In this document: positions 1 through 64,000 of the stretch, in pieces
Layout: every line of letters starts with the position of its first letter
Numbering within the stretch: the first letter of the stretch is position 1
IMG/VR virus record: IMGVR_UViG_2765235901_000002
Coordinates: 7,161 to 71,160 of that record
DNA from: a virus
Taxonomy: Duplodnaviria > Caudoviricetes
DNA length: 64,000 nucleotides
Reading direction: 5' to 3' (one strand)
Program-made: the position numbers and the translations under genes
The notes under the pieces: model-generated
Databases searched by the model: none
Seen by the model: the letters and a program-made list of their open reading frames with translations, nothing else
What the model was told of the DNA's origin: nothing

Positions 1-1
1 G

Positions 2-241
2 ATCATCGGCGTCGAGCTCGACCCGCGCGCGAAACTGCTCGACGAATCGTTCCATCACGACGAACGCGCCCTGTACCTGCTCGGCGCTGAAGACCACGGT
101 CTGCCGCCGGCCGTGCTGGACCGGTGCCACCGAATCGTGCAGATCCCGACACCGTCGGTGCAGTCGATGAACGTCGCTGTCGCCGGGACTTTGGTGATGC
201 ATGACCGATACGCGAAGACGCGGCAGCGGGTGGCGGCATGA
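2..241 (+). CDS. SpoU/TrmH-family (SPOUT) RNA methyltransferase, 3' part (5' end outside window)
   Basis: Not in ORF track; frame 2 reads IIGVELDPRA...LYLLGAEDHGLPPAVLDRCHRIVQIPTPSVQSMNVAVAGTLVMHDR, with SpoU motifs GxExxGL and IP-x(n)-S-x-N-x-A-x-A. Confidence 0.85.
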   Translation: MIGVELDPRAKLLDESFHHDERALYLLGAEDHGLPPAVLDRCHRIVQIPTPSVQSMNVAVAGTLVMHDRYAKTRQRVAA

Positions 242-501
242 GCGCCCAGGTACTGGCTGTCGATGTGACGACGCAATGGGGTATCTACGCCCACGGCACT
301 CCCGTCGACATCGCCGAATCCACTGACACCGAGTACGTCATTGTCCTCGCCGACCTGCCCCGTAATCGCCTGTTGGCTCGGGTGCCGCGGTCTGCGGTGC
401 GGCGTTACGGCGGGCTGCCGCCGAGGACGCGGCGTGCCCCTCTCGACATCGAAGCTGCCGACCCTGTCGCCGCGGCATGGTCCGAAGGAGAAGCAGCATG
501 A
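238..501 (+). CDS. hypothetical protein
   Basis: ATGA overlap with upstream and downstream genes. Confidence 0.7.
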   Translation: MSAQVLAVDVTTQWGIYAHGTPVDIAESTDTEYVIVLADLPRNRLLARVPRSAVRRYGGLPPRTRRAPLDIEAADPVAAAWSEGEAA

Positions 502-1010
502 GCGAAGACCCCACCGCGATCGATATCGATTTCGATCCGCAGCAACAGCGTATGTCGGGCGTCGCATTTCACGGCAACACCCCGTTCGATGTCCCGTTCA
601 TCAGTGAGATCGCACCGAACCTGTGGCAGGGCGGCTGCCGCCGCGGCCTGGTTCTGCCCGAGTTCATCACTCATCTCGTGTCGCTCTACCCGTGGGAGGC
701 ATACACCTACGAGCACGACATCGACAGTGCGATCAATGTCCGGATGTACGACAGTCACGAGCAGGGGATCGAGCAGGTCGATTCGCTTGCCGCATGGGTG
801 AACACGTGCCGCAAGAGTGGTGCGGTCCTCGTCCATTGCCAGGTCGGTCTCAATCGATCGAGCCTCGTCGTAGCGCGGGCACTCATGCTCGAAGGGGCGA
901 ATGGGGCTGACGCCATCGCGACTATCCGCGAGAAGCGGTCGCCGGCATGCCTGTGCAACGAGGCTTTCGAGCGCTACCTGCTGGGTCTCGATGCGGGGGC
1001 CGCAGCATGA
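498..1010 (+). CDS. dual-specificity/tyrosine phosphatase-family protein
   Basis: HCQVGLNRS (HCx5R) catalytic loop; start MSEDPT after GAAGGAG. Confidence 0.88.
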   Translation: MSEDPTAIDIDFDPQQQRMSGVAFHGNTPFDVPFISEIAPNLWQGGCRRGLVLPEFITHLVSLYPWEAYTYEHDIDSAINVRMYDSHEQGIEQVDSLAAWVNTCRKSGAVLVHCQVGLNRSSLVVARALMLEGANGADAIATIREKRSPACLCNEAFERYLLGLDAGAAA

Positions 1011-1252
1011 GCGATTACCTCGAGGTGGATCGCGGCGTGATCACCGCGGTGCCGCGGCATCTGCGGCTCGTGCCCTCCACCACCGGACCGACATACACCG
1101 AAGCTGACGAAGATCCGTATGAGGTCGACGTGTTCGATGCATCGTTCCCGAAAGATGACCGGCTCGATCCGTGGTCGAAGTTCGTCATCTGGGGCTGCCT
1201 CGTCCTGCTGTGCTGGGCGATCCACTACGTGTGGACCGGAGGCACCCTGTGA
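1007..1252 (+). CDS. small membrane protein
   Basis: C-terminal hydrophobic stretch FVIWGCLVLLCWAIHYVW; coupled ATGA start. Confidence 0.7.
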   Translation: MSDYLEVDRGVITAVPRHLRLVPSTTGPTYTEADEDPYEVDVFDASFPKDDRLDPWSKFVIWGCLVLLCWAIHYVWTGGTL

Positions 1253-1515
1253 GCCTCCACTTCGTCCTCAAGGCCAACGAGCAGCCCATCGGTTCCTTCG
1301 TCGCCACCCGCACTGTCGATCACGGCACAACCGATGACGCAGTCAACGGCTACGACGTGACTATCGATACGCCGGACTGGGAGTGGGACGGCCACGTTCA
1401 GCACCGATACGGCGACGGAGCATGGACCTTGGTTCGGCGCGCTATCGATCAGATGGAAGCAGAAGTTGCTGCGGCTACGGCCGCTCATGCTGCGGTAGTC
1501 GAGGCGAAGCATTGA
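1249..1515 (+). CDS. hypothetical protein
   Basis: GTGA overlap; VSLHFVLKANEQ... Confidence 0.7.
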   Translation: MSLHFVLKANEQPIGSFVATRTVDHGTTDDAVNGYDVTIDTPDWEWDGHVQHRYGDGAWTLVRRAIDQMEAEVAAATAAHAAVVEAKH

Positions 1516-1706
1516 CCGGGCCGATGGTGTGGGACGAGCAGTCCCTGTGGCGTCTGCCCGCCGGCACTCGATTTCGTGAGATCGGACGCCTGGGCCGCGA
1601 GTTCATCGTCGACGACCACCGCCCGGGTGTCCTGTGGCTCGGCTCGACTCCCTGCCCGGTCGCTGTGGTCGAACTGCCGGTCGAGGTAGTTACCCGTGCC
1701 GTCTGA
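1512..1706 (+). CDS. hypothetical protein
   Basis: TTGA overlap; fits the operon tiling. Confidence 0.6.
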   Translation: MTGPMVWDEQSLWRLPAGTRFREIGRLGREFIVDDHRPGVLWLGSTPCPVAVVELPVEVVTRAV

Positions 1707-1788
1707 CTTCGACCCATTCGAGGATCCCGCTTCGCGGTGGGACACCGAAACCATTCCTACTCAGACCATTTCCGAGGAGAAGTTGTGA
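1696..1788 (+). CDS. very small hypothetical protein
   Basis: 31-codon GTG ORF (VPSDFDPFEDP...) filling the gap and coupled to the next gene. Confidence 0.4.
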   Translation: MPSDFDPFEDPASRWDTETIPTQTISEEKL

Positions 1789-2303
1789 ACGATCGACAGA
1801 AGTTGTTGCGGACCATCGCGGCGGGAACCGCAGTGAAGCAGATCGCGGACGAGGCGATCAACGCGGCGAAGAAAGCGCTGCAGACGGACCTGCCGCGCGG
1901 CACCGAGTACCTGTACACGTCCGCGGATCCGGAGACGCGGGAGGAGCTCGGGTATGCGACGGTCCCGAAACCGACTCAGCCGAAACCGAAACCCGAACTG
2001 CGGGATGAGGAAATCTTGCCGTGGCTCCTCGAGGAAAACGAGGATGCCGTCGAAGTGCGGTATGTGATCAAGGACTGGGCGCGGAAGGACCTCGAGGCCG
2101 CAGCGCTCGCCGCGCACAAGGCGGGGGAGCCGCAGAAGCCTGGCATCGATGTAGTCGTTCCTGCGGCGCGGCCGGCGTCGGCACGGTTCACTCCGTCGAA
2201 GGATCTGGTGCCGCTCGTGCGTGGGATGTGGCAGTCCGGCGAACTCGACCTCGTCGACGTGCTGGCTATCGAGGCCCGATCAGAGCCAGGTGACGCAGCA
2301 TGA
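1785..2303 (+). CDS. hypothetical protein
   Basis: GTG start after GAGGAG; coupled overlaps. Confidence 0.75.
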   Translation: MNDRQKLLRTIAAGTAVKQIADEAINAAKKALQTDLPRGTEYLYTSADPETREELGYATVPKPTQPKPKPELRDEEILPWLLEENEDAVEVRYVIKDWARKDLEAAALAAHKAGEPQKPGIDVVVPAARPASARFTPSKDLVPLVRGMWQSGELDLVDVLAIEARSEPGDAA

Positions 2304-2662
2304 CCACATCCCAGATCCTCGCCGACGCTGCCGATCTGATCGACCGCAAAGGGCATTCGACCATCCACTACCAAACCGCTGATGGCCGTCTCTGCACTAT
2401 CGGCGCGATCGTCCTCGCTGCCGGTGGAACCTTCACCTACCAAGCCGACCGGGACGAGCCGGACGATTTCCACGGCCCGGACGGTGACGATTGGGCTGTC
2501 ACGGACGCTATCGCCGTCGTCGAGTCTGTCGTCACAGGCCTGCCCGTCAACTCACTGATGATGCCTGGTGGCTCGTTGGTGGAGTGGAATGCGAAACCGG
2601 ATCGGACTCAGCAGGAAGTCGCTGACGCGCTCCGCACCGCCTCGAAGCGGGTGGCCGCATGA
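2300..2662 (+). CDS. hypothetical protein (DUF6197-like)
   Basis: ILADAADLI..G...G.LC.IGAI...WN..P.RT..EV pattern typical of this actinophage family. Confidence 0.65.
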   Translation: MTTSQILADAADLIDRKGHSTIHYQTADGRLCTIGAIVLAAGGTFTYQADRDEPDDFHGPDGDDWAVTDAIAVVESVVTGLPVNSLMMPGGSLVEWNAKPDRTQQEVADALRTASKRVAA

Positions 2663-3117
2663 TGATCGAGTTCGAGGACGCAACCAAGATCGAGACTCCA
2701 ATCAGCTCTTGGGTCTACGAGTACCGATTGATGCAGCGATGCATCGTCAACAGCAATGGGTGCTGGCTCTGGCAGGGACCTACAGCTCCCCATGGCTATG
2801 GCACGACCATCCGGGCGTGGGGGAGGGGCTGGCTACCGCACAGGCTCGCCTACACGGTGATGGTCGGCGAGATTCCCGAGGGACTCCAGATTGATCACCT
2901 CTGCCGAGTCCGCAAGTGCATCAACCCCAATCATCTGGAGGCTGTCACTCAGGCGGAGAACCTGCGCAGGCAAGGCGCAGCCGTCACCGTCTGCCCCCGC
3001 GGCCATGCCTACACCTCTGGAAACACCTACATCACCCACGGAGGCGGCCGGGCGTGCAAGGCCTGCATCCGGCTCCGCAGCCGAAACCGCTACGCAGGGC
3101 AGGGGGCGTTGGTATGA
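2659..3117 (+). CDS. HNH endonuclease
   Basis: GCWLWQG...HRLAY...QIDHLCRVRKCINPNHLEAVT plus C-terminal CPRGH...CKAC. Confidence 0.9.
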   Translation: MMIEFEDATKIETPISSWVYEYRLMQRCIVNSNGCWLWQGPTAPHGYGTTIRAWGRGWLPHRLAYTVMVGEIPEGLQIDHLCRVRKCINPNHLEAVTQAENLRRQGAAVTVCPRGHAYTSGNTYITHGGGRACKACIRLRSRNRYAGQGALV

Positions 3118-4298
3118 CGTTGCAGACTCGACCACCAACTGGCTCGGTCCCGTACCCGCTCATCATGCTCGAGGGTGAAGAGAAGGCGGGCAAGTCCTGG
3201 GCGATCGCTGAACTGTCGGCATCCGACAAGGTCTCGCGCACACTGTGGCTCGATCTCGGTGAGGGTGCAGGCGACGAGTATGGCGCGATCGACGGTGCCC
3301 GTTATGAAGTCATCGTTCACGACGGACGCTGGTCGACGATCATCGGCCAGATCCGCGACGCCCGAGATCTCGCGCAGCAGTACCACGACGAGGGGAAGCC
3401 GCCGGTCGTTCTCGCGATCGACTCGGTGACCGCCGAGTGGGAGATGCAGAAGGAATGGGTCGACGCGAAAGCGCGCCGCCGCGAGAAGAACTCGAAGATC
3501 CTCGACAAGAATCCGGACGCGGAAATCCAGATCACGTCGGACCTGTGGAACCTGGCAAACGCGCGCCACAAGGACATGATGCTGATCCTCAAGCGTTTCC
3601 CGGGGATCGTCGTCATCACTGCGCAGGGTGCCGAGGTAGCTGTCATGGACAAGGCCGGTAACCCGACGAAGGACAAGACGTGGAAGGTCGACGCGCAGAA
3701 GAAGACCCCGTTCGATTGCTCGGTGTGGGTTCGGATGTTCCGCACCGAACACCCGCGGATTGTCGGGGCTCGATCGGTTCACATGGGCATCAAGCCGGGT
3801 GAGGACAAGCCGAAGATTGTCCCCGATCTGACGTTGGAGAAGCTGATCTTCGAGATGCTGAAGTGCAATCCGGCGGAGGCTCACGTTCGGGATCTGCAGT
3901 CCGGTGTGACGGCTGAGGAAGTGTTCCGTGTCGCCCGGGCCGCGGTGTCGAAGGATGACGTGAACTCGACGTGGAAGTTGGCGTTCGAGGAGGACATGCT
4001 CGACGAGTCCGATGGCGGGCAGACGGTCCGTGAGGTGTTGCTTGCCCGAGTCGACGCGATCAAGGCTGAAGCGGCCGCCACTGAGATACCCACTGCGGCA
4101 TCAGATGCGGGTACGCAGGGACCGGTGACGCCTGGCGATGAGGCTCGCGCCGCTCTCGCAGCCTCGTTGCAATTCAAGGGGATTGCGTGGGAGGTGGCAG
4201 TCGAGAAGTTCCGAACCGGAAACAACGATGACCTCGACACAACCGAGGACGTCGAATCGGTCAAGGCACTCACCCAGCATTACCGGGGGGTGAAGTGA
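3114..4298 (+). CDS. AAA/RecA-like ATPase (Sak4-like recombination protein)
   Basis: Walker A GEEKAGKS, Walker B-like VLAIDS. Confidence 0.8.
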   Translation: MTLQTRPPTGSVPYPLIMLEGEEKAGKSWAIAELSASDKVSRTLWLDLGEGAGDEYGAIDGARYEVIVHDGRWSTIIGQIRDARDLAQQYHDEGKPPVVLAIDSVTAEWEMQKEWVDAKARRREKNSKILDKNPDAEIQITSDLWNLANARHKDMMLILKRFPGIVVITAQGAEVAVMDKAGNPTKDKTWKVDAQKKTPFDCSVWVRMFRTEHPRIVGARSVHMGIKPGEDKPKIVPDLTLEKLIFEMLKCNPAEAHVRDLQSGVTAEEVFRVARAAVSKDDVNSTWKLAFEEDMLDESDGGQTVREVLLARVDAIKAEAAATEIPTAASDAGTQGPVTPGDEARAALAASLQFKGIAWEVAVEKFRTGNNDDLDTTEDVESVKALTQHYRGVK

Positions 4299-5047
4299 TG
4301 CGCGGAGAAGGGCTGGGATTCCCTGTTTCTCGAATCTGTCGCAGCTCTCGAGCCGACCTGGTCGATACCACTGCGGTCCGTGAACACATTGCGCGGTTGG
4401 AGTCGGTGGGGATGTCGATCGCGATGATTGCCCGGGCTGCTGGGATCACCGACACTCAGATCAGCCTGTACAAGTCAGGACAACCGTCGACCCGAAGGTC
4501 CTACGCCGTTGCAGTGTTGGCGGTTGATGGGCGTCCGTCGAAGCATCAAGCGTATGTGCTGGCCGTGGGTTCGGTGCGCCGTCTGCAGGGTCTGGCACGC
4601 ATCGGTTACACGTTGGAGCAGATCGCCACCGAGGTGGGGATGTCTTGGTCGTCTCTGTCGAGGGTGAGGTGCTCGACGGGGGCTGTGTTGTGGGAGACCC
4701 ATGTCGCGGTTCGTGATGTGTTCAACCGCTTAGGCATCGATGGCGGTTCGGAGATTGCTCGGCAGCGGGCCATCCGTAAGGGGTGGGTGCACCCGTTTGA
4801 GTGGACAGATATCGACGACCCGTTCGAGGTGCCCTCGGCACCGGAGGAATCGGGGCTTCCGGATCCGGTGGTTGTGGAGCGGCTGATGGCTGGCCAGCCG
4901 ACGAATGCGACCCGCGAGGAGCGCAAGGCCGCGTTCTTCATGCTCCGCGAGTCCGGCATGTCGGTGAATGCGGCCGCGGATATGGCACATATCAGTCCTC
5001 GTACGGCAGAACGTTATTCGAATCTTGAGAAGGGTGTGGCGGCATGA
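4295..5047 (+). CDS. helix-turn-helix DNA-binding protein
   Basis: Repeated HTH-like segments (SIAMIARAAGIT, TLEQIATEVGMS, SVNAAADMAHIS.RTAERY). Confidence 0.75.
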   Translation: MMRGEGLGFPVSRICRSSRADLVDTTAVREHIARLESVGMSIAMIARAAGITDTQISLYKSGQPSTRRSYAVAVLAVDGRPSKHQAYVLAVGSVRRLQGLARIGYTLEQIATEVGMSWSSLSRVRCSTGAVLWETHVAVRDVFNRLGIDGGSEIARQRAIRKGWVHPFEWTDIDDPFEVPSAPEESGLPDPVVVERLMAGQPTNATREERKAAFFMLRESGMSVNAAADMAHISPRTAERYSNLEKGVAA

Positions 5048-5214
5048 CGAGACGGATTGATGAGTTCGAGCAGCCGATGGATGGCGGGCATTACGCGGCC
5101 CGTTGGAAGGATCGTGTGCCCTCGAATCTGGGGGAGTGGGATCGGGAGCAGGAGCGTTCTGATCGATTGCGGGCGTTGGCCGCTGAGCGTGCCAAAGAAC
5201 GGAATCGGCCATGA
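5044..5214 (+). CDS. hypothetical protein
   Basis: MTRRIDEFEQP... 56 aa, ATGA-coupled on both sides; not in ORF track. Confidence 0.6.
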   Translation: MTRRIDEFEQPMDGGHYAARWKDRVPSNLGEWDREQERSDRLRALAAERAKERNRP

Positions 5215-6758
5215 CCTTGACTCTGACTGACATGTTCTGCGGCGCGGGCGGATCCAGTACCGGCGCAATCCAAGTACCAGGCGTCACGGTTCGGGTCGCA
5301 TCGAATCACTGGCAGCTCGCAATCGAAACCCACAACACCAACCATCCGGACGCTGACCACATCTGCGCAGACCTCACACAGATCGATCCGCGCTACTTCC
5401 CGACGACGGACATCGGTTGGTTCTCGCCGGAATGCACGAATCACTCGATTGCTAAAGGGAAGAAGCGGGCGGACTCGACTCCAGACCTGTTCGACGAGGT
5501 TCTGCCCGATGATGCGGCGGAGCGGTCACGGGCAACGATGTGGGATGTAGTTCGTTTCACCGAGTTCCACCGGTACCGCGCGATCATCGTCGAGAACGTC
5601 GTCGACGCCTGGAACTGGACACCATTCAAGGCGTGGCTGATGGCGATGGATTCCCTCGGCTACCACCACGAAGTCGTGTATCTGAATTCGATGCACGCGC
5701 AGCTCCGTGGGCCTGGTGCTCCGCAGTCCAGGGATCGGATGTACATCGTGTTCTGGCAGCACGGGAACACGAAACCAGCACTGCACCGCGTAACTCGACC
5801 TCATGCGGTGTGTGCGGAGTGCGGTCCGGTCCGTGCAATGCAGTCGTGGAAGAGGACCGACCGTGCTCCTTGGGGTCGGTACCGCGCGCAGTACGTCTAC
5901 AGGTGCCCGAATGTGAAGTGCCGGAACCGGATTGTGGAGCCAGCGTATCGGCCGGCGTCGGACATCATCGACTGGTCGCTGCAGGGCACCCGGATCGGTG
6001 ACCGGCCTCGACCGTTGGCGGCGAAGACGATGGCACGGATACAGGCAGGTATCGATCGATACTGGTCCGACCCGTTCATGATCGACCGCCGCGGTGAGTA
6101 TCGCGTTCGGGGCATGGACGCGCCGCTGTCTACCGTCACTGCGACGGAGACGACCAAGGCGCTCGTCGTCCCGGTGGAGGGCCGCGAAGGAAAGTCTGCT
6201 GCATCTACCGATGACCCGATGCGGACGATGACGACTCGTAGCGAGACGGGTGTGGCGTTGCCGTTCGTGACGGTGATGCGCGGCCAGTCTAAGAACCATC
6301 GCTCGGATGCGGCGCTGTCGACGGTGTCGGGCGGCGGCATTCACCACGGTGTTGTGTCGCCGCCGTTCATCGCTGAACTTCGTGGCGGCGGATCGGTTGC
6401 ACGACCAGCTAGTGATCCGCTGGCGACGGTCACGGCATCGGGGAATCACCACGGGTTGGTAACTGCGTTCTACGGCAAGGGGAGCAACACATCCCCGACG
6501 TCGAAGTCACTACCTACGGTCACGACAACTGAGCGACACGGACTGCTTGAGGCGGAACGACCAACGATCGATATCGATGATGTCAGGTTCCGGATGCTGG
6601 AACCGCGGGAGATCGTTGCGGCGATGGACTTCCCATCCGAGTACATCGTGTTGGGTACTCGTCGTGAGCAGGTCCGGATGGCGGGCAATGCGGTAACCCC
6701 GCCTGCCGCGCGGGATCTCGTCGCCGTCGTCGCAGAGTCACTGCTCGGTGCGGCATGA
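5211..6758 (+). CDS. DNA cytosine-C5 methyltransferase (orphan)
   Basis: DMFCGAGG (motif I), SPEC (IV), ENV (VI), QSRDR (VIII), C-terminal GNAV. Confidence 0.92.
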   Translation: MTLTLTDMFCGAGGSSTGAIQVPGVTVRVASNHWQLAIETHNTNHPDADHICADLTQIDPRYFPTTDIGWFSPECTNHSIAKGKKRADSTPDLFDEVLPDDAAERSRATMWDVVRFTEFHRYRAIIVENVVDAWNWTPFKAWLMAMDSLGYHHEVVYLNSMHAQLRGPGAPQSRDRMYIVFWQHGNTKPALHRVTRPHAVCAECGPVRAMQSWKRTDRAPWGRYRAQYVYRCPNVKCRNRIVEPAYRPASDIIDWSLQGTRIGDRPRPLAAKTMARIQAGIDRYWSDPFMIDRRGEYRVRGMDAPLSTVTATETTKALVVPVEGREGKSAASTDDPMRTMTTRSETGVALPFVTVMRGQSKNHRSDAALSTVSGGGIHHGVVSPPFIAELRGGGSVARPASDPLATVTASGNHHGLVTAFYGKGSNTSPTSKSLPTVTTTERHGLLEAERPTIDIDDVRFRMLEPREIVAAMDFPSEYIVLGTRREQVRMAGNAVTPPAARDLVAVVAESLLGAA

Positions 6759-7039
6759 ATCCCGTAACGACGCCGCCGGTGTGCGAGCTACCGCAGGGAA
6801 TGGTCGGGACGCCCCGGTGCACGAAGGCCGCCGAACACGTCGCCGATATTCACGGATGCATCCTCGATCAGCCTGAGCGGGAATGGATCCGGGTCCGGGT
6901 GTGCATCGACCACGTCGTCGCCGGCCATAAGGCGTGGACGGCGATGGTCGCGCAGTCGGTGAGCGGCCGGGCCGTGTGTGCGGACTGCGGTAAGCCGTTC
7001 CCTCGGTTCCGGGAACTGTTCCGGAAGGTGCGCTCATGA
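6755..7039 (+). CDS. hypothetical Cys-rich protein
   Basis: Coupled ORF with CxxC. Confidence 0.6.
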   Translation: MNPVTTPPVCELPQGMVGTPRCTKAAEHVADIHGCILDQPEREWIRVRVCIDHVVAGHKAWTAMVAQSVSGRAVCADCGKPFPRFRELFRKVRS

Positions 7040-8364
7040 CGGTCTATTACGTCGACGACGTCGTCACGCTCCACCACGGTGACTGCATCGACATACTCCG
7101 TGCCCTCCCGGACAATAGCGTCGACTCCGTCGTCACCGACCCGCCCTACGGCCTCGAATTCATGGGCAAAGATTGGGACGGGGCGGATGGGTTCCGCCGC
7201 AGCTTGAACGCCGCTGACGCCAGTCGTGAATCGGTATTCGGTCGAACCTCACGAAAAGCGCCGGAGTACAACACAGGCCGAGGCGTCCGCGTTGCCGACG
7301 AACGCGCCACCGAAATGACTCCGACGGGCCAAGGTCATTCGACAAGCGCGGGCCCCTATCTCGCGACGCGGGTCGACTCCACGCGGATTGCAGGAAAGCC
7401 GTTCGAGCAGTGGTGTGGGGCCTGGGCTGCGGAATGCTTGCGTGTGCTCAAGCCTGGTGGCTATATGGTGGCGTTCGGCGGTTCGCGTACATGGCACCGA
7501 CTTGCGTCGGCTGTCGAAGACTCGGGTTTTGAGATTCGCGACTCGATTGCGTGGCTGTATGGATCAGGATTTCCGAAGTCTCTCAATCTCCCAGGCGGAC
7601 TAGGGACGGCTCTCAAGCCTGCGTTCGAGCCGATCGTCGTCGGACGTAAACCGTTGATCGGCACGGTTGCTGCCAATGTTCTCACTCACGGCACAGGTGC
7701 ACTCAATATCGACGCATGCCGTACCGAGACCACGGACAAATTGGGGGGCGGCGCGGAGAGCGGTTCGACTGCGTGGTCTGCACACGAGGAGTGGCAGCGA
7801 CCATGGATGACCGACCCTGAGAAGTTGGCCGCACACAGTGCGCGCGTCAGCGACAACGTCGAGAAGGCTGAGTTGCTGGGTAGATGGCCGACGAACGTCC
7901 TACTCGACAAGGGGCAAGCGGACGAGCTGGACCGTCAGAGTGGTGCTCGGGCGGCAGGAGGGAGTGTGCGCGGCGATGAACCATCAAGCCGAACAAGCGC
8001 TGTCTATGGCGAACACGAGCGGACCCCGTTCGTAGGTCACGGCGATACCGGCGGGGCTGCCAGGTTTTTCCCAACGTTCCACTATCAGGCGAAGGCCCCG
8101 AGCAGTGAACGCCCAAACGTCGACGGTGTGCAGCATCCGACGGTGAAGCCGCTCGACCTGATGCGTTGGCTTGTCCGACTGGTCACGCCTCCGAATGGTG
8201 TTGTGCTGGAGCCGTTCGCAGGATCGGGGACGACAGCTGAGGCATGCGTGCATGAGCACATGAAGTGCATCGCGATCGAGCGGGAGGCGGACTATCTGCC
8301 GCTGATCGTTGCTCGCTTGTCCAAGCCGATTGAGGTCGGGTTTGACTTTGGAGCGATGCAGTGA
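7036..8364 (+). CDS. DNA adenine-N6/cytosine-N4 methyltransferase (beta class, orphan)
   Basis: DPPY catalytic motif, HPTVKP, EPFAGSGTT SAM-binding motif. Confidence 0.92.
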   Translation: MTVYYVDDVVTLHHGDCIDILRALPDNSVDSVVTDPPYGLEFMGKDWDGADGFRRSLNAADASRESVFGRTSRKAPEYNTGRGVRVADERATEMTPTGQGHSTSAGPYLATRVDSTRIAGKPFEQWCGAWAAECLRVLKPGGYMVAFGGSRTWHRLASAVEDSGFEIRDSIAWLYGSGFPKSLNLPGGLGTALKPAFEPIVVGRKPLIGTVAANVLTHGTGALNIDACRTETTDKLGGGAESGSTAWSAHEEWQRPWMTDPEKLAAHSARVSDNVEKAELLGRWPTNVLLDKGQADELDRQSGARAAGGSVRGDEPSSRTSAVYGEHERTPFVGHGDTGGAARFFPTFHYQAKAPSSERPNVDGVQHPTVKPLDLMRWLVRLVTPPNGVVLEPFAGSGTTAEACVHEHMKCIAIEREADYLPLIVARLSKPIEVGFDFGAMQ

Positions 8365-8705
8365 GGGCGGGCGCGTTCACCAACGACACCCGTCTCATCA
8401 TCGAAGCACGCGCAATGGGTGTCTGTGAGATCTGCATGAATGCCCCGATCCAGCAGTTTCACCACCGCCGGCCGCGGGGCAGTGGAGGTACTCGCCGCCC
8501 TGAGACCGCGTACCCGTCGAACGGACTCGCTCTCTGCTCGCCGTGTCACGCAACCGTCGAGAGCAACCGCGACGAGTCGTATCGCCTCGGCTATCTGGTT
8601 CGGCAGCAGCACAATCCGGAAGATGTGGCGGTGTGGATTGGTGGCCGATTCATGTTCTTCACGAAGCACGGTGGCATCGAGTCGCCACCGCAGGAGGCTG
8701 ACTGA
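8361..8705 (+). CDS. HNH endonuclease
   Basis: CEIC...QFHHRRPRG...SNGLALCSPCH. Confidence 0.85.
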   Translation: MRAGAFTNDTRLIIEARAMGVCEICMNAPIQQFHHRRPRGSGGTRRPETAYPSNGLALCSPCHATVESNRDESYRLGYLVRQQHNPEDVAVWIGGRFMFFTKHGGIESPPQEAD

Positions 8706-8778
8706 TGGAAAGCCAAGAGGTGTTGCGACACAACCAAATACACCACATCGGTATAGAACGTTTGCGTGGCGAACGATG

Positions 8779-8869
8779 TAGGATAAAAAGCGACCCCGCA
8801 TCATCGGCGCGCCAACGCCTAGCGGGGTCTGACCAACCCCAAACCAGTCATGACATAGGGAAGGCTGAT
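8779..8869 (+). promoter_or_regulatory. candidate -10 plus structured leader element (copy 1)
   Basis: TAGGAT, AAGC, stem GACCCCGC/GCGGGGTC with inner hairpin, TGACC, then RBS. Confidence 0.5.
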
Positions 8870-9097
8870 GTGACTATAGCCAGTGTAGAAGGCGATCCCG
8901 AGCCAGAGCAGGTCGATCGCATGATCGGCCGCCTCGATCAGGTCCGTGACCTGTACGAATCGTCCCGAATGAACCGTATCCGGTTGATGTCGGAGGCCCG
9001 GAAACTGGGCATGTCGTGCCACGAAATCGGGATCGTTCTGGGGATCACCGAGAACGCTGTTCGTTCGGCGATCAAGCGGGCAGGTGGCGTCACCTGA
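8870..9097 (+). CDS. small HTH DNA-binding protein
   Basis: GTG start after AGGGAAGG; LGMSCHEIGIVLGITENAVRSAIKR. Confidence 0.75.
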   Translation: MTIASVEGDPEPEQVDRMIGRLDQVRDLYESSRMNRIRLMSEARKLGMSCHEIGIVLGITENAVRSAIKRAGGVT

Positions 9098-10020
9098 TGT
9101 CCCGTATCCGAACAATCAAACCGGGGTTCTGGACGGACGGAAATATCGTTGTGCTGTCTCCGTTCGCCCGTCTGTTGTACATCGGGATGTGGAATTTCGC
9201 GATGTGCGATCACGGGCATGTCGCGGATGATCCGATGAAGCTGAAGCTCGAAGTGTTGCCGGCCGATGATGTCGACATCGTGGCGTTGCTGAACGAGTTG
9301 ATCGGTCGCGGTCGGGTGGTTCGGGTGGCCGATCCGGAGGGTCGTAGCTATCTGTTGGTGCGTCGTTTCGAGGATCATCAGAAGATCGATCCGCGGTGGA
9401 AAACGAGGTGCCCCGCCTGTTCTCACCCAGACTCACTGAAACCCGTAGAAACTCACGCGAGTTTGTCTGAGTCGGAGCGAGTTTCATCGTCTTCGCAGGT
9501 CAACCCCCATCTCACCGAAACTCACTCGAGTTCACCCAAACTCACCCTAGGAAGGGAAGGGAAGGGAAGGGATAGGAAAGAAAAGACTTCTTCGTCGGCT
9601 ACGCCGCCGAGGCTGGATGTCGAAGAACTCTGCACACATCTCCGAGATCGTGTCGTCGCCAACGGAGGCAAGGCGACCGTCTCCGAGAAATGGCGAACCG
9701 AAGCCCGCTTGCTGATCGACCGCGACGCCGTCGACATCGAAGTAGCTCACCGACTCATCGACTGGTGCCAAGACGATTCGTTCTGGCACTCGAACATTCT
9801 GTCGATGCCGAAGTTCCGGGAGAAGTACCAGCAGCTGCTACTGAAGGCCCGGTCGACATCGGCGAGACCGTCAGGGCGTGGCTCAAGTGGACTGACTCCA
9901 CGCGAGATGGAGATCGCCAACGCCGAACTGCTCAAAGAGCATCCCGATCAATCCATTCTCGAACGCGCTGGGTTGTCGACGCCGACCACTCTCCGCGCCA
10001 TAAACGGAGGTGCATCGTGA
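9097..10020 (+). CDS. replication initiation protein
   Basis: MSRIRTIKPGFWTD...ARLLYIGMWNFA.DHG N-terminus and FW.SNILSMPKFREKY C-terminus typical of phage Rep proteins. Confidence 0.85.
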   Translation: MSRIRTIKPGFWTDGNIVVLSPFARLLYIGMWNFAMCDHGHVADDPMKLKLEVLPADDVDIVALLNELIGRGRVVRVADPEGRSYLLVRRFEDHQKIDPRWKTRCPACSHPDSLKPVETHASLSESERVSSSSQVNPHLTETHSSSPKLTLGREGKGRDRKEKTSSSATPPRLDVEELCTHLRDRVVANGGKATVSEKWRTEARLLIDRDAVDIEVAHRLIDWCQDDSFWHSNILSMPKFREKYQQLLLKARSTSARPSGRGSSGLTPREMEIANAELLKEHPDQSILERAGLSTPTTLRAINGGAS

Positions 10021-10352
10021 CGCACGACGAGATCGTGGAACTGCTGCAGGTGATTTCGGCGTACGACTCCCGGAAGATCGACGGCCCGACTGTCGCGGCG
10101 TGGAAGGAATCGGCGTCGCGTGGGCGGTGGAAGTCGGCGGATGCATTCGATGCGGTGCATTCGCATTTCGCTAAGTCGACGGCGTGGTTGATGCCGGGTC
10201 ATGTCAGTGAGCTGATCAGGGCCGGTAAGCGTCATCCCGCGCCGGCATCGGAGGTTCTCGCTGTGGGCGGTGGCGCGCCAGCCTCCGAGGAGACGCGGGC
10301 GCGGTTGATGGCTGAGATCCGGAAGCTCGCGGACTCGAAGGCTGTGAAGTGA
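10017..10352 (+). CDS. helicase loader/inhibitor-like protein
   Basis: EIVELLQVISAYDSRK...AW; directly after Rep. Confidence 0.6.
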   Translation: MTHDEIVELLQVISAYDSRKIDGPTVAAWKESASRGRWKSADAFDAVHSHFAKSTAWLMPGHVSELIRAGKRHPAPASEVLAVGGGAPASEETRARLMAEIRKLADSKAVK

Positions 10353-10501
10353 TGGCTGACCTGATGGGTTTTGCGTGCAGCCACGAGGGCGGGACCGGTT
10401 GCCCGGACGACGAGAGCGGTCGCCACTACTACGCCCACATAGACCCGAGCATTGACGGTCGCATCTGCATTGACTGCGGCTCGATTGAGGTGAAGTCGTG
10501 A
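10352..10501 (+). CDS. small Cys-containing protein
   Basis: MADLMGFACSHEGG...CIDCGSIEVKS; TGATG coupling; not in ORF track. Confidence 0.55.
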   Translation: MADLMGFACSHEGGTGCPDDESGRHYYAHIDPSIDGRICIDCGSIEVKS

Positions 10502-10761
10502 CGGCGGCTCGGCGCGACGCCGAGATCGTTCCCTGCCCGACATGCCATGCCGCGTCTCGTACGCCGTGTGTGTGGGCTACGGGGGAGCGGAGACGGCTTC
10601 CGTGCCTCGCTCGTATGAAGGCCGCTGAACGGTACGACGCGATCGACCCACAGTCGAGTGCCGAACCGGATGCCCTGAACCGTCCACAGCCCGTACAGCT
10701 CGATTCCGGGCCATCTCAACGCGACATCACCGAACCACTACATCCACAGGAGACCGAATGA
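10498..10761 (+). CDS. zinc-finger-like protein
   Basis: CPTCHA...PC...PCLAR. Confidence 0.65.
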   Translation: MTAARRDAEIVPCPTCHAASRTPCVWATGERRRLPCLARMKAAERYDAIDPQSSAEPDALNRPQPVQLDSGPSQRDITEPLHPQETE

Positions 10762-10943
10762 TCACCGTTTGGTACACCGCCGCTTACCGAGACCACAGCG
10801 GCTCGATCGTCGCGGTCGGCATCGAGAGTCGCAACAAGGCCGTCGCCGAGGGGGAGCTCGCGGACTGGCGACGAGATGCCCCCGACCGCGACAGCTTCCT
10901 CGCCTACCGGAACGTCCCGGAATGGCAGGAGGTCGGGGAATGA
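10758..10943 (+). CDS. hypothetical protein
   Basis: RBS AGGAG; coupled overlaps. Confidence 0.7.
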   Translation: MITVWYTAAYRDHSGSIVAVGIESRNKAVAEGELADWRRDAPDRDSFLAYRNVPEWQEVGE

Positions 10944-11692
10944 GGACGTGGTGGCCGGACGGGGCGAAGCGTGGTGCTGCGAAGGACCGCCCGGATGTCG
11001 GCGACATCATCGGCCACGACTTCAAGCCGTGGCGAGTCATGGAGATACGCGACTCACCACTCCGAGACGGTGAATCGACCTGGCATAAGCCGTACATGCT
11101 GCATCTCCGCCCCGCCCATCTCGACACATGGCGGACTGCGATGGACGAAGACATCCACGGCCGGGTCGTCGGGATGCGCTGGCCGATCCTCGGTGAGCAC
11201 TACCCGGTGTGCGTGAAGTGCGGAGACCTGACCCCGTGCCGGGAGATCGTCGCGACGGAGACGGCAGCCAGGTCGGCTGAGAATGCGACTCGCTTCGAGA
11301 CGGCCGGCGTCTGCCCGGAATGCGAGGAAGTGGTCACTCACCGGCAGCAGTCGGTGACGTGGCAGGAGAACGTCGTCGCGATCCTCGGTCCACCCGTCAC
11401 GTTCCACCTACGAAGCAAATGCTTTTGGGGCGCATACGAGTACGAGCAGAAGTGGTCACGCGAATACCCCGACCGGCCACTCCGATTCCACTGCGGCGGC
11501 GATGTCGTCAACCACGGTGACGGAACGTACGAATGCACCCGCGAGGGTGACTGCCCGGGCCCGACCGCGAGACACCGCAGCATGTCGGTCTGCCGGGATT
11601 GCTGCAACCCGAGACCACGGGACTGCCACCCGGGTCCGAACTCCACCAACCGGATTCAGCCTCAGCTGCTGCACCCCCAGGAGGGGAAATGA
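10940..11692 (+). CDS. Cys-rich hypothetical protein
   Basis: MRTWWPDG start; multiple CxxC pairs. Confidence 0.75.
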   Translation: MRTWWPDGAKRGAAKDRPDVGDIIGHDFKPWRVMEIRDSPLRDGESTWHKPYMLHLRPAHLDTWRTAMDEDIHGRVVGMRWPILGEHYPVCVKCGDLTPCREIVATETAARSAENATRFETAGVCPECEEVVTHRQQSVTWQENVVAILGPPVTFHLRSKCFWGAYEYEQKWSREYPDRPLRFHCGGDVVNHGDGTYECTREGDCPGPTARHRSMSVCRDCCNPRPRDCHPGPNSTNRIQPQLLHPQEGK

Positions 11693-12060
11693 CCGAGCAA
11701 AAGACCTTGACCGTCGACTTGACCGCATTCGTCGCCGATGACCAGTCACGATTCAGCTCCGATGGAAACCCGATCTACACCGGGCCCAACGAAGTCAGGG
11801 TGTCTTCACCGCGCGGCAACGGGTGGTGCGTCGTAGATGACCACGGTCATCCGTTCGCGTCGAACCTGCGGTCCAGAGACGCCGCCGAGTTCGTAGTGCG
11901 ATGCGTCAATGCGTTGCACGGTGTCGTGCCAATTCAAGGGACCGACAAGGGCGCAGACATCGCTAAGGCACGCGAAGCGGAGGCGGGCATCCGGCACGCC
12001 GAGTGGGAGCTGGAGAAAGCACGTGCACGCCTCGCATCCATTGCAGGAGAGCGACAGTGA
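11689..12060 (+). CDS. hypothetical protein
   Basis: RBS AGGAGG; MTEQKTLTV... Confidence 0.7.
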   Translation: MTEQKTLTVDLTAFVADDQSRFSSDGNPIYTGPNEVRVSSPRGNGWCVVDDHGHPFASNLRSRDAAEFVVRCVNALHGVVPIQGTDKGADIAKAREAEAGIRHAEWELEKARARLASIAGERQ

Positions 12061-12154
12061 GTCATCCGGGCAGTTACTCGATGAAATTCCCGACTGAACA
12101 ACTACCTAGATTCGACCATCCCGCACAGCAGAACCTTCACCTCAAGGAGAACTC

Positions 12155-12367
12155 ATGAGCACCACATCCCAGTCCACCTCACGCTCAACCGGTATCGGCT
12201 TCACCGGGGCACTGTTCCTGGTGTTCCTCGTCTTGAAGCTGACGGGGGTCATCACGTGGTCGTGGTGGGCAGTCACCGCGCCACTGTGGGGCGCGTTCGC
12301 ACTTTTCCTGGCCGTGATCATGTTCATCGCCGTCGTCGCGTTCGTCACCGCGGTCGTGAAGCGATGA
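12155..12367 (+). CDS. two-TM membrane protein
   Basis: GIGFTGALFLVFLVLKLTGVITWSWWAVTAPLW, a common phage membrane family; RBS AAGGAG. Confidence 0.85.
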   Translation: MSTTSQSTSRSTGIGFTGALFLVFLVLKLTGVITWSWWAVTAPLWGAFALFLAVIMFIAVVAFVTAVVKR

Positions 12368-12657
12368 CCATGTGGAATCAGCAGCCGCGTCAGCAGCACA
12401 TGGAGACCGAGCAGATGGCGGCGATGGAGAAAGCGCGTGAGAAACGGGAACGAGAAGCTCGGCGCGCGAAGCTCACCACCGAACTGAAACTCGAAGCGCG
12501 GGATCACATCACACTCGCGGACCTGGACGAGATCATGGGGCAGACCGCGAACTGGGATCGGAACACCGTCGTCTCCGTCAACACCAAAACCTATGACCAG
12601 CGTGGCGAGGCATACCTGCACACCATCTCGGTGGTTGCAGGTCGGGTCGCAAGATGA
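12364..12657 (+). CDS. hypothetical protein
   Basis: Coupled ORF MTMWNQQPR... Confidence 0.65.
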   Translation: MTMWNQQPRQQHMETEQMAAMEKAREKREREARRAKLTTELKLEARDHITLADLDEIMGQTANWDRNTVVSVNTKTYDQRGEAYLHTISVVAGRVAR

Positions 12658-13052
12658 CCGGGCCGCTGGTCGTGAAGCTCCCGTACTTGCGGCCACCATT
12701 GTCTCTCAACGATTCCGGTGCAAGCCAAGGGGCAATGTTCGCGAAGGCCAGAACCATCAAGGAAGTTCGGCAGACGGTGGCGTGGCTCGCGAAAGCTGCG
12801 AAGCTGCCGATCGGTGTCCCGCACGCTGTCGTCGAAGTCCACTACCGGCCCGCGACGCGCGGACGTCACGACGCGGACAACGTCGTCCTGTCGAGTAAGG
12901 CCATCTTCGATGGTCTGGTCGACGGCGGCCTCGTCCCGGACGACATCCCCGAGCTGATGTCGAAACCCGAAGTAGTGCTCCACAAGTCCGGGAATCCCGG
13001 AATGTGGCTCGAAATCACTGTTCTCGATTCTCCGAGGGAGCTACCCGAATGA
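12654..13052 (+). CDS. RusA-like Holliday junction resolvase
   Basis: PPLSLN...RHDADNV...KAIFDGLVDGGLVPDD. Confidence 0.85.
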   Translation: MTGPLVVKLPYLRPPLSLNDSGASQGAMFAKARTIKEVRQTVAWLAKAAKLPIGVPHAVVEVHYRPATRGRHDADNVVLSSKAIFDGLVDGGLVPDDIPELMSKPEVVLHKSGNPGMWLEITVLDSPRELPE

Positions 13053-13303
13053 AGGTCACCGTCTACTCGTCACCGAACTGCATGCCGTGCCGCGCCACGA
13101 AACGTGCACTCACGAAAGCGAACGTCCCGTTCACCGACATCGACGTCTCCGAGGACGCGACGGCCGCTGAACACCTCAAGACCCTCGGCTTCAAGTCGAC
13201 ACCCGTCGTGGAAGTCGAACTGCCCGACGGGATGGATCGGTGGAGCGATCACCGTGAGAACAAGATCAAAGCCCTGGCGTCGATCGCGGAGCGACCAGCA
13301 TGA
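13049..13303 (+). CDS. nrdH: NrdH-like glutaredoxin
   Basis: VTVYSSPNCMPCRATKRAL...GFKSTPVV. Confidence 0.9.
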   Translation: MKVTVYSSPNCMPCRATKRALTKANVPFTDIDVSEDATAAEHLKTLGFKSTPVVEVELPDGMDRWSDHRENKIKALASIAERPA

Positions 13304-13500
13304 GCGTCGAACACGAGCATCAGTGCGAACGCACCATCGTGACGACAGTGCACGAGATCGACGGCCTGAAACGGCAACTGGCGGAGGCCCTCGCAGCGAT
13401 CGAAGGGGCACGGGAAGTATGCATGCCGCACCCGTTCCGAATACCACTCGCAGACTTCGCGTTACGTGGGGAAGTCCTGGCAGCATTGGAGATGTCATGA
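13300..13500 (+). CDS. hypothetical protein
   Basis: Coupled overlaps. Confidence 0.65.
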   Translation: MSVEHEHQCERTIVTTVHEIDGLKRQLAEALAAIEGAREVCMPHPFRIPLADFALRGEVLAALEMS

Positions 13501-14294
13501 GCGGCGTCATCGACACGTTCGTCGCCCGCGGCACCGGCAATGCGCCCGGCCCTCGGAACGACATGTGCGGGCTCGTCACCCGCAAGCTGAACCCTGAGAA
13601 GTTCCGGCTGTTCGATGTGAACTACCCGGCCACCATTGGCCGTATCGGTGCATCGGACGGTCGTGGGGTGCCGATGGATGAGTGCGTCGAGATCGGCGTT
13701 CAGGACCTCGCGAGGCAGGTTCTCAACTCACCGAACCGCGCCGGCATCGTCTCGTACAGTCTCGGCGGCATCGTCGCATCACGGTTCCTCGAGCGGGTCG
13801 AGCGTGGGGAGTGGCTGAACAGGAACGGGTCGAAGCTCGATATTGCGTTCGTGGTGAACATCGCGAATCCGGCTCGTGCTGCTGGGGATTCGATCGTGCC
13901 CGCACCGGGATTCGGTCTGCATTCGTCGCACGGGAAGTGGCCGGCGAGCACCGTCGTATATGAGCTCGCCAACCCCCGCGACATGATCTGCTCGACCGAT
14001 CGGTTCAGTCCGGCTCGGCGGATCGCAGCGGGAGTATCCCCGTACGCGGCGCTCGAGCTGAACGAATCTGATCCGTTGAAGAGGCTCGACGGGTTGCGGT
14101 CGACGGACTGGCTCGCACGCCTCCGGAGTGGTTCGTACACCGCGGCGGCCGCTGGGTTGCTCGGGTATCTCGTGCCCTACGGCAACCCGCCGCGCACCAC
14201 ACACACGGCGTACGGCGTGGAGTTCGTGCCGGGTACGAACGTCACGTGGACGGATTGGGCTGCGGCTGAACTGAACAAGGGGTGGGGGAAGTGA
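13497..14294 (+). CDS. cutinase/PE-PPE-like serine hydrolase (LysB-like)
   Basis: RGTG near N-terminus, nucleophile elbow SYSLG, ANPAR, DMICS and a C-terminal His. Confidence 0.75.
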   Translation: MSGVIDTFVARGTGNAPGPRNDMCGLVTRKLNPEKFRLFDVNYPATIGRIGASDGRGVPMDECVEIGVQDLARQVLNSPNRAGIVSYSLGGIVASRFLERVERGEWLNRNGSKLDIAFVVNIANPARAAGDSIVPAPGFGLHSSHGKWPASTVVYELANPRDMICSTDRFSPARRIAAGVSPYAALELNESDPLKRLDGLRSTDWLARLRSGSYTAAAAGLLGYLVPYGNPPRTTHTAYGVEFVPGTNVTWTDWAAAELNKGWGK

Positions 14295-14671
14295 GCGCGG
14301 CGGAGGCCCGTATTGCGGCCGCACTCGCAGAGCACCGTTTCCGGGAGCCCGAGCGTGTGTGCACCTGTGGTGTGCTGTGCGGTGTTGTGTGCGACAACCT
14401 GACGTATGCCGAGCACCTGGCGTCTGTGGTTGCTGCCCTACCCGACATCGCCGTGGTGGAGTTGCCGCTGGGGAATGTCCGCGAATACGGCGGATTCTCC
14501 TGGGGTGCCGACGAAGACGACGAAAACCCGACCGTCACTGCGACTGCTGGGTACGACACGGTCCGCCTGTATCAGGAAGACGCACGGCATACGAGTCAGG
14601 ACGCTGTGGAGATCGCGGGCTTCCTGCTCGCTGCTGCCAGGGCTGCTCGCACTGCGGGAGGCCAACAGTGA
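14291..14671 (+). CDS. hypothetical protein
   Basis: GTGA coupling; CTCG...HLA motif. Confidence 0.7.
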   Translation: MSAAEARIAAALAEHRFREPERVCTCGVLCGVVCDNLTYAEHLASVVAALPDIAVVELPLGNVREYGGFSWGADEDDENPTVTATAGYDTVRLYQEDARHTSQDAVEIAGFLLAAARAARTAGGQQ

Positions 14672-15075
14672 ACGGCGACAAGCTCAGGGTGCAGGTCGGC
14701 GACGTTATTCGGCAGGGCAGAGGCGACTACTCCCAGACCGTAATCATTGTCTGGACCAATCGGTCGTACGTCCCCGGTGCCACCACCGCGACGGCGACCG
14801 AGTTTGAGGCTCCAGCCGAGCGAGCCCACCCTGCCGATGCCATCTGCTTAGCGCCTCCCGTGGGTGACGGCCAATTCATGGGAACAGCGCTGTTGCCGAG
14901 CTTCATGACCTACTTGGGCTTCCTGAATTACACCGACGACGAGCAGACTGCTGCCGACGAAGCAGATGACGAGTACGCCGCACGGGATGGTCATACGTGG
15001 GAGGTCAACCTGCCAGGCTATGAGCACGTGGCCACGCCTTGGTGGGAGACGTTCCGTCAGGTGGATGCGGCATGA
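14668..15075 (+). CDS. hypothetical protein
   Basis: GTGA coupling. Confidence 0.65.
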   Translation: MNGDKLRVQVGDVIRQGRGDYSQTVIIVWTNRSYVPGATTATATEFEAPAERAHPADAICLAPPVGDGQFMGTALLPSFMTYLGFLNYTDDEQTAADEADDEYAARDGHTWEVNLPGYEHVATPWWETFRQVDAA

Positions 15076-15422
15076 CCCCGGGGGAGTTGGCGGCGATCGC
15101 AGCACGAGCGGACGCAGCGACGGTAGGTCCGTGGGAAGTCGCTACCAGCCGCGACGTGTATTCCGCTGTCATTGCACCGGCAGGCGGCGCAACGGTCGGC
15201 ATGGACTTCGAGAGTGACGCCAACGCCGAGTTCATTGCGCATGCCCGCGAGGATGTGCCGGCGTTGTTGGCTGTGCTGCGGGAACGGGACAACACCATCG
15301 CACGAGTACGGGATGTTCTCGACGACTACGACCACCTCGGTATCGAACCCATCCCGACGCTTTCGGCGCACGCGTGGATGCATGAGGTTCGCGCTGCCCT
15401 CGACCCACAGGAGACGGAATGA
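15072..15422 (+). CDS. Ead/Ea22-like protein
   Basis: ARADAAT.GPW...NAEFIAHAREDVPALLA. Confidence 0.75.
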   Translation: MTPGELAAIAARADAATVGPWEVATSRDVYSAVIAPAGGATVGMDFESDANAEFIAHAREDVPALLAVLRERDNTIARVRDVLDDYDHLGIEPIPTLSAHAWMHEVRAALDPQETE

Positions 15423-15631
15423 GTAACCCAGACCGTTGGTGCCCGAAATCGCTCACCGAGAAACTGTGCGCGCAGCAGGTGTTTGCACCAGACGCATTCA
15501 CTCGCAACGAGATAGGTCGCTTGGTGAACGTTCTCGCGCTGCACAGGCCGACGGGATCGAACGGTAAACACGGAAACCTGCACACGCCGACGTGCGGCTG
15601 CGAAGACGCTGAGTCGGGGGTGGTGTTGTGA
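15419..15631 (+). CDS. hypothetical protein
   Basis: Coupled; HRPTGSNGKHGNLHTPTCGC. Confidence 0.7.
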   Translation: MSNPDRWCPKSLTEKLCAQQVFAPDAFTRNEIGRLVNVLALHRPTGSNGKHGNLHTPTCGCEDAESGVVL

Positions 15632-15879
15632 GCGCAGTGAACCCCGTCGAGCATTGCGCGCACACCGAGGTATCGGTAGAGGTTCACGCCGAAGCCGCTG
15701 GCGTAGACGCTATCCGCCATGAGATCCGCAAGCGATGTGACTTATGCGGCCTCGTGTTAGCCGAACCCATTCACAACTACGGCTGCGACGAGTGGTGTAA
15801 CCACTGTCAGGTATGCGGCGAAGGAGCCCTGTACGGCTCGCGCTGCCATGACCATCCGATCGTCGGAGGTGCGCAGTGA
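15628..15879 (+). CDS. Cys-rich hypothetical protein
   Basis: Several CxxC pairs. Confidence 0.65.
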   Translation: MSAVNPVEHCAHTEVSVEVHAEAAGVDAIRHEIRKRCDLCGLVLAEPIHNYGCDEWCNHCQVCGEGALYGSRCHDHPIVGGAQ

Positions 15880-16139
15880 ACCCCACACACATCATCGCGG
15901 AGGCGCTGTTGGCTTTCGATGACGGAACAGCATACGAACTCGCCGCCCACGCGATGTCGAAGCTGACGGAACACGGCTACAGCATCATCCCCACGCCGCG
16001 CACAACCAGGTTCGGCCACGAGTTCATCGGAAGCGACCCGGAATGCTGCTGCGCTGGCATAGGTGCCGGCGAACTCTGCGGATACCCGATTTGGAAACAC
16101 ACCGCCTTCTCCATTGCCGCTGAGGGGGAGAAGGCATGA
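15876..16139 (+). CDS. hypothetical protein
   Basis: Coupled overlaps. Confidence 0.65.
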   Translation: MNPTHIIAEALLAFDDGTAYELAAHAMSKLTEHGYSIIPTPRTTRFGHEFIGSDPECCCAGIGAGELCGYPIWKHTAFSIAAEGEKA

Positions 16140-16300
16140 GCACGCTCGCCACGAACGGCATCTACCTCAACCACAGGTACGCGGTAGAACTCGCCGCGTC
16201 GATCGCAGCCGAAACCGGGGACCGAACACGAGTGCAGCAACTCCCCGGAAACCGGCGACTCTGGGAGATCGTCTGGGCTACCGATGGAGACGTGCGATGA
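16136..16300 (+). CDS. hypothetical protein
   Basis: MSTLATNGIY... 54 aa, ATGA-coupled on both sides; not in ORF track. Confidence 0.6.
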   Translation: MSTLATNGIYLNHRYAVELAASIAAETGDRTRVQQLPGNRRLWEIVWATDGDVR

Positions 16301-16458
16301 CCACTCATGAGCTCGAGGAGGACTTCTCCGCGCAACTCTCCCGCGGCGACAGTCGATGGTGGTGCTCCTGCGAGAAGTGGAGTACCCCGATCTGGCATAC
16401 GCCGCATGCGGTTCGGGAGCACGCGGGGCATGTGCGAGAAGTCGAGGGGGAGCAGTGA
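16297..16458 (+). CDS. hypothetical protein
   Basis: MTTHELEEDF...; coupled. Confidence 0.6.
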   Translation: MTTHELEEDFSAQLSRGDSRWWCSCEKWSTPIWHTPHAVREHAGHVREVEGEQ

Positions 16459-16724
16459 GCACCGACAGCTACGAATGGCGACCGTACATCTCGCCGATCG
16501 AACCGCAGCACGCCGACGAGGAAGCCGCCGAATGCATGGAACGGGAACGTATCCGCATCGCGGCAGAAACCCTCGGAGTCGATTTCGACGAACGGCATGT
16601 GACTGCAGCGACTTGGGATCTCGCCGGCTTCGAGGACGGCTACCACAACATGTGGCGAATCAAGCACGGCGTCGATTCGGATCTCGTTGCCCGGGTCGCC
16701 GATGTCGCGAGGTGGAACACATGA
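16455..16724 (+). CDS. hypothetical protein
   Basis: GTGA coupling. Confidence 0.65.
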   Translation: MSTDSYEWRPYISPIEPQHADEEAAECMERERIRIAAETLGVDFDERHVTAATWDLAGFEDGYHNMWRIKHGVDSDLVARVADVARWNT

Positions 16725-16897
16725 CCGGTGAGCAGTTGGTGGAGTGTCGTGGTCTTCATGGTGAGCGTATCGCTGTGACTGATGTGGAGTTGAACAAGGC
16801 GTGGTGGCGTGGGATGCCTGGCCGTCTCGCTGACCGTCGCCGGGCGTTGGGGTATCCGGTGGGCAGTCCTGAGCGTCGAATGTTGGAGGAATCATGA
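16721..16897 (+). CDS. hypothetical protein
   Basis: MTGEQLVECR...; coupled. Confidence 0.6.
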   Translation: MTGEQLVECRGLHGERIAVTDVELNKAWWRGMPGRLADRRRALGYPVGSPERRMLEES

Positions 16898-17148
16898 GCG
16901 ATCGTGCGTATGAGATTCACATCGCGGAGTTGTCGATTCGTCAGCGTGCTGTGCGGGAGGGGCGAGGGTTGTCGCGGATGGAACGCCAACACCTGGCGAA
17001 GCTCGCGGCGGAGGCGAAGGAGCTCGCGGACATGTTGGAGGCGGAACGCGCCGCCGACTACAGGCCCGCAACCGAATACCACCTTCCCGCACCAGCGTCC
17101 GATCCTGTCCGTCGCCGCAACGTAGGAGATTGGGGACCCGATGCCTGA
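16894..17148 (+). CDS. hypothetical protein
   Basis: Coupled overlaps. Confidence 0.65.
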   Translation: MSDRAYEIHIAELSIRQRAVREGRGLSRMERQHLAKLAAEAKELADMLEAERAADYRPATEYHLPAPASDPVRRRNVGDWGPDA

Positions 17149-17497
17149 AGTCTTTTCACCGGTCGCGATCGAGCAGAAGATCGCCGACGTATCGAACCGC
17201 ATCGCCACCGGTGTGAACCTCGCGGACGAGAAGTACCGGGCGTTCCTCGATGCGGACCGGGCCTACGATGCAGCGTTCGCGAAGGCGTACATGGCGTACT
17301 CCGGCCCCGCCCACGCGAAGAAGTACGCGGCCGAGCTCGACACCACCGACGAACGCGCCGCCCGCGACGTCGCTGACGCTGCATACCGGTACACAGACCG
17401 ACGTACCCGCGCCTACCAGGATGAGCTTCGGAGCCTTCAATCAATTGGGGCCTCGGTCCGCCAAGCATATTCAGTAGCAGGAAGGAACGAGACATGA
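17141..17497 (+). CDS. coiled-coil hypothetical protein
   Basis: Helical, Ala-rich; fits the operon. Confidence 0.75.
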   Translation: MPEVFSPVAIEQKIADVSNRIATGVNLADEKYRAFLDADRAYDAAFAKAYMAYSGPAHAKKYAAELDTTDERAARDVADAAYRYTDRRTRAYQDELRSLQSIGASVRQAYSVAGRNET

Positions 17498-17727
17498 GCA
17501 AATTGGCAGCCATGAAGACGAGTACTACGTACACGGGTCACGGTGCCCCTCACTCACACGAGTATGTCAACGGTGCGGAATGGTCGTCGTCTGTGGATGC
17601 GGGAGATGGTTCGGGGCCGCACCGCCACAAAGTGATCGACGGGAACGCGTACACCGATAGTGCCCGGTTGGAGGGCGGGATGATGCACAACCACCAGCTG
17701 CCCGTGATCGCAGAAGTGACGCAATGA
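17494..17727 (+). CDS. His-rich (HxH repeat) small protein
   Basis: PHSHEY, PHRHKV, MHNHQL spaced ~22-23 aa apart. Confidence 0.65.
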   Translation: MSKLAAMKTSTTYTGHGAPHSHEYVNGAEWSSSVDAGDGSGPHRHKVIDGNAYTDSARLEGGMMHNHQLPVIAEVTQ

Positions 17728-18326
17728 GTGTCTGGTTCTGCTCGGATCTTCACGTCGGGCATTTGAAGGTTGCGGAGACCCGGGGGTTCGATACTGCCGC
17801 CGAGCATGACGTGTCGATCTTCGCTTCCCTCGAGGAGACGTTGAAGCGTGGCGACCAGTTGTGGATCCTCGGCGATGTGACGGTCGGTGGGACTGGCGCG
17901 GAAACGCAGGCCCTGTCCCAGTTGGGCACGCTCGCCGAGATCCTGGGTGTCGAGCTGCATCTCATCGCAGGGAACCACGACTCGTGCCACCCGATGGCGA
18001 ACCGCAACAGTCACACCCGGCAGAGGGTGTTCCTCGAGGTGTTCTCGTCGGTGCAGTTGTTCGCTCGCCGGAAGATCGCTGGGCAGCCGGTTCTGCTGTC
18101 TCACTTTCCGTACGAGGGCGATCACTCCGAGACGGATCGTGGTGTGCAGTACCGCCTGCGGGATGAGGGGGAGTGGCTGCTGCACGGCCACACTCACAGC
18201 CAGGTGGCGATCGATGGGACCCGGCAGCTGCATGTGGGATGGGACGCATGGAGTCGACCTGTTCACCTAGATGAGATCGCGGACATCATCATCACCGCCG
18301 CGACCACGACGGAAGGCAACGCATGA
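17724..18326 (+). CDS. calcineurin-like metallophosphoesterase
   Basis: DLHVGH, GD, GNHD, HGHTH. Confidence 0.9.
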   Translation: MSVWFCSDLHVGHLKVAETRGFDTAAEHDVSIFASLEETLKRGDQLWILGDVTVGGTGAETQALSQLGTLAEILGVELHLIAGNHDSCHPMANRNSHTRQRVFLEVFSSVQLFARRKIAGQPVLLSHFPYEGDHSETDRGVQYRLRDEGEWLLHGHTHSQVAIDGTRQLHVGWDAWSRPVHLDEIADIIITAATTTEGNA

Positions 18327-18655
18327 CTATCATCGAGTTCCTGGAAGCGCGCCTCGCCGAGGATGAACAACTCGCTCACGAGTCGCACTCGATCCTTCTA
18401 CTGATCGGCAACGACACTCGTGTGCTCGTTGAGGGTTCCGATGAACGCAACACCTACCGGTTCATCGAGAGGTTCAATCCTGCCCGGGTGTTGCGTGAGG
18501 TAGCGGCGAAGCGAGCTCTCATCAAGTCGACAGTCAAGCGAATCGAGGAAGGTTGGGGCTACCACGACAACGAAGGCATCATCTGCGCTGATCTCCGACC
18601 GATGGCTGAGATCTACTCTGAGCATCCGGATTTCGCATCGATCGATTGGGAGTAG
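18323..18655 (+). CDS. DUF6221-like protein (copy A)
   Basis: EFLEARLAEDE...PARVLREVAAKR...Y.EHPDF. Confidence 0.8.
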   Translation: MTIIEFLEARLAEDEQLAHESHSILLLIGNDTRVLVEGSDERNTYRFIERFNPARVLREVAAKRALIKSTVKRIEEGWGYHDNEGIICADLRPMAEIYSEHPDFASIDWE

Positions 18656-18657
18656 CC

Positions 18658-19047
18658 ATGACCGAACTCAGACTGACTGCGGAGATCGTGGACCAGCTTT
18701 CGTTGGACTACAACAAGGCCCGGCGCGAGTCGGGTGTCAAGGAGTGGCAGTGTCTCACCGAGCGGCTGATCGAGGAGTACGTAGAGATTGAACGATTTCA
18801 GCCGTCGAAGACCTTCCCCTCTGCTGTGTATCGTTCTTCGCCGATTCGTCTGGCGACGGAACACCCGATCGATTTCTTGACGGACCGTCGCTCGCAAGTG
18901 CCGGAGGAGCGGTGGTCGCGTATCGAGGAGGCGACGTACCGACTGTCCAATGGGGTAATCACCGAATTGACGGTCAAGGCTGCGGTGAAGCCTTCGGTTG
19001 GGGAGTGGCGTGAAGTCGACACCGGAGTCGGGGGTTCTGGTGAGTAA
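18658..19047 (+). CDS. hypothetical protein
   Basis: MTELRLT... after GGGAG. Confidence 0.7.
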   Translation: MTELRLTAEIVDQLSLDYNKARRESGVKEWQCLTERLIEEYVEIERFQPSKTFPSAVYRSSPIRLATEHPIDFLTDRRSQVPEERWSRIEEATYRLSNGVITELTVKAAVKPSVGEWREVDTGVGGSGE

Positions 19048-19189
19048 GCGTGTGGAGCGTGCCCTGTTCCGTGGTGAGCTTCTGTCGGTGTTGCGTGAGC
19101 AGGTGGTGGTGTTGCGGCGTATTGCGGCGGTGATGGAACGGGATGCACTGGTGCAGGTGGATGTCGAGCGCGAATCGTCTGGTGGATGA
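19040..19189 (+). CDS. hypothetical protein
   Basis: GTG start overlapping the previous stop. Confidence 0.55.
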   Translation: MSKRVERALFRGELLSVLREQVVVLRRIAAVMERDALVQVDVERESSGG

Positions 19190-19191
19190 CG

Positions 19192-19208
19192 GTGTAATGC
19201 GTTACACT
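19192..19208 (+). promoter_or_regulatory. palindromic operator overlapping -10 of the Y RNA/Ro60 transcript
   Basis: GTGTAA-TGCG-TTACAC (19192-19207); TACACT at 19203-19208, 7 nt before the RNA 5' end. Confidence 0.6.
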
Positions 19209-19215
19209 CGGTGAT

Positions 19216-19345
19216 GAGAGCGGGCCGGAGCTGATCGGTTAACTCCTGCTAAGAGAGAGACCCGGGTTCAAATCCCGGCATCCTCCGGGATGTAGCTCAG
19301 TGGCCTAGAGCGCTTAACCCCGGTCGGCACAACACGCCCGCTCTC
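19216..19345 (+). ncRNA. yrlA: YrlA-like Y RNA with permuted tRNA-like domain
   Basis: Terminal stem GAGAGCGGGC/GCCCGCTCTC; T arm CCGGG-TTCAAAT-CCCGG precedes closed stem CATCC/GGATG and D arm GCTC-AGTGGCCTA-GAGC; no anticodon arm; adjacent to Ro60. Confidence 0.9.
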
Positions 19346-19360
19346 GCAGAACATCACGAT

Positions 19361-19430
19361 GTTGCGGGCCGGATTCCAGCCGGTTATCACTTGGGATGAT
19401 CACCCCGGTTGGAGATGACACGCCCGCAAC
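19361..19430 (+). ncRNA. second short Y RNA (YrlB-like)
   Basis: Stem GTTGCGGGC/GCCCGCAAC, inner TCCAGCCGG/CCGGTTGGA; shares GCGGGCCGGA...ACACGCCCGC with the first RNA. Confidence 0.75.
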
Positions 19431-19466
19431 CTTCGTTCTGCCCACCACCCTTTCCGGGAGCCGAGC

Positions 19467-21062
19467 ATGGACATCCTCACCACCGTCAACACGAAGCGCA
19501 CCTCCCAGGCAGAGCAGGCCGACTCCCGCCAGGCCCAGAACGCGGCCGGCGGATTCACCTTCACCGTCACCCCCGAGACCCGACTGCGCCGGTTCCTGAC
19601 CCTCGGCACCGACGGTGGCACGTTCTACACATCAGCTGCCGACCTAACAAAGGACAACGCCCAGGTCGTCCTCGACTTCGCCGCGAACAACACCGCCACC
19701 CTGGTGCGCGAAGTCGTGTCCATCTCTCAGGCCGGTCGTGCACCGAAGCAGAACCCCGCCTTGTTCGCCCTCGCAGCAGCAGCGTCCCTCGGTGACGATG
19801 ACGGCCGGAAGCTCGCACTCGCAGCCCTCCCCGATGTGGCACGTACCGGAACACATCTGTTTCTGTTCGCCCAGTATGTGGAGCAGTTCCGTGGGTGGGG
19901 CCGCGGCCTACGCCGAGCGGTCGGGAATTGGTATCTCGACAAGCCGACCGATGCTGTCGCGTATCAGGCGGTGAAATATCGGCAGCGTGAAGGATGGTCG
20001 CATCGAGACCTCCTGCGCCTCGCGCACCCGATCACCGATGACGCTGCCCGGAAGGCCCTGTTCGACTACATCGTCCGTGGATCCACTGATGGAGTCCCTC
20101 GTATCGTGGAGGGGTTCGAGAAGGCTCAGGCGAAGCCGCACAAGGCCGCGAAGTATGTCACCAAGTACGGGTTGTCGTGGGAGATGCTGCCCGATTCGGC
20201 ATTGAACGATCATGAGGTGTGGGAGGCGCTACTGGACAACGGTGTACCGCAGACCGCGTTGATCCGCCAGCTTCCGCGCCTGACTCGGATGGGCCTGTTG
20301 GATCCGATGGGAAGCCGCACCGCGTTGGTCGCTGCGCAACTCGCCGACCCCGAACGTCTACGGAAGGCCCGTGTCCATCCGATCAACGTGCTGGTGGCGC
20401 AACGCACCTACGCGTCCGGGCATTCAGCTCGAGGCGGAGCGGAATGGACCCCGTCACCTGCCATCGTCGATGCGTTGGATGCGGCGTTCTATGCGGCGTT
20501 CGGTGCGGTGGAGCCGTCGAACAAGCGGCACCTACTAGCCCTGGATGTGTCGGGGTCGATGATGTCCCCGATATCAGGTCTTCCGTTGTCGGCGCGTGAG
20601 GCATCCGCTGCGTTGGCGTTGGTGACTACAGCGACGGAGCCGGCCCACATGATCGTCGGATTCACCTCGAGCCGCACAGGATTCAGGTCAGGCACCGGGT
20701 TGACGCAACTCAACATCAGCCCCCGACGCCGCCTCGACGACGCAATCCGCGCCGTCAGCAACCTCCCGTTCGGTGGAACGGACTGCTCACTGCCGATCAT
20801 GGCCGCGCTGCAGCAGAACATCAAGGTCGACGTGTTCAGTGTGTACACCGACAACGAGACATGGGCTGGACCCATTCATCCGCATCAGGCGCTGCAGCAG
20901 TACCGGCGTGAGGTAAACCCGAACGCGAAGCTCGTCGTCGTCGGTATGACCGCCACCGAATTTTCGATAGCCGATTCGAATGATTCTGGAATGTTGGATG
21001 TCGCTGGGTTCGATTCGGCGACACCGTCGCTCCTGTCTGGGTTTGCTCGCGGTGACATCTGA
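19467..21062 (+). CDS. rsr: Ro60/Rsr TROVE-domain RNA-binding protein
   Basis: NAAGGFTF, RLRRFLTLGT.GGTFY, KYRQREGWSHRDLLRLAH, vWA MIDAS DVSGSM, TDNETW. Confidence 0.96.
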   Translation: MDILTTVNTKRTSQAEQADSRQAQNAAGGFTFTVTPETRLRRFLTLGTDGGTFYTSAADLTKDNAQVVLDFAANNTATLVREVVSISQAGRAPKQNPALFALAAAASLGDDDGRKLALAALPDVARTGTHLFLFAQYVEQFRGWGRGLRRAVGNWYLDKPTDAVAYQAVKYRQREGWSHRDLLRLAHPITDDAARKALFDYIVRGSTDGVPRIVEGFEKAQAKPHKAAKYVTKYGLSWEMLPDSALNDHEVWEALLDNGVPQTALIRQLPRLTRMGLLDPMGSRTALVAAQLADPERLRKARVHPINVLVAQRTYASGHSARGGAEWTPSPAIVDALDAAFYAAFGAVEPSNKRHLLALDVSGSMMSPISGLPLSAREASAALALVTTATEPAHMIVGFTSSRTGFRSGTGLTQLNISPRRRLDDAIRAVSNLPFGGTDCSLPIMAALQQNIKVDVFSVYTDNETWAGPIHPHQALQQYRREVNPNAKLVVVGMTATEFSIADSNDSGMLDVAGFDSATPSLLSGFARGDI

Positions 21063-21267
21063 CGCTCGCGCTCAGCAGGCGCGTGAGCATCACCGGCAAA
21101 GCCAGGAAGCGGAGTCGACCGCTGAGCAGCATCGCCTGGTGCGGAATCAGTTGGTGCGGTCGTTACGGGCTGATGACCCGGAACGGTGGACGTACAAGGC
21201 GCTCGCTGCCGCAGTCGGGTGCACCCCTGAGCTTGTAGCAGCCATCGTCAAAAACCGAGTCCCATAG
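21052..21267 (+). CDS. small HTH protein
   Basis: WTYKALAAAVGCTPELVAAIV; GTG overlaps the Ro60 end. Confidence 0.7.
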   Translation: MTSDARAQQAREHHRQSQEAESTAEQHRLVRNQLVRSLRADDPERWTYKALAAAVGCTPELVAAIVKNRVP

Positions 21268-21294
21268 GCCCGGATTCCGAAAAGGGAGCACAGC

Positions 21295-21699
21295 ATGACT
21301 TACGTGAAACCGCAGGTCCGCATCGCAGCCGTACTCGGGAAGCACTACGCGGTCTCATTCGGGTTGTGTTTGTGCGGATGGCGAACGACCCGCACGAAAA
21401 TCGGCGAATCCTGGCGTCCTGAGTTCGACGAACACCAGGCCGAATTGGTTGCTGCCCTCCCCGATATCGAGATCGTTCCGGCTGGCACCAGCACGGCGAT
21501 GGGTGCGTTCGCCGCCGGTTCGGTCACGAAGCAGCGTGTGCTCGAGGACATCGCCTACGTGCTCACCGGCTGGCGTTACGAGGAGCCTGAGGACACGTGG
21601 GCCGCTGTCGCTGCCATCGCGAAGGGCATGGGCAACGGCGCGCTGGTAGCCGAGATCGAGAAAAGCTACACCGCCGATGAGGTGCGCACCGATGGTTGA
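21295..21699 (+). CDS. hypothetical protein
   Basis: RBS AGGGAG; CLCG. Confidence 0.7.
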   Translation: MTYVKPQVRIAAVLGKHYAVSFGLCLCGWRTTRTKIGESWRPEFDEHQAELVAALPDIEIVPAGTSTAMGAFAAGSVTKQRVLEDIAYVLTGWRYEEPEDTWAAVAAIAKGMGNGALVAEIEKSYTADEVRTDG

Positions 21700-21859
21700 T
21701 CGCCTCGAAGCTGAGTTACGTGAACTGGAGCGCACCGATCCGGATGTAGCCGATGCCGCTGCCCGCCTCGAAGCGCTACCTGACTATCTCGCGCGCACCG
21801 AGCGGTGGCAGGAAGCGCGCCGCAAGGTACGCGCTGCGGCTGAGGAGGAAAAGCGATGA
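21692..21859 (+). CDS. hypothetical protein
   Basis: MVDRLEAELRELE... Confidence 0.65.
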   Translation: MVDRLEAELRELERTDPDVADAAARLEALPDYLARTERWQEARRKVRAAAEEEKR

Positions 21860-22152
21860 GCGCGTCGGGGCGAACACTACCGCCGTTCCCCACCGACGAC
21901 GTGACACTGCACATGCTCGAAAGAGCCATCGACACCACTGCGGATGCACGTGACAACGGTGAGTTCACGCTGCCGCAGCTGCTCGACTTTCTGGCAAATT
22001 ACGACCCTGCCCGTTCCGTCGACACTGGCGACCGGATCGACGGAATCCCGGTGTTCGACCATCCTGACCAGATTTACAGCGAGAGTGACGTTATCCGGTC
22101 TCTGATCGCTACCGTTCGAGGCCTTCGCGCCAATGAAAGCGAGAAGCTATGA
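21856..22152 (+). CDS. hypothetical protein
   Basis: RBS GAGGAGG; coupled. Confidence 0.7.
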   Translation: MSASGRTLPPFPTDDVTLHMLERAIDTTADARDNGEFTLPQLLDFLANYDPARSVDTGDRIDGIPVFDHPDQIYSESDVIRSLIATVRGLRANESEKL

Positions 22153-22700
22153 GGAAGATTCCGACCCTGTTCGTCCGCGACTCTGAGGATCGCGCACATG
22201 TGCTGGCTGAGGTGAACCCTGAATGCCAGTGGGTGATTGACGGTGAAGGTGTGGCGACCCGGAAGTGGGACGGCACTTGCACTCGCCTTGATGAGTCGGG
22301 GGAGTGGTGGGCTCGCCGTGAGGTGAAGCCCGGCAAGCAGCCGCCCCCGAATTGGGTTGAGGAAGAGGCCGATCCGGTCACGGGGAAGCGTGTTGGTTGG
22401 GAGCCGATGGCGCAGTCAGCGTTCGCGAAGTTCCATGCCGAGGCGCTGCACTCGTGGACGGGTCTACGGGCAACAGCCGGCACCTACGAGCTTGTCGGCC
22501 CGAAGATCAACGGCAACCCCGAAGGCCACGCGACGCACCTACTGATGCCGCACGGTACCGACCTACTGCTCTCGTCGCCACGGGACTTCGCCGGCCTCCG
22601 CGAGTGGATGGCGGGATGGTCGGACGACAATCTTGAGGGGGTTGTGTGGTGGCATCCTGATGGTCGCCGAGCGAAGCTGAAGGTGAAGGACTTCCGATGA
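22149..22700 (+). CDS. ATP-dependent RNA ligase-like nucleotidyltransferase (DUF5565-like)
   Basis: Motif I RKWDG, TYELVG (III), EGVVW (IV), AKLK (V). Confidence 0.75.
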   Translation: MRKIPTLFVRDSEDRAHVLAEVNPECQWVIDGEGVATRKWDGTCTRLDESGEWWARREVKPGKQPPPNWVEEEADPVTGKRVGWEPMAQSAFAKFHAEALHSWTGLRATAGTYELVGPKINGNPEGHATHLLMPHGTDLLLSSPRDFAGLREWMAGWSDDNLEGVVWWHPDGRRAKLKVKDFR

Positions 22701-23095
22701 ACGTGGCCGATTTTCTGGAAGCCCGCCTAGCTGAGGATGAAACCATCGCGTGGGAGGCAGTGACGGTTGACGGCCAACGCTGGGTCACGGATGGCCCGTT
22801 CGGAACTCCCGAGTTCTACCACGTGCAAGGTGGCTACATTGAGCCTGTCGCCGTCAGTTTGGCGAAGTCTGCTGCTGTTCATGTAGCCCGTCATGATCCC
22901 GCCTGGGTATTGCGTGATATCGCGGCAAAACGGGATGCGATTACTGCCGCCCGGCGAGTACTCGAAGCCCCAGTGAACGGTGAGCTTCCCGAGGCACCGC
23001 GGCTTGCTGAGCAAATGCTGTGCGCTCTCGCTGGCGCTTATTCCGACCATGATGACTTCGAGCCGGAGTGGTTGAGGATCGTGAAGTACGGATGA
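22697..23095 (+). CDS. DUF6221-like protein (copy B)
   Basis: DFLEARLAEDE...HVARHDPAWVLRDIAAKR...YSDHDDF. Confidence 0.8.
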   Translation: MNVADFLEARLAEDETIAWEAVTVDGQRWVTDGPFGTPEFYHVQGGYIEPVAVSLAKSAAVHVARHDPAWVLRDIAAKRDAITAARRVLEAPVNGELPEAPRLAEQMLCALAGAYSDHDDFEPEWLRIVKYG

Positions 23096-23207
23096 TTGGA
23101 AACGTGACTGATTTTCGGCCATGACCTGCGATGTCGCGCTTCCTTAGTGACGCTAACGAGTGTATGATCGAACGTGTTCACCTGCCCGGCAACAGGAGTC
23201 GTGACAC

Positions 23208-23972
23208 ATGACCGTTCAAGACCGCGCAGACCACATGTATCTTTCCCGCGAAGAACAGCGGGAGTTCATGAACCTGATGGTGAAACTGCAGTGGGTGGTG
23301 GAGGAGCTCGACGTAACCCTCACTCGGCAGTCCCAGTTCGGGAGTAAGTACGAGACGGGTAAGTCGACGGAGACACCGGTGGTGTTCCACGAGACAGCAT
23401 CTGAGATTGCGTACGAACTGCACGGCACGGTCAGCGTCTGGGTGAATGAGGTGTGCACGCAACGTGGCCTGGAGTTTCCGGGTGTGGATCGGACAGGAAG
23501 GATGGCGCGCTGGTTGTGGCAGCACGTCATCGACCTTGCGTTGATCGAGGAAGCCGCGACGGCCCTCGATGAGATCCGGCACGCCCTGAAGCGGGCAGAA
23601 CATGTCGTCGACCGACCACTGGGCCGCATCTACGTCGGACCGTGCGGCACCGACTCGGACACCGGCCGTTGCGCCGCCGACCTGTATGCGACACCACTGA
23701 AAGCTGAAGTGCAATGCAAGATCTGCGGTGCCACCCACGAGGTCGAGAAACGACGGGAGGCATTGCGGCAGGAAGTGAGAGGGCTTCTCGGCACCGCGGT
23801 GGAACTCTCTCGGATGCTGCCGTGGATTCTGGATTCACCGGTGCGAGAGAACACGATCCGGCAGTGGGCGAAACGGAAACGCCTCGTCGCTCACACTGTG
23901 GATGGCACAGGTCGACCGATGTACAGGGTCGGGGATGTCATCGACCTCCATGTGTTGGCGAAGGCAGGGTGA
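23208..23972 (+). CDS. Zn-finger/HTH protein, probable late-gene regulator
   Basis: GPC...C..DL, CKICG, C-terminal ENTIRQWAKR...YRVGDV; last early-arm gene before the late promoter. Confidence 0.65.
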   Translation: MTVQDRADHMYLSREEQREFMNLMVKLQWVVEELDVTLTRQSQFGSKYETGKSTETPVVFHETASEIAYELHGTVSVWVNEVCTQRGLEFPGVDRTGRMARWLWQHVIDLALIEEAATALDEIRHALKRAEHVVDRPLGRIYVGPCGTDSDTGRCAADLYATPLKAEVQCKICGATHEVEKRREALRQEVRGLLGTAVELSRMLPWILDSPVRENTIRQWAKRKRLVAHTVDGTGRPMYRVGDVIDLHVLAKAG

Positions 23973-23992
23973 CACGCCGATCTTCCCGCTAC

Positions 23993-24026
23993 TTGACAGG
24001 ACTGTCACGCCGCCATCTGTTAGGCT
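23993..24026 (+). promoter_or_regulatory. candidate late promoter
   Basis: TTGACA at 23993-23998 and extended -10 TGT-TAGGCT at 24018-24026 (spacing too long for a single canonical pair). Confidence 0.45.
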
Positions 24027-24035
24027 TTAGCCGTT

Positions 24036-24069
24036 AGGCGTGGTTGATCCCCTGGGTCCCACGCTTTTT
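24036..24069 (+). terminator. intrinsic terminator-like hairpin
   Basis: GCGTGG..GATCC-CCT-GGGTC-CCACGC followed by TTTTT. Confidence 0.55.
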
Positions 24070-24170
24070 CTGATTCTTGGGGTGGTTGTGGCTTCCCCAC
24101 CACCATGGTCCCGCACCTCTCCTCGGCTAAGCGGGCACGCCACCCCAACCAACTTCGCGGAGATGCACAG

Positions 24171-24377
24171 ATGCCGAACGTGATGCAAGAGTTGAAGTCT
24201 GCAACTGAATGCCGAGCAGCGGCCCTCGGGCTCTTGGCCGCTGCCGACCAGTCCGACGACCGCGTGACGCGTGACTACCTTGTCGCCGCCGCGCAGGTGT
24301 ACGCCATCTTGGCGACCTCGGCAGAGACGATCTATTCGGTCACGCCGTCGCCGACATCAACCAAACCAGGAGCCTGA
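24171..24377 (+). CDS. hypothetical protein
   Basis: MPNVMQELK after GGAG. Confidence 0.6.
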   Translation: MPNVMQELKSATECRAAALGLLAAADQSDDRVTRDYLVAAAQVYAILATSAETIYSVTPSPTSTKPGA

Positions 24378-24378
24378 C

Positions 24379-24477
24379 ATGCTGTTCGGATATCCGTTCT
24401 CGACGTACCTGTCGGTGGCCAAGGCGATCATCGGCATCGCTGGCCTGATCATTCCGCTGCTGTCCCTGTTTTCATGA
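24379..24477 (+). CDS. small hydrophobic peptide
   Basis: RBS AGGAG; MLFGYPFSTYLSVAKAIIGIAGLIIPLLSLFS. Confidence 0.55.
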   Translation: MLFGYPFSTYLSVAKAIIGIAGLIIPLLSLFS

Positions 24478-24734
24478 TCGGGCCGTCGGCAACACTGTCC
24501 GGTGCGCATGCCGATCCACTGACCGACCAGTCGGAGTGGACGGAGCTGGTCGATGTCTCGCAGATCCCGTACGAGATGAAGGTTGCGATGCTCGAGGCAT
24601 GCGCATCGGCATCCCGCGCGGTCACCGCCATCTGCGGCATCGACCCCGAGCCGTTCGTGACCGAGATGTGCGACATCGCTGCGCAGTCCATGGACGACGC
24701 GGGTGTCCTGCCGATGGACAGCCGAGACCTGTGA
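24474..24734 (+). CDS. hypothetical protein
   Basis: Coupled overlaps. Confidence 0.6.
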   Translation: MIGPSATLSGAHADPLTDQSEWTELVDVSQIPYEMKVAMLEACASASRAVTAICGIDPEPFVTEMCDIAAQSMDDAGVLPMDSRDL

Positions 24735-25021
24735 GTGACCCGAACGAGACTCTGCAGCAGGCGATCACCCGCACCCTGGATCCTGATCGGCCGCAGCCGC
24801 CGTACCCGACCACCGAACATCACACAGTCAAAGCCCTCGCGAAAGACCTCAACGGCCTGGCGTTCGGTGAGCAGGACTGGCACCAGAACTTCCGCACCGC
24901 CGACCCCTACTACGGCAACCTCGCCCAAGCCATCTTGAATGCGCAGGCCGGGTGGGTGTTCGACATGGCATCTCATGTGTGGGTGACGAAGCAGGAACGT
25001 GATGCCCGATCTGTGGGCTGA
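24731..25021 (+). CDS. hypothetical protein
   Basis: GTGA coupling. Confidence 0.6.
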   Translation: MSDPNETLQQAITRTLDPDRPQPPYPTTEHHTVKALAKDLNGLAFGEQDWHQNFRTADPYYGNLAQAILNAQAGWVFDMASHVWVTKQERDARSVG

Positions 25022-25075
25022 GCTGGTCGCCCGTGTGGTGCGTTGGTGGATGCTCCGACCGTAGGGGGTTCCGTG

Positions 25076-25219
25076 ATGCCGTCATTGGAGCAGCAGATCG
25101 AGGACGCGTACCTGTTGATGTTGGGTGCACGTGAGCGCGGTGACGTAGACGCTGAGTTCGTACAGACCGAACGCGTGAACAATCTCCTCGCCCGCTACCC
25201 AAACAGTTCACGCTTCTGA
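25076..25219 (+). CDS. small hypothetical protein
   Basis: MPSLEQQIEDAYLLMLGARERGD...; not in ORF track. Confidence 0.6.
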   Translation: MPSLEQQIEDAYLLMLGARERGDVDAEFVQTERVNNLLARYPNSSRF

Positions 25220-25275
25220 CCAGCGCAAAGGCAACATCGCTCACGGGCGGGTAAGCAACCCGAGAGGCAACGCAC

Positions 25276-25560
25276 GTGGCACTCACACCTGAACAGATCG
25301 CAGCCGACGAAGCCATCGAAGCTGCTATCGAACAGGCCCGCATCGCATACGGCGAAGACGACCCAGACAGCGGCAAGATCATCACAGCCTGGTACGTCGT
25401 CGCGAAGGCTAGCTATTTCGACGATGACCAGGACTTGGTCGCATGGTCGTTCTTCAAGCGAAGCACCATGGACATCGGTGACAGTCAAGGCATCCTCCGT
25501 GTCGCCACCATCCGCGAAGACGGCATCACGAACTCCGTCATATACGGAGACGAAGACTGA
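25276..25560 (+). CDS. hypothetical protein
   Basis: RBS GAGAGG; acidic protein. Confidence 0.7.
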   Translation: MALTPEQIAADEAIEAAIEQARIAYGEDDPDSGKIITAWYVVAKASYFDDDQDLVAWSFFKRSTMDIGDSQGILRVATIREDGITNSVIYGDED

Positions 25561-25724
25561 TGACCGTTGGCGACATCCATGTCGTACCTGTCAACGACCT
25601 GATCGAGCACCTCGACGACGACTGCCCCTGCGGCGCAACCACCGAACCGGTACCACGCGACGACGGCTCCGTCGGCTGGCTCATCACCCATCACAGTCTC
25701 GATGGCCGAGAGCTGCACGAGTAA
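25560..25724 (+). CDS. small hypothetical protein
   Basis: MTVGDIHVVPVNDLIEH...CPCG...HHSLDGRE; coupled on both sides; not in ORF track. Confidence 0.7.
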   Translation: MTVGDIHVVPVNDLIEHLDDDCPCGATTEPVPRDDGSVGWLITHHSLDGRELHE

Positions 25725-26074
25725 TGGCCCGCGCGACCCTCAAGGTGTGCCGCATCCACGGGTGCCCACACATGCAAGCCGGCCCACTATGCCGAGACCA
25801 CCTGCGAGAGCAGGAACGCCACCAACGCGCCACCGTCCCCACCAAGATCCACGAACCGGCCGACAGAGCGAGACGTAAAGCCGCAGTCGAAGCCCACCGA
25901 GCTATCAACGGTGAATGGTGTCCGGGCATAGGCAGACCAGCCCACACACTCACACCACGCGATGGCGGCCTCACCGCCAACCACATCACCCCCATCGCGC
26001 TCGGCGGCTCACCCACAGGACCACTGGCAGTCACCTGCCGATCCTGCAACTCACGCCAAGCAGCCCGCTTCTGA
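25724..26074 (+). CDS. terminase-associated HNH endonuclease
   Basis: KVC..HGCP, TANHITPIALGG...CRSCNSRQ. Confidence 0.85.
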   Translation: MARATLKVCRIHGCPHMQAGPLCRDHLREQERHQRATVPTKIHEPADRARRKAAVEAHRAINGEWCPGIGRPAHTLTPRDGGLTANHITPIALGGSPTGPLAVTCRSCNSRQAARF

Positions 26075-26177
26075 AACCCCTGACCACATAGGGGTGGGGA
26101 GTACCACCCACACGGGGGGCCACCACGTTTGGCCGCGGGGGAGGGCGCTCGTAGGTCTGTCAGGTTCTAACAACTTC

Positions 26178-26227
26178 GAGTCGGTGCGATGCCGGCTCCA
26201 TTTCCGAGCGGGGCGCGATGCCTCGGA
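26178..26227 (+). promoter_or_regulatory. tandem GCGAU-loop hairpins upstream of terS
   Basis: GAGTCGGT-GCGAT-GCCGGCTC and GGGGC-GCGAT-GCCTC. Confidence 0.55.
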
Positions 26228-26239
26228 TGGAGTGTCGAT

Positions 26240-26749
26240 ATGGCTCGTGGTGGTGCTCGCGCAAATTCTGGTCCGCCTCCTGATCCGATGGCGCTTCGTC
26301 GTGATCGGCCGTCCGATAAGGATGGTTGGACGACGTTGCCTTCGGAAGGCAGGACGGGGCCGACTCCGAAGTTTCCGTTGTCCCCGTTCTCGTTGGGTGA
26401 GGACGCGGATCCTGCTTTGCAGACGCGGGTGCGTCAGCGTGAAGCTGTTGTGTGGCGTCAGATTTGGCGGACTCCGCAGGCTGTGCAGTGGGAGCGATTC
26501 GGTTGGTCGCATGATGTCGCGATCTATGTACGGATGCTGGTGATAGGCGAGAACGGTGATGTGAAGGCTCTGTCCGAGGCTCGGCAGTGGTCGGATCGTC
26601 TCGGTTTGAATCCTGCTGCGATGCTTCGGAATCGGTGGCGCGTCGCGTCGGATGAGATGCAGGGGAAGCGCGCCGAGAAGGTTGCTGCTGCTCCGAAGAG
26701 TTCGAGTTCGCGGTCGCGCATGAAGGTTGTGCCCGGTGGAGGAGCCTGA
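26240..26749 (+). CDS. terS: terminase small subunit
   Basis: MARGGARANSGPPPDP, WRTPQAVQW, DRLGLNPAAM. Confidence 0.85.
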   Translation: MARGGARANSGPPPDPMALRRDRPSDKDGWTTLPSEGRTGPTPKFPLSPFSLGEDADPALQTRVRQREAVVWRQIWRTPQAVQWERFGWSHDVAIYVRMLVIGENGDVKALSEARQWSDRLGLNPAAMLRNRWRVASDEMQGKRAEKVAAAPKSSSSRSRMKVVPGGGA

Positions 26750-27797
26750 TCGGTCGATCAACTTTCCGACTCTTGGGTTCCTGGTTGCGGATTGGATCGA
26801 AGCGCACTGCATCATCCCTGATGGGTTCAAGCTGGGCCAGCCGTTCCGCCTGTACAACGATCAGTTGTTCTTCCTGTGCAATCACTATCGGGTCAAGTCT
26901 TCTGCGGTGTGGGTGCCGTCGGATCCGGTGTTGGCTCCGGCGTTTTTCTACCGTCGTTCGCAGTTGGTTCGGCCGCAGAAGTGGGGAAAGGGTCCTCTGA
27001 CTGCGGCGATCATTGCCAACGAGGGTGCTGGACCGTCGACGTTCGCGGGCTGGGCGCGGGGTGGGGAAACCTACGATTGCCGGACCTACGGGTGTGGTTG
27101 CGGGTTCGTGTTCGAGTACGAGCCCGGTGACCCGATGGGTATCCCGTATCCGACCCCGTTGATTCAGTTGACGGCTACATCGGAAGAGCAGACCGACAAC
27201 GTGTATCGGCCTCTGCAAGAGATGATTCGCCGCGGCCCGCTCGGCGAGTTGATGCGTGTAGGTGAGGAGTTCATTCGCCTCGCGGGGAATGGACGTATCG
27301 ATGTGGTGACGTCGAGTGCGACGTCCCGCCTCGGTAACCCGATCACGTTTGCGCTGCAGGACGAGACCGGCATCTGGTTGAAGTCGAACCATATGCAGCG
27401 GGTTGCTGATACTCAGCGTCGTGGTCTTGCCGGTATGGGTGGTCGGTCGATCGAGACGACGAATCCATGGGATCCGGCTGAGAGTTCTGTTGCGCAGACG
27501 ACGTTCGAGTCACGTGCTGAGGATATTTTCAAAGACTTTCCGCAGGCACCGGCGTCGTTGTCGTATGGCGACAAGCGGGAGCGGCGGAAGATTCACCGGT
27601 TTGCCTACGGTGATTCTTTGCGTGAGCGCGGTGGGCATATCGATTTGGATGCGATCGAGGCCGAGGCGATGGAAATCCTTCCTCGCGATCCGTCGCAGGC
27701 GGAGCGGTTCTTCGGGTGCCGTCTTGTGTATGGGCAGGGGTCGTGGCTGCCGGCCGGTTTGTGGGAAGGGTGCTACGCGAATGCTGTGGCTACCTAA
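26736..27797 (+). CDS. terL: terminase large subunit, ATPase domain
   Basis: RPQKWGKGP Walker A-like, LQDETG Walker B, ETTNPW. Confidence 0.9.
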   Translation: MEEPDRSINFPTLGFLVADWIEAHCIIPDGFKLGQPFRLYNDQLFFLCNHYRVKSSAVWVPSDPVLAPAFFYRRSQLVRPQKWGKGPLTAAIIANEGAGPSTFAGWARGGETYDCRTYGCGCGFVFEYEPGDPMGIPYPTPLIQLTATSEEQTDNVYRPLQEMIRRGPLGELMRVGEEFIRLAGNGRIDVVTSSATSRLGNPITFALQDETGIWLKSNHMQRVADTQRRGLAGMGGRSIETTNPWDPAESSVAQTTFESRAEDIFKDFPQAPASLSYGDKRERRKIHRFAYGDSLRERGGHIDLDAIEAEAMEILPRDPSQAERFFGCRLVYGQGSWLPAGLWEGCYANAVAT

Positions 27798-28386
27798 CCC
27801 GCCGGATGGGACCGCGATTTGTGTCGGGTTCGATGGTTCGGACTCGGATGACCACACTGCTTTGCGGGCTGAGACTCGTGAAGGGTTCCAGTTCACCCCG
27901 AGGTATGGGCCGGATCGTCGCCCGACAATCTGGGATCCGGCCGAGTGGGATGGGCAGATACCCCGGGATGAGGTCCACGCGGCGATGGACGAAGTGTATT
28001 CGCGGTTCGTCGTTTTGCGCGGGTATTTCGACCCACCGGACTGGCGTAGTGAGATCGGCGACTGGGCGCTGTTGTACGGCGCTGAGCACGTCACGGAGTG
28101 GGCGACATACCGCACCACGCAAATGCATGAGGCGTTGAAGCGGTTCGTCACCGACCTTTCCACTCACCGGACGACACACGACGGGTGTTCGTCGACCGAG
28201 ATTGCCGTCGCGAATGCTCGGAAAAAGGCCCGGCCAGGTCAGCGATACATCCTGTCCAAGCCAACTCAGACCCAAAAGATCGACCCTGCAATGGCTTCGG
28301 TGCTTGCGCATGAAGCGGCCGCGGATGCGCGCGCCGCCAACTGGCCGGAACCCCGGCCAGTGAGCAACAAAATGATCGGTTTCTGA
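27781..28386 (+). CDS. terL: terminase large subunit, nuclease domain (separate ORF)
   Basis: VGFDGSDSDDHT and KIDPAMASVLA; RBS GGAAGG; 17-nt overlap with the ATPase ORF. Confidence 0.88.
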   Translation: MLWLPNPPDGTAICVGFDGSDSDDHTALRAETREGFQFTPRYGPDRRPTIWDPAEWDGQIPRDEVHAAMDEVYSRFVVLRGYFDPPDWRSEIGDWALLYGAEHVTEWATYRTTQMHEALKRFVTDLSTHRTTHDGCSSTEIAVANARKKARPGQRYILSKPTQTQKIDPAMASVLAHEAAADARAANWPEPRPVSNKMIGF

Positions 28387-28406
28387 ACCGTAGAGGTGGG
28401 GGTGTC

Positions 28407-29753
28407 GTGGCCGTTGTAAATCCGATCGACCTGATACCCGTCCTCGAAAAGGGACTGAAGGCTGACGCCGCAAACCTGACAAAGTGGGACAACTACTACG
28501 AGGGTGAACAGCCCTTGAAGTACATGTCGGAGGCAATGCGGCAGGAGCTCGGCGACACTGTCGCCGAGCTGGTCATCAACTGGGCCCGTTTCGTCGCTGA
28601 TGCGTACGAGAACCGTTTGGATGTCGAGGGTTTCCGATATGGCGACCAGGATTCCGGCGACGAAGATCTGTGGGCGTGGTGGCAGTACAACAACATGGAC
28701 GAGAAGTCTCAGCAGGCGCACCTCGATTCCATTTCGTTGTCGCGGTCGTATGTGACGATCGGCTCGAACCCTGAGAAGGGTATGCCTCCGATCAATTCGA
28801 TCGAGTCGCCGTTTCAGGTGTGGGCGCAGCGGGATCCTGCGACACAGAAGGTCACTGCTGCGATCAAGCGGTGGAAGGACCTCGACGACATCGAGCATGC
28901 GCTGGTGTACACGCCGGTGGAGACTGCGGAGTTCGTGCAGAAGCAGGGCGGTTGGGCGACAGGCGAATTCCAGGACAAGCACAATTTCGGGATTGTCCCG
29001 GTGGTGCCGTTGGTGAACCGTCCGCGTACGTTGCGGCCGAACGGGACGACCGAGTTCAAGGATCTGATCCCGCTGGCGGATGCCGCGAACAAGATGGCGA
29101 CGGACATGATGATTTCCGGCGAGTTCCATGCGATGCCTCGCCGGTATGCGTTCGGTTTGAAGCAGTCCGATTTCGTCGACAAGAACGGCCAGCAGGTGTC
29201 GGCGTGGTCGATGCTGAAGAACAGGATCTGGGCGAACGAGGACAAGGACGTCAAGGTCGGGACGTTCGAGGAGTCCGACCTGACAGTGTTCCACAATACG
29301 ATCAAACTGTTGGCGCAGTTGGCGTCTCAGATGGCCGCGCTACCCCCGCACTACATGGGGTTCGTCGGTGACAATCCCGCGTCCGCCGATGCGATCCGTT
29401 CCTCGGAGACGCAGTTGGTGAAGCGCATCGAACGCAAACACACGTTCCTCGGTGGAGCTCACGAGGAAGCGCAGCGCATCAACCTGATGTTCATGCGCGG
29501 GAAGAGTGAACTCGAGATCCGGGATTTCAGTTTGGAGACGGTGTGGCGTGATCCGTCGACTCCGACCGTGGCGCAGAAGGCGGATGCTGCTGTAAAACTT
29601 CACCAGGCAGGTATCACTCCGTTGGAGCAGACGCGTATCGATATGGGGTATAGCGAGACTCAGCGGAAGCAGATGGCGAAGATGGATGAGGCTGCGGTTG
29701 CGGCGTCTCCTGCTGCCCGTTTCGCGCGGCCGCTGACCGATGCCACTTCCTGA
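28407..29753 (+). CDS. portal protein (SPP1 gp6-like)
   Basis: YYEGEQPL, INWARFVADA..NRL, VPVVPLVNR, PASADAIRSSE. Confidence 0.93.
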   Translation: MAVVNPIDLIPVLEKGLKADAANLTKWDNYYEGEQPLKYMSEAMRQELGDTVAELVINWARFVADAYENRLDVEGFRYGDQDSGDEDLWAWWQYNNMDEKSQQAHLDSISLSRSYVTIGSNPEKGMPPINSIESPFQVWAQRDPATQKVTAAIKRWKDLDDIEHALVYTPVETAEFVQKQGGWATGEFQDKHNFGIVPVVPLVNRPRTLRPNGTTEFKDLIPLADAANKMATDMMISGEFHAMPRRYAFGLKQSDFVDKNGQQVSAWSMLKNRIWANEDKDVKVGTFEESDLTVFHNTIKLLAQLASQMAALPPHYMGFVGDNPASADAIRSSETQLVKRIERKHTFLGGAHEEAQRINLMFMRGKSELEIRDFSLETVWRDPSTPTVAQKADAAVKLHQAGITPLEQTRIDMGYSETQRKQMAKMDEAAVAASPAARFARPLTDATS

Positions 29754-31629
29754 TACGGCGAAGGACCATTACCGGGGTCAGCAGCGGCTGACGATGGAGG
29801 TCCTCGCGTACGCGGAGGAGGTGTGGGGGTCTCGGCCGCCTGCTGATTTCGATGTGTGGTTCGCTGCGAATGTCGATGCTTTGGTGCAGATCATGTCGGT
29901 CGGTCAGGTTCGAGCTGTCGAGGGTACCGACGAGTACGTGTCGGGGACTTTGGATGAGCTCGGCACACCGGTTGCTTCGGAGTTCGATGTTGTGCCGGAG
30001 TCGTTTTCGGGTGTCGCATCGGATGGTCGTTCGCTGGATGGGCTGTTGTACGGCGCTGTGGTGACTGCTGGGAAACAGGTCGAAGCCAAGGGTCCCTCGG
30101 CGGCGTGGGGGATGGGTTTGCAGGCACTACAGGTGTACATGCAAACCCAGCTGGCTGACGCTTCGAGGGTCGCTACGAACGTCGCGGTGACTGCCCGCCC
30201 GAACACTGGGTATGTGCGGATGCTGAATCCGCCGTCGTGCTCGCGGTGCGCAGTGTTGGCGGGCCGCTGGTACCGATGGAATGCAGCGTTCCGTAGGCAT
30301 CCGGGTTGTGACTGCAGAGCGGTTCCCAGTCTCGCGGATGCTGCCAGTGACATCACGGTCGATCCGGTGAAGTACTTCGATTCACTGTCGGTCGCCGAGC
30401 AGAACAAGACGTTCACCATGGCGGGTGCTGACGCGATCCGGTCCGGCGCAGATATCGGGCAGGTCGTCAACGTCCGCCGCGGCGCTACCGGTTTGGATTC
30501 GGCGGCCGGGTCAACGGGGTCATTGCAGACCCAGGATGTGTATGGGCAGCAACTGTTCACGTCGACGGAGGGTGTGACGAAGCGTGGTGTCGCCGGCAAG
30601 GTGATCCGTGCGCGCGGCCGTAACCCTGCGACGACCCCGAGGTTGATGCCGGAGTCAATCATGGAGCTCGCTGAGTCCCGTGAAGATGCGTTGCGGTTGC
30701 TTCGAGCGAACGGATACATCCTGGACCGGTCAGGCCCTGTATCCGGTGCTGGTTCACGAACGGGCCTGGTCCCGGATATCCGCAAGCCGGTCCGTCCGGT
30801 CATTGATCTCGATGCGGTCGCTGCAACGGAGGCGGCGAAACGCGCAGCCTTCCAACAGAACGTCGATGACACGAAGTCGTGGTTGGCCGCGGAGTCGAAA
30901 TACACCGCAGACGTCACCGCGTGGCTCGCGGCGGAGAACACGTACAAGGCGACCCAGCCAGCTCGGGTGTTCACCGACGACGAAGGGCATGACTTCGGCT
31001 TCGACGTGTGGCACGGGTACGCCGACGGTCTCGATGCCCAGCAGCGAGCAATGATCCTCGAGTACACCGGAAACGGTTACCGGGCGATCAACAGCGGGCT
31101 CCGCGGCGACGGTGCCCATGCGCCGGGTTCGTTCGGGAACATCACCGACCCGGTCGAGCGCACGAAGCTGCTCGAGAACGTCACAGAACTCGTCAGGGTC
31201 ATCGCCGCGGCCCCGCGGATACCGGAGAACATTCGGGTTTCGCGAATGGTCGAAGAACGAGTGCTCGGCATCAGCCGCGACGGCTCTCTCCGAACCGCTC
31301 AGGCTTCCAGTCTCATCGGCGACGTGAAAAGGGACGACGGCTTTATGTCGACGTCCATGGAATCGTCGTCGAGTTTCGGGAACACCGGCGAACTCCAACT
31401 CGTGCTCGATGTTCCGGAAGGCACTCAGGCGTTGTACGTGTCGTCGCATGAACGTCTCGCGAACGGTAAAGCCGACCCGAAAGGTTTGGCGGCATACGGT
31501 CCGGAAGAGAACGAGCTGGTCCTCGGCCGCGGCGTAGAGTACGAGATCACCGGCATGGCCGAGAACGGCCGCCATCTGATTCTGTACGCACGAGTGGTCG
31601 GGCAGAATCCCGACCGGATCGGGGGGTGA
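29740..31629 (+). CDS. MuF-like/head maturation protein fused to C-terminal VIP2-like ADP-ribosyltransferase
   Basis: CSRCAVLAG...HPGCDC head domain; ART R-S-E triad VSRMV, GFMSTS, EENELVL. Confidence 0.88.
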   Translation: MPLPDTAKDHYRGQQRLTMEVLAYAEEVWGSRPPADFDVWFAANVDALVQIMSVGQVRAVEGTDEYVSGTLDELGTPVASEFDVVPESFSGVASDGRSLDGLLYGAVVTAGKQVEAKGPSAAWGMGLQALQVYMQTQLADASRVATNVAVTARPNTGYVRMLNPPSCSRCAVLAGRWYRWNAAFRRHPGCDCRAVPSLADAASDITVDPVKYFDSLSVAEQNKTFTMAGADAIRSGADIGQVVNVRRGATGLDSAAGSTGSLQTQDVYGQQLFTSTEGVTKRGVAGKVIRARGRNPATTPRLMPESIMELAESREDALRLLRANGYILDRSGPVSGAGSRTGLVPDIRKPVRPVIDLDAVAATEAAKRAAFQQNVDDTKSWLAAESKYTADVTAWLAAENTYKATQPARVFTDDEGHDFGFDVWHGYADGLDAQQRAMILEYTGNGYRAINSGLRGDGAHAPGSFGNITDPVERTKLLENVTELVRVIAAAPRIPENIRVSRMVEERVLGISRDGSLRTAQASSLIGDVKRDDGFMSTSMESSSSFGNTGELQLVLDVPEGTQALYVSSHERLANGKADPKGLAAYGPEENELVLGRGVEYEITGMAENGRHLILYARVVGQNPDRIGG

Positions 31630-31630
31630 G

Positions 31631-31933
31631 ATGGGAAGCCTGTCGGATCCCTCCGATGTCGGTGCGCGCGCCATCAGCGGTGCGTCGTACGCAGTGAACA
31701 TGTCTGGCCCGGGGCGTTGGGTGCGGCTACCTGATCTCGGGTTGTTGTGGACCAATGATTCGGACTCGGTGCAACTGAACTGGGTTCCCAACGCCGACCA
31801 GGACGCTGCGAACGCAATCCGCGTCGGCTTGAAATCGCTTGCCAGGAGCAGCGTTCCCGCCGCCGTGGCATTCGACCAGATAGCTTCCCGTTACTCCGGA
31901 ATCGTTCGATCCGGAGACTTGTCTTCACTCTGA
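31631..31933 (+). CDS. small protein, candidate ART immunity protein
   Basis: Starts 1 nt after the toxin-fusion stop; followed by a terminator. Confidence 0.6.
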   Translation: MGSLSDPSDVGARAISGASYAVNMSGPGRWVRLPDLGLLWTNDSDSVQLNWVPNADQDAANAIRVGLKSLARSSVPAAVAFDQIASRYSGIVRSGDLSSL

Positions 31934-31950
31934 TTTCCATCGCTCACTGA

Positions 31951-31980
31951 CCCCGTACGCCACGCGCTGCGGGGTTTTTT
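31951..31980 (+). terminator. intrinsic terminator
   Basis: CCCCGTA...TGCGGGG followed by TTTTTT. Confidence 0.75.
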
Positions 31981-32019
31981 GATGCCCACATTCTTCCCCG
32001 CACAGCGGGGATGTTCATC

Positions 32020-32060
32020 CACTCCAGGCGATCTGGGGTGGTTCGACGTCGCGATGACGT
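32020..32060 (+). promoter_or_regulatory. tandem GCGAU-loop hairpins upstream of scaffolding gene
   Basis: CACTCCAG-GCGAT-CTGGGGTG and ACGTC-GCGAT-GACGT. Confidence 0.55.
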
Positions 32061-32089
32061 TTCCAACCCATCCTGGAGGTTCCATTCCT

Positions 32090-32704
32090 ATGACCACTCC
32101 CGTTCCGGCTGCTCCTGTTCCCACTCCCGCCGAGGTGGCACCACAAGTCACCCCGGCAGCCCCTGTCGAACCTGCACCTGTTGCTGTTCCGGCACCGGTC
32201 GCTACTCCTGCTCCTACTCCCGGCGCGACGCCGGAGTACCCCGAGGGTCTCGGTGACCCTGGCAAGAAGGCGCTCGATGCAGAACGAGAAGCACGTGCGA
32301 CAGCTGAGAAGGCGCTGAAGGAGTTTCAGGACAAAGCGGCGGCCGATGCCAAGAAGATCGCGGACGAGAAATTGTCCGAGCTCGAGCGGGCGCAGAATCT
32401 GGCGTCCGAGAAGGCTACGGCTGCAATGGAGAAGGAAGCCGAGAACCTCCGGCTTCGGTTCGCCATCACGAATTCGGTTCCCGCTGTATGGATCGATCGA
32501 CTCAAGGGCGCGACGCCCGAAGAGTTGGCTGCTGATTGGGCGACCATCCAGCCGACTCTGGCTCCTGCTGTACCGCCGGTTCCTCCGGTGGACCCGAACG
32601 CACCGCGTGTTCCCGCGCCGGTTCCTTCGCAGGGGCCGCAACCCGGACGTCCGATGACGCCGGAAGAGCTGCTGTACGAGCAGTTCCACCCACAATCCAA
32701 CTGA
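32090..32704 (+). CDS. scaffolding protein
   Basis: LGDPGKKALDAERE...KLSELERA; RBS GGAGG; upstream of capsid genes. Confidence 0.88.
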   Translation: MTTPVPAAPVPTPAEVAPQVTPAAPVEPAPVAVPAPVATPAPTPGATPEYPEGLGDPGKKALDAEREARATAEKALKEFQDKAAADAKKIADEKLSELERAQNLASEKATAAMEKEAENLRLRFAITNSVPAVWIDRLKGATPEELAADWATIQPTLAPAVPPVPPVDPNAPRVPAPVPSQGPQPGRPMTPEELLYEQFHPQSN

Positions 32705-32719
32705 AAGTGAGGCCTTGAC

Positions 32720-33079
32720 ATGGCCGAATACATTCCCATCCGGAAGCCGGGTGCCGACGTCCCGTTGACGGCATCTGTGGCTGTCACCGGCGGTCAGCTG
32801 GTGTTCATCTCCGGCAACGAGACCGTCGCTCCCACAACCGCTGCAACGTCAGCGTGGGTCGGTGTCGCCGCGAACGATGCTGCCGTCGGCGAGAAGGTCA
32901 CCGTTCACCGCGGTGGTGTCCACGAGCTCGCTGCATCCGGTGCTATCGCCGCCGGCGCTCGAGTGCTCCCCGCTGCTGCGGGTGCTGTCGCCACGATCGG
33001 CGCAGGAACCGACTACTCCCAGGTCGTCGGTATCGCAACGTCCGCTGCCGCCTCCGGCAAGGTCCGCGTCGCTTTCTGA
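32720..33079 (+). CDS. capsid decoration/cement protein
   Basis: Gly/Ala-rich ASVAVTGGQLV...GVAANDAAVG..V.V. Confidence 0.75.
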   Translation: MAEYIPIRKPGADVPLTASVAVTGGQLVFISGNETVAPTTAATSAWVGVAANDAAVGEKVTVHRGGVHELAASGAIAAGARVLPAAAGAVATIGAGTDYSQVVGIATSAAASGKVRVAF

Positions 33080-33137
33080 GCGACCCACCTCAATCCCTCT
33101 GGAGCCCAGCGGCTCCCAGTACTGAAGGAGAGCCACT

Positions 33138-34040
33138 ATGGCGATCACATACCCAGCGGGGCCGCCCGTCTATTCGGGTGACATCGAATCGATCAACCGG
33201 TACCTCGCTACCCCGTCCGTCGTTGCACGCCGCATCAATACCATCGCGGCACAGCGCTTCGTGTCGGATTTCATTCTGACCTCCCGAACCGATGTGTCCG
33301 GTGGCGCAGTCGTCTTCGAGCAGGACGATCCGCTGTACACCGACCGCGCACCCGAGGCCATCAGCCCGGGCGGTGAGTACCCGCTCACCGGTCTCGGTGA
33401 CGGAACTCCGCAGGCCGTGAAGGTCACCAAGTGGGGCCAGGACGTGCCCATCACCGATGAGAAGATCAAGCGCTCCAACTTCTCTCCCGTGGAGAAGGCA
33501 TTCCAGCGTCTGGTCAACACTCTGGTGAAGACCGTCGACGGTCTCGCCCTGTCCCTCGTCGCGTCGCAGGTCACCGCGACTCAGGCAGCTGCTGCTTCGT
33601 GGGCTGGTTCGACGTCGACGATCCTCCGGGACATCATGCTCGCGAAGGCGAAGGTCACAGCCCTGAACAAGGGATACGAGCCGAACGCCATCGTCGTTGA
33701 CGACGCGACGTGGGCGCTGTTGGCATCCGACGACAAGCTGTCGACTCTGATGGCACGCGAGGACAAGGGAAATTCGGTCTACACCGGCGAATTCCGTGTC
33801 GTCGCTGGTCTGACGATCCTCCCGACGCCGAACCTGCCTGCGGCCGGCGCGTGGATCATCGACACCAATGCTCTCGGCGGTATCGCCGACGAGAAGCTCG
33901 GCCAGGGCTACACCGGTGACGTCGTCGAGACGAAGTCGATCCGCGACGAGGACAACGACCAGTGGCGTGTCCGTGCTCGCCGTGTCTGCGTTCCGTACGT
34001 CAACGAGCCCGGTGCCGCCATCAAGATCACCGGAATCTGA
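33138..34040 (+). CDS. major capsid protein
   Basis: RAPEAISPGGEYPL, KWGQDVPITDE; position after scaffold. Confidence 0.92.
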   Translation: MAITYPAGPPVYSGDIESINRYLATPSVVARRINTIAAQRFVSDFILTSRTDVSGGAVVFEQDDPLYTDRAPEAISPGGEYPLTGLGDGTPQAVKVTKWGQDVPITDEKIKRSNFSPVEKAFQRLVNTLVKTVDGLALSLVASQVTATQAAAASWAGSTSTILRDIMLAKAKVTALNKGYEPNAIVVDDATWALLASDDKLSTLMAREDKGNSVYTGEFRVVAGLTILPTPNLPAAGAWIIDTNALGGIADEKLGQGYTGDVVETKSIRDEDNDQWRVRARRVCVPYVNEPGAAIKITGI

Positions 34041-34050
34041 GAGGTCTGAC

Positions 34051-34287
34051 ATGGGATACGTAGTCACCGCGCCGCTCGTCGGCGTGAACGGCGAAGACGG
34101 CAAGCTGAAGATGCTCTACAAGGGCGCTCTCGTTCCGGCTGATGTGTCGGCTGAGGATCTGGAGCGTCTCGAGGACGGCGGGCTGATCACCAAGACCGAC
34201 GACAAGTCGGACGATGGTGAGCCCTCCGCAGCTGAGAAGCGTGCAGCAGCTGCTGCAGCGAAGGCTGCCGCTGGGGCCAAGGCCTGA
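34051..34287 (+). CDS. head-associated hypothetical protein
   Basis: MGYVVTAPLV...YKGALVPADV...LERL. Confidence 0.75.
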   Translation: MGYVVTAPLVGVNGEDGKLKMLYKGALVPADVSAEDLERLEDGGLITKTDDKSDDGEPSAAEKRAAAAAAKAAAGAKA

Positions 34288-34290
34288 CCT

Positions 34291-34677
34291 GTGGCCTACC
34301 CGCTGATCGAGTTGGTGGACCTGCAGGAGTGGCGTCAAGAGGTGTTCCTCGAGGCGCAGCAACCGCAGGTCCTCCGACTGATCCGGTTCGCGTCGGCAGT
34401 CGTCCGGGATGAAGTCCCCACTCTCGATACCGATGTCCAGAATGCTGTTCTGGACCGGGATCTCGTCGAAGGCATCATGTGCGTCGTCGTGTCCCGCGCG
34501 TTGGACAGCATGCGGGTCGGCACCAACATCAAGTCCGAGCAGTTCCCGGAGATCACCACCGAGTACAACTTCCAGTCCGTCGACATGGAAGAGGTCGTGT
34601 ATCTGTCGGCCGGGCAGAAGGAGCGCCTGTCCCCGAAGACGGAGCAGGGTTCCTCGTTTTCGATTGCTCCCGGATGA
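34291..34677 (+). CDS. head-to-tail adaptor
   Basis: Position and size; RLIRFASAVVR...V...VSRA. Confidence 0.7.
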   Translation: MAYPLIELVDLQEWRQEVFLEAQQPQVLRLIRFASAVVRDEVPTLDTDVQNAVLDRDLVEGIMCVVVSRALDSMRVGTNIKSEQFPEITTEYNFQSVDMEEVVYLSAGQKERLSPKTEQGSSFSIAPG

Positions 34678-35054
34678 GGTTCGTGGAGCGGTGGGTTCTA
34701 CTGCGGGACAACCCGGGTGTCCCCGATGAGTCGACTGGTGTGCTGAAACCGGTTCCGCCGACGGAGATTCCGTATGCGGGGCTGTTGCAGCAACGCCAGT
34801 TGTCGTCTTCATCGGTCGATGCGGGGAACACGGAACTGTATCCGGGGAATGTTGTGTCCTCGTTCGTGCTGCTGCTCGAACCGGCCCCTCTCGACGGGTC
34901 GGTGTTGGATCCTCCCCGCGCGAAGGACCGCTTGCGGGGCCCTGACGGACTTGTTGTGCACGTCGTCGGTCTGACTCGGCCCCGGCGGAATCGTAATCAT
35001 CAACCCCGCTATATCGCGGCCATCGTGCGCGCGAGCAGCGATATGAAGGAGTGA
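34674..35054 (+). CDS. head-to-tail stopper
   Basis: MRFVERWVLL...DRLRGPDG..V.VVG; synteny. Confidence 0.7.
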   Translation: MRFVERWVLLRDNPGVPDESTGVLKPVPPTEIPYAGLLQQRQLSSSSVDAGNTELYPGNVVSSFVLLLEPAPLDGSVLDPPRAKDRLRGPDGLVVHVVGLTRPRRNRNHQPRYIAAIVRASSDMKE

Positions 35055-35057
35055 ATC

Positions 35058-35324
35058 ATGGCTGACGAAGCCACTACTGAGACCCCGAAGTCGGGGATCG
35101 TCAAGTTCACCGACGCCGACGGAAACACGCGGTGGGGTGATGTGAACTCGAAGCTGTACGAACGGCATGTCCGAGACACGTCGAAGGACGACGACAAGCA
35201 TGAGGCAGTCGCCCCGGATGCTGCGCCTGTGGATCCGCCGGCCGAAGTGAAGGCCGACAAGATCCCCGACGTCGTCGTTCCGCCTGAAGACAAGTCGCGT
35301 CGCCCCCGGGTCGCCGGAGCCTGA
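35058..35324 (+). CDS. hypothetical structural-region protein
   Basis: RBS AAGGAG. Confidence 0.7.
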   Translation: MADEATTETPKSGIVKFTDADGNTRWGDVNSKLYERHVRDTSKDDDKHEAVAPDAAPVDPPAEVKADKIPDVVVPPEDKSRRPRVAGA

Positions 35325-35325
35325 C

Positions 35326-35733
35326 ATGGCCCGCGTCGCGATCTACCGGGAGCAACTCCGGGCGGAAGCGCTACGCCTTTCGACGCCAGGTCGTACCGAG
35401 ATTGCCGAGAAGATCCTCAATCGATTCGACGCAACAGTCCCGAACCGCACTGGTGAGTTCCAGCGGGGAGCAAGTGTTCTCGTTGAGGGCTCACGGGTGT
35501 ACGTCGAAGACGACGACCCGGAAGCCTTCTGGAAGGAATACGGCACTTCGCAGCGCCGTGCATTGGCGACACTCACCAGTGCGGCTCGCGAGTTCGGTAG
35601 GTATCGCGGCTTCCAACCACGGAGGGGCGGTTCATCTTCCCGGAGCAACCTTGTCAGCTACACGACTCGGTCCGGGACTGTTCGGATGGTGACACGCGCC
35701 CAACGTGACTACTTCAATCGAGGTAGGGCATGA
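35326..35733 (+). CDS. neck protein (HK97 gp10-like)
   Basis: PNRTGEF...DPEAFWKEYGT. Confidence 0.7.
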   Translation: MARVAIYREQLRAEALRLSTPGRTEIAEKILNRFDATVPNRTGEFQRGASVLVEGSRVYVEDDDPEAFWKEYGTSQRRALATLTSAAREFGRYRGFQPRRGGSSSRSNLVSYTTRSGTVRMVTRAQRDYFNRGRA

Positions 35734-36173
35734 CGACGTCCACACCGTACGTACCTGGCGCTATCCGCCAGTTCCTGCGGAGCATCGACGAGTACACGAC
35801 ACTCTGCCCTGCGGACGGGATCGTCACCGGCGATCTACCCCCTGGGGACATCACGGCACCGTTCGCGACGATCACCGCGCCATCGAATTACGGGGTCGAC
35901 CCCATGCTGCGGCGGCCGCTCATCCAGATCGATGTGTGGGTTCCGCGGTGGGAAATCCTCGGCGGCGATGTCGAACCCGAGGAACTGGCCTGGAACATCG
36001 GCGATCTCGGTGCCCGGCTGATCCACAAGGCCCGGCAGCAGAAGTTCCGAAACTGCACATGGAATGCCGAATGGATCGACGGGCCGATCACCGAAGTCGA
36101 CCGGCAGCGGGGCGTCGATCTTCCCTTGTTCCGCTCCATCACTCGGTTCGACGTGAAAGTCGTCGTCCGCTAG
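35730..36173 (+). CDS. tail terminator
   Basis: RPLIQIDVW; directly before the major tail gene. Confidence 0.75.
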   Translation: MTTSTPYVPGAIRQFLRSIDEYTTLCPADGIVTGDLPPGDITAPFATITAPSNYGVDPMLRRPLIQIDVWVPRWEILGGDVEPEELAWNIGDLGARLIHKARQQKFRNCTWNAEWIDGPITEVDRQRGVDLPLFRSITRFDVKVVVR

Positions 36174-36306
36174 CGCGCTTTTCGCGCCCCTGTTCCGCCT
36201 ATCCGGCGGCCATAACGTCCCACCTCTGGTGTTGCTTGCTCGGCATGTCCAGGGGTGGGGCTTCCACAAGAGCTCACGAGCGTGAGCCAATCAAGGAGGT
36301 ACTTTC

Positions 36307-36870
36307 GTGAGCACTTACGTAGATCCGGAGAAGGCGTATGTCTGGCAGGACGGCGACGCTTTCCGCGCCCCTGCAGGCACCCTCATCCCAGCGAACCCGT
36401 TCGCCCCTTCCCCTTCCACTGGTACTGGCACCCCGGTCGTGTGGGATCCGTTCGGTGGCATCGAGGCCGGGTTCGAGCAGAACCCGTCCCAGGACACCAA
36501 GGAACTGAACATCTGGAACAACCGCAAGTCGGCGTACAAGCTGGCCCGCGGACCTCGTTCCGACCGTTTCAAGATGAAGCCCGTCGACTACTCCAAGGCC
36601 ACCGTCTCCACGGTGCTGCAGGGTGGCGCGATCACGCAGGTCGGTTCCACCGACGTGTTCCGTTGGGATGTCGGCGATTCCGAGGAATTCGCGATCCTGC
36701 TCCGCTTGTACGACGACGAGGATTCGCTGGTTCTGTACTGCTCGCGGGTCACCCTGTTCACCCCTCCGGCGCGAAATCTGGGTGGCGACAAGATCGACGG
36801 CTGGGACATGGAACTCCTGGCCCTGTCCGAGGTCGTCCCGTACACGAACACCAACCCGCTCGCTATCTGA
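36307..36870 (+). CDS. major tail protein
   Basis: RBS AAGGAGG; DPEKAYVWQDGDAFRAP...; synteny. Confidence 0.85.
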   Translation: MSTYVDPEKAYVWQDGDAFRAPAGTLIPANPFAPSPSTGTGTPVVWDPFGGIEAGFEQNPSQDTKELNIWNNRKSAYKLARGPRSDRFKMKPVDYSKATVSTVLQGGAITQVGSTDVFRWDVGDSEEFAILLRLYDDEDSLVLYCSRVTLFTPPARNLGGDKIDGWDMELLALSEVVPYTNTNPLAI

Positions 36871-36885
36871 GCTTAGGAATCAATC

Positions 36886-37266
36886 ATGCCGAGCACCCCA
36901 CGTAAGTCCACGGCCCGTCCGGCTCAGCGCGATGCTGAGCCGGCGGCAACGGTCGAGCGACTCGATCTGTTGGATTGCCTTGCCACCGAACCCTTGCCAC
37001 CTCTCGAGGTGACGTTGCTCGGTGTCGACGCTGACATCAGGCGGGAGTTCACAGGTAAGGAATCGGTTCGATTCTTTCAGCTGCTGAACGCCGGTAAGCA
37101 TCTGTCGATGCTGCAGTTGATCGTCGGTGACGACGCCGGCGCGGCGTTGTGGGAAAAGGTTTCCCCGCCCGTCCCTCCGGCTCATGCTGCGAAGGTCATC
37201 AACCGGATCGTGAACCTGTCGACTCTCGCCGAGGGGGAAATTCTAGCGCCCTTGCCTACCTCCTGA
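36886..37266 (+). CDS. tail assembly chaperone (short form)
   Basis: Between major tail and tape measure genes. Confidence 0.85.
   Translation: MPSTPRKSTARPAQRDAEPAATVERLDLLDCLATEPLPPLEVTLLGVDADIRREFTGKESVRFFQLLNAGKHLSMLQLIVGDDAGAALWEKVSPPVPPAHAAKVINRIVNLSTLAEGEILAPLPTS
37233..37239 (+). other. programmed -1 frameshift slippery site GGGGGAA
   Basis: GAG GGG GAA in frame 0; the -1 frame stays open to 37688. Confidence 0.85.
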
Positions 37267-37688
37267 CCGAGGATGGCCAGGGCGCAGCATTCGCAGGATT
37301 CCGGAAACATTTCGGGATGGGCCTCGCAGACGGGTTAGCTCTTCCGCATCGCGAGTTCACGTCACTGCTGCGGTCGGTATTCGACTGGGATGCGCAGTCC
37401 CGGTTCGATTCCGAGAATATCGCGATGCTCGTCGACCGTGACGACTTCTGGCTCCACTCGGAGTACCGGCAGTGGATCACGGACCCGAACGATCCTGAGG
37501 TGAAGAAGCAGCGTGAGCAGGCAGCGAAGCCTCCACCGGACCCGCTGATCCCTCCTGTCGGGCAACGACTGGAACGCAATTCTTCCGCCTTGTGGGAGGA
37601 CTACGCCCGCAAGGTGAAGAAGTACAGCAGCGTCGAGAAGAAGAAGATCCCGCTCAGTGAGCTCGGGAAGATGTGGCAGATCGGCTGA
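37233..37688 (+). CDS. tail assembly chaperone, frameshifted C-terminal extension
   Basis: -1 frame GGNSSALAYLLTEDG...WQIG. Confidence 0.8.
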   Translation, partial: GGNSSALAYLLTEDGQGAAFAGFRKHFGMGLADGLALPHREFTSLLRSVFDWDAQSRFDSENIAMLVDRDDFWLHSEYRQWITDPNDPEVKKQREQAAKPPPDPLIPPVGQRLERNSSALWEDYARKVKKYSSVEKKKIPLSELGKMWQIG

Positions 37689-37714
37689 CCGACAATTGAA
37701 TTCGACCATCGGAG

Positions 37715-40700
37715 GTGAGTCCCATAGCCGGTGGACGGATAGATATCGAGGTGGGCGCTGATCTATCAGCCCTCAACAGTGAGGTGCAGTCCGGTGCAGA
37801 TTCTGCCGCGGACACCCTCCAGGGGCTGATCGGTAAGGTCGCTCAGTTCGCTGCCGTCGCCGGGGTCGGGTTGTCGTTCGCGTCGGTCATCGAGACCGGC
37901 AACGAATTCACTCGCACCCTCAACAGCCTGTCCGGTGTTACCGGTGCCACGGCCGCTGAGATGGACACGCTCAAAGCGAAGTCGATGGAGCTCGGCAACG
38001 ACGTCGATCTGTCGGCGACGTCCGCGAACGATGCTGCGTCCGCGATGTTGGAGTTGTCGAAGGGCGGCTTCACTGTCGAGCAGTCGATGGAGGCCGCGAA
38101 GGGCACTCTGCAGCTGGCGGCGGCAGCTCAGATCGATGCTGCGGAGGCGGCGACTATTCAGTCGCAGGCACTGCAGGCGTTCGGCCTGGACGCATCGTAT
38201 GCCGCCACTGCGTCGGATGTGTTGGCGAACGCCGCGAACGCGTCGTCGGCGGAAATCACCGACATCGCATCGGGTCTCGCCCAGTCGGGTGCTGTTGCGA
38301 ACCAGTTCGGTCTGTCGATCGAGGACACGTCTGCGACGTTGGGCATGCTCGCCAACGCGGGCATCACCGGATCCGATGCCGGCACCCTGCTGAAGTCGAC
38401 ACTGCTGTCTCTGACAGACACGTCGAAGCCTGCCCAGGGGGCGATGGAGACTCTCGGTCTCACTGTCTATGACGCGCAGGGCCAGTTCGTCGGCATGGAG
38501 TCGCTGATCGGGCAACTGCAGACCGCGTCCCAGAACCTGACACCTGAGCTATATCAGCAGGCGACCGCAACCCTGTTGGGGTCGGATGCGATGCGTCTCG
38601 GTGGTGTCGCCGCCGAGCAGGGTGCCGCCGGGTTCAACTCGATGCGCGCCGCGGTCGGTGAGCAGGGCGCTGCTGCAGCGTTGGCTGCTGCCCAGAACCA
38701 GGGACTCCCTGGCGTTTTCGAGCGGATGGGGAACACGTCGGAGCGGTTGCAGCTGCAGCTCTACGACTTGATCGACGGACCTCTGACATCCCTCGGAACT
38801 GCGGTCGTCGACCTCGCCGACAATGCGCTCGACAACTTCGATGGTGTCGTCGCGAACGCACAGACGTCGATGACTGGTCTCGGTGGCACCTTGTCGAATG
38901 TTGCTCTGTCCGACTTCCCGATGTTGGAGTCGGCGTGGGGGAGTCTGTCGAATTCCGGTGAAAGCCTCGTCGGGATCGCGTCCACAGCCGGGACTGCCCT
39001 CCTGGATCTCGGTGAAGGCGCACTCGTGTCGGGTGGCCTGCTCGACACTCTGCAGGCCGCCGGGCAGGGTGCGTCCGCAGGCCTCTCCGGCGTGTTGAAC
39101 GTCGTCGAGCCGTTGGCGTCAGCTGCGGGATCTCTGGTGGGGGTCTTCAGCAACCTGCCGGGTCCAATCCAGACAGCAGCGTTGGCGCTGGTCGCGTTCC
39201 GTGTCGCATCGTCGGCATTCGGCACCCTGATGGCCCGCCCGACCTCCGAGTTGGGTCGATTCGGGACGGCAATCCAGAACACAGGAAGGTTCGCGCAGAA
39301 CCTCGGTCCCAATCTTCAGTCCGCCGCGGCGAATGCCCGCCAGTTCGCCACCGCTACCGGTGCAGTGGTTCAGACGACTCGCATCGGTGCAGTGTCTGTC
39401 GGTGGGTTCGGGTCGTCGATCGCAGCTCTTGGGCAACGAGCTCCGTCGATCGCCGCGATCCAATCGTCGTTCGTCGGCGCTGCTGGTGCCGCGGCGCTAG
39501 CCGGTCAGTCGCTGGCCCGCACCCAGGGTGCTCTTGCAGCCACCGGCACCGCTGTCCGCCTCGGAGCCGGTGGGTTGGCCACCGCCCTCGGTGGCCCGGT
39601 CGGTATCGCGATCACTGCTGCTGTCGTCGGCTTGTCGCTGTATGCGTCGAATCAGCGGAAGGCTGCGCAGGCAACGGAAGAGCACAAGGCCGCTATCAGT
39701 GGTCTGATCGGAAACCTCGACGCCGAGACCGGCGCACTATCCGAAGCCGGCATCAAGGCCAACGCGGAGGCACTCGCCAAAGACGGCTACATCGACAAGA
39801 TGAAGGACGCTGCGTTCACGACGCAGGAATTCACTCAGGCCACAGCGGGTTCCGTCCCCGAACTGGAGAAGGTCAACACCGCTCTGCGTGAGCAGACCCA
39901 GGCAGCCCTCGAAGGCAGTGGACCGTTCAAGGTCCGAGCTGATGCCCTCAAGGAAATGGGCATCTCCACCGATGACCTGACGCGTGCACTGATGGGTGAT
40001 GCCGACGCGCAGGATCGCGTCAACGGTGCCCTCGATACGCACAACAAGACTTCCGGTGAAGGCACCATCCGGCTGAAGGACTTCGCGGACGGGCTCGGTG
40101 AGTCCGGCACGAACGCTGTCGATCTGAGCCTCAAGCTCGGCTCGATGAACGCTGATCTGAGCGAGGCTCAGAAACAGGCGCAGCAGGCAGCTCAAGCACT
40201 GGCGGATGCCGACCCGGCTGCCCGGGATCTCGCGAAGTCGATGGACACTCTCTCGTCGTCGACCGCCTCGGCGGAAGACAAGACATCAGCCCTGAAGAAT
40301 GCTCTCGACATTCTGTCGGGCGGCGCTAAGGGATTCGACGCCGCAGTCGCCGCGGCGAACGAGCAGATCGGGCAACTCCCGGAACTGTGGGCCGCGGCAG
40401 CCGATACCGGTGCCGTCGATGCTGCCGGTAACAAGATCCTCGACTACGGCACGATCATCGACCAGACCACCGGCCGTATCAGCCTGAACACCGATGCCTC
40501 ACGTGCGTTGTCGGAGAGCATGTACGGGGTCCGCGACAACATGGCTGCCGCGGCGCAGGCCGCACAAGACTATGCGCTGAAGAACGGGCAGTCCCAGGAT
40601 CAGGCACGGCAGGCGGCGCTCGTTGCGTCGCGGGGAATCTACGACGCGTTCCTCAAGTCATCGGAGGGTGCTCGACTCGCCGGCGTCGATGTCGATGCGC

Positions 40701-42724
40701 TCGCGGCCGCGTTGGGGATTCTTCCCCCGGAGAAGCTCGTGGATCTGTTGGTCCCCAATGCCGGCGTGGTCACTGCCGAGTTGGAGAACATCAAGCGGCT
40801 GCTCGACGAGACTCCCGACAACAAAGCCATCACTGTTCAGTCGTTGTCCGACGATGCCCGTTCCAAGCTCGAGGACATCGGCATTACGGTCCGAGAGTTG
40901 CCTGATGGGCAGTTCGAGATCATCGCGCAGGATCAGGCGGCACGCGACAAGATCCGGGATCTGCTGATCCCGCAGACGTTGACGGTCACGATCGACACCG
41001 CGTTGACTGCGAAGGCTCAGAGGGACTTCAACCGCGACGGTGTGCAGGGGCCGGTCGCTCCTGTGCTGACCCCCCCAGGCAGGGCCGACGGCGGGTTCCT
41101 GCCGACGACCGGTCCGGGTACCGAGGTTGTGGATGGGTTCCTCGGTCTCATCGGCGGGATGCCTGCTGTGCGTCTCGACGGCGGGGAGGCAATCACCCGC
41201 CGGACGATGGCCCAGAAGTATCCGGCGGAGCTCGAGCAGATCAATGCGGGCACGTTCCCGAAGCTCCCCGGTTATGCGACCGGCGGTGTCATCGACGGCG
41301 TCACGGCGGCGCAGCAGTACGTCCAGGGTATGGACGGAATGGAGTACGTTCCCGGGTCTCGGGACTGCTCGTTTGTCGTGTCGGCCGCGCAGTCAATAGC
41401 GATGGGTGGAGAAGCGAAACGTCTCTACACCACCTACTCACTGCTCGACGGGATGACCGCTGGGCTGGTCGCGGGTGGATCGCCATCGGATCTGTTCGTC
41501 GTCGGAACGTCGCAGGAACACATGTCTGCGACGGTCGGTGGAATCAACATCGAGTCCGGTGGAGCAGGCGGCGGCGTGCAGTACGGCCGGACCGCCGCTG
41601 GCGCTTTCGATCCACAATTCACGAGCCTGTACCACCTTCCGCTGGAACTGATTTCACCCCCGGTCAGCGGGGATAGTTCCGCAACATCGGTCGGCGGCTA
41701 CTCGTACTCGGGTACGTCGAAGAAGGCGACGTGGGCGGAGAAGGACCAGATCGCGCTCGAGCGTGCTGTCGTCGCGGTGCAGCAGGCGGAAGAGGCCCGC
41801 GACAAAACGTTCGCGAACGGTAAGAAGTCCGAAGCGGACCGGCAGCAGGCTGTCCTGAAAATCACCGCAGCAGAGCAGAAGGTCAAGGACCTCGAAGCCA
41901 AGAAAAATGCTGCAGCGAATGGACTGGATACCCCTCCTGCCCCGCAGGCCCCGGAGCTGACAACGAACTACACCGACGACGAACTGTCGCGCCTGGATCT
42001 GGAAGCAGCTGTCGTGGAGGCGAATCGGAAACGCAACGAGGTGTATGCGGCATCCGACCCGGAATCCACCCCGGAGGAGAAGGCCGACGCGGACCGTGCG
42101 CTGCAGCGTGCCCGGAATGCGCTGACGAAGAGTAAGTCCGGTGGGTCTTCGGGAACGGGTGCGTTCACCACAGCTGATCAGTGGTCGGCCGCTCTCGGCG
42201 AGATCGTTGGGTCCGCCGTGACCGAGAACGTCGGTGATGTTCTCGGCTATTACGGGGCCGACGACATGGGTGTGGTCGGGAAGCTGGCGATGGTCGGCCT
42301 GAACGCTGCGATGAATCCCCCGGAGATGCAGATCTCACCGGAGGAAGCACAAACCCAGTTGCCGGTCACCCCGGGTGCCCCGAACTGGATCGAGGAGTTC
42401 ATGAAGGCGATGAACCCGAAGTTGTTCGACACCGGTGGCGAGTGGGCGTCGGGGACGTTGGGAGCGAACATGTCTGGTTTCTCGGAGCTGGTTCTGACCA
42501 ACGATCAGCGAAAGTATTTGGAGTCGGAGCGCAACATGATTGCAGCATTGGCAAAGGGCGGGTCGCAGGTTGCGGCCGCTGCGCCTGCAGGGGATCCGTT
42601 CGCCGGTCAGCGACCGATCACCATCAACGCCAAGGGTTACGACCGCCGAGAAGTCAAGGCCGGTGTCCGCGCAGCCCGCGTCCAGGAGCATTTCGAGGGT
42701 CTGTCTGTGCGGGTGCAGGGATGA
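37715..42724 (+). CDS. tape measure protein
   Basis: 1669 aa, Ala/Gly-rich, TP901-type segment (LGNDVDLSATSANDAA...), C-terminal peptidase-like segment. Confidence 0.95.
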   Translation: MSPIAGGRIDIEVGADLSALNSEVQSGADSAADTLQGLIGKVAQFAAVAGVGLSFASVIETGNEFTRTLNSLSGVTGATAAEMDTLKAKSMELGNDVDLSATSANDAASAMLELSKGGFTVEQSMEAAKGTLQLAAAAQIDAAEAATIQSQALQAFGLDASYAATASDVLANAANASSAEITDIASGLAQSGAVANQFGLSIEDTSATLGMLANAGITGSDAGTLLKSTLLSLTDTSKPAQGAMETLGLTVYDAQGQFVGMESLIGQLQTASQNLTPELYQQATATLLGSDAMRLGGVAAEQGAAGFNSMRAAVGEQGAAAALAAAQNQGLPGVFERMGNTSERLQLQLYDLIDGPLTSLGTAVVDLADNALDNFDGVVANAQTSMTGLGGTLSNVALSDFPMLESAWGSLSNSGESLVGIASTAGTALLDLGEGALVSGGLLDTLQAAGQGASAGLSGVLNVVEPLASAAGSLVGVFSNLPGPIQTAALALVAFRVASSAFGTLMARPTSELGRFGTAIQNTGRFAQNLGPNLQSAAANARQFATATGAVVQTTRIGAVSVGGFGSSIAALGQRAPSIAAIQSSFVGAAGAAALAGQSLARTQGALAATGTAVRLGAGGLATALGGPVGIAITAAVVGLSLYASNQRKAAQATEEHKAAISGLIGNLDAETGALSEAGIKANAEALAKDGYIDKMKDAAFTTQEFTQATAGSVPELEKVNTALREQTQAALEGSGPFKVRADALKEMGISTDDLTRALMGDADAQDRVNGALDTHNKTSGEGTIRLKDFADGLGESGTNAVDLSLKLGSMNADLSEAQKQAQQAAQALADADPAARDLAKSMDTLSSSTASAEDKTSALKNALDILSGGAKGFDAAVAAANEQIGQLPELWAAAADTGAVDAAGNKILDYGTIIDQTTGRISLNTDASRALSESMYGVRDNMAAAAQAAQDYALKNGQSQDQARQAALVASRGIYDAFLKSSEGARLAGVDVDALAAALGILPPEKLVDLLVPNAGVVTAELENIKRLLDETPDNKAITVQSLSDDARSKLEDIGITVRELPDGQFEIIAQDQAARDKIRDLLIPQTLTVTIDTALTAKAQRDFNRDGVQGPVAPVLTPPGRADGGFLPTTGPGTEVVDGFLGLIGGMPAVRLDGGEAITRRTMAQKYPAELEQINAGTFPKLPGYATGGVIDGVTAAQQYVQGMDGMEYVPGSRDCSFVVSAAQSIAMGGEAKRLYTTYSLLDGMTAGLVAGGSPSDLFVVGTSQEHMSATVGGINIESGGAGGGVQYGRTAAGAFDPQFTSLYHLPLELISPPVSGDSSATSVGGYSYSGTSKKATWAEKDQIALERAVVAVQQAEEARDKTFANGKKSEADRQQAVLKITAAEQKVKDLEAKKNAAANGLDTPPAPQAPELTTNYTDDELSRLDLEAAVVEANRKRNEVYAASDPESTPEEKADADRALQRARNALTKSKSGGSSGTGAFTTADQWSAALGEIVGSAVTENVGDVLGYYGADDMGVVGKLAMVGLNAAMNPPEMQISPEEAQTQLPVTPGAPNWIEEFMKAMNPKLFDTGGEWASGTLGANMSGFSELVLTNDQRKYLESERNMIAALAKGGSQVAAAAPAGDPFAGQRPITINAKGYDRREVKAGVRAARVQEHFEGLSVRVQG

Positions 42725-43614
42725 CATTCTTCCCTGACGGCACAGCGAATGTGACGATCGCCGGTCCGGGACCGAAAGAGTATCTCCCGGAACGGTCCTG
42801 GCTACTGTCCGAACATCACCAGGTAGCTCAGCGTGATGGAACACCACGTCCCGATGGGGGTGTGGTGATGGCGACCGGCTGGGCGGACTACGTCGAGCCG
42901 AAAGCTACCCATCAGTGGTTCAAGTCGGCTCGAGGTGACGGCGCAATCTGGTTGGGTTCGGTCGTCGAGCCTCGCGAGTTCCAGATCCCCGTGTACGTGC
43001 ATCGCACTCTGGGTCGTCCGTTCGGCGACGTGAACGACTCGTTCTGGCAGGACATCGCCTACGAGTTCCAGTCACGCCTGTTCGTGAACTCGAAGCGGCG
43101 TGGGACGTTGTTCTGCGACTTCCGGCTCGCGGACATGCCGCAGATCACCCACGACCAGGACCCCGAGTTCGAGCAGTTTCAGCCGTACCTCATTCCTGTC
43201 GTCGTGGAGCGGCCGTGGTGGTTCGGACTCACCGAGGTGTTCACGTGGGTGAACGGGCAGCCGACCGCGAAGAAGTTCATCTACAACTCCGGTGACCGGA
43301 AAGCGATGCCGATCTGGACGCTGAAGGGCCCCGGGGTATTTCAGCTCCCGGTCGGCCCCACCGGGGATGCGGTGGTGACCACACCGAACCTGCAGTCCGG
43401 GGAAGTCGTAGTCATTCACACCGACAATTCCCGCACCCCGAAGTCGAACAAACGCCAGTTCTTCTACCGCGACATGGGAGCTCAACGATTCCGAGGAATC
43501 AACGCCGTCCCCGGGCATCGGAAGTTGCCGATGACTCTGCTGCGGTGCATCGGCGGTAACGCTGCGTCGTCTGCGGTGTGTGAGATCGAACCGAAATCAC
43601 GGAGGCCGTTTTGA
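42721..43614 (+). CDS. minor tail protein (distal tail-like)
   Basis: Directly after TMP; WFKSARGDGA...YNSGDR.A.P.WTL.GPG. Confidence 0.8.
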   Translation: MTFFPDGTANVTIAGPGPKEYLPERSWLLSEHHQVAQRDGTPRPDGGVVMATGWADYVEPKATHQWFKSARGDGAIWLGSVVEPREFQIPVYVHRTLGRPFGDVNDSFWQDIAYEFQSRLFVNSKRRGTLFCDFRLADMPQITHDQDPEFEQFQPYLIPVVVERPWWFGLTEVFTWVNGQPTAKKFIYNSGDRKAMPIWTLKGPGVFQLPVGPTGDAVVTTPNLQSGEVVVIHTDNSRTPKSNKRQFFYRDMGAQRFRGINAVPGHRKLPMTLLRCIGGNAASSAVCEIEPKSRRPF

Positions 43615-45209
43615 CTGCACCCGTCATTGATGCCTCCCATGTCCCGCTCGATGCGTGGTCTGCTGCTGCGTGGCGGGAACTGCTCGACGTCCCACCGTCT
43701 CGTGGTGTCGACGCCGAGTTCGAGGTGGAACTGTTCGATTCGGAGATCAAGCCGGTAGGGATGATCGTCGACTACTCGTCGTGCCGGATCAAGTTCGTGA
43801 AGAACAAGATCGGGCCTGCGCAGATCGTCATCCCGGGGTCGTCGGAGTTCGCCGGCCAGATCATGAAGTGCGACTCGACGACAGTGTTCATTCGGGTCAC
43901 GTACAACGGCCGGAACTACGACGGTCTCGTCGACGAGGCGATCCGTAAGGGCATCAAGGGCAACAAGACCATCACGGTCAACTTGGTGGACATGCAGATC
44001 TACCTGGCCTGCATCATGGCGTACCCGATGCCGTTGCCGGGTTTCGAGGAGGTGCAGTTCCCACCGGAGGACCTGTATGTAGGTCCTCTGCGGTCGGGGA
44101 TCTACTGGTATCTGCAGCGGAATGTGTGGAGGTTGCAGTTCCGCACTGGGCAGTGCCCGATCACCCTGTTGCCGTACGACATTCTGCGTGACACCTCCGA
44201 GTGGGTGACGATGCAGGCCCGGATGGTGCCGCTCGACGAACTGTTCGAGCGGGTGTTGAAGGATTCGTCGTGCATGATCCGGATGCGGATGTGGATCAAA
44301 GGGCGTGACCCTCAACCGATGCCGGACCGGCTGACGTTGCTCGAGTCGCAGATCATCGTCGATGTCGTGGACCGCCCGAAGTCCGGTGGAGTACTCAACA
44401 CCGGGTTCATCGTCGACGGGTTGGCGAACACCATCTCGGAGACCATCGCAGATTCCATCAACGGTTTGCTCGGCGGGTTCCTGCCCGGGTTGGCGGATCT
44501 GATCTCGAAGCAGCTGAAGCAGACCGAGTTGCCGTCGTGCGTGTGGTCGGAGGATTCCGAGGGAATCATCGATGCGACTGTCACTGCGAAGGCGATGGAA
44601 GCGTATTCGGTTGTGGTGGGCGGCAAATCACCCACCTGGCTGAACAAACTCTTACAGCTCGCCATCGAGCAGGGCATCATCGCGCTCGCCACATCGGTGC
44701 TCACATTCCTGTCCATCCCGATCGGTGGCCTCGGCGGCATCATCGGCGGCGTCGCAGGGGCCCTGTCGGGGATCTTGGACGATGTGTTCCTGGCGTTCAT
44801 GAAGGCCACGAACTACAAACTCAAACGCGAGCACGGAAAGTTCGCTCGCCCAGAGAAGTTCGTCAACGGCGGTGCCGCGGGCTACACGTTCTCCAGTTTC
44901 CAGAACGCGCAACAGGGATTGTTCGACAACGCCGGCAAGCGCCGCGCGAAGGTCGAGGTTCTCGACTGGGCACCGTTCGGTGCGTTCTACGACTACGACC
45001 TGGGTCATCTTGTCGGGTGGGAGGACGAGGGGGAGACGTTCTTCGATCGGGTGGAGTCGATCGAGGTCAACGACGACCGTGATGAGCGGGTGGTTGTGCG
45101 GACTGTCATCGGTGATGACGAGCCGGAGAAGTCGCCTGGGCAGAAGTCGCAGGAGCGTATCAAGCGTTTGTTCTCGATGATCAACGCCGCCACCCTCGCA
45201 ACGAATTAG
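43611..45209 (+). CDS. minor tail protein (hub-like)
   Basis: Synteny; PF..FYDYDLGHLVG. Confidence 0.8.
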   Translation: MTAPVIDASHVPLDAWSAAAWRELLDVPPSRGVDAEFEVELFDSEIKPVGMIVDYSSCRIKFVKNKIGPAQIVIPGSSEFAGQIMKCDSTTVFIRVTYNGRNYDGLVDEAIRKGIKGNKTITVNLVDMQIYLACIMAYPMPLPGFEEVQFPPEDLYVGPLRSGIYWYLQRNVWRLQFRTGQCPITLLPYDILRDTSEWVTMQARMVPLDELFERVLKDSSCMIRMRMWIKGRDPQPMPDRLTLLESQIIVDVVDRPKSGGVLNTGFIVDGLANTISETIADSINGLLGGFLPGLADLISKQLKQTELPSCVWSEDSEGIIDATVTAKAMEAYSVVVGGKSPTWLNKLLQLAIEQGIIALATSVLTFLSIPIGGLGGIIGGVAGALSGILDDVFLAFMKATNYKLKREHGKFARPEKFVNGGAAGYTFSSFQNAQQGLFDNAGKRRAKVEVLDWAPFGAFYDYDLGHLVGWEDEGETFFDRVESIEVNDDRDERVVVRTVIGDDEPEKSPGQKSQERIKRLFSMINAATLATN

Positions 45210-45220
45210 AGGAGCGTTTC

Positions 45221-45832
45221 ATGGCTGACATCGTTCTGTCTCACAACACGACGATCATCCCGCAAGAGACTGGATATTGGTGTGGTCCTGCGTCGACGCA
45301 GGTTGCTCTCGATGTGCGGGGGATCGGGTCTACGGAAACGGATTTGGCGAAGCAGTTGGGTACGACCCGTAACGGGACGAGCCACATCGGGCTCATCATG
45401 GACCTGCTGAATCGGAATGTCGATGCGGACTATGTGACTCGCCAGATCCCCGGCAACGATGCGACGCCCGCGCAGCGTGAGCTGCTGTGGTCGGACATTC
45501 AGGCGTCGATCCTCGGCGGCTATGCGGTCGTCGTCAACGTCGTTGTGCCGCCGTCGAACTACCCGATCGGAACCCGCGGCGAGAAACCCGCGTACGGCGG
45601 CGGGACGGTCTACCACTACTTCACGGTCGTCGGATTCAATGCCGAGACCCGGGAGGTGTTCGTCGCCGACAGTGGGTTCCGGCCGTACGAGTATTGGATG
45701 TCGGTCGATCAGTTGGCGTCGTGCATCGCGGGCAAGGGGTACACGGCGACACCGAACGTCGCCCCGGTCGCTGATGCGGATGCCGCGGTCTGGGATGCGG
45801 TGTTGGTGCAGTTCATGGGTCCGGTGTCGTAA
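45221..45832 (+). CDS. lysin A, C39-like peptidase domain
   Basis: QETGYWCGPAS catalytic Cys, YHYFTV, VADSG. Confidence 0.85.
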   Translation: MADIVLSHNTTIIPQETGYWCGPASTQVALDVRGIGSTETDLAKQLGTTRNGTSHIGLIMDLLNRNVDADYVTRQIPGNDATPAQRELLWSDIQASILGGYAVVVNVVVPPSNYPIGTRGEKPAYGGGTVYHYFTVVGFNAETREVFVADSGFRPYEYWMSVDQLASCIAGKGYTATPNVAPVADADAAVWDAVLVQFMGPVS

Positions 45833-45856
45833 GAGCGAAATCCGTTGCTCCACAGG

Positions 45857-45939
45857 TAGAATCAAGCGAGGCCGCGCGGTGGTGGAACACCGAACGGCCT
45901 CTGACCCACCCATCTGATTACAGCAGAGAGGGGCTAGCA
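45857..45939 (+). promoter_or_regulatory. candidate -10 plus structured leader element (copy 2)
   Basis: TAGAAT, AAGC, stem GAGGCCG/CGGCCTC with inner CGGTG-GTGGAA-CACCG, TGACC, then RBS. Confidence 0.5.
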
Positions 45940-46434
45940 ATGAATGCTACCCAATCGTCAGAAATATGGATCGGCGTGCCCGGTTATGAGGGCCTGTACG
46001 AGGCCAGTGATCTTGGTCGCGTCCGTAGCTTGGATCGTCCAATCCGCCGCGGTCAGATCTTGAAGCAAGCAGAGACGGATCGCGGCTACCGAGTGGTCTC
46101 ACTTTCCCGGCTGGGCAAAGTCCGCCAATGGCGAGTACACCGTTTGGTGGCGTTGGCTTTCCTGGGTGAAGAAACTGCCGGTATGGAGGTATGCCACAAC
46201 AACGGCATTCCGTATGACAACCGACTCTGCAACTTGCGCTACGACAGCCACAGTAATAATCAGCGAGATCAAGCGATCCATGGCACTCACAAGAAGGCTG
46301 CACAGACGCATTGCCTGAGAGGCCACGAATTCTCCTTCGCTAACACATATGTCACAAAGTTTGGCCAGCGAAGTTGCCGAACGTGCCATCGCCACAAGGT
46401 GGCGGAACGCCGGAGAATCACAGGGAAGCGGTGA
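45940..46434 (+). CDS. NUMOD4-HNH homing endonuclease
   Basis: VPGYEGLYEASDLGRVRS, VHRLVALAF, VCHNNG...NRLCNLRY, CLRGH. Confidence 0.92.
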   Translation: MNATQSSEIWIGVPGYEGLYEASDLGRVRSLDRPIRRGQILKQAETDRGYRVVSLSRLGKVRQWRVHRLVALAFLGEETAGMEVCHNNGIPYDNRLCNLRYDSHSNNQRDQAIHGTHKKAAQTHCLRGHEFSFANTYVTKFGQRSCRTCHRHKVAERRRITGKR

Positions 46435-46435
46435 C

Positions 46436-47227
46436 ATGAACGCCGAAACACTAGCTCGTGCAATGGACTTCCGTGTATCGAACGAACGCTACGAGGAATT
46501 GGTCCCAGCATGGAACCTTGCTCTCATTGAAGCCGACTGCACCTCCGTCGACAGGGTCGCAATGTTTGTGGCGCAAATCGGCCACGAGTCGGGCGGGCTC
46601 CTGCACATGCAAGAGATTGCGTCCGGGTCCGCATACGAGGGCCGAACAGACCTCGGCAACACGCAGCCGGGCGACGGTAAGCGATTCAAGGGCCACGGTC
46701 CGATTCAGATCACCGGGCGCTACAACCACACGAAAGTGTCGGAGTGGGCGTACTCGAAGGGCTTCGTTCCGACGCCGACATTCTTCGTCGACGACCCGAA
46801 CGCCCTGGCGGGTGATGAGTTCGGGTTCCTCGGTGCCGTCTGGTACTGGACGGTGGCCCGCAACATGAATGGGTTCGCCGACCGCCAGGACCTGCTCGGC
46901 GCGACGAAGGCTGTCAACGGCGGCACCAACGGTCTCGACGACCGCCGCAAGTTCTACTACCGCGCGCTCGCACTCGGCGACGCGTTACTTCCTCAGGAGG
47001 ATGACATGGCAAACGCTGCAGATGTTCAGGAGCAGTTACTCGGCCCCGACGGCAAGGGCTGGCCGCAACTCGGAGACGAGTTCAACGGGAACAAGGGCCG
47101 CAGTCTCGTCGACGGCATCGCCCGTCTGATCCAGATCGGGAACTTCGCGGTCGAGCAGAACGATCGTATCGAGAAGGCGCTTGCTCGTATCGAAGCGAAG
47201 ATCGGGACCCAGCCGGAGGTCAAGTGA
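46436..47227 (+). CDS. lysin A, GH19 glycoside hydrolase domain
   Basis: AQIGHESGG, FKGHGPIQITGRYN, VNGGTNGLDDR, C-terminal GPDGKGWPQLG. Confidence 0.92.
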   Translation: MNAETLARAMDFRVSNERYEELVPAWNLALIEADCTSVDRVAMFVAQIGHESGGLLHMQEIASGSAYEGRTDLGNTQPGDGKRFKGHGPIQITGRYNHTKVSEWAYSKGFVPTPTFFVDDPNALAGDEFGFLGAVWYWTVARNMNGFADRQDLLGATKAVNGGTNGLDDRRKFYYRALALGDALLPQEDDMANAADVQEQLLGPDGKGWPQLGDEFNGNKGRSLVDGIARLIQIGNFAVEQNDRIEKALARIEAKIGTQPEVK

Positions 47228-47709
47228 TGGCCGACAACACCGCCATTGGCATCCTCACCCGGGAGATCACCAGCAAGGTGACCGCCGAGCTCACTGCACG
47301 ATTCGAAGGCGCTGTCTCCCAGTTCAATGCGGAGGTGGTGTCCGCCCAGACGCGTGCCGATGAACTATTTGATCGGCTCGAAGCCGAGGGGCAGCGCAGG
47401 ATGAACGAGCTATTCGCAAACATCCCGGTTGCGGCAGTCATCACCGAGGACGGCGATTTCGATCCGATCGGGTGGATCAAGTCCCAGGCCAAGTCGCGCG
47501 CCTGGCGAACACTCCTTCAAGGGCTGTTCGCTGTCGTCCTGGTGGCAGCTGGCAACGTCGTGACCCAGTCGATCGCCAATCCTGACTTCAACGCGTTCTC
47601 GTGGGACGACTGGAAGGTCGTCGGGGCGCTCGCCGGCACCGCCGTGCTGACAGGCCTCGTGTCGTACGTGCAGAACTCTTTCGGCATCAAGCCACCGAAG
47701 GTGCAGTAG
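47227..47709 (+). CDS. holin-like membrane protein
   Basis: RAWRTLLQG plus two TM segments; after lysin. Confidence 0.7.
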   Translation: MADNTAIGILTREITSKVTAELTARFEGAVSQFNAEVVSAQTRADELFDRLEAEGQRRMNELFANIPVAAVITEDGDFDPIGWIKSQAKSRAWRTLLQGLFAVVLVAAGNVVTQSIANPDFNAFSWDDWKVVGALAGTAVLTGLVSYVQNSFGIKPPKVQ

Positions 47710-48188
47710 TGCCGGGGCAGGGCGAAGCGGACGTGTATCTCCCGCCGTTCCGGGCCGCCGTACTCGCATTCTTCCTCGGCACCGCCTTCATCATCGGCGG
47801 ACCGGAACGCATCGCAGGCCCGTCGTACGCGACACTCCGCCAGTTCGGCGGCGAAATCATCTGGGGCATCGGCTTCCTCATGGTCGCCGTCATCCTGCTC
47901 GCCGCCTCAAAGTTCTCGGCGCGGGTCCTGTTTCACGCCTACATGGCAGCCGCCACCGGCTACGCACTGTTCGCCCTCGCCGTCCTTGACGCTGCACGCC
48001 AACTCGAGACAGGCGGCCTGACCGGCATCGTCGTCTACACCTGGGTGTCGTGGATCCACATTCTCGCAGCGGCCGCCAACAGTCACGGCCGTTTCGCGTT
48101 CGCGTTGCTCGCTCTCCATAACCGGCTACGCACTTTGCTTCGTCTCCGAGACCGAAGGGGATCCGATGCAACCACTGGTAGTCCGTAG
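47709..48188 (+). CDS. multi-pass membrane protein (lysis cassette)
   Basis: About four hydrophobic segments. Confidence 0.75.
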   Translation: MPGQGEADVYLPPFRAAVLAFFLGTAFIIGGPERIAGPSYATLRQFGGEIIWGIGFLMVAVILLAASKFSARVLFHAYMAAATGYALFALAVLDAARQLETGGLTGIVVYTWVSWIHILAAAANSHGRFAFALLALHNRLRTLLRLRDRRGSDATTGSP

Positions 48189-48642
48189 AGCAGGGTCATT
48201 CGAGAAAGTCGCCTTCGGATTGTCGACATGGATCGGGATCCTCGCTGTAGCAACACCGTTCGAGATTTCTTCGGCACTGGACAATGCATGGCCGACCGGG
48301 TCGAACTTCTACTTCGCCATCATGGGTGTCGGCGGTCTCGGCGGCCTGATAGCAACGTGGAACTCCAGCCGGTCCCGAACACCCGAGCAGATCCGGCAGG
48401 AAGTCGCCGCAGAGATCACCTCACTGTCGATCATCGGTGTCCTGTGGTTCGGGTACGGCATCGCCGCGTTCGCACTCGGTACACGGGCTATGACCGCCGG
48501 AAGCGTGGGGGTAGCCATCACAGTAGCGAGCGTCCTCCGTATCTGGAACATCGTTCGTGATCGCCGTCGAATGAACCGAGCGTTGATGGTCCCCCGTCCT
48601 GCAGATCCGCCGGCGTTGGCAGAGGGTGAGGGCGATCGATGA
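48166..48642 (+). CDS. multi-pass membrane protein (lysis cassette)
   Basis: About four hydrophobic segments. Confidence 0.75.
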   Translation: MQPLVVRRAGSFEKVAFGLSTWIGILAVATPFEISSALDNAWPTGSNFYFAIMGVGGLGGLIATWNSSRSRTPEQIRQEVAAEITSLSIIGVLWFGYGIAAFALGTRAMTAGSVGVAITVASVLRIWNIVRDRRRMNRALMVPRPADPPALAEGEGDR

Positions 48643-48974
48643 CATGGCTCGACACTGTCCTGAAGGTCTTCTCGGTGATCACCCCACTCGCAGTTGCGGT
48701 ACTCGCTGCCCAGTTGTGGATGATTTCGTCACAGAAGCGGAAGGTCAATGCGGACGCAGGGAACAGTGAAGCATCAGGTGCGGCAACCCTTTCCGCGGCC
48801 GCACTGACACTACTGTCCCCGTACAAAGACCAGGTCAACGACCTGTTGATCAAGGTCCAGAAGATGGAAGAGTTCATCGACCTGCAGGTCGATTGGGAAC
48901 TCGTTGTTGTGAAGACCTGCCGTGATGCTGGTGGGCCGATTCTTCCGGCCCCACCCGCCCGGCCGCGGTTCTGA
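48639..48974 (+). CDS. membrane protein with coiled coil (lysis cassette)
   Basis: N-terminal TM followed by a helical region. Confidence 0.7.
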   Translation: MTWLDTVLKVFSVITPLAVAVLAAQLWMISSQKRKVNADAGNSEASGAATLSAAALTLLSPYKDQVNDLLIKVQKMEEFIDLQVDWELVVVKTCRDAGGPILPAPPARPRF

Positions 48975-49035
48975 TTCTTTCCCTTGCACGGAGCGGTGGA
49001 TTTGTGCTGCCCTCCTCAACGTTGAGAGGCCTCAC

Positions 49036-50118
49036 ATGGCGTTCAATTTCACCCTGCCCGCGAAACTGAATGTGCGGCTAGCGGATCAATGGGATATCCG
49101 CAACTCGGGTCGCGGTCTCATTGAGATCGAAGCCGGGAACATGGATGTCGACGTCCTCGCCTACAAGGGCGATCCGGGTGACCCCGGCCGGGACGGCGTA
49201 GCGGTGCAGATTCACCGTGCGGAGATCCCCGCCGACATCCCACTGCTCGGGGACCTGGACGATACGTGGATCGGGCACGGGTGGAGGGTCGACGGTTCCC
49301 GTGACGTGAAGCTGTTGGTGGAGGAAACCCCCGGCGGCGCACTGAAGTTCGAGACCCTCACCAACTACTTGGGCGACAAGGGCGACACCGGTCCCCGACC
49401 GACGTTCACTGCGGGAACGGTCACTGCCGGGACGACACCCACGGATCTGAATCTGACGGTCCGGGAAATCTCCGAGGGCGCATATGCGATCGACGCTGTC
49501 CTGCCCCGCGGTAACCCGGGTGCGGCGTCGACAGTCCCGGGCCCGACTGCCTCGTTCTTCGGGGCATCCGACGGCGACGGCCTCACCGCCGCCAGTGTCG
49601 GAGATGTCCTGTACAAGAGATCATCCGGGACGATCGGTGCGAAGCCGCTGAACGTCTCACCGGGTGTGTACAAGAAGGCCGGTTCGGACGCGGACTGGCT
49701 CGCAGTGAACACCGGCAACGGGTGGACGGGCGCATACCAGACCATCACGACGATGGTGATCCCTGCACAGCCGTACGCGTACGAACCGGACGTCACCGGC
49801 TTGTGTGAGTTCTTCGTGACCACCGGTGTGCGAATGGATCTGGAGGCGCACCTCGGTGCCGTCTCCGGACCCCTGCTGGCACGAGGACCCGGTGCGTCCC
49901 TGTCGTCGTGGAACAACGAATGGATGCCGCGGCTGCTGGTGCCAGGGTCCGACGAGACCATCGCAGCCCCGACATCGTCGTCGACGATCGTCCCCGCGAA
50001 CACTGCAGCGACGATCTACCTCATCGCTGTACGGGTGGATTCATTGACGGCGGTCCGGTTCGAGTCACGTAAGACCCGCGCGTACCTGCGGGTGCGACCG
50101 GTCCCGGTCGCTGTCTGA
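49036..50118 (+). CDS. minor tail protein
   Basis: GDPGDPG/GDKGDTG collagen-like triplets; PAQPYAYEP.V.G. Confidence 0.8.
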   Translation: MAFNFTLPAKLNVRLADQWDIRNSGRGLIEIEAGNMDVDVLAYKGDPGDPGRDGVAVQIHRAEIPADIPLLGDLDDTWIGHGWRVDGSRDVKLLVEETPGGALKFETLTNYLGDKGDTGPRPTFTAGTVTAGTTPTDLNLTVREISEGAYAIDAVLPRGNPGAASTVPGPTASFFGASDGDGLTAASVGDVLYKRSSGTIGAKPLNVSPGVYKKAGSDADWLAVNTGNGWTGAYQTITTMVIPAQPYAYEPDVTGLCEFFVTTGVRMDLEAHLGAVSGPLLARGPGASLSSWNNEWMPRLLVPGSDETIAAPTSSSTIVPANTAATIYLIAVRVDSLTAVRFESRKTRAYLRVRPVPVAV

Positions 50119-52493
50119 TGGCAGAGCAGTTCCTACCCGGAAACCCGGACGTCGGGTATTCGGGGACTGATCAGGACAAGCCCGCGAAGGGCTTGAACAT
50201 GGGGTCGTCGGAGGCGTTGCGGGCGATCGGTGAAACGATCGGCGGGGACAACGGATTCGAGAATGTTCCCACTGCGGTCGGTCGTCAGTACGACGGCCAG
50301 GTCCTCACCGCTGGTCTCGCTGGGCGTATCGCGACGCTCGAGTCGAAGCTGGCGACCGGTGCCGAGTACGTGGACCTGTTCAACCGCGGCGATTCGTCCA
50401 CTCTCGGGTCGCCGCAACCGGGAACGATCCCGGCGTGGACTCAGTTCGGTGACGGCCAGAACCTCGGTATCAAGGATCAGGCGGCGCAGCTCGATACCGA
50501 TGCCCCGTTCAACCTCGTCGACGACGGCACCCGGTATGCGTTGTGCCCGACAGCTGCCACGTCGAACGACTACTCGATCGCTGCGATCGTCCACCCCGCC
50601 AGTACCGGCAAGGTGTCGACCCGAGCTCGGACGTCACTGTACGGGCGCTGCAACGCCTCCGGTACCGAAGGCGTGTATGTCGACTTCTTCGGCGGCAACT
50701 GTCAACTGGGGCGGTTCACACGCTCGGGTACGGCGATCTCCCGGTCACAGTGGGCCGCGAATCCATCGAAGTCCTATTCGGGGTCGTCGACTCCCGAATT
50801 GAGGATGAACGGAAGCCAGTATCTCGTCGTCGTCGACGGTGTCACGTTGATCGACTGGACCGATGTGTCCGGGTTCCCGGTCGACGGTAATCACCGATTC
50901 TCGATGTTCTCACTGATGGCGTGGACCGGCATCCTTTTTCAAGCACCCGAGTTCTCCAGTGGGCTGACGGGGTTCAGCGTCCGCGGGTCGAACTACACGG
51001 CCATCGAGACCGCCACGTCGATCGCAGAAGGCGCACAGACGGCCGCGGAGAACGCGGTCGGTACCGCAGTGACTCAGGCGACGGCGGCCGCGAACGAAGC
51101 AGTCCAGGTGGTGCAGAAGGAGATCATCACCAAGTTCGCGGTGTTCGACATCAAGTCGCCACGGCCTCTGCATGAGTCGTTCAATCCGACGGTGTACTCA
51201 AGCTTTCCTGAATCGCAGCTCGTGTACGGATCGGTAATTAACGCAACAAATCTCGGGTCGCACCTGCACCGGGAGAACAACCAGACGGGCGCGATCCGGA
51301 ATACCGATTCGACCAACCTCGGATCGCACACGCACACCGAGACCGTAACCCTGCCGACGGTGACTGTGACAGTTGCCGATCACCTGTTCACCTGCATCCG
51401 TGTCGAACAGGACGGCGAGCTCGAAGGCGTCTCGATCGCCGCTGTCCCGAACACCACGATTACCGGACTGTTCTTCCGGGTGTACGTAATGTCCGCAACC
51501 GGAGACATCGCCTATACCTCGCCGGAATCACCGAACCAGAAGGACAGTCTCGGTGACGGACAGGTGACCGACCCCATTGCGATCGTGTGGAACTTCGCCG
51601 ACAAGCTGCTGATGGAGGCTGGCACCATCGTGGCCGTTGGGATGCGCGTCACTGGTGCCTCGCTCGCGGTCATCGGAATGCGGAAGTACACCCGACCGCA
51701 GCTTCCCGGCTTCTACCCGAAGTGCTACACGCCGAAGATGGCACCGGGAGCGGGTGTCGCACTGCCGGATTCGGTGGCGGAAGCGAGCCTTGACTGGACC
51801 AACACCTACGTTCCGCACATCGTCATCGGCAGCAACCTGCTCGCTGGCGCGGTCCCGGTACTCGAGAAGCGGAACCACGAGGACCTGTTCGATGTCGCGG
51901 ACACGTCGGGTTTCCCGTCGATCGGTAGCAACTACTCCCAGCGGTCCACGATTCTGAGTACGTCCGGCATGTACATCAGGGACTTCGCGGTCGGCTGGTC
52001 CGGGAACGACGACGGGTCGACGTCCGCTCTGTACAAGTCCCCGATGACGACGGACAAGACGTACAGCCGAATCCATATCGGTGCCGTCGAATCCACGGTG
52101 AGACCGCCGTGGTCGCGTCTGTTGTTCCGGTGCTCGTCCGACACTGCGACCGGTCTTGCTGTCTCGTTCAAGCAGGGCACGCTCACGTTGGACCGGAAAA
52201 ATGCGGCAAGCGCCGCGATCGGCAGCTACACGACGATCGAGACCCATGCGATTACGTGGAGCGAAGGCGATTTGATCGAGGTGTGGAACGGCGAGCAGAT
52301 CGCCGACATCTTCTACCCCGGCCGAGTCGTCGTGAAGGTCAATGGTGTCACGGTCGTCGACACCACTGTGTCGGCGTCGGTGGTTCCGTACGGCATCGGA
52401 AGGCGGTACGGCGGTTTCGCGGTGCAGCGCAACAACTTCTACAACTCGTTCCGTATCCGCGATTTCAAGATCCAGGATGTCCCCGATGTGTGA
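50118..52493 (+). CDS. minor tail/receptor-binding protein
   Basis: Two beta-rich lectin-like regions; two GSHxH motifs. Confidence 0.75.
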   Translation: MAEQFLPGNPDVGYSGTDQDKPAKGLNMGSSEALRAIGETIGGDNGFENVPTAVGRQYDGQVLTAGLAGRIATLESKLATGAEYVDLFNRGDSSTLGSPQPGTIPAWTQFGDGQNLGIKDQAAQLDTDAPFNLVDDGTRYALCPTAATSNDYSIAAIVHPASTGKVSTRARTSLYGRCNASGTEGVYVDFFGGNCQLGRFTRSGTAISRSQWAANPSKSYSGSSTPELRMNGSQYLVVVDGVTLIDWTDVSGFPVDGNHRFSMFSLMAWTGILFQAPEFSSGLTGFSVRGSNYTAIETATSIAEGAQTAAENAVGTAVTQATAAANEAVQVVQKEIITKFAVFDIKSPRPLHESFNPTVYSSFPESQLVYGSVINATNLGSHLHRENNQTGAIRNTDSTNLGSHTHTETVTLPTVTVTVADHLFTCIRVEQDGELEGVSIAAVPNTTITGLFFRVYVMSATGDIAYTSPESPNQKDSLGDGQVTDPIAIVWNFADKLLMEAGTIVAVGMRVTGASLAVIGMRKYTRPQLPGFYPKCYTPKMAPGAGVALPDSVAEASLDWTNTYVPHIVIGSNLLAGAVPVLEKRNHEDLFDVADTSGFPSIGSNYSQRSTILSTSGMYIRDFAVGWSGNDDGSTSALYKSPMTTDKTYSRIHIGAVESTVRPPWSRLLFRCSSDTATGLAVSFKQGTLTLDRKNAASAAIGSYTTIETHAITWSEGDLIEVWNGEQIADIFYPGRVVVKVNGVTVVDTTVSASVVPYGIGRRYGGFAVQRNNFYNSFRIRDFKIQDVPDV

Positions 52494-52557
52494 CCGGACC
52501 GGAGTCGGTACGCACCGAAGTCCTACCCATGATCTACCAGGCCAGGAAGGATAAGCC

Positions 52558-53505
52558 ATGGCTTTGGGATTCACCACTGTCCGCGTCAACATCGGCGCAC
52601 TCATCATCGACGGGATGGACACCGACGACGTTTTCGACGACGTCCCTGTCTCGGGGACGATGATCCTCAAACCTCGCATGGAAACCTCCAGACCCTTGCA
52701 GGTCGATGATGCCGGCGTCATGAAGATCAAAGCGATCACGGAGATGGCCGTCGATATCGGGTTGACGGGCGACATCAGTCACCGCAACCGCGACTATGTG
52801 ACCGTCCCCGCCCCCACCTCGGCTACGTCGAATGTCGCGCAGTTGCAGTGGGAGGCATCGTTCCCGTCACTGAAGTACGGGCTGAAAGCTGTCACTGTTC
52901 CCCCGATCTACTTCTGGGCGGAACCGGGCGCGTCGATCAACCTCGCTGATTTCGTGAACGTCGCTCCGGTGTCGACGGCGGTGCAGATTTCTCGTGGCCT
53001 CCGCGGCTACGCGGTCGGTGACGCACTCGTCGAGGGCAGCGAGTTGGTGTTCCTGTCGGAGGCACCGGGGGAGCCGGAGATCGCGCGCGTCCCTCTGCCG
53101 TCGGGTGGCGGTGTCGCTGATGGGGGCGTGACGACAGCCAAGCTCGCGGCGGATGCGGTCACGTCGGACAAGATCGCGTCCGGTGCGGTGAACGGTCCCG
53201 AGCTCGGTCAGGATGCGGTCACCGCTTCGAAGATCGCCAACGACGCCGTGGCTCGGGCGAAGCTCTCGGAGGAAGTCCGGACCGAGCTCGACGGGAAACT
53301 GTCCGCAACGGTTGCTGCAAATAGTTATGCCCCCCTTTTTCAGCCGCTGACTCCGTACCTCGCGGGCGCAGTCGCGGTCCTCCCGGCACCGACCAACGCA
53401 CTCGGCACACGCATCGCGGACGGCACCAGTCGCGCCGCGTACGACGCCACCGAACAGGCCCTCTGGGCAACCGCCACCGGCGGCTACGACGGGGGGACCA
53501 TCTGA
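52558..53505 (+). CDS. tail fibre/adapter protein
   Basis: 10-aa repeats (AVTSDKIASG, AVTASKIAND); ends YDGGTI. Confidence 0.75.
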   Translation: MALGFTTVRVNIGALIIDGMDTDDVFDDVPVSGTMILKPRMETSRPLQVDDAGVMKIKAITEMAVDIGLTGDISHRNRDYVTVPAPTSATSNVAQLQWEASFPSLKYGLKAVTVPPIYFWAEPGASINLADFVNVAPVSTAVQISRGLRGYAVGDALVEGSELVFLSEAPGEPEIARVPLPSGGGVADGGVTTAKLAADAVTSDKIASGAVNGPELGQDAVTASKIANDAVARAKLSEEVRTELDGKLSATVAANSYAPLFQPLTPYLAGAVAVLPAPTNALGTRIADGTSRAAYDATEQALWATATGGYDGGTI

Positions 53506-56174
53506 TGGCACGAGGAACCGGAATCCGGCCATGGAAGCGCGGCACCGAAGCAGCCCGCGCAGCGTCGACGACGGTAGTTCCCAACGGCGACGTTGTGGTG
53601 ACCGACGACGGCGGACTGTTCGCGGGCGACGGCACCACCCAGCTCAAGGATCTGCCCCGGCATGCGCGCGTCACCGACATCGACTCCCGTACCGCGACGT
53701 TCCCGGTGGAATCGTTCGGCAATCCCGACACCGACTACTCGGCATCGCTACTCGCCGCGATCACGGCGTCGCAGGCCAACAATGGCATCGTCACCCACCG
53801 GCCGGGCAAGAGCTACACCGCCCGGTCGACAGTCCCTTGGACAGGGCCGGTACGCATCGACTGGCGCGGCGCGAAGATCACCCGCTCTGCCGACGCCCCC
53901 AACTCGCCTGTCCTCGATATCTATCACCCGGTCTCGACGCCACAGGCGGTCGTTGCGATCACGCAGGCGAACCGAGTCTGGCCAGGCAGCACCGATGCAA
54001 CACTGGTCTCCCGCATCGAGGTCGCTTCGGTGGCCGGATGGACGGTCGGAGACTGGGGCGTCATCGTCGGAGACGACACCATCCCCGGTGGTAGCCCTGC
54101 TCGCGCGCAGCGGGAGGGCGAACGCTTCCGCGTCGCAGCGATCGACGGCAATTTACTGTGCCTGTCTCGACTCGTGCGGGTCACCTTGACGACGGCGATT
54201 CGGGTGGCGCGGATGACCGAGCGTGAAGTGAGGTTGATCGACCCGTACTTCACGGACGATCCCGCTTCGCCGACGACCCGCACGGCACCGATGATTCAGA
54301 TCCGCACCGCTGTGCGCCCACGTGTGTACCGACCGAGGTTCGAGAACCTGATGTCGGAGGGTCTGCGGTACGTGGCGTGCGTTGAGAACGAGACGCATCA
54401 CGAGCAGGCCGACAAGTTGCGGACGTCCTTGACCGCGGGTGCGTGGGGTTACGGCGTGCGGGACATGTCCTGCAACGACTCCCTCCACGTCGGCCTGCGG
54501 GGCTCTGATCTTCGCCACGTCTACACCTCGGGTGCGTACGAGTCGACCGCAGCAGGATCGCCGGACACCTGGCGGTTCGGGTCCACGATCGGTGCCCGCA
54601 TTGTCAACGGCAGCGCAGGCGAGGTCGGGCACGCAGCATTCGACCTCCACGAGGAAGCTGCATACTGCCTGTTCGACAAATGCAGTGTCGCGTTCAACCA
54701 CAAGGAACCGGACGGCTCACAGTTCGCATTCCAGCTCCGCGGCCGCGACAACATCATCCGGGACTGCACCAGCATCGGACCCGGCGCTGTGTCGATCCGA
54801 GGCTTCGACGGCGGCGGACGGCACCAGATCATCGGTCACGTCCACACCGTGCCGCGTGGACTGTCGACAGCCAGCGCATTCCGCATCGCCTACACCGACA
54901 TGACCGCTCGCGGTGCAGCGGAACTGTCCGCCACCGTCATCGCGCCGGCCTTCGCTGGGACTGCGGTGGCGCTGCTCGCCCGCAAGGCGGTCATCCGCAT
55001 TCCGTCGCTGGTCGTCCGCACCGACAGCGCGCAAGCGATACACCGACTCACCGACATCGCAGACTCGGCGCTGCTTGTCGACGAGATGGTCGTCGACCTC
55101 CGAGGCAGCACCGGTGAGACCCGGATCTTCTCGCTGATCGACTCGCTGTCCTCGGTGCGCGTGAACCGGCTTGTCGTCCTCGCGGGCGGCGCAGCGTGGC
55201 GGGTGGCGGATCTGGCGACACTGAACGGCACGGTTACCGTTGCTCGCATCGAGACCGACACAGCACCTGCCGGGGGCGGGTTCGCCGATGTCGGCGCGAC
55301 GGCGGTCACGTCCATCGGGGAGATCGTCGTCGATCAGGCATCGAATCTCACGGCTGCGGCGGTGGTCGGTGATACCGATCTTGCACCGTCTGCGGTCGGT
55401 CCGGCTCGGCACATCCTGACGGCACCACTGACAGCGGATCGGACGGTGACCGAACCGACAGCAGCGGCGCAGGGTCGGTCGATCACCTACACCCGAACCG
55501 CGGCCGCCACAGGCCGCTACCGGTGGATCGTCGGCTCGGAGTCCGTCGATACCGGCGGGTGGATCACTCGGACCTGGACGGGCACCGCGTGGACGACGAC
55601 AGCGCGTGGACGGACCGAGCCGAGTGCAGTGGCGGCACCTATCCCTGCGGCGGGTTCGTACGCCTTCACTGCCGTCAGTGGCACCTCGACCAGCTCGGCG
55701 TCACCGAATCAGCAGGTCCGCGCGCAGCCGTGGTTGCTGGACCGATCGGTCACCATTGATCGCATCGGAGTGGAAGTCACGGTGGCGGGCGGTGCCGGGA
55801 CGAAGTGGCGGCTGGGGATCTACGCCGACAACGGCAATGGATACCCCGGCGCGCTGGTCCTCGACGCAGACGCGGTCGCAGGTGATGTGGTCGGCATGAT
55901 CGAGAAGACGATCACCGCGCTTCGGCTCCCCGCTGGATTGTGGTGGGTTGCTGCGGTGATGCAGGACGCAGCGACCACGCCGCCGACTGTGCGCGTCCTC
56001 AATGCGTGGTCGCCACCGGTGATGATGACGTTGGGCACAGCGCTCCCCGCGAACGGTTCGGTCGGTGCCGCCGGGTTCACTCAGTCGAATGTGTCGGCGG
56101 CTCTGCCGGACACGTTCTCGACCTCGGTGTTCACGACGTCACTCGTGCCTCGGGTGTTCGTCCGCACCGCCTGA
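53505..56174 (+). CDS. tailspike-like protein with probable right-handed beta-helix
   Basis: N-terminal G...FAGDGTT...DLP anchor, pectate-lyase-like central region, C-terminal beta domain. Confidence 0.7.
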   Translation: MARGTGIRPWKRGTEAARAASTTVVPNGDVVVTDDGGLFAGDGTTQLKDLPRHARVTDIDSRTATFPVESFGNPDTDYSASLLAAITASQANNGIVTHRPGKSYTARSTVPWTGPVRIDWRGAKITRSADAPNSPVLDIYHPVSTPQAVVAITQANRVWPGSTDATLVSRIEVASVAGWTVGDWGVIVGDDTIPGGSPARAQREGERFRVAAIDGNLLCLSRLVRVTLTTAIRVARMTEREVRLIDPYFTDDPASPTTRTAPMIQIRTAVRPRVYRPRFENLMSEGLRYVACVENETHHEQADKLRTSLTAGAWGYGVRDMSCNDSLHVGLRGSDLRHVYTSGAYESTAAGSPDTWRFGSTIGARIVNGSAGEVGHAAFDLHEEAAYCLFDKCSVAFNHKEPDGSQFAFQLRGRDNIIRDCTSIGPGAVSIRGFDGGGRHQIIGHVHTVPRGLSTASAFRIAYTDMTARGAAELSATVIAPAFAGTAVALLARKAVIRIPSLVVRTDSAQAIHRLTDIADSALLVDEMVVDLRGSTGETRIFSLIDSLSSVRVNRLVVLAGGAAWRVADLATLNGTVTVARIETDTAPAGGGFADVGATAVTSIGEIVVDQASNLTAAAVVGDTDLAPSAVGPARHILTAPLTADRTVTEPTAAAQGRSITYTRTAAATGRYRWIVGSESVDTGGWITRTWTGTAWTTTARGRTEPSAVAAPIPAAGSYAFTAVSGTSTSSASPNQQVRAQPWLLDRSVTIDRIGVEVTVAGGAGTKWRLGIYADNGNGYPGALVLDADAVAGDVVGMIEKTITALRLPAGLWWVAAVMQDAATTPPTVRVLNAWSPPVMMTLGTALPANGSVGAAGFTQSNVSAALPDTFSTSVFTTSLVPRVFVRTA

Positions 56175-56181
56175 TCCGAGA

Positions 56182-58344
56182 CTAGAGCCCTGCCCCGGTC
56201 AACGCCTCGGCGATGACCGGGGCGATCTTGGCTGCATACTCCGGCGTCATGTGGCTGTAGTCGTGTTTGACGGGTGTCGATCCGACGAAGCTCGGGCAAT
56301 AACCGCTGGTGGTGCAAAACCATGGACGTGAGTCGATGAACAACCCGTTGGCCTGCGCCGCCAGTTCCCGTTCGTTGCTGGCTCGTTCGGTCCACGTCGT
56401 GGTCACTCGCGAGATGCAGTCTGCGGGACTGTTGAGGCGGTTGTAGCAGTCCCCGATTCGAATGTCCGAGGGCGGCGCGGCGAGGAACACGATCTTGCCG
56501 ACGTTGCCCGCGAACTGAGACGTGAGCGCGTTCATTCCGGCAGTCCACTCGGCGCTGTCAATAGGGCGGTACAGGTTGGCGATGATCACCACGTCAGGAC
56601 GGACCTGGTTCACCGCTGCGATTGCGTCGGCCTTGCGTTGAGGGCACGCAGCGCCGAGCGTGTCGTCGCTCTCGCGTAGATCCATTCCCACGAACGCGCA
56701 ACCGAACATTGCCTCGTTCTGCACTTTCCACTGCCCGCCAGAGTTCGCTGCGAAGTACTGCAGCGGCCGCACGTAAGTCATCGCAACGGAGTCGCCGAGC
56801 ACCATGATCGTCTTCTCCGCAGCAGCGCTGCCCCAAGTGCACGATGCGGCGGGTAAGCGGTCGACAAGTCCACACCGCGCGGTGTCAGGTGGTGCCTGTG
56901 GACCGTCGATCGCGGCTTCCATCGTGGGATTGAGGTCCGGCCATGCCGTCGCCTGCGTGGCCTCGTTGATCTCGTCGGTCAACTCAGCCTGTAGCTGTCC
57001 GGCCACTAGTGGATCGGACAACGCGGGCGCGGCGTCGGCGCTTGCGTTCACGGCGACGGGCGGAACGATCGTGACCGTCGGTGGCACCAACGCGATTGCG
57101 GCGAATCCAACGGTGAACAGCATCGCGGCATTAACACCGACAACCTGATTCTCGCGCGACATCTTCTTGGGCTTCGGAAGTCGCCAGCGTGACTTACGGA
57201 GCATCGAATTCTCGGTGCTCTCGCTGGGGGTGGAGAGCCACCCGGACTTGCGGATGGGGTCCTCGAAGTAGTGGTAGCTCAGGACTGCGAACGAGAACAT
57301 CAGTCCCAGCGCGGCGACGTAGAGGTAGGGGCCATCGTCCATCGCTGCGCCGAGCAGGATGATCACCGGCCAGTGCCAGAGGTAGAGCGAGTACGAGATG
57401 TCGCCGATGTAGGTGCTCGCCCGGTTGGTGAGCACGGAGAGGAATCGGTGCTCACCACTCACGCCCGCGGCGATCACCATCGCTGCACCGAGAACGGGAA
57501 GCGCAGCCCAGGGCGCGGGGAAGCCTCCGCCGGTTTCGGAAATCGCGAATGCGCCGATGACGATGGCAAGCAGGCCGGTCCAGGCAATCACGGGGCGAAG
57601 GACGTCGGGGAGGCGCTCGAAGTAAGAGATGGTGATCGCCAGCAACGCTCCCACGCCCAGCTCCCAAACCCGGGCGAACGTTGAGAAGTACGCCCACGTC
57701 GGTGACTCGGCTGTGTTCCACACCGAGTATGCGAACGACGCAACGACCACCGCGCCCATGACCGCGGCCGACAGCGCGAGCCGGTGCCGGCGCGAGCGGG
57801 CACCCACGGCAAGTCCGATGAGGACAATGACAGCGGGCCACACGAAGTAGAACTGCTCTTCCACACTCAGTGACCAGTAGTGCTGCAGCGGGGACACGCC
57901 GTTGCCTGCGGTGAAGTAGTCGGTGCCCTCGGCCGCGAACCGCCAGTTGGCGAAGAACAGGAACGACGCACCGGCGTCGAGAAGGGTCGACTTCGCGCGA
58001 GTAGCGCTCAGGATCAGATATGACGCGATGACGGTGGCAAGCAGTACGAGTGTCGCGGCTGGGACGATTCTGCGGATGCGTCGGCGATAGAAGTTCGCGA
58101 ACGAGATGCGGCCGTACCGCTCCTGCGTGTGCAGCAGTGACCCTGTGATGAGGAACCCGGAGATGACGAAGAATACGTCGACTCCGATGAATCCGCCTCG
58201 CGGCCAGTCGAACAGGTGCGAGAGGACGACCAGCATCACGGCCACCATTCGGAGGCCTTGGATATCGGGGCGCGGCCCGGAATCTGCATTCTTGCCAGCG
58301 GCCCGAGCGCGGTTGCGAAGCATGGTCGTCATGCGCGACATCAT
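56182..58344 (-). CDS. AT3 acyltransferase fused to SGNH domain (OafA-like)
   Basis: RPDIQGLR, GVDVFFVISGFLIT, RRIRRIVPA, HYWSLSVEEQFY; GDS and C-terminal DYSH; start uncertain (58344/58332/58323). Confidence 0.93.
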   Translation of the reverse strand: MMSRMTTMLRNRARAAGKNADSGPRPDIQGLRMVAVMLVVLSHLFDWPRGGFIGVDVFFVISGFLITGSLLHTQERYGRISFANFYRRRIRRIVPAATLVLLATVIASYLILSATRAKSTLLDAGASFLFFANWRFAAEGTDYFTAGNGVSPLQHYWSLSVEEQFYFVWPAVIVLIGLAVGARSRRHRLALSAAVMGAVVVASFAYSVWNTAESPTWAYFSTFARVWELGVGALLAITISYFERLPDVLRPVIAWTGLLAIVIGAFAISETGGGFPAPWAALPVLGAAMVIAAGVSGEHRFLSVLTNRASTYIGDISYSLYLWHWPVIILLGAAMDDGPYLYVAALGLMFSFAVLSYHYFEDPIRKSGWLSTPSESTENSMLRKSRWRLPKPKKMSRENQVVGVNAAMLFTVGFAAIALVPPTVTIVPPVAVNASADAAPALSDPLVAGQLQAELTDEINEATQATAWPDLNPTMEAAIDGPQAPPDTARCGLVDRLPAASCTWGSAAAEKTIMVLGDSVAMTYVRPLQYFAANSGGQWKVQNEAMFGCAFVGMDLRESDDTLGAACPQRKADAIAAVNQVRPDVVIIANLYRPIDSAEWTAGMNALTSQFAGNVGKIVFLAAPPSDIRIGDCYNRLNSPADCISRVTTTWTERASNERELAAQANGLFIDSRPWFCTTSGYCPSFVGSTPVKHDYSHMTPEYAAKIAPVIAEALTGAGL

Positions 58345-58426
58345 GCCGTACCGCGCGGTCTCTCGCGCCCTGATCATTCGCCTGAATGACGAGACTGGCG
58401 GCACCCGAACGCATATCGTTCGGCGC

Positions 58427-58600
58427 ATGACCGAACAGAAATGCGCCACGTGCCCCGAGATTGCGACCCGCTACTACGGAAAGACCAAAGCCTCGCACCT
58501 GCTCGCGCAGAAGGATGTCTTCGAGTGCGAGAACTTTCACCTCACGTCCGAGGGCGGCGGTTTCGTAGAGGCCGATGACGTCAACAAGGCCTCGTCCTGA
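58427..58600 (+). CDS. small Cys-containing protein
   Basis: MTEQKCATC...ECENFH. Confidence 0.55.
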   Translation: MTEQKCATCPEIATRYYGKTKASHLLAQKDVFECENFHLTSEGGGFVEADDVNKASS

Positions 58601-58611
58601 CCCGCCCATAA

Positions 58612-58646
58612 CGCCAAGTCTGTCCCACATTGGGACGGCTTTGGCG
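58612..58646. terminator. hairpin, possible terminator
   Basis: CGCCAAG..GTCCCA-CAT-TGGGAC..TTTGGCG. Confidence 0.45.
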
Positions 58647-58659
58647 GTAAGGTCACGGC

Positions 58660-58887
58660 ATGACATTCGTTATCTTCGCGCCGGCCAAGGACAGTCCGTC
58701 CACCTTCTCCAGGGAATGCGAGGTGGAACAGGTTCCGAGTGTCGGGGAGTTCGTCTCGTTCGACGATCCGACTGCCGACGACGGTCCGTACTTTCGAGTG
58801 ACAAGTGTTCGATGGGCTGTCCTACCGCAGGGTGGAGCAGAGGCGATCGTCATCATGGAGCCGGCACCCGAACTGGACGACGAGTGA
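58660..58887 (+). CDS. hypothetical protein
   Basis: VPSVGEFVSF...YFRVTSVRW. Confidence 0.65.
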   Translation: MTFVIFAPAKDSPSTFSRECEVEQVPSVGEFVSFDDPTADDGPYFRVTSVRWAVLPQGGAEAIVIMEPAPELDDE

Positions 58888-58898
58888 GGTCTGGTGGC

Positions 58899-59279
58899 AT
58901 GGGCGTAGTCGAATTTCTCTTGGCCCGCATCGATGAGGACGAGCAAGTGGCAAGCGCGATCGACAGCAAGCAACTCGACTCGGGATGGTCGACGAGCTAC
59001 AACCAGTTCGGTCTCGCAAACACTCCGCCCGGTTGGTACATCACCCCGCACATCGGGTTGGCGTACGAGGAAGAGGGCGCTCGGCACATCGCGCGATTCA
59101 ACCCCGAGCGTGTTCTGCGTGAGGTGACAGCAAAGCGAGCGCTCATCAAGTCGACGATCAAGCGCATTGAGGAGGGATGGGGCTACCACGGCAACGAAGG
59201 TATCGTCTGCGCCGATCTCCGGCCGATGGCTGAGGTGTACTCCGACCACCCAGATTTCGCTTCGATCGTGTGGGAGTAG
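58899..59279 (+). CDS. DUF6221-like protein (copy C)
   Basis: EFLLARIDEDE; C-terminal 60 aa nearly identical to copy A. Confidence 0.8.
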   Translation: MGVVEFLLARIDEDEQVASAIDSKQLDSGWSTSYNQFGLANTPPGWYITPHIGLAYEEEGARHIARFNPERVLREVTAKRALIKSTIKRIEEGWGYHGNEGIVCADLRPMAEVYSDHPDFASIVWE

Positions 59280-59593
59280 TGACACCGCAGCGCAAGGGTG
59301 TGGTCCCGGACGCTCTCGCGGATCGACTCCGTGCCGCTGTCGCCGCTCAGTCGGAGGCGGTCGTAGAGCTGCACGCTGCGATCGCTGCGGCACTCCTCGC
59401 GGGCGGGTCGGTGCGTGAGGTCGAACGGATCTCGGGTGTCCCTCGGAACACGGTGGAGCGGTGGGGCCGGCGCGGTGGCTGGCCGTCCGCCGAGCAGAAG
59501 GCGCAGTGGGCCGAAGAGAAACGCAGGCGCGACGAGCTGGCCGAGAAGCTCGACGCTGCACGCAGGCAACTGGACGAACAAGGGGAGCAGTAG
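59279..59593 (+). CDS. HTH DNA-binding protein
   Basis: GGSVREVERISGVPRNTVERWGR. Confidence 0.75.
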   Translation: MTPQRKGVVPDALADRLRAAVAAQSEAVVELHAAIAAALLAGGSVREVERISGVPRNTVERWGRRGGWPSAEQKAQWAEEKRRRDELAEKLDAARRQLDEQGEQ

Positions 59594-59944
59594 ATGCCGC
59601 ACTACATAGTGAAGATCAGTCCCGACGAAGATCTGTACGTCGACTGGTCGACCATCACCGACTGCCCGGCAGTGTGCGGCGACCGTGCCGCTCTGACCGA
59701 GGCGCTCGGCCCGGAATCGTCCGGTCCTGAAAGGTGGGAGCGAGCCGACCGCACGGGTAGTTCCTCCCGTGATGGCTTCTATGACTGGACCGATGACGAG
59801 TTCATCGCCGAACAGCGAGGCATCGTCAAGCGGAAGGATCTGCCGGAGATGGCTCGGTGTCTGTACGCAGGCCTGCCGTACCCGCACATCCTGCACCCGT
59901 TCGAGGATGGGCACATCAACGACAAGTGGTCAGCCAATGGCTGA
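59594..59944 (+). CDS. hypothetical protein
   Basis: RBS GGGGAG. Confidence 0.7.
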   Translation: MPHYIVKISPDEDLYVDWSTITDCPAVCGDRAALTEALGPESSGPERWERADRTGSSSRDGFYDWTDDEFIAEQRGIVKRKDLPEMARCLYAGLPYPHILHPFEDGHINDKWSANG

Positions 59945-60281
59945 GCCTCACGTCGATCAGGACATGCGCGAGCTCGGCACGATTTCCTGGTTCGCGGGTC
60001 AAGGACCGCGGGCGAATCAGGTGCCGTACGTCGGAGACTGCGATCACTCCCTGCAGCGGGTGGTCGGCTGGGGACCGGACGAGAAGCACTACGAGTTGTG
60101 CGAGTGCGGCGACTGCGGTGCTCGAGCCTGGTCGGATGGCAGGGCCCGCGACACAACGCCGTGGCTCGTACCCGCAGTTCTTGGCAAGCATGCGTATGAC
60201 GAGGCCTTCCCCGAATTGCCTCCGGGGGAGTACTCACTCGCAAGTCTTCCCATCATCGAACGGCCGAAGCGTCGCGGCTGA
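59937..60281 (+). CDS. hypothetical protein
   Basis: MAEPHVDQ...; CECGDCG. Confidence 0.65.
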   Translation: MAEPHVDQDMRELGTISWFAGQGPRANQVPYVGDCDHSLQRVVGWGPDEKHYELCECGDCGARAWSDGRARDTTPWLVPAVLGKHAYDEAFPELPPGEYSLASLPIIERPKRRG

Positions 60282-60329
60282 CGCGACATCAGCGCGAGCA
60301 TCTATGGGCGCGCTGGGATACTCGTCGGC

Positions 60330-60473
60330 ATGGCTGACGAACCAATCTTCACCCCGCCCGCCGACGAAGGACAGGCCGGATGGGTGCTGCTCCCGGACGG
60401 CCGCCGCGGCTACCGCTACGAGGGCTCCGACGACGTGATCATCCACAAGGAACCCGCAGGGGAGAAGACATGA
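60330..60473 (+). CDS. small hypothetical protein
   Basis: MADEPIFTPP...; ATGA-coupled to the next gene; not in ORF track. Confidence 0.5.
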   Translation: MADEPIFTPPADEGQAGWVLLPDGRRGYRYEGSDDVIIHKEPAGEKT

Positions 60474-60703
60474 GCGACTGGCATGAGGCCTTGGCGGCAT
60501 CGGAGCGTGAGCTGGGCGCGCGGTACGCCGCGGGATCCGACTCGCGAGGGCTCATTCAGGACGCCATAGAGCACTACATGCAAGCCTGCCTCTTTCATCT
60601 GGACGGAAACACATATCTCGGCGCAAGTGGCAACGACTCGAAAGAGATGGCCCGATTCATAGGTCGATGCCTGACCGCCGCGGGGTTCTCGGTAACGCGC
60701 TGA
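60470..60703 (+). CDS. hypothetical protein
   Basis: MSDWHEAL... after GGGAG. Confidence 0.6.
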   Translation: MSDWHEALAASERELGARYAAGSDSRGLIQDAIEHYMQACLFHLDGNTYLGASGNDSKEMARFIGRCLTAAGFSVTR

Positions 60704-60704
60704 C

Positions 60705-60929
60705 CTATCGGCTACGGCCATCGAAGCTGCTGTCTGTGCACTCGCCGGTCATCGGCGGTGTGTAGACCACCTTGCCGCACTCCCGGCACGCATGAGTCCG
60801 GTGGTGGTGGATCTCGCAGGAGCAGACCTGAGACCCGACGAGCACCCGGCCGCCGCGAAGTTCGTGCCCCGCTGGGCAGTGACTAGGCGCGCGCTCTGCC
60901 CATCGATCGCCGATCCGGTACAGCTCCAC
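60705..60929 (-). CDS. small Cys/His-rich zinc-binding protein
   Basis: GTG after GGAGG; CPAGH...CSC...HRTHACREC. Confidence 0.7.
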   Translation of the reverse strand: MELYRIGDRWAERAPSHCPAGHELRGGRVLVGSQVCSCEIHHHRTHACRECGKVVYTPPMTGECTDSSFDGRSR

Positions 60930-61012
60930 AAACGCCCTCCCGAACGTAGTAGCGGGACACGATCCAGGCTTCCCTTCCTGACCGCGTCCCGCTGACCACA
61001 ACCTAACAGAAC

Positions 61013-61028
61013 TCGAACACCCGTGCGA
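61013..61028. promoter_or_regulatory. LexA (SOS) box, one mismatch
   Basis: TCGAAC-ACCC-GTGCGA vs actinobacterial TCGAAC-N4-GTTCGA; next to minus-strand extended -10 TGT-TAGGTT (61000-61008). Confidence 0.6.
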
Positions 61029-61096
61029 ACAGTGCCGGTGTTTTCTCATGCCCGCATGCGGGCTCACAGGTCCCCCAACAAGGGAGGGAGACAGCC

Positions 61097-61450
61097 ATGC
61101 TCGCCTGGCTGCTGAACCGCGAACCCCAATGGGTTTGCGACATCCACGCGCACATCCGTGTCGCGGAACAACGAACCAAGGAGTACATCATGAGTGCTGC
61201 ACAGGACACCGTCGATCAGCTCACCGCCCAGGTCCTCAAGTCGAAGGACGAAGTTCTCGGCAAGATCGCCGACCTCGAGGCTCAGGTCGCAGCCGGGGAG
61301 ACCCCCGACTTCACCGAGCTCAAGGCTGCGGTTCAGGGTGTCGATGACATCGTCACCGACGTCGTGGTCCCGGCCGAGCCTGAGGTACCCGTCGAGACGC
61401 CGGCCGAGCCGGTCGACGAGACCGTCACCACGGAAGAGCCCACCGCCTAG
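61097..61450 (+). CDS. coiled-coil hypothetical protein
   Basis: RBS AGGGAGG; QDTVDQLTAQVLKSKDEV... Confidence 0.7.
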   Translation: MLAWLLNREPQWVCDIHAHIRVAEQRTKEYIMSAAQDTVDQLTAQVLKSKDEVLGKIADLEAQVAAGETPDFTELKAAVQGVDDIVTDVVVPAEPEVPVETPAEPVDETVTTEEPTA

Positions 61451-61530
61451 ACTGAACACTGCTGGACGATCCACCCGCATGGGTGGGGTAGCTCAGCCGT
61501 CAAGGCACACAGCCTCTTCCGTACGAGAAT

Positions 61531-61566
61531 GCTCCCCATCACCTTCGGGTGGTGGGGAGCATTTTT
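61531..61566. terminator. strong terminator between convergent genes
   Basis: 13-bp stem GCTCCCCATCACC/GGTGGTGGGGAGC, TTCG loop, ATTTTT. Confidence 0.85.
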
Positions 61567-61570
61567 GCGT

Positions 61571-61753
61571 TCAGTCGACCTCGCCGAGACGGTGGTGCTG
61601 CGCGAGCTCCTCAAGCAGATCGATCTCGTCGTAATCGAAGACGGCGTGCCGGCCGCGTGGGGTGAAGGTGATCTCGGCGTCTTGGAGGAGTGCGTCGAGG
61701 TCGTAGTGCTCAGAGTTGATGTTGAGGGTGCGGGCAATGAGGGTGTCGGTCAC
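61571..61753 (-). CDS. small acidic protein
   Basis: GTG after GAAAGG; TDTLIARTL... Confidence 0.6.
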   Translation of the reverse strand: MTDTLIARTLNINSEHYDLDALLQDAEITFTPRGRHAVFDYDEIDLLEELAQHHRLGEVD

Positions 61754-61766
61754 GGCGAGCCTTTCG

Positions 61767-61795
61767 GGGCAGAAGTAAAGATCGTTAGTTTTGCG
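61767..61795 (-). repeat. 29-bp inverted repeat, left copy
   Basis: Exact reverse complement of 62473-62501. Confidence 0.9.
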
Positions 61796-61893
61796 AGGGA
61801 ATGACATCCACAGGGTCTTTGGGTGAAGGCAAAAATTGTTAGTTTTAGTCAGCAACCTGCTTGGCCCGACCCTTTCGGGCCGGGCCTTTCGGC

Positions 61894-62106
61894 TCACTCG
61901 GGCTTGCGGTGGCTCTGGTTGCCTCGCTCGGGCTTGGTGTATCCGCAGCGGCGGTAGATGGCGTCCAGGTCGTAGCTGAACTCGATGCTCATGCCCTTGT
62001 TTCCAAGTCCGTCTACCCATCCGCCTGCGGTAAGGGCTGTGGCGAGGAGGTCGGCGGCGGTGACGGTCTTACGGGTCTGGCTGGCGAGTGTCTCTGTGTT
62101 TGTCAT
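61894..62106 (-). CDS. small leaderless protein
   Basis: ATG 6 nt after TATAAT. Confidence 0.7.
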   Translation of the reverse strand: MTNTETLASQTRKTVTAADLLATALTAGGWVDGLGNKGMSIEFSYDLDAIYRRCGYTKPERGNQSHRKPE

Positions 62107-62112
62107 AAGGCA

Positions 62113-62141
62113 ATTATAGCATCCGATAGGAAGTGACGCAA
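62113..62141 (-). promoter_or_regulatory. sigma-A-like promoter P1 with operator in spacer
   Basis: TTGCGT-17-TATAAT; operator at 62119-62134. Confidence 0.88.
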
Positions 62142-62175
62142 GCGGAATTGGCGAAAAGAAATATTTATTTTCGAC

Positions 62176-62204
62176 TTGCATGGCATCCGATAGGATGCTA
62201 CAAT
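62176..62204 (+). promoter_or_regulatory. sigma-A-like promoter P2 with operator in spacer
   Basis: TTGCAT-17-TACAAT; GCATCCGATAGGATGC at 62183-62198. Confidence 0.88.
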
Positions 62205-62210
62205 TAACGT

Positions 62211-62435
62211 ATGAGCAAAGCAGAGATCACCGCCAAGATACTTACCGACATCATCACCGCGGCCGGCCACAGCACCCGCCACTTCGACATCAAGGCCACC
62301 CTCGCTGCCATCACCGCCCACAACGAGGATGAGGGCACCGAAGCCCCGGTCGACATCGAGACCGCCACCGAGTGGCTGGACGAGACCGGCACGCAGGGCA
62401 TTGGATACCAGCTCTGCCCCTGGCTGGAAGCGTGA
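62211..62435 (+). CDS. small leaderless protein
   Basis: ATG 6 nt after TACAAT; hairpin after the stop. Confidence 0.75.
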   Translation: MSKAEITAKILTDIITAAGHSTRHFDIKATLAAITAHNEDEGTEAPVDIETATEWLDETGTQGIGYQLCPWLEA

Positions 62436-62472
62436 GGGGCAGACCCCTCGGGGTCGGCCCATGTGATTCGTG

Positions 62473-62501
62473 CGCAAAACTAACGATCTTTACTTCTGCC
62501 C
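62473..62501 (+). repeat. 29-bp inverted repeat, right copy
   Basis: CGCAAAACTAACGATCTTTACTTCTGCCC. Confidence 0.9.
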
Positions 62502-62693
62502 AAACTCACGTCTTGGGCAGAAGAGAACCCCCAGGGGCTTCCTGGGGGTTGGTGTGTGGCCGTCTCTCGTTTCTACCGTCGACCCGGGTCGTTACCCTCA
62601 TGGCGTCGTGAGCGGGTTTCTTAGTCGCTTGCGCGATACCCTCTGTCCTCGTGTTCGGTGAGTCTGTGAGCCACTCTCTTTTGTTATAACTCA

Positions 62694-62722
62694 ATTGTAG
62701 CATCCTATTGGATGTGGCGCAA
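62694..62722 (-). promoter_or_regulatory. sigma-A-like promoter P3 with operator in spacer
   Basis: TTGCGC-17-TACAAT; operator at 62700-62715. Confidence 0.85.
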
Positions 62723-62725
62723 GTG

Positions 62726-62938
62726 TTATTTTCGGGCGTTCTCGAACTCGTCTAGAGCGTGCCAGTGGTCGACAGTCTCGGGTAGCCACCCGAACCAGAC
62801 GCGGCCCTCTATGCCCACCTGAGCGTCGGGTTCCGGGAACGATCCCTCGGGTGCCTTGGCGGACATCAGCCACTTCAAGCGGTTGATGGGGACGCCGGTT
62901 CGGGTCTCGATGTCCCGAATCGCGAGGAAGATCTTCAT
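62726..62938 (-). CDS. AlpA/excisionase-like HTH protein, candidate repressor
   Basis: FLAIRDIETRTGVPINRL...FPEPDA..G...GW.PETVD.W; leaderless, with TAGGAT 6 nt upstream overlapped by an operator (62943-62958). Confidence 0.7.
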   Translation of the reverse strand: MKIFLAIRDIETRTGVPINRLKWLMSAKAPEGSFPEPDAQVGIEGRVWFGWLPETVDHWHALDEFENARK

Positions 62939-62996
62939 GCGAGCATCCTATCAGATGCCACATCGGTCGTTGCGCGAACTAACAATCTGGGTATTG

Positions 62997-63401
62997 CTAC
63001 CCGGCACTGATCACAGCCTCGACGGTCGCCTTTCCTGATGTCTCCTTCTGCACCAGCACCTCGCCACTGTCGTAGTCGGTGAGTGTCGTCGTGCATGTTC
63101 CACGGGTGGGTGATGTCGTCACGGACAGGGTCGCGTCGTCCATACCTTCACGAGTCCCGTAGGTCGACGAGAACGACTCCTGCCCGCCGGCGAGTTGCGT
63201 CGTGGGATTGCGCCCGATCAACGTCTCTTTCACGCCACCGGTGCCGTAGGACGCGCTGACGCCGGCTACCCCGTCATCTCCGCAGTCGACGGTGGCAACG
63301 ATGCTGGCATCCGGCCCGGTGACGGTCGGGATCTCAGGCTCGCTCGAGCTACATCCCGCCATCAGAAGTGCACCAGCCGCGACGATCAGAGTCCGTTTCA
63401 T
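62997..63401 (-). CDS. lipoprotein
   Basis: Signal peptide and lipobox LMAG-C followed by an S/T-rich region. Confidence 0.8.
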   Translation of the reverse strand: MKRTLIVAAGALLMAGCSSSEPEIPTVTGPDASIVATVDCGDDGVAGVSASYGTGGVKETLIGRNPTTQLAGGQESFSSTYGTREGMDDATLSVTTSPTRGTCTTTLTDYDSGEVLVQKETSGKATVEAVISAG

Positions 63402-64000
63402 GTGCCTACTCCTACCAGACTGTCAGGTTCGATCTCTTGTTTGGCGTCGTCTCGCCACCGCCGGACAGTGCGGTCGTCGACACCGACACGGCGTGCGATC
63501 TCGCGGAACGGCACACCACCTTCCGCGATGAGCTCGAGCGCCCGGGATCGAGGGTCGACCTCCATTTGGGATGTATCCGGCGTTTCCGTGATTTCAGTGC
63601 GTTCGTCATGGTCGGCTTTTTGGTCGGTATCTTCCGCGCGCCGGCCGAGCTCCACAGTCACCGAGGTGGTCCACAGCAGGAAGATCGGGGGAGTGAGCGC
63701 CACCCCGACCGAGATCCACGAGTGGTGGGTGATCCATGCGTGGACGGCGTTGCCGGTGATGGAGACGAATGCTCCGGCGATGAGCAGCGACCACGCGCCA
63801 CGACTCTGGCTGAGCGCGACGACGGACACCGTCCCGATGACTACGGTGCCGTCGATCATGACCGGCCACAGGTACGCCTCTGGGCCGAGCCCCGCGATGC
63901 GAGCGAGGTCCGCGAGGGCGATGTACGAGATCGCGAAGCAGACGAGAGACAGGAAGACGGTGCCGCGGCGTGCCGTCGTCAGAGCTGTAGATATGGACAT
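63398..64000 (-). CDS. DUF2637-like membrane protein with C-terminal HTH
   Basis: FAISYIALADLA, WPVMIDG, four TMs; FREIARRVGVDDRTVRRW; start at the window edge. Confidence 0.8.
   Translation of the reverse strand: MSISTALTTARRGTVFLSLVCFAISYIALADLARIAGLGPEAYLWPVMIDGTVVIGTVSVVALSQSRGAWSLLIAGAFVSITGNAVHAWITHHSWISVGVALTPPIFLLWTTSVTVELGRRAEDTDQKADHDERTEITETPDTSQMEVDPRSRALELIAEGGVPFREIARRVGVDDRTVRRWRDDAKQEIEPDSLVGVGT

What the first reader, a model, noticed from the sequence alone, without database searches (positions are those of the whole stretch)
17724..22700. Candidate RNA repair or tRNA-protection system: phosphoesterase, Y RNAs, Ro60 and an ATP-dependent ligase instead of RtcB
Seen: within 5 kb on one strand lie a calcineurin-like phosphoesterase, two Y RNAs, Ro60 and a compact KxDG nucleotidyltransferase with motifs I, III, IV and V; no RtcB is in the window. 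Known: bacterial Ro60-Yrl loci often neighbour RtcB, which joins 2',3'-cyclic-P to 5'-OH ends, while ATP-dependent ligases need 3'-OH and 5'-P ends. Inference: Ro60/Y RNA captures nicked RNAs, the phosphoesterase heals 3' ends and the ligase seals them, countering host tRNA-cleaving defences. Caveats: no 5'-kinase was found in the window, and six genes separate Ro60 from the ligase... four small unrelated-looking ORFs plus the HTH intervene, so the linkage may be chance.
Basis: partly seen in the sequence, partly recalled or inferred. Interest (0 to 1): 0.8.

Follow-up and report, generated by a model that had tools for sequence, protein, structure and literature searches.

The report
Phage Ro60 cassette beside unlinked RNA ligase
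A prophage of an actinobacterium carries a known Ro60/Y-RNA cassette, a small RNA ligase and a common phosphoesterase close together, but in other phages these genes almost never travel together, so they look like separate accessory genes and not one repair machine.

Summary
All listed parts are real. They are a metallophosphoesterase (17724-18326), two Y RNAs (19216-19346 and 19360-19431), Ro60 (19467-21062) and a 183-aa RLIG1/DUF5565-family RNA ligase with an intact KxDG lysine (22149-22700). The provirus record has no RtcB.

- **Ligase loci:** 0 of 29 have Ro60 or the phosphoesterase within the fetched flanks (6-10 kb).
- **Ro60-bearing viral records:** 1 of 80 has the ligase, 6 kb away among replication genes.
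- **Ligase-bearing viral records:** 1 of 8 has Ro60, about 50 kb away. So do 0 of 5 isolated ligase phages tested.
- **Closest Ro60 phages:** BearBQ, Cashline and Sparky lack both the ligase and the phosphoesterase.

Similarity to Cashline and BearBQ stops at the edges of a cassette of Y1, Y2, Ro60 and an HTH gene (about 19190-21267). This is the known actinophage Ro60/YrlA/YrlB arrangement. Missing RtcB is normal for phage Ro60: only 2 of 40 records have it.

The ligase belongs to a large family (1573 clusters at 50% identity), and published work shows that homologues join tRNA halves. I read the region as three independent accessory modules. Each is a new member of a known kind.

The parts
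17724..18326 (+). Calcineurin-like metallophosphoesterase, 200 aa. A generic phage phosphoesterase of unknown substrate.
   Evidence: Pfam Metallophos and Metallophos_2. PHROG 547. Homologues in 585 of 50,697 phage records, including T5-like phages and many actinophages, variously annotated as metallophosphoesterase, Mre11 or Ser/Thr phosphatase. Weak NCBIfam likeness to PdeM, 35.7 bits against a cut-off of 150. No PDB sequence match.
18323..18655 (+). DUF6221 protein, 110 aa. Its start overlaps the phosphoesterase stop.
   Evidence: Pfam DUF6221 64.9 bits. 28% identical to the second DUF6221 at 22697-23095.
18646..19047 (+). ORF of 133 aa, no known family.
   Evidence: No Pfam, PHROG or NCBIfam match. 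No usable Atlas hit.
19216..19346 (+). Y RNA 1. YrlA-like, with a long terminal Ro-binding stem plus T-arm-like and D-arm-like hairpins.
   Evidence: Partial YrlA match (28.1 bits) and ceN72-3/ceN74-2 match (26.5 bits). Fold z -3.9. 88% identical in BearBQ with compensatory changes. Model R1 finds 79 matches, and 93% of cells pair against 33-43% in slid controls.
19360..19431 (+). Y RNA 2. A short YrlB-like hairpin with the same GCGGGCCGGA / ACACGCCCGC stem as Y1.
   Evidence: ceN72-3/ceN74-2 match 19.1 bits. Fold z -4.1. 91% identical in BearBQ. Hit by the Y1-derived model at 24.3 bits, E 0.0047.
19467..21062 (+). Ro60 (Rsr) orthologue, 531 aa.
   Evidence: TROVE 173 bits plus vWA_Ro60 200 bits. 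PHROG 850. NCBIfam Rsr 543 bits, below the 900 equivalog cut-off. 77% identical to Ro of Gordonia phages Cashline and BearBQ.
21052..21267 (+). Small HTH-type protein, 71 aa from the GTG at 21052. It overlaps the Ro60 stop and is the last gene of the Ro60 cassette.
   Evidence: 76% identical over 71 of 71 residues to BearBQ gp42 'helix-turn-helix DNA binding domain protein', which overlaps Ro60 in the same way. Cashline has a gene of the same size at that place.
21295..22152 (+). Three small ORFs of unknown function: 134 aa at 21295-21699, 60 aa at 21677-21859 and 98 aa at 21856-22152 (PHROG 7643).
   Evidence: Atlas gave nothing usable for the 134-aa ORF. None recurs beside Ro60 or the ligase in other loci.
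22149..22700 (+). Compact RLIG1/DUF5565-family ATP-dependent 5'-P/3'-OH RNA ligase, 183 aa.
   Evidence: Pfam RLIG1. PHROG 14301. PDB 9c6l 'RNA ligase1', E 1.5e-12 for the single sequence and 7.9e-22 for the profile. K39 aligns with the Lys that is Met in 9c6m. Catalytic residues are invariant. 3881 near-length homologues and 1573 clusters at 50% identity.
22697..23095 (+). Second DUF6221 protein, 132 aa. Its start overlaps the ligase stop.
   Evidence: Pfam DUF6221 79.4 bits. Not a conserved partner: it is the only DUF6221 match among 54 ORFs (the window's own plus 53 downstream ORFs from 32 other ligase loci).

Best explanation
The stretch holds three independent accessory modules inside a long co-directional early-gene array of a temperate actinobacterial phage. 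They do not form one system.

1. **Ro60 cassette, about 19190-21267.** It is self-contained: a YrlA-like and a YrlB-like Y RNA in the leader of Ro60, then a small HTH gene overlapping the Ro60 stop. The Y RNAs are probably cut out of the Ro60 transcript and bound by Ro60 through their shared GGGCCGGA stem. The RNP then acts on structured or damaged RNA. That last step is inferred from bacterial Ro60 work.
2. **Stand-alone RLIG1-family ligase.** Lys39 is adenylylated by ATP, AMP passes to an RNA 5'-phosphate, and the 3'-OH attacks to seal the nick. The likely targets are tRNA anticodon-loop breaks that already carry 5'-P/3'-OH ends, so no healing enzyme would be needed (inference).
3. **Generic metallophosphoesterase** of a family spread through many unrelated phages. 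Its substrate is unknown.

**Shown:** the identities, the catalytic residues, the RNA structure and its conservation, the mosaic boundaries, and the lack of co-occurrence. **Inferred:** all biochemical roles in this phage.
For: **Cassette boundaries**
- Nucleotide similarity to Cashline covers only window 19192-21092.
- BearBQ shares both Y RNAs, Ro60 (77%) and the HTH (76%), in the same order with the same overlap. There they lie next to the integrase and immunity repressor. Cashline shares Ro60 (77%), two Y-RNA-like elements just upstream and a same-size downstream gene.
- The complete genomes of BearBQ, Cashline and Sparky have no ligase (0 of 3) and no phosphoesterase homologue (0 of 3).

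**Y RNAs travel with Ro60**
- The model finds them in 45 of 79 IMG/VR Ro60 loci, plus Cashline, Sparky and the TROVE locus of G086.
- It finds them in 0 of 29 ligase loci.
- 42 of 43 pairs show changes on both sides.

**The ligase travels alone**
- 0 of 29 loci (8 viral, 19 bacterial, 2 isolates) have Ro60 or the phosphoesterase within the fetched flanks of 6-10 kb.
- No neighbour family recurs across 30 loci.
- Apart from the window's own DUF6221, which recurs in none of 32 other ligase loci, no Pfam family matched more than one of the 53 downstream ORFs scanned.
- Longer homologues carry no extra Pfam domain.

**Whole records**
- Ligase in 1 of 80 Ro60 records.
- TROVE in 1 of 8 ligase records, about 50 kb away.
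- TROVE in 0 of 5 isolated ligase phages.

**Published biochemistry**
- RLIG1 homologues, bacterial and viral ones included, ligate 5'-P/3'-OH tRNA halves (PMC11494293, passages).
Against: - Three viruses (this provirus, G038/L053 and G086) do carry both Ro60 and the ligase. Both genes are rare in phages overall: 357 and 25 of 50,697 records. Against all phages this is more than chance. I could not make a background matched for host phylum and genome size.
- Phosphoesterase homologues lie within 10 kb of Ro60 in 4 of 80 loci. They occur in about 1% of phage records.
- Phage Ro60 does sit among RNA-repair genes elsewhere: RlaP in 10, DHHA1 in 8 and HAD_SAK_2 in 6 of 80 loci. A repair setting for Ro60 is therefore plausible in general.
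- The scans return only the nearest relatives found by peptide patterns. They are not a census.
Confidence: 0.75

Rival explanations
1. Ro60/Y RNA captures cleaved tRNAs, the metallophosphoesterase removes 2',3'-cyclic or 3'-phosphates, and the RLIG1 ligase seals, as one dedicated anti-defence pathway that stands in for RtcB.
For: - All three genes lie within 5 kb on one strand.
- Calcineurin-type phosphoesterases and ATP-grasp ligases are named as RNA-repair parts in jumbo phages, and ROT/TROVE is called a repair platform (PMC7824862, passages).
- L053 has the ligase 6 kb from Ro60.
- 4 of 80 Ro60 loci have a phosphoesterase homologue within 10 kb.
Against: - Co-occurrence is absent in nearly all relatives.
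- The Ro60 cassette is a mosaic unit whose edges exclude both enzymes.
- No 5'-kinase was found. Only the AAA_33 profile was searched.
- In L053 the ligase sits with DnaB and RusA. TPR, glycosyltransferase and methyltransferase genes separate it from Ro60.
- Phage Ro60 rarely has RtcB, so there is nothing to replace (2 of 40).
- The phosphoesterase's nearest named likeness is to DNA-repair-type enzymes: PdeM weakly, and relatives annotated Mre11.
Confidence: 0.07
2. A loose toolkit. The genes are separately acquired and separately mobile, but in this phage they act in the same physiological process of keeping tRNA and rRNA usable during infection or lysogeny. They may act together with the SpoU-type RNA methyltransferase and the DSP-type phosphatase about 19 kb upstream of Ro60. 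No physical complex or fixed gene order is involved.
For: - One 71-kb provirus carries five RNA-directed or possibly RNA-directed accessory genes: SpoU, DSPc, the phosphoesterase, Ro60 with its Y RNAs, and the ligase.
- Three viruses have both Ro60 and the ligase somewhere in the genome.
- Phage Ro60 neighbourhoods elsewhere hold other repair enzymes.
Against: - SpoU and DSPc occur in none of the Ro60 or ligase loci fetched.
- The three co-occurrences may simply reflect a shared host phylum.
- No substrate is known for the phosphoesterase or DSPc.
- The idea is hard to tell apart from independence by sequence alone.
Confidence: 0.15
3. The phosphoesterase and the 'ligase' serve DNA, not RNA, for example end processing and nick sealing during replication or recombination.
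For: - Relatives of the phosphoesterase are annotated Mre11, and there is a weak PdeM likeness.
- In L053 the ligase lies beside DnaB and RusA.
- In NTR1 and Agent47 a helicase and a Holliday-junction resolvase lie 2-5 kb upstream of the ligase.
Against: - The RLIG1 family specifically joins RNA with 5'-P/3'-OH ends in vitro (abstract of PMC11494293).
- Pfam, PHROG and PDB all place the protein in that family.
Confidence: 0.03

Closest known systems
Ro60 (Rsr) with YrlA and YrlB Y RNAs of Mycobacterium smegmatis and mycobacteriophages (Chen et al. 2014, PMC4201824; passages read)
   Same: - Ro60 orthologue with TROVE and vWA domains.
- One tRNA-like Y RNA and one short hairpin Y RNA encoded just upstream on the same strand.
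- Shared 5' stem motif resembling GGUCCGA.
- The paper reports such RNAs near Ro60 in 254 bacteria and 22 phages.
   Different: - The Rfam YrlA model reaches only 28 bits, against a gathering score of 69.
- Here a small HTH gene overlaps the Ro60 stop and moves with the cassette.
- Expression and Ro binding are not shown for this phage.
RLIG1 / C12orf29 RNA ligase family, Pfam PF17720; Yasminevirus RLIG1 structures 9c6l and 9c6m (PMC11494293; passages read)
   Same: - KxDG lysine and two catalytic glutamates, at Pfam profile positions about 195 and 250.
- C-terminal KxK.
- The paper shows 5'-P/3'-OH RNA ligation, including tRNA halves, by bacterial and viral homologues. It predicts that viral RLIG1 counters host immunity as T4 Rnl1 does.
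   Different: - 183 aa, against 277 aa for Yasminevirus and a Pfam profile length of 324.
- The Pfam match covers only residues 111-178.
- Activity of this protein is untested.
- I could not see the paper's Fig. S3 or which homologues were active.
Phage T4 Pnk + Rnl1 tRNA healing and sealing (as described in PMC11494293)
   Same: An ATP-dependent lysine-adenylate RNA ligase in a phage, which could in principle reverse anticodon-nuclease attack.
   Different: - No polynucleotide kinase was found in the provirus record (AAA_33 profile only).
- The phosphoesterase is of another superfamily than the Pnk phosphatase (recalled).
- No conserved ligase partner exists.
Salmonella rsr-yrlBA-rtcBA RNA repair operon (PMC7790460; search listing and abstract only)
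   Same: Ro60 and Y RNAs in the neighbourhood of an RNA ligase gene.
   Different: - No RtcB, RtcA or RtcR here (RtcB tested).
- The ligase needs opposite end chemistry.
- Ro60 and the ligase are not a conserved pair.
Phage Ro60 neighbourhoods with RlaP, DHH/DHHA1 and 'Swiss Army Knife' HAD phosphatase
   Same: Ro60 with Y RNAs set among accessory RNA-metabolism genes of phages.
   Different: None of these three families was found within about 5 kb of Ro60 in the window. Here the nearby enzymes are a calcineurin-like phosphoesterase and an RLIG1 ligase.

Membership tests
Ro60 / TROVE (Rsr) | TROVE domain followed by the Ro60-type vWA domain | tested here: met
   PF05731 173.3 bits (cut-off 23) and PF25045 199.6 bits (cut-off 27.7).
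Ro60 / TROVE (Rsr) | NCBIfam equivalog score for bacterial Rsr (NF041674, cut-off 900) | tested here: not met
   543.4 bits over the full length, below the cut-off. It is a diverged phage orthologue, not an equivalog by that rule.
Ro60 / TROVE (Rsr) | A Y RNA encoded nearby on the same strand (criteria of Chen et al. 2014, in passages seen) | tested here: met
   Y1 ends 120 nt and Y2 ends 35 nt before the Ro60 start.
YrlA (Rfam RF02553) | Score at or above the family's gathering score of 69 bits | tested here: not met
   28.1 bits, model positions 28-81 only. No match at gathering score in the window or in 10 related loci.
YrlA (Rfam RF02553) | Terminal Ro-binding stem plus a tRNA-like module (T-arm and D-arm hairpins), supported by covariation | tested here: met
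   Fold. T-arm and D-arm matched to the YrlA consensus. 93% of cells pair, and 42 of 43 pairs change on both sides over 71 distinct sequences, against 33-43% paired in slid controls. The alignment was fitted to the model, which favours the structure.
Y RNA, functional | The RNA is expressed and bound by Ro60 | not testable with these tools
   No RNA run holds the stretch. This is no evidence either way.
RLIG1 / DUF5565 RNA ligase (PF17720) | Pfam gathering score | tested here: met
   40.4 bits against 25, but only residues 111-178 are matched. The full length matches PHROG 14301 and 9c6l.
RLIG1 / DUF5565 RNA ligase (PF17720) | KxDG nucleotidyl-lysine, ATP-binding Glu and Mg-binding Glu (human K57, E195, E250 per PMC11494293) | tested here: met
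   K39-W-D41-G42 aligns with the Lys that is Met in 9c6m. E114 and E163 fall at profile positions about 195 and 250. All are invariant in 16 sequences. K39, E114 and E163 are at least 90% conserved and G42 is invariant in 46 sequences.
RLIG1 / DUF5565 RNA ligase (PF17720) | ATP-dependent joining of RNA 5'-P to 3'-OH | not testable with these tools
   Needs an enzyme assay. Shown for other homologues in PMC11494293.
RLIG1 / DUF5565 RNA ligase (PF17720) | ATP-grasp-like RNA ligase fold | not tested
Only sequence-to-PDB matches are available.
Calcineurin-like metallophosphoesterase | Pfam score and metal-binding motifs DxH, GD, GNH(D/E), GHxH | tested here: met
   PF00149 39.7 bits and PF12850 38.6 bits. 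SDLHVGH, LGDV, GNHD and HGHTH are seen in the translation. The motif names are recalled.
RNA end-healing phosphoesterase (2',3'-cyclic or 3'-phosphate removal) | Activity on RNA 3' ends, or conserved linkage to an RNA ligase or kinase | tested here: not met
   The linkage part was tested. 0 of 29 ligase loci have a homologue within the fetched flanks of 6-10 kb. Activity is not testable here.
Rtc-type Ro60 repair operon (rsr-yrl-rtcBA) | RtcB ligase in the same element | tested here: not met
   No PF01139 match in the 71,160-base provirus record. The control rang in 10 of 14 genomes.
T4-type healing and sealing (Pnk + ligase) | Polynucleotide 5'-kinase | tested here: not met
   No AAA_33 (PF13671) match at E up to 0.1 in the record. 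Other kinase families were not searched.
   1 of 80, 1 of 8, 0 of 5, 0 of 3 and 0 of 29. No matched background was computed.

The most novel reading that the evidence does not exclude
In a minority of actinobacterial phages (this provirus, G038 and G086) the Ro60-Y RNA particle and the compact RLIG1 ligase work together in trans. The tRNA-like module of the Y RNA would either present broken tRNAs to the ligase or be itself a nicked-and-resealed decoy for anticodon nucleases. The metallophosphoesterase would act as an optional end-healer. That would make a modular phage RNA-repair kit built from freely exchangeable parts, with no fixed operon.
Probability: 0.1. Interest if true: 0.7.

Novelty: new member of a known kind. 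Interest (0 to 1): 0.25.

Why it matters
If the three genes were one system, it would be the first Ro60-centred repair pathway built on a 5'-P/3'-OH ligase, and it would give phage Ro60 a function. The evidence instead points to ordinary phage mosaicism. The known Ro60/Y-RNA cassette has landed near two unrelated accessory genes.

Three useful by-products remain.
- **A delimited cassette:** the mobile unit of Y1, Y2, Ro60 and HTH is shared with culturable Gordonia phages (BearBQ, Cashline). The still unknown role of phage Ro60 could be tested by deletion there.
- **A specific Y RNA model:** it finds Y RNAs next to Ro60 in 45 of 79 viral loci, where Rfam's YrlA threshold finds none.
- **The ligase family:** the roughly 180-aa RLIG1 form is a large, stand-alone family in Actinobacteria and their phages, with no fixed healing partner. 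This fits direct sealing of 5'-P/3'-OH breaks.

Tried and rejected
- **Rfam at gathering score.** Nothing in the window. In 10 related Ro60 loci it found only tRNA hits. I therefore built my own model.
- **tRNA scan.** None in the window.
- **PDB sequence search with the phosphoesterase.** No match.
- **Conserved neighbours of the ligase.** None over 30 loci.
- **Downstream ORFs of the ligase.** No Pfam family matched more than one of the 54 ORFs scanned, so none recurs across loci.
- **Domain fusions in longer ligase homologues.** No extra Pfam domain in 10 of 10.
- **SpoU and DSPc as toolkit partners.** Absent from all fetched Ro60 and ligase loci.
- **Intervening ORFs.** The Atlas gave no usable hit for the 133-aa ORF. 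For the 134-aa ORF it gave only low-score leads from a poor model, pLDDT 0.54.
- **Promoter and terminator scan of 14000-26500.** 0 promoter-like sites and 3 terminator-like sites, all on the minus strand and fewer than in shuffles. It says nothing about transcription units.
- **Expression.** No RNA holder is listed for the stretch. The one DNA holder may be the source sample.
- **L046 'phosphoesterase' ORF.** It matched the window protein by tblastn (E 1e-10), but it gave no Pfam family at E 0.001. The count of 4 of 80 is therefore generous.
- **Burroughs and Aravind 2016** (cited in PMC7824862 for ROT/TROVE repair systems) is not held. I know it only through that citation.
- **Supplements were not seen.** The supplements of PMC11494293 (Fig. 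S3, the list of viral homologues) and of PMC4201824 (tables of phage Y RNAs) may already list relatives of this locus.
- **Recalled, from no call:** VapC/PIN nucleases leave 5'-P/3'-OH ends; Clostridium thermocellum Pnkp uses a calcineurin-type phosphoesterase; the ceN72-3/ceN74-2 sRNAs are stem-bulge Y-RNA homologues.

Full report
**What is there**

The window is bases 7161-71160 of a 71,160-base IMG/VR provirus record. Window positions 1 to about 26,000 appear to be a co-directional + strand array of early genes. They include a RecA-like AAA_24 ATPase, C5 and N6/N4 DNA methylases, a replication initiator and many small ORFs.

Inside this array, the genes run in this order:

| Position | Gene |
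|---|---|
| 17724-18326 | calcineurin-like metallophosphoesterase |
| 18323-18655 | DUF6221 protein |
| 18646-19047 | ORF of 133 aa |
| 19048-19466 | 419-nt gap |
| 19467-21062 | Ro60 |
| 21052-21267 | 71-aa HTH-type gene overlapping the Ro60 stop |
| 21295-22152 | three small ORFs |
| 22149-22700 | 183-aa RLIG1-family ligase |
| 22697-23095 | second DUF6221 protein |

Four ORFs separate Ro60 from the ligase, not six.

**The Y RNAs are real**

Rfam gives nothing at gathering score. In E-value mode, 19259-19311 matches the T-arm and D-arm part of YrlA (28.1 bits, E 7e-4, gathering 69). The whole of 19216-19344 and of 19360-19430 match the nematode ceN72-3/ceN74-2 sRNA family (26.5 and 19.1 bits). 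I recall these sRNAs as stem-bulge Y-RNA homologues.

Both elements fold into a long terminal stem with an internal loop. Their z-scores are -3.9 and -4.1, and 0 of 200 shuffles fold as well. They share the stem strands GCGGGCCGGA and ACACGCCCGC. Gordonia phage BearBQ has both, at 88% and 91% identity, with compensatory changes in the terminal and acceptor-like stems.

I built a covariance model from the two Y1 copies.
- It gave 79 matches at E up to 0.01 in 81 sources. The sources were the window, BearBQ and 79 IMG/VR Ro60 loci.
- All matches are on the Ro60 strand, and nearly all lie just upstream of Ro60.
- 45 of the 79 IMG/VR loci have at least one match, and several have two to four in tandem.
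- On that alignment 93% of cells form standard pairs, against 33-43% when partners are slid. 42 of 43 pairs show changes on both sides. The alignment is fitted to the model, which favours the structure.
- As a control, the model found nothing in 29 ligase loci. It did find elements upstream of Ro60 in Cashline and Sparky, and beside the TROVE gene of G086.

This is the arrangement published for M. smegmatis and mycobacteriophages: YrlA plus YrlB upstream of Rsr, and YrlA-like RNAs near Ro60 in 254 bacteria and 22 phages (PMC4201824, passages).

**The Ro60 cassette is a mosaic unit**

Megablast of 17724-22700 against 50,697 phage records hit one record, Cashline. The match covers only query 1469-3369, which is window 19192-21092. 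Ro60 is 77% identical to the Ro proteins of Cashline and BearBQ. The HTH protein is 76% identical over 71 of 71 residues to BearBQ gp42, which overlaps Ro60 in the same way.

In both Gordonia phages the cassette lies beside the integrase and immunity repressor, with no phosphoesterase or ligase nearby. The complete genomes of BearBQ, Cashline and Sparky contain neither: 0 of 3 for each. The cassette therefore moves without its present neighbours.

**The ligase**

- It reaches the Pfam RLIG1 threshold (40.4 against 25 bits), though only residues 111-178 are matched. It matches PHROG 14301 'RNA ligase' end to end.
- Its best PDB relative is 9c6l 'RNA ligase1', E 1.5e-12 alone and 7.9e-22 as a profile. 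K39 of KWDG aligns with the lysine that is methionine in 9c6m.
- K39, D41, G42, E114, K119, E163, G164, K176 and K178 are invariant in 16 homologues.
- The family is large. There are 3881 near-length homologues, almost all listed ones carrying PF17720, with Actinobacteria among the named sources. There are 1573 clusters at 50% identity, mostly of 180-200 aa.
- Ten longer forms show no added Pfam domain.
- Hu et al. 2024 (PMC11494293, passages) show that RLIG1 and several bacterial and viral homologues join 5'-P/3'-OH tRNA halves. They predict that viral RLIG1 counters host immunity as T4 Rnl1 does.
- SEA-PHAGES records already call the mycobacteriophage homologues 'RNA ligase'.
- Iyer et al. 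2021 mention rare divergent ATP-grasp ligases of actinophages that lie outside the Rnl1 and Rnl2 families.

**The phosphoesterase**

It has homologues in 585 of 50,697 phage records. These include T5-like Salmonella and Escherichia phages and many actinophages, and they are annotated in several different ways. Its best NCBIfam likeness is a weak one to PdeM, the ligase-associated DNA damage response endonuclease (35.7 against 150 bits). Nothing ties it to RNA ends.

**Co-occurrence**

| Set examined | Result |
|---|---|
| 8 viral ligase loci, ±10 kb | 0 with Ro60, 0 with the phosphoesterase |
| 19 bacterial ligase loci, ±10 kb | 0 with Ro60, 0 with the phosphoesterase |
| NTR1 and Agent47 ligase loci, ±6-8 kb | 0 with either |
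| 80 viral Ro60 loci, ±10 kb | 1 with the ligase (L053), 4 with a phosphoesterase homologue |
| 80 whole Ro60 records | 1 with the ligase; 1 of 28 among those at least 90% complete |
| 8 whole ligase records | 1 with TROVE (G086: ligase at about 62.2-62.7 kb, TROVE at about 12.3-12.5 kb) |
| 5 isolated ligase phages (NTR1, Agent47, phi10:1, FLC1-1B, Thyatira) | 0 with TROVE |
| First 40 of the 80 Ro60 records | 2 with RtcB, both over 400 kb |

In L053 the ligase sits next to DnaB and RusA. TPR, glycosyltransferase and methyltransferase genes lie between it and Ro60. No neighbour family recurs around the ligase.

The recurrent neighbours of phage Ro60 are clusters found in 10, 8 and 6 of 80 loci. 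One representative of each was scanned, and they scored as RlaP, DHHA1 and HAD_SAK_2. L046 adds another RlaP.

**Reading**

The best-supported account is three independent accessory modules. For how the ligase works, I propose direct sealing of breaks that already have 5'-P and 3'-OH ends. This fits the lack of any kinase and of any conserved healing partner. It is an inference. The end chemistry of PIN/VapC nucleases is recalled, not checked.

The function of the Ro60 particle in a phage remains unknown. By analogy with bacteria, it would handle structured or damaged RNA, with the Y RNA acting as gate and tether (PMC4201824).

A looser 'same process, separate genes' reading keeps some weight for two reasons. 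Three viruses have both Ro60 and the ligase. This provirus also has a SpoU-type RNA methyltransferase and a DSP-type phosphatase.

**Limits**

- The locus scans return the nearest relatives found by peptide patterns. They are not a census.
- No background matched for host phylum and genome size was computed.
- Many IMG/VR records are fragments.
- No RNA data exist for the stretch.
- Supplementary files of the papers were not available.

Noticed in passing
window 1-241 (gene starts upstream, at G000 6940) and window 477-1010: A SpoU-type RNA 2'-O-methyltransferase (PF00588, 70.9 bits) is followed by a dual-specificity phosphatase domain protein (DSPc, 42.5 bits). Neither occurs in any Ro60 or ligase locus fetched.
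   Followed up: partly
window 18323-18655 and 22697-23095: Two DUF6221 paralogues (28% identical) each follow an enzyme gene, the phosphoesterase and the ligase, with a 4-nt start/stop overlap. The pairing with the ligase is not conserved elsewhere (none of 32 other loci). DUF6221 homologues also lie about 0.4-0.8 kb upstream of Ro60 in L018, L019 and L021.
   Followed up: partly
L025, L071, L038, L095, L024, L054, L032, L018/L019, just upstream of Ro60: Tandem arrays of three or four Y-RNA-like elements precede Ro60 in several viral contigs. Some phages therefore carry more Y RNA copies than the two seen here.
   Followed up: no
L020 9652-9721: Rfam calls a 'tRNA' at just above gathering score (29.8 bits). 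It lies inside a Y RNA match at 9648-9785. The tRNA-like module of YrlA can be mis-annotated as a tRNA gene.
   Followed up: partly
L025 12017-13144, L046 12573-13364, L063 13346-14212, L063 6552-7382: The recurrent neighbours of phage Ro60 are RlaP nucleotidyltransferase (cluster in 10 of 80 loci), a DHHA1-domain protein (8 of 80) and a 'Swiss Army Knife' HAD phosphatase (6 of 80). One representative of each cluster was scanned.
   Followed up: partly
L122 (Mycobacterium phage Sparky) 3994-4552 and 4609-4838: Four annotated tRNA genes lie directly upstream of two Y-RNA-like elements and Ro60.
   Followed up: no
L001 (BearBQ) and L121 (Cashline): In these Gordonia phages the Ro60 cassette sits between the tail/lysis genes and the integrase, on the same strand as the immunity repressor. 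Prophage-expressed genes are often found at such a place (recalled). Lysogenic expression was not tested.
   Followed up: no
window 13104-14294: A 396-aa ORF in the early-gene array matches PHROG 102 'endolysin' (E 2.4e-28, residues 138-391), far from the structural genes. It was not examined further.
   Followed up: no
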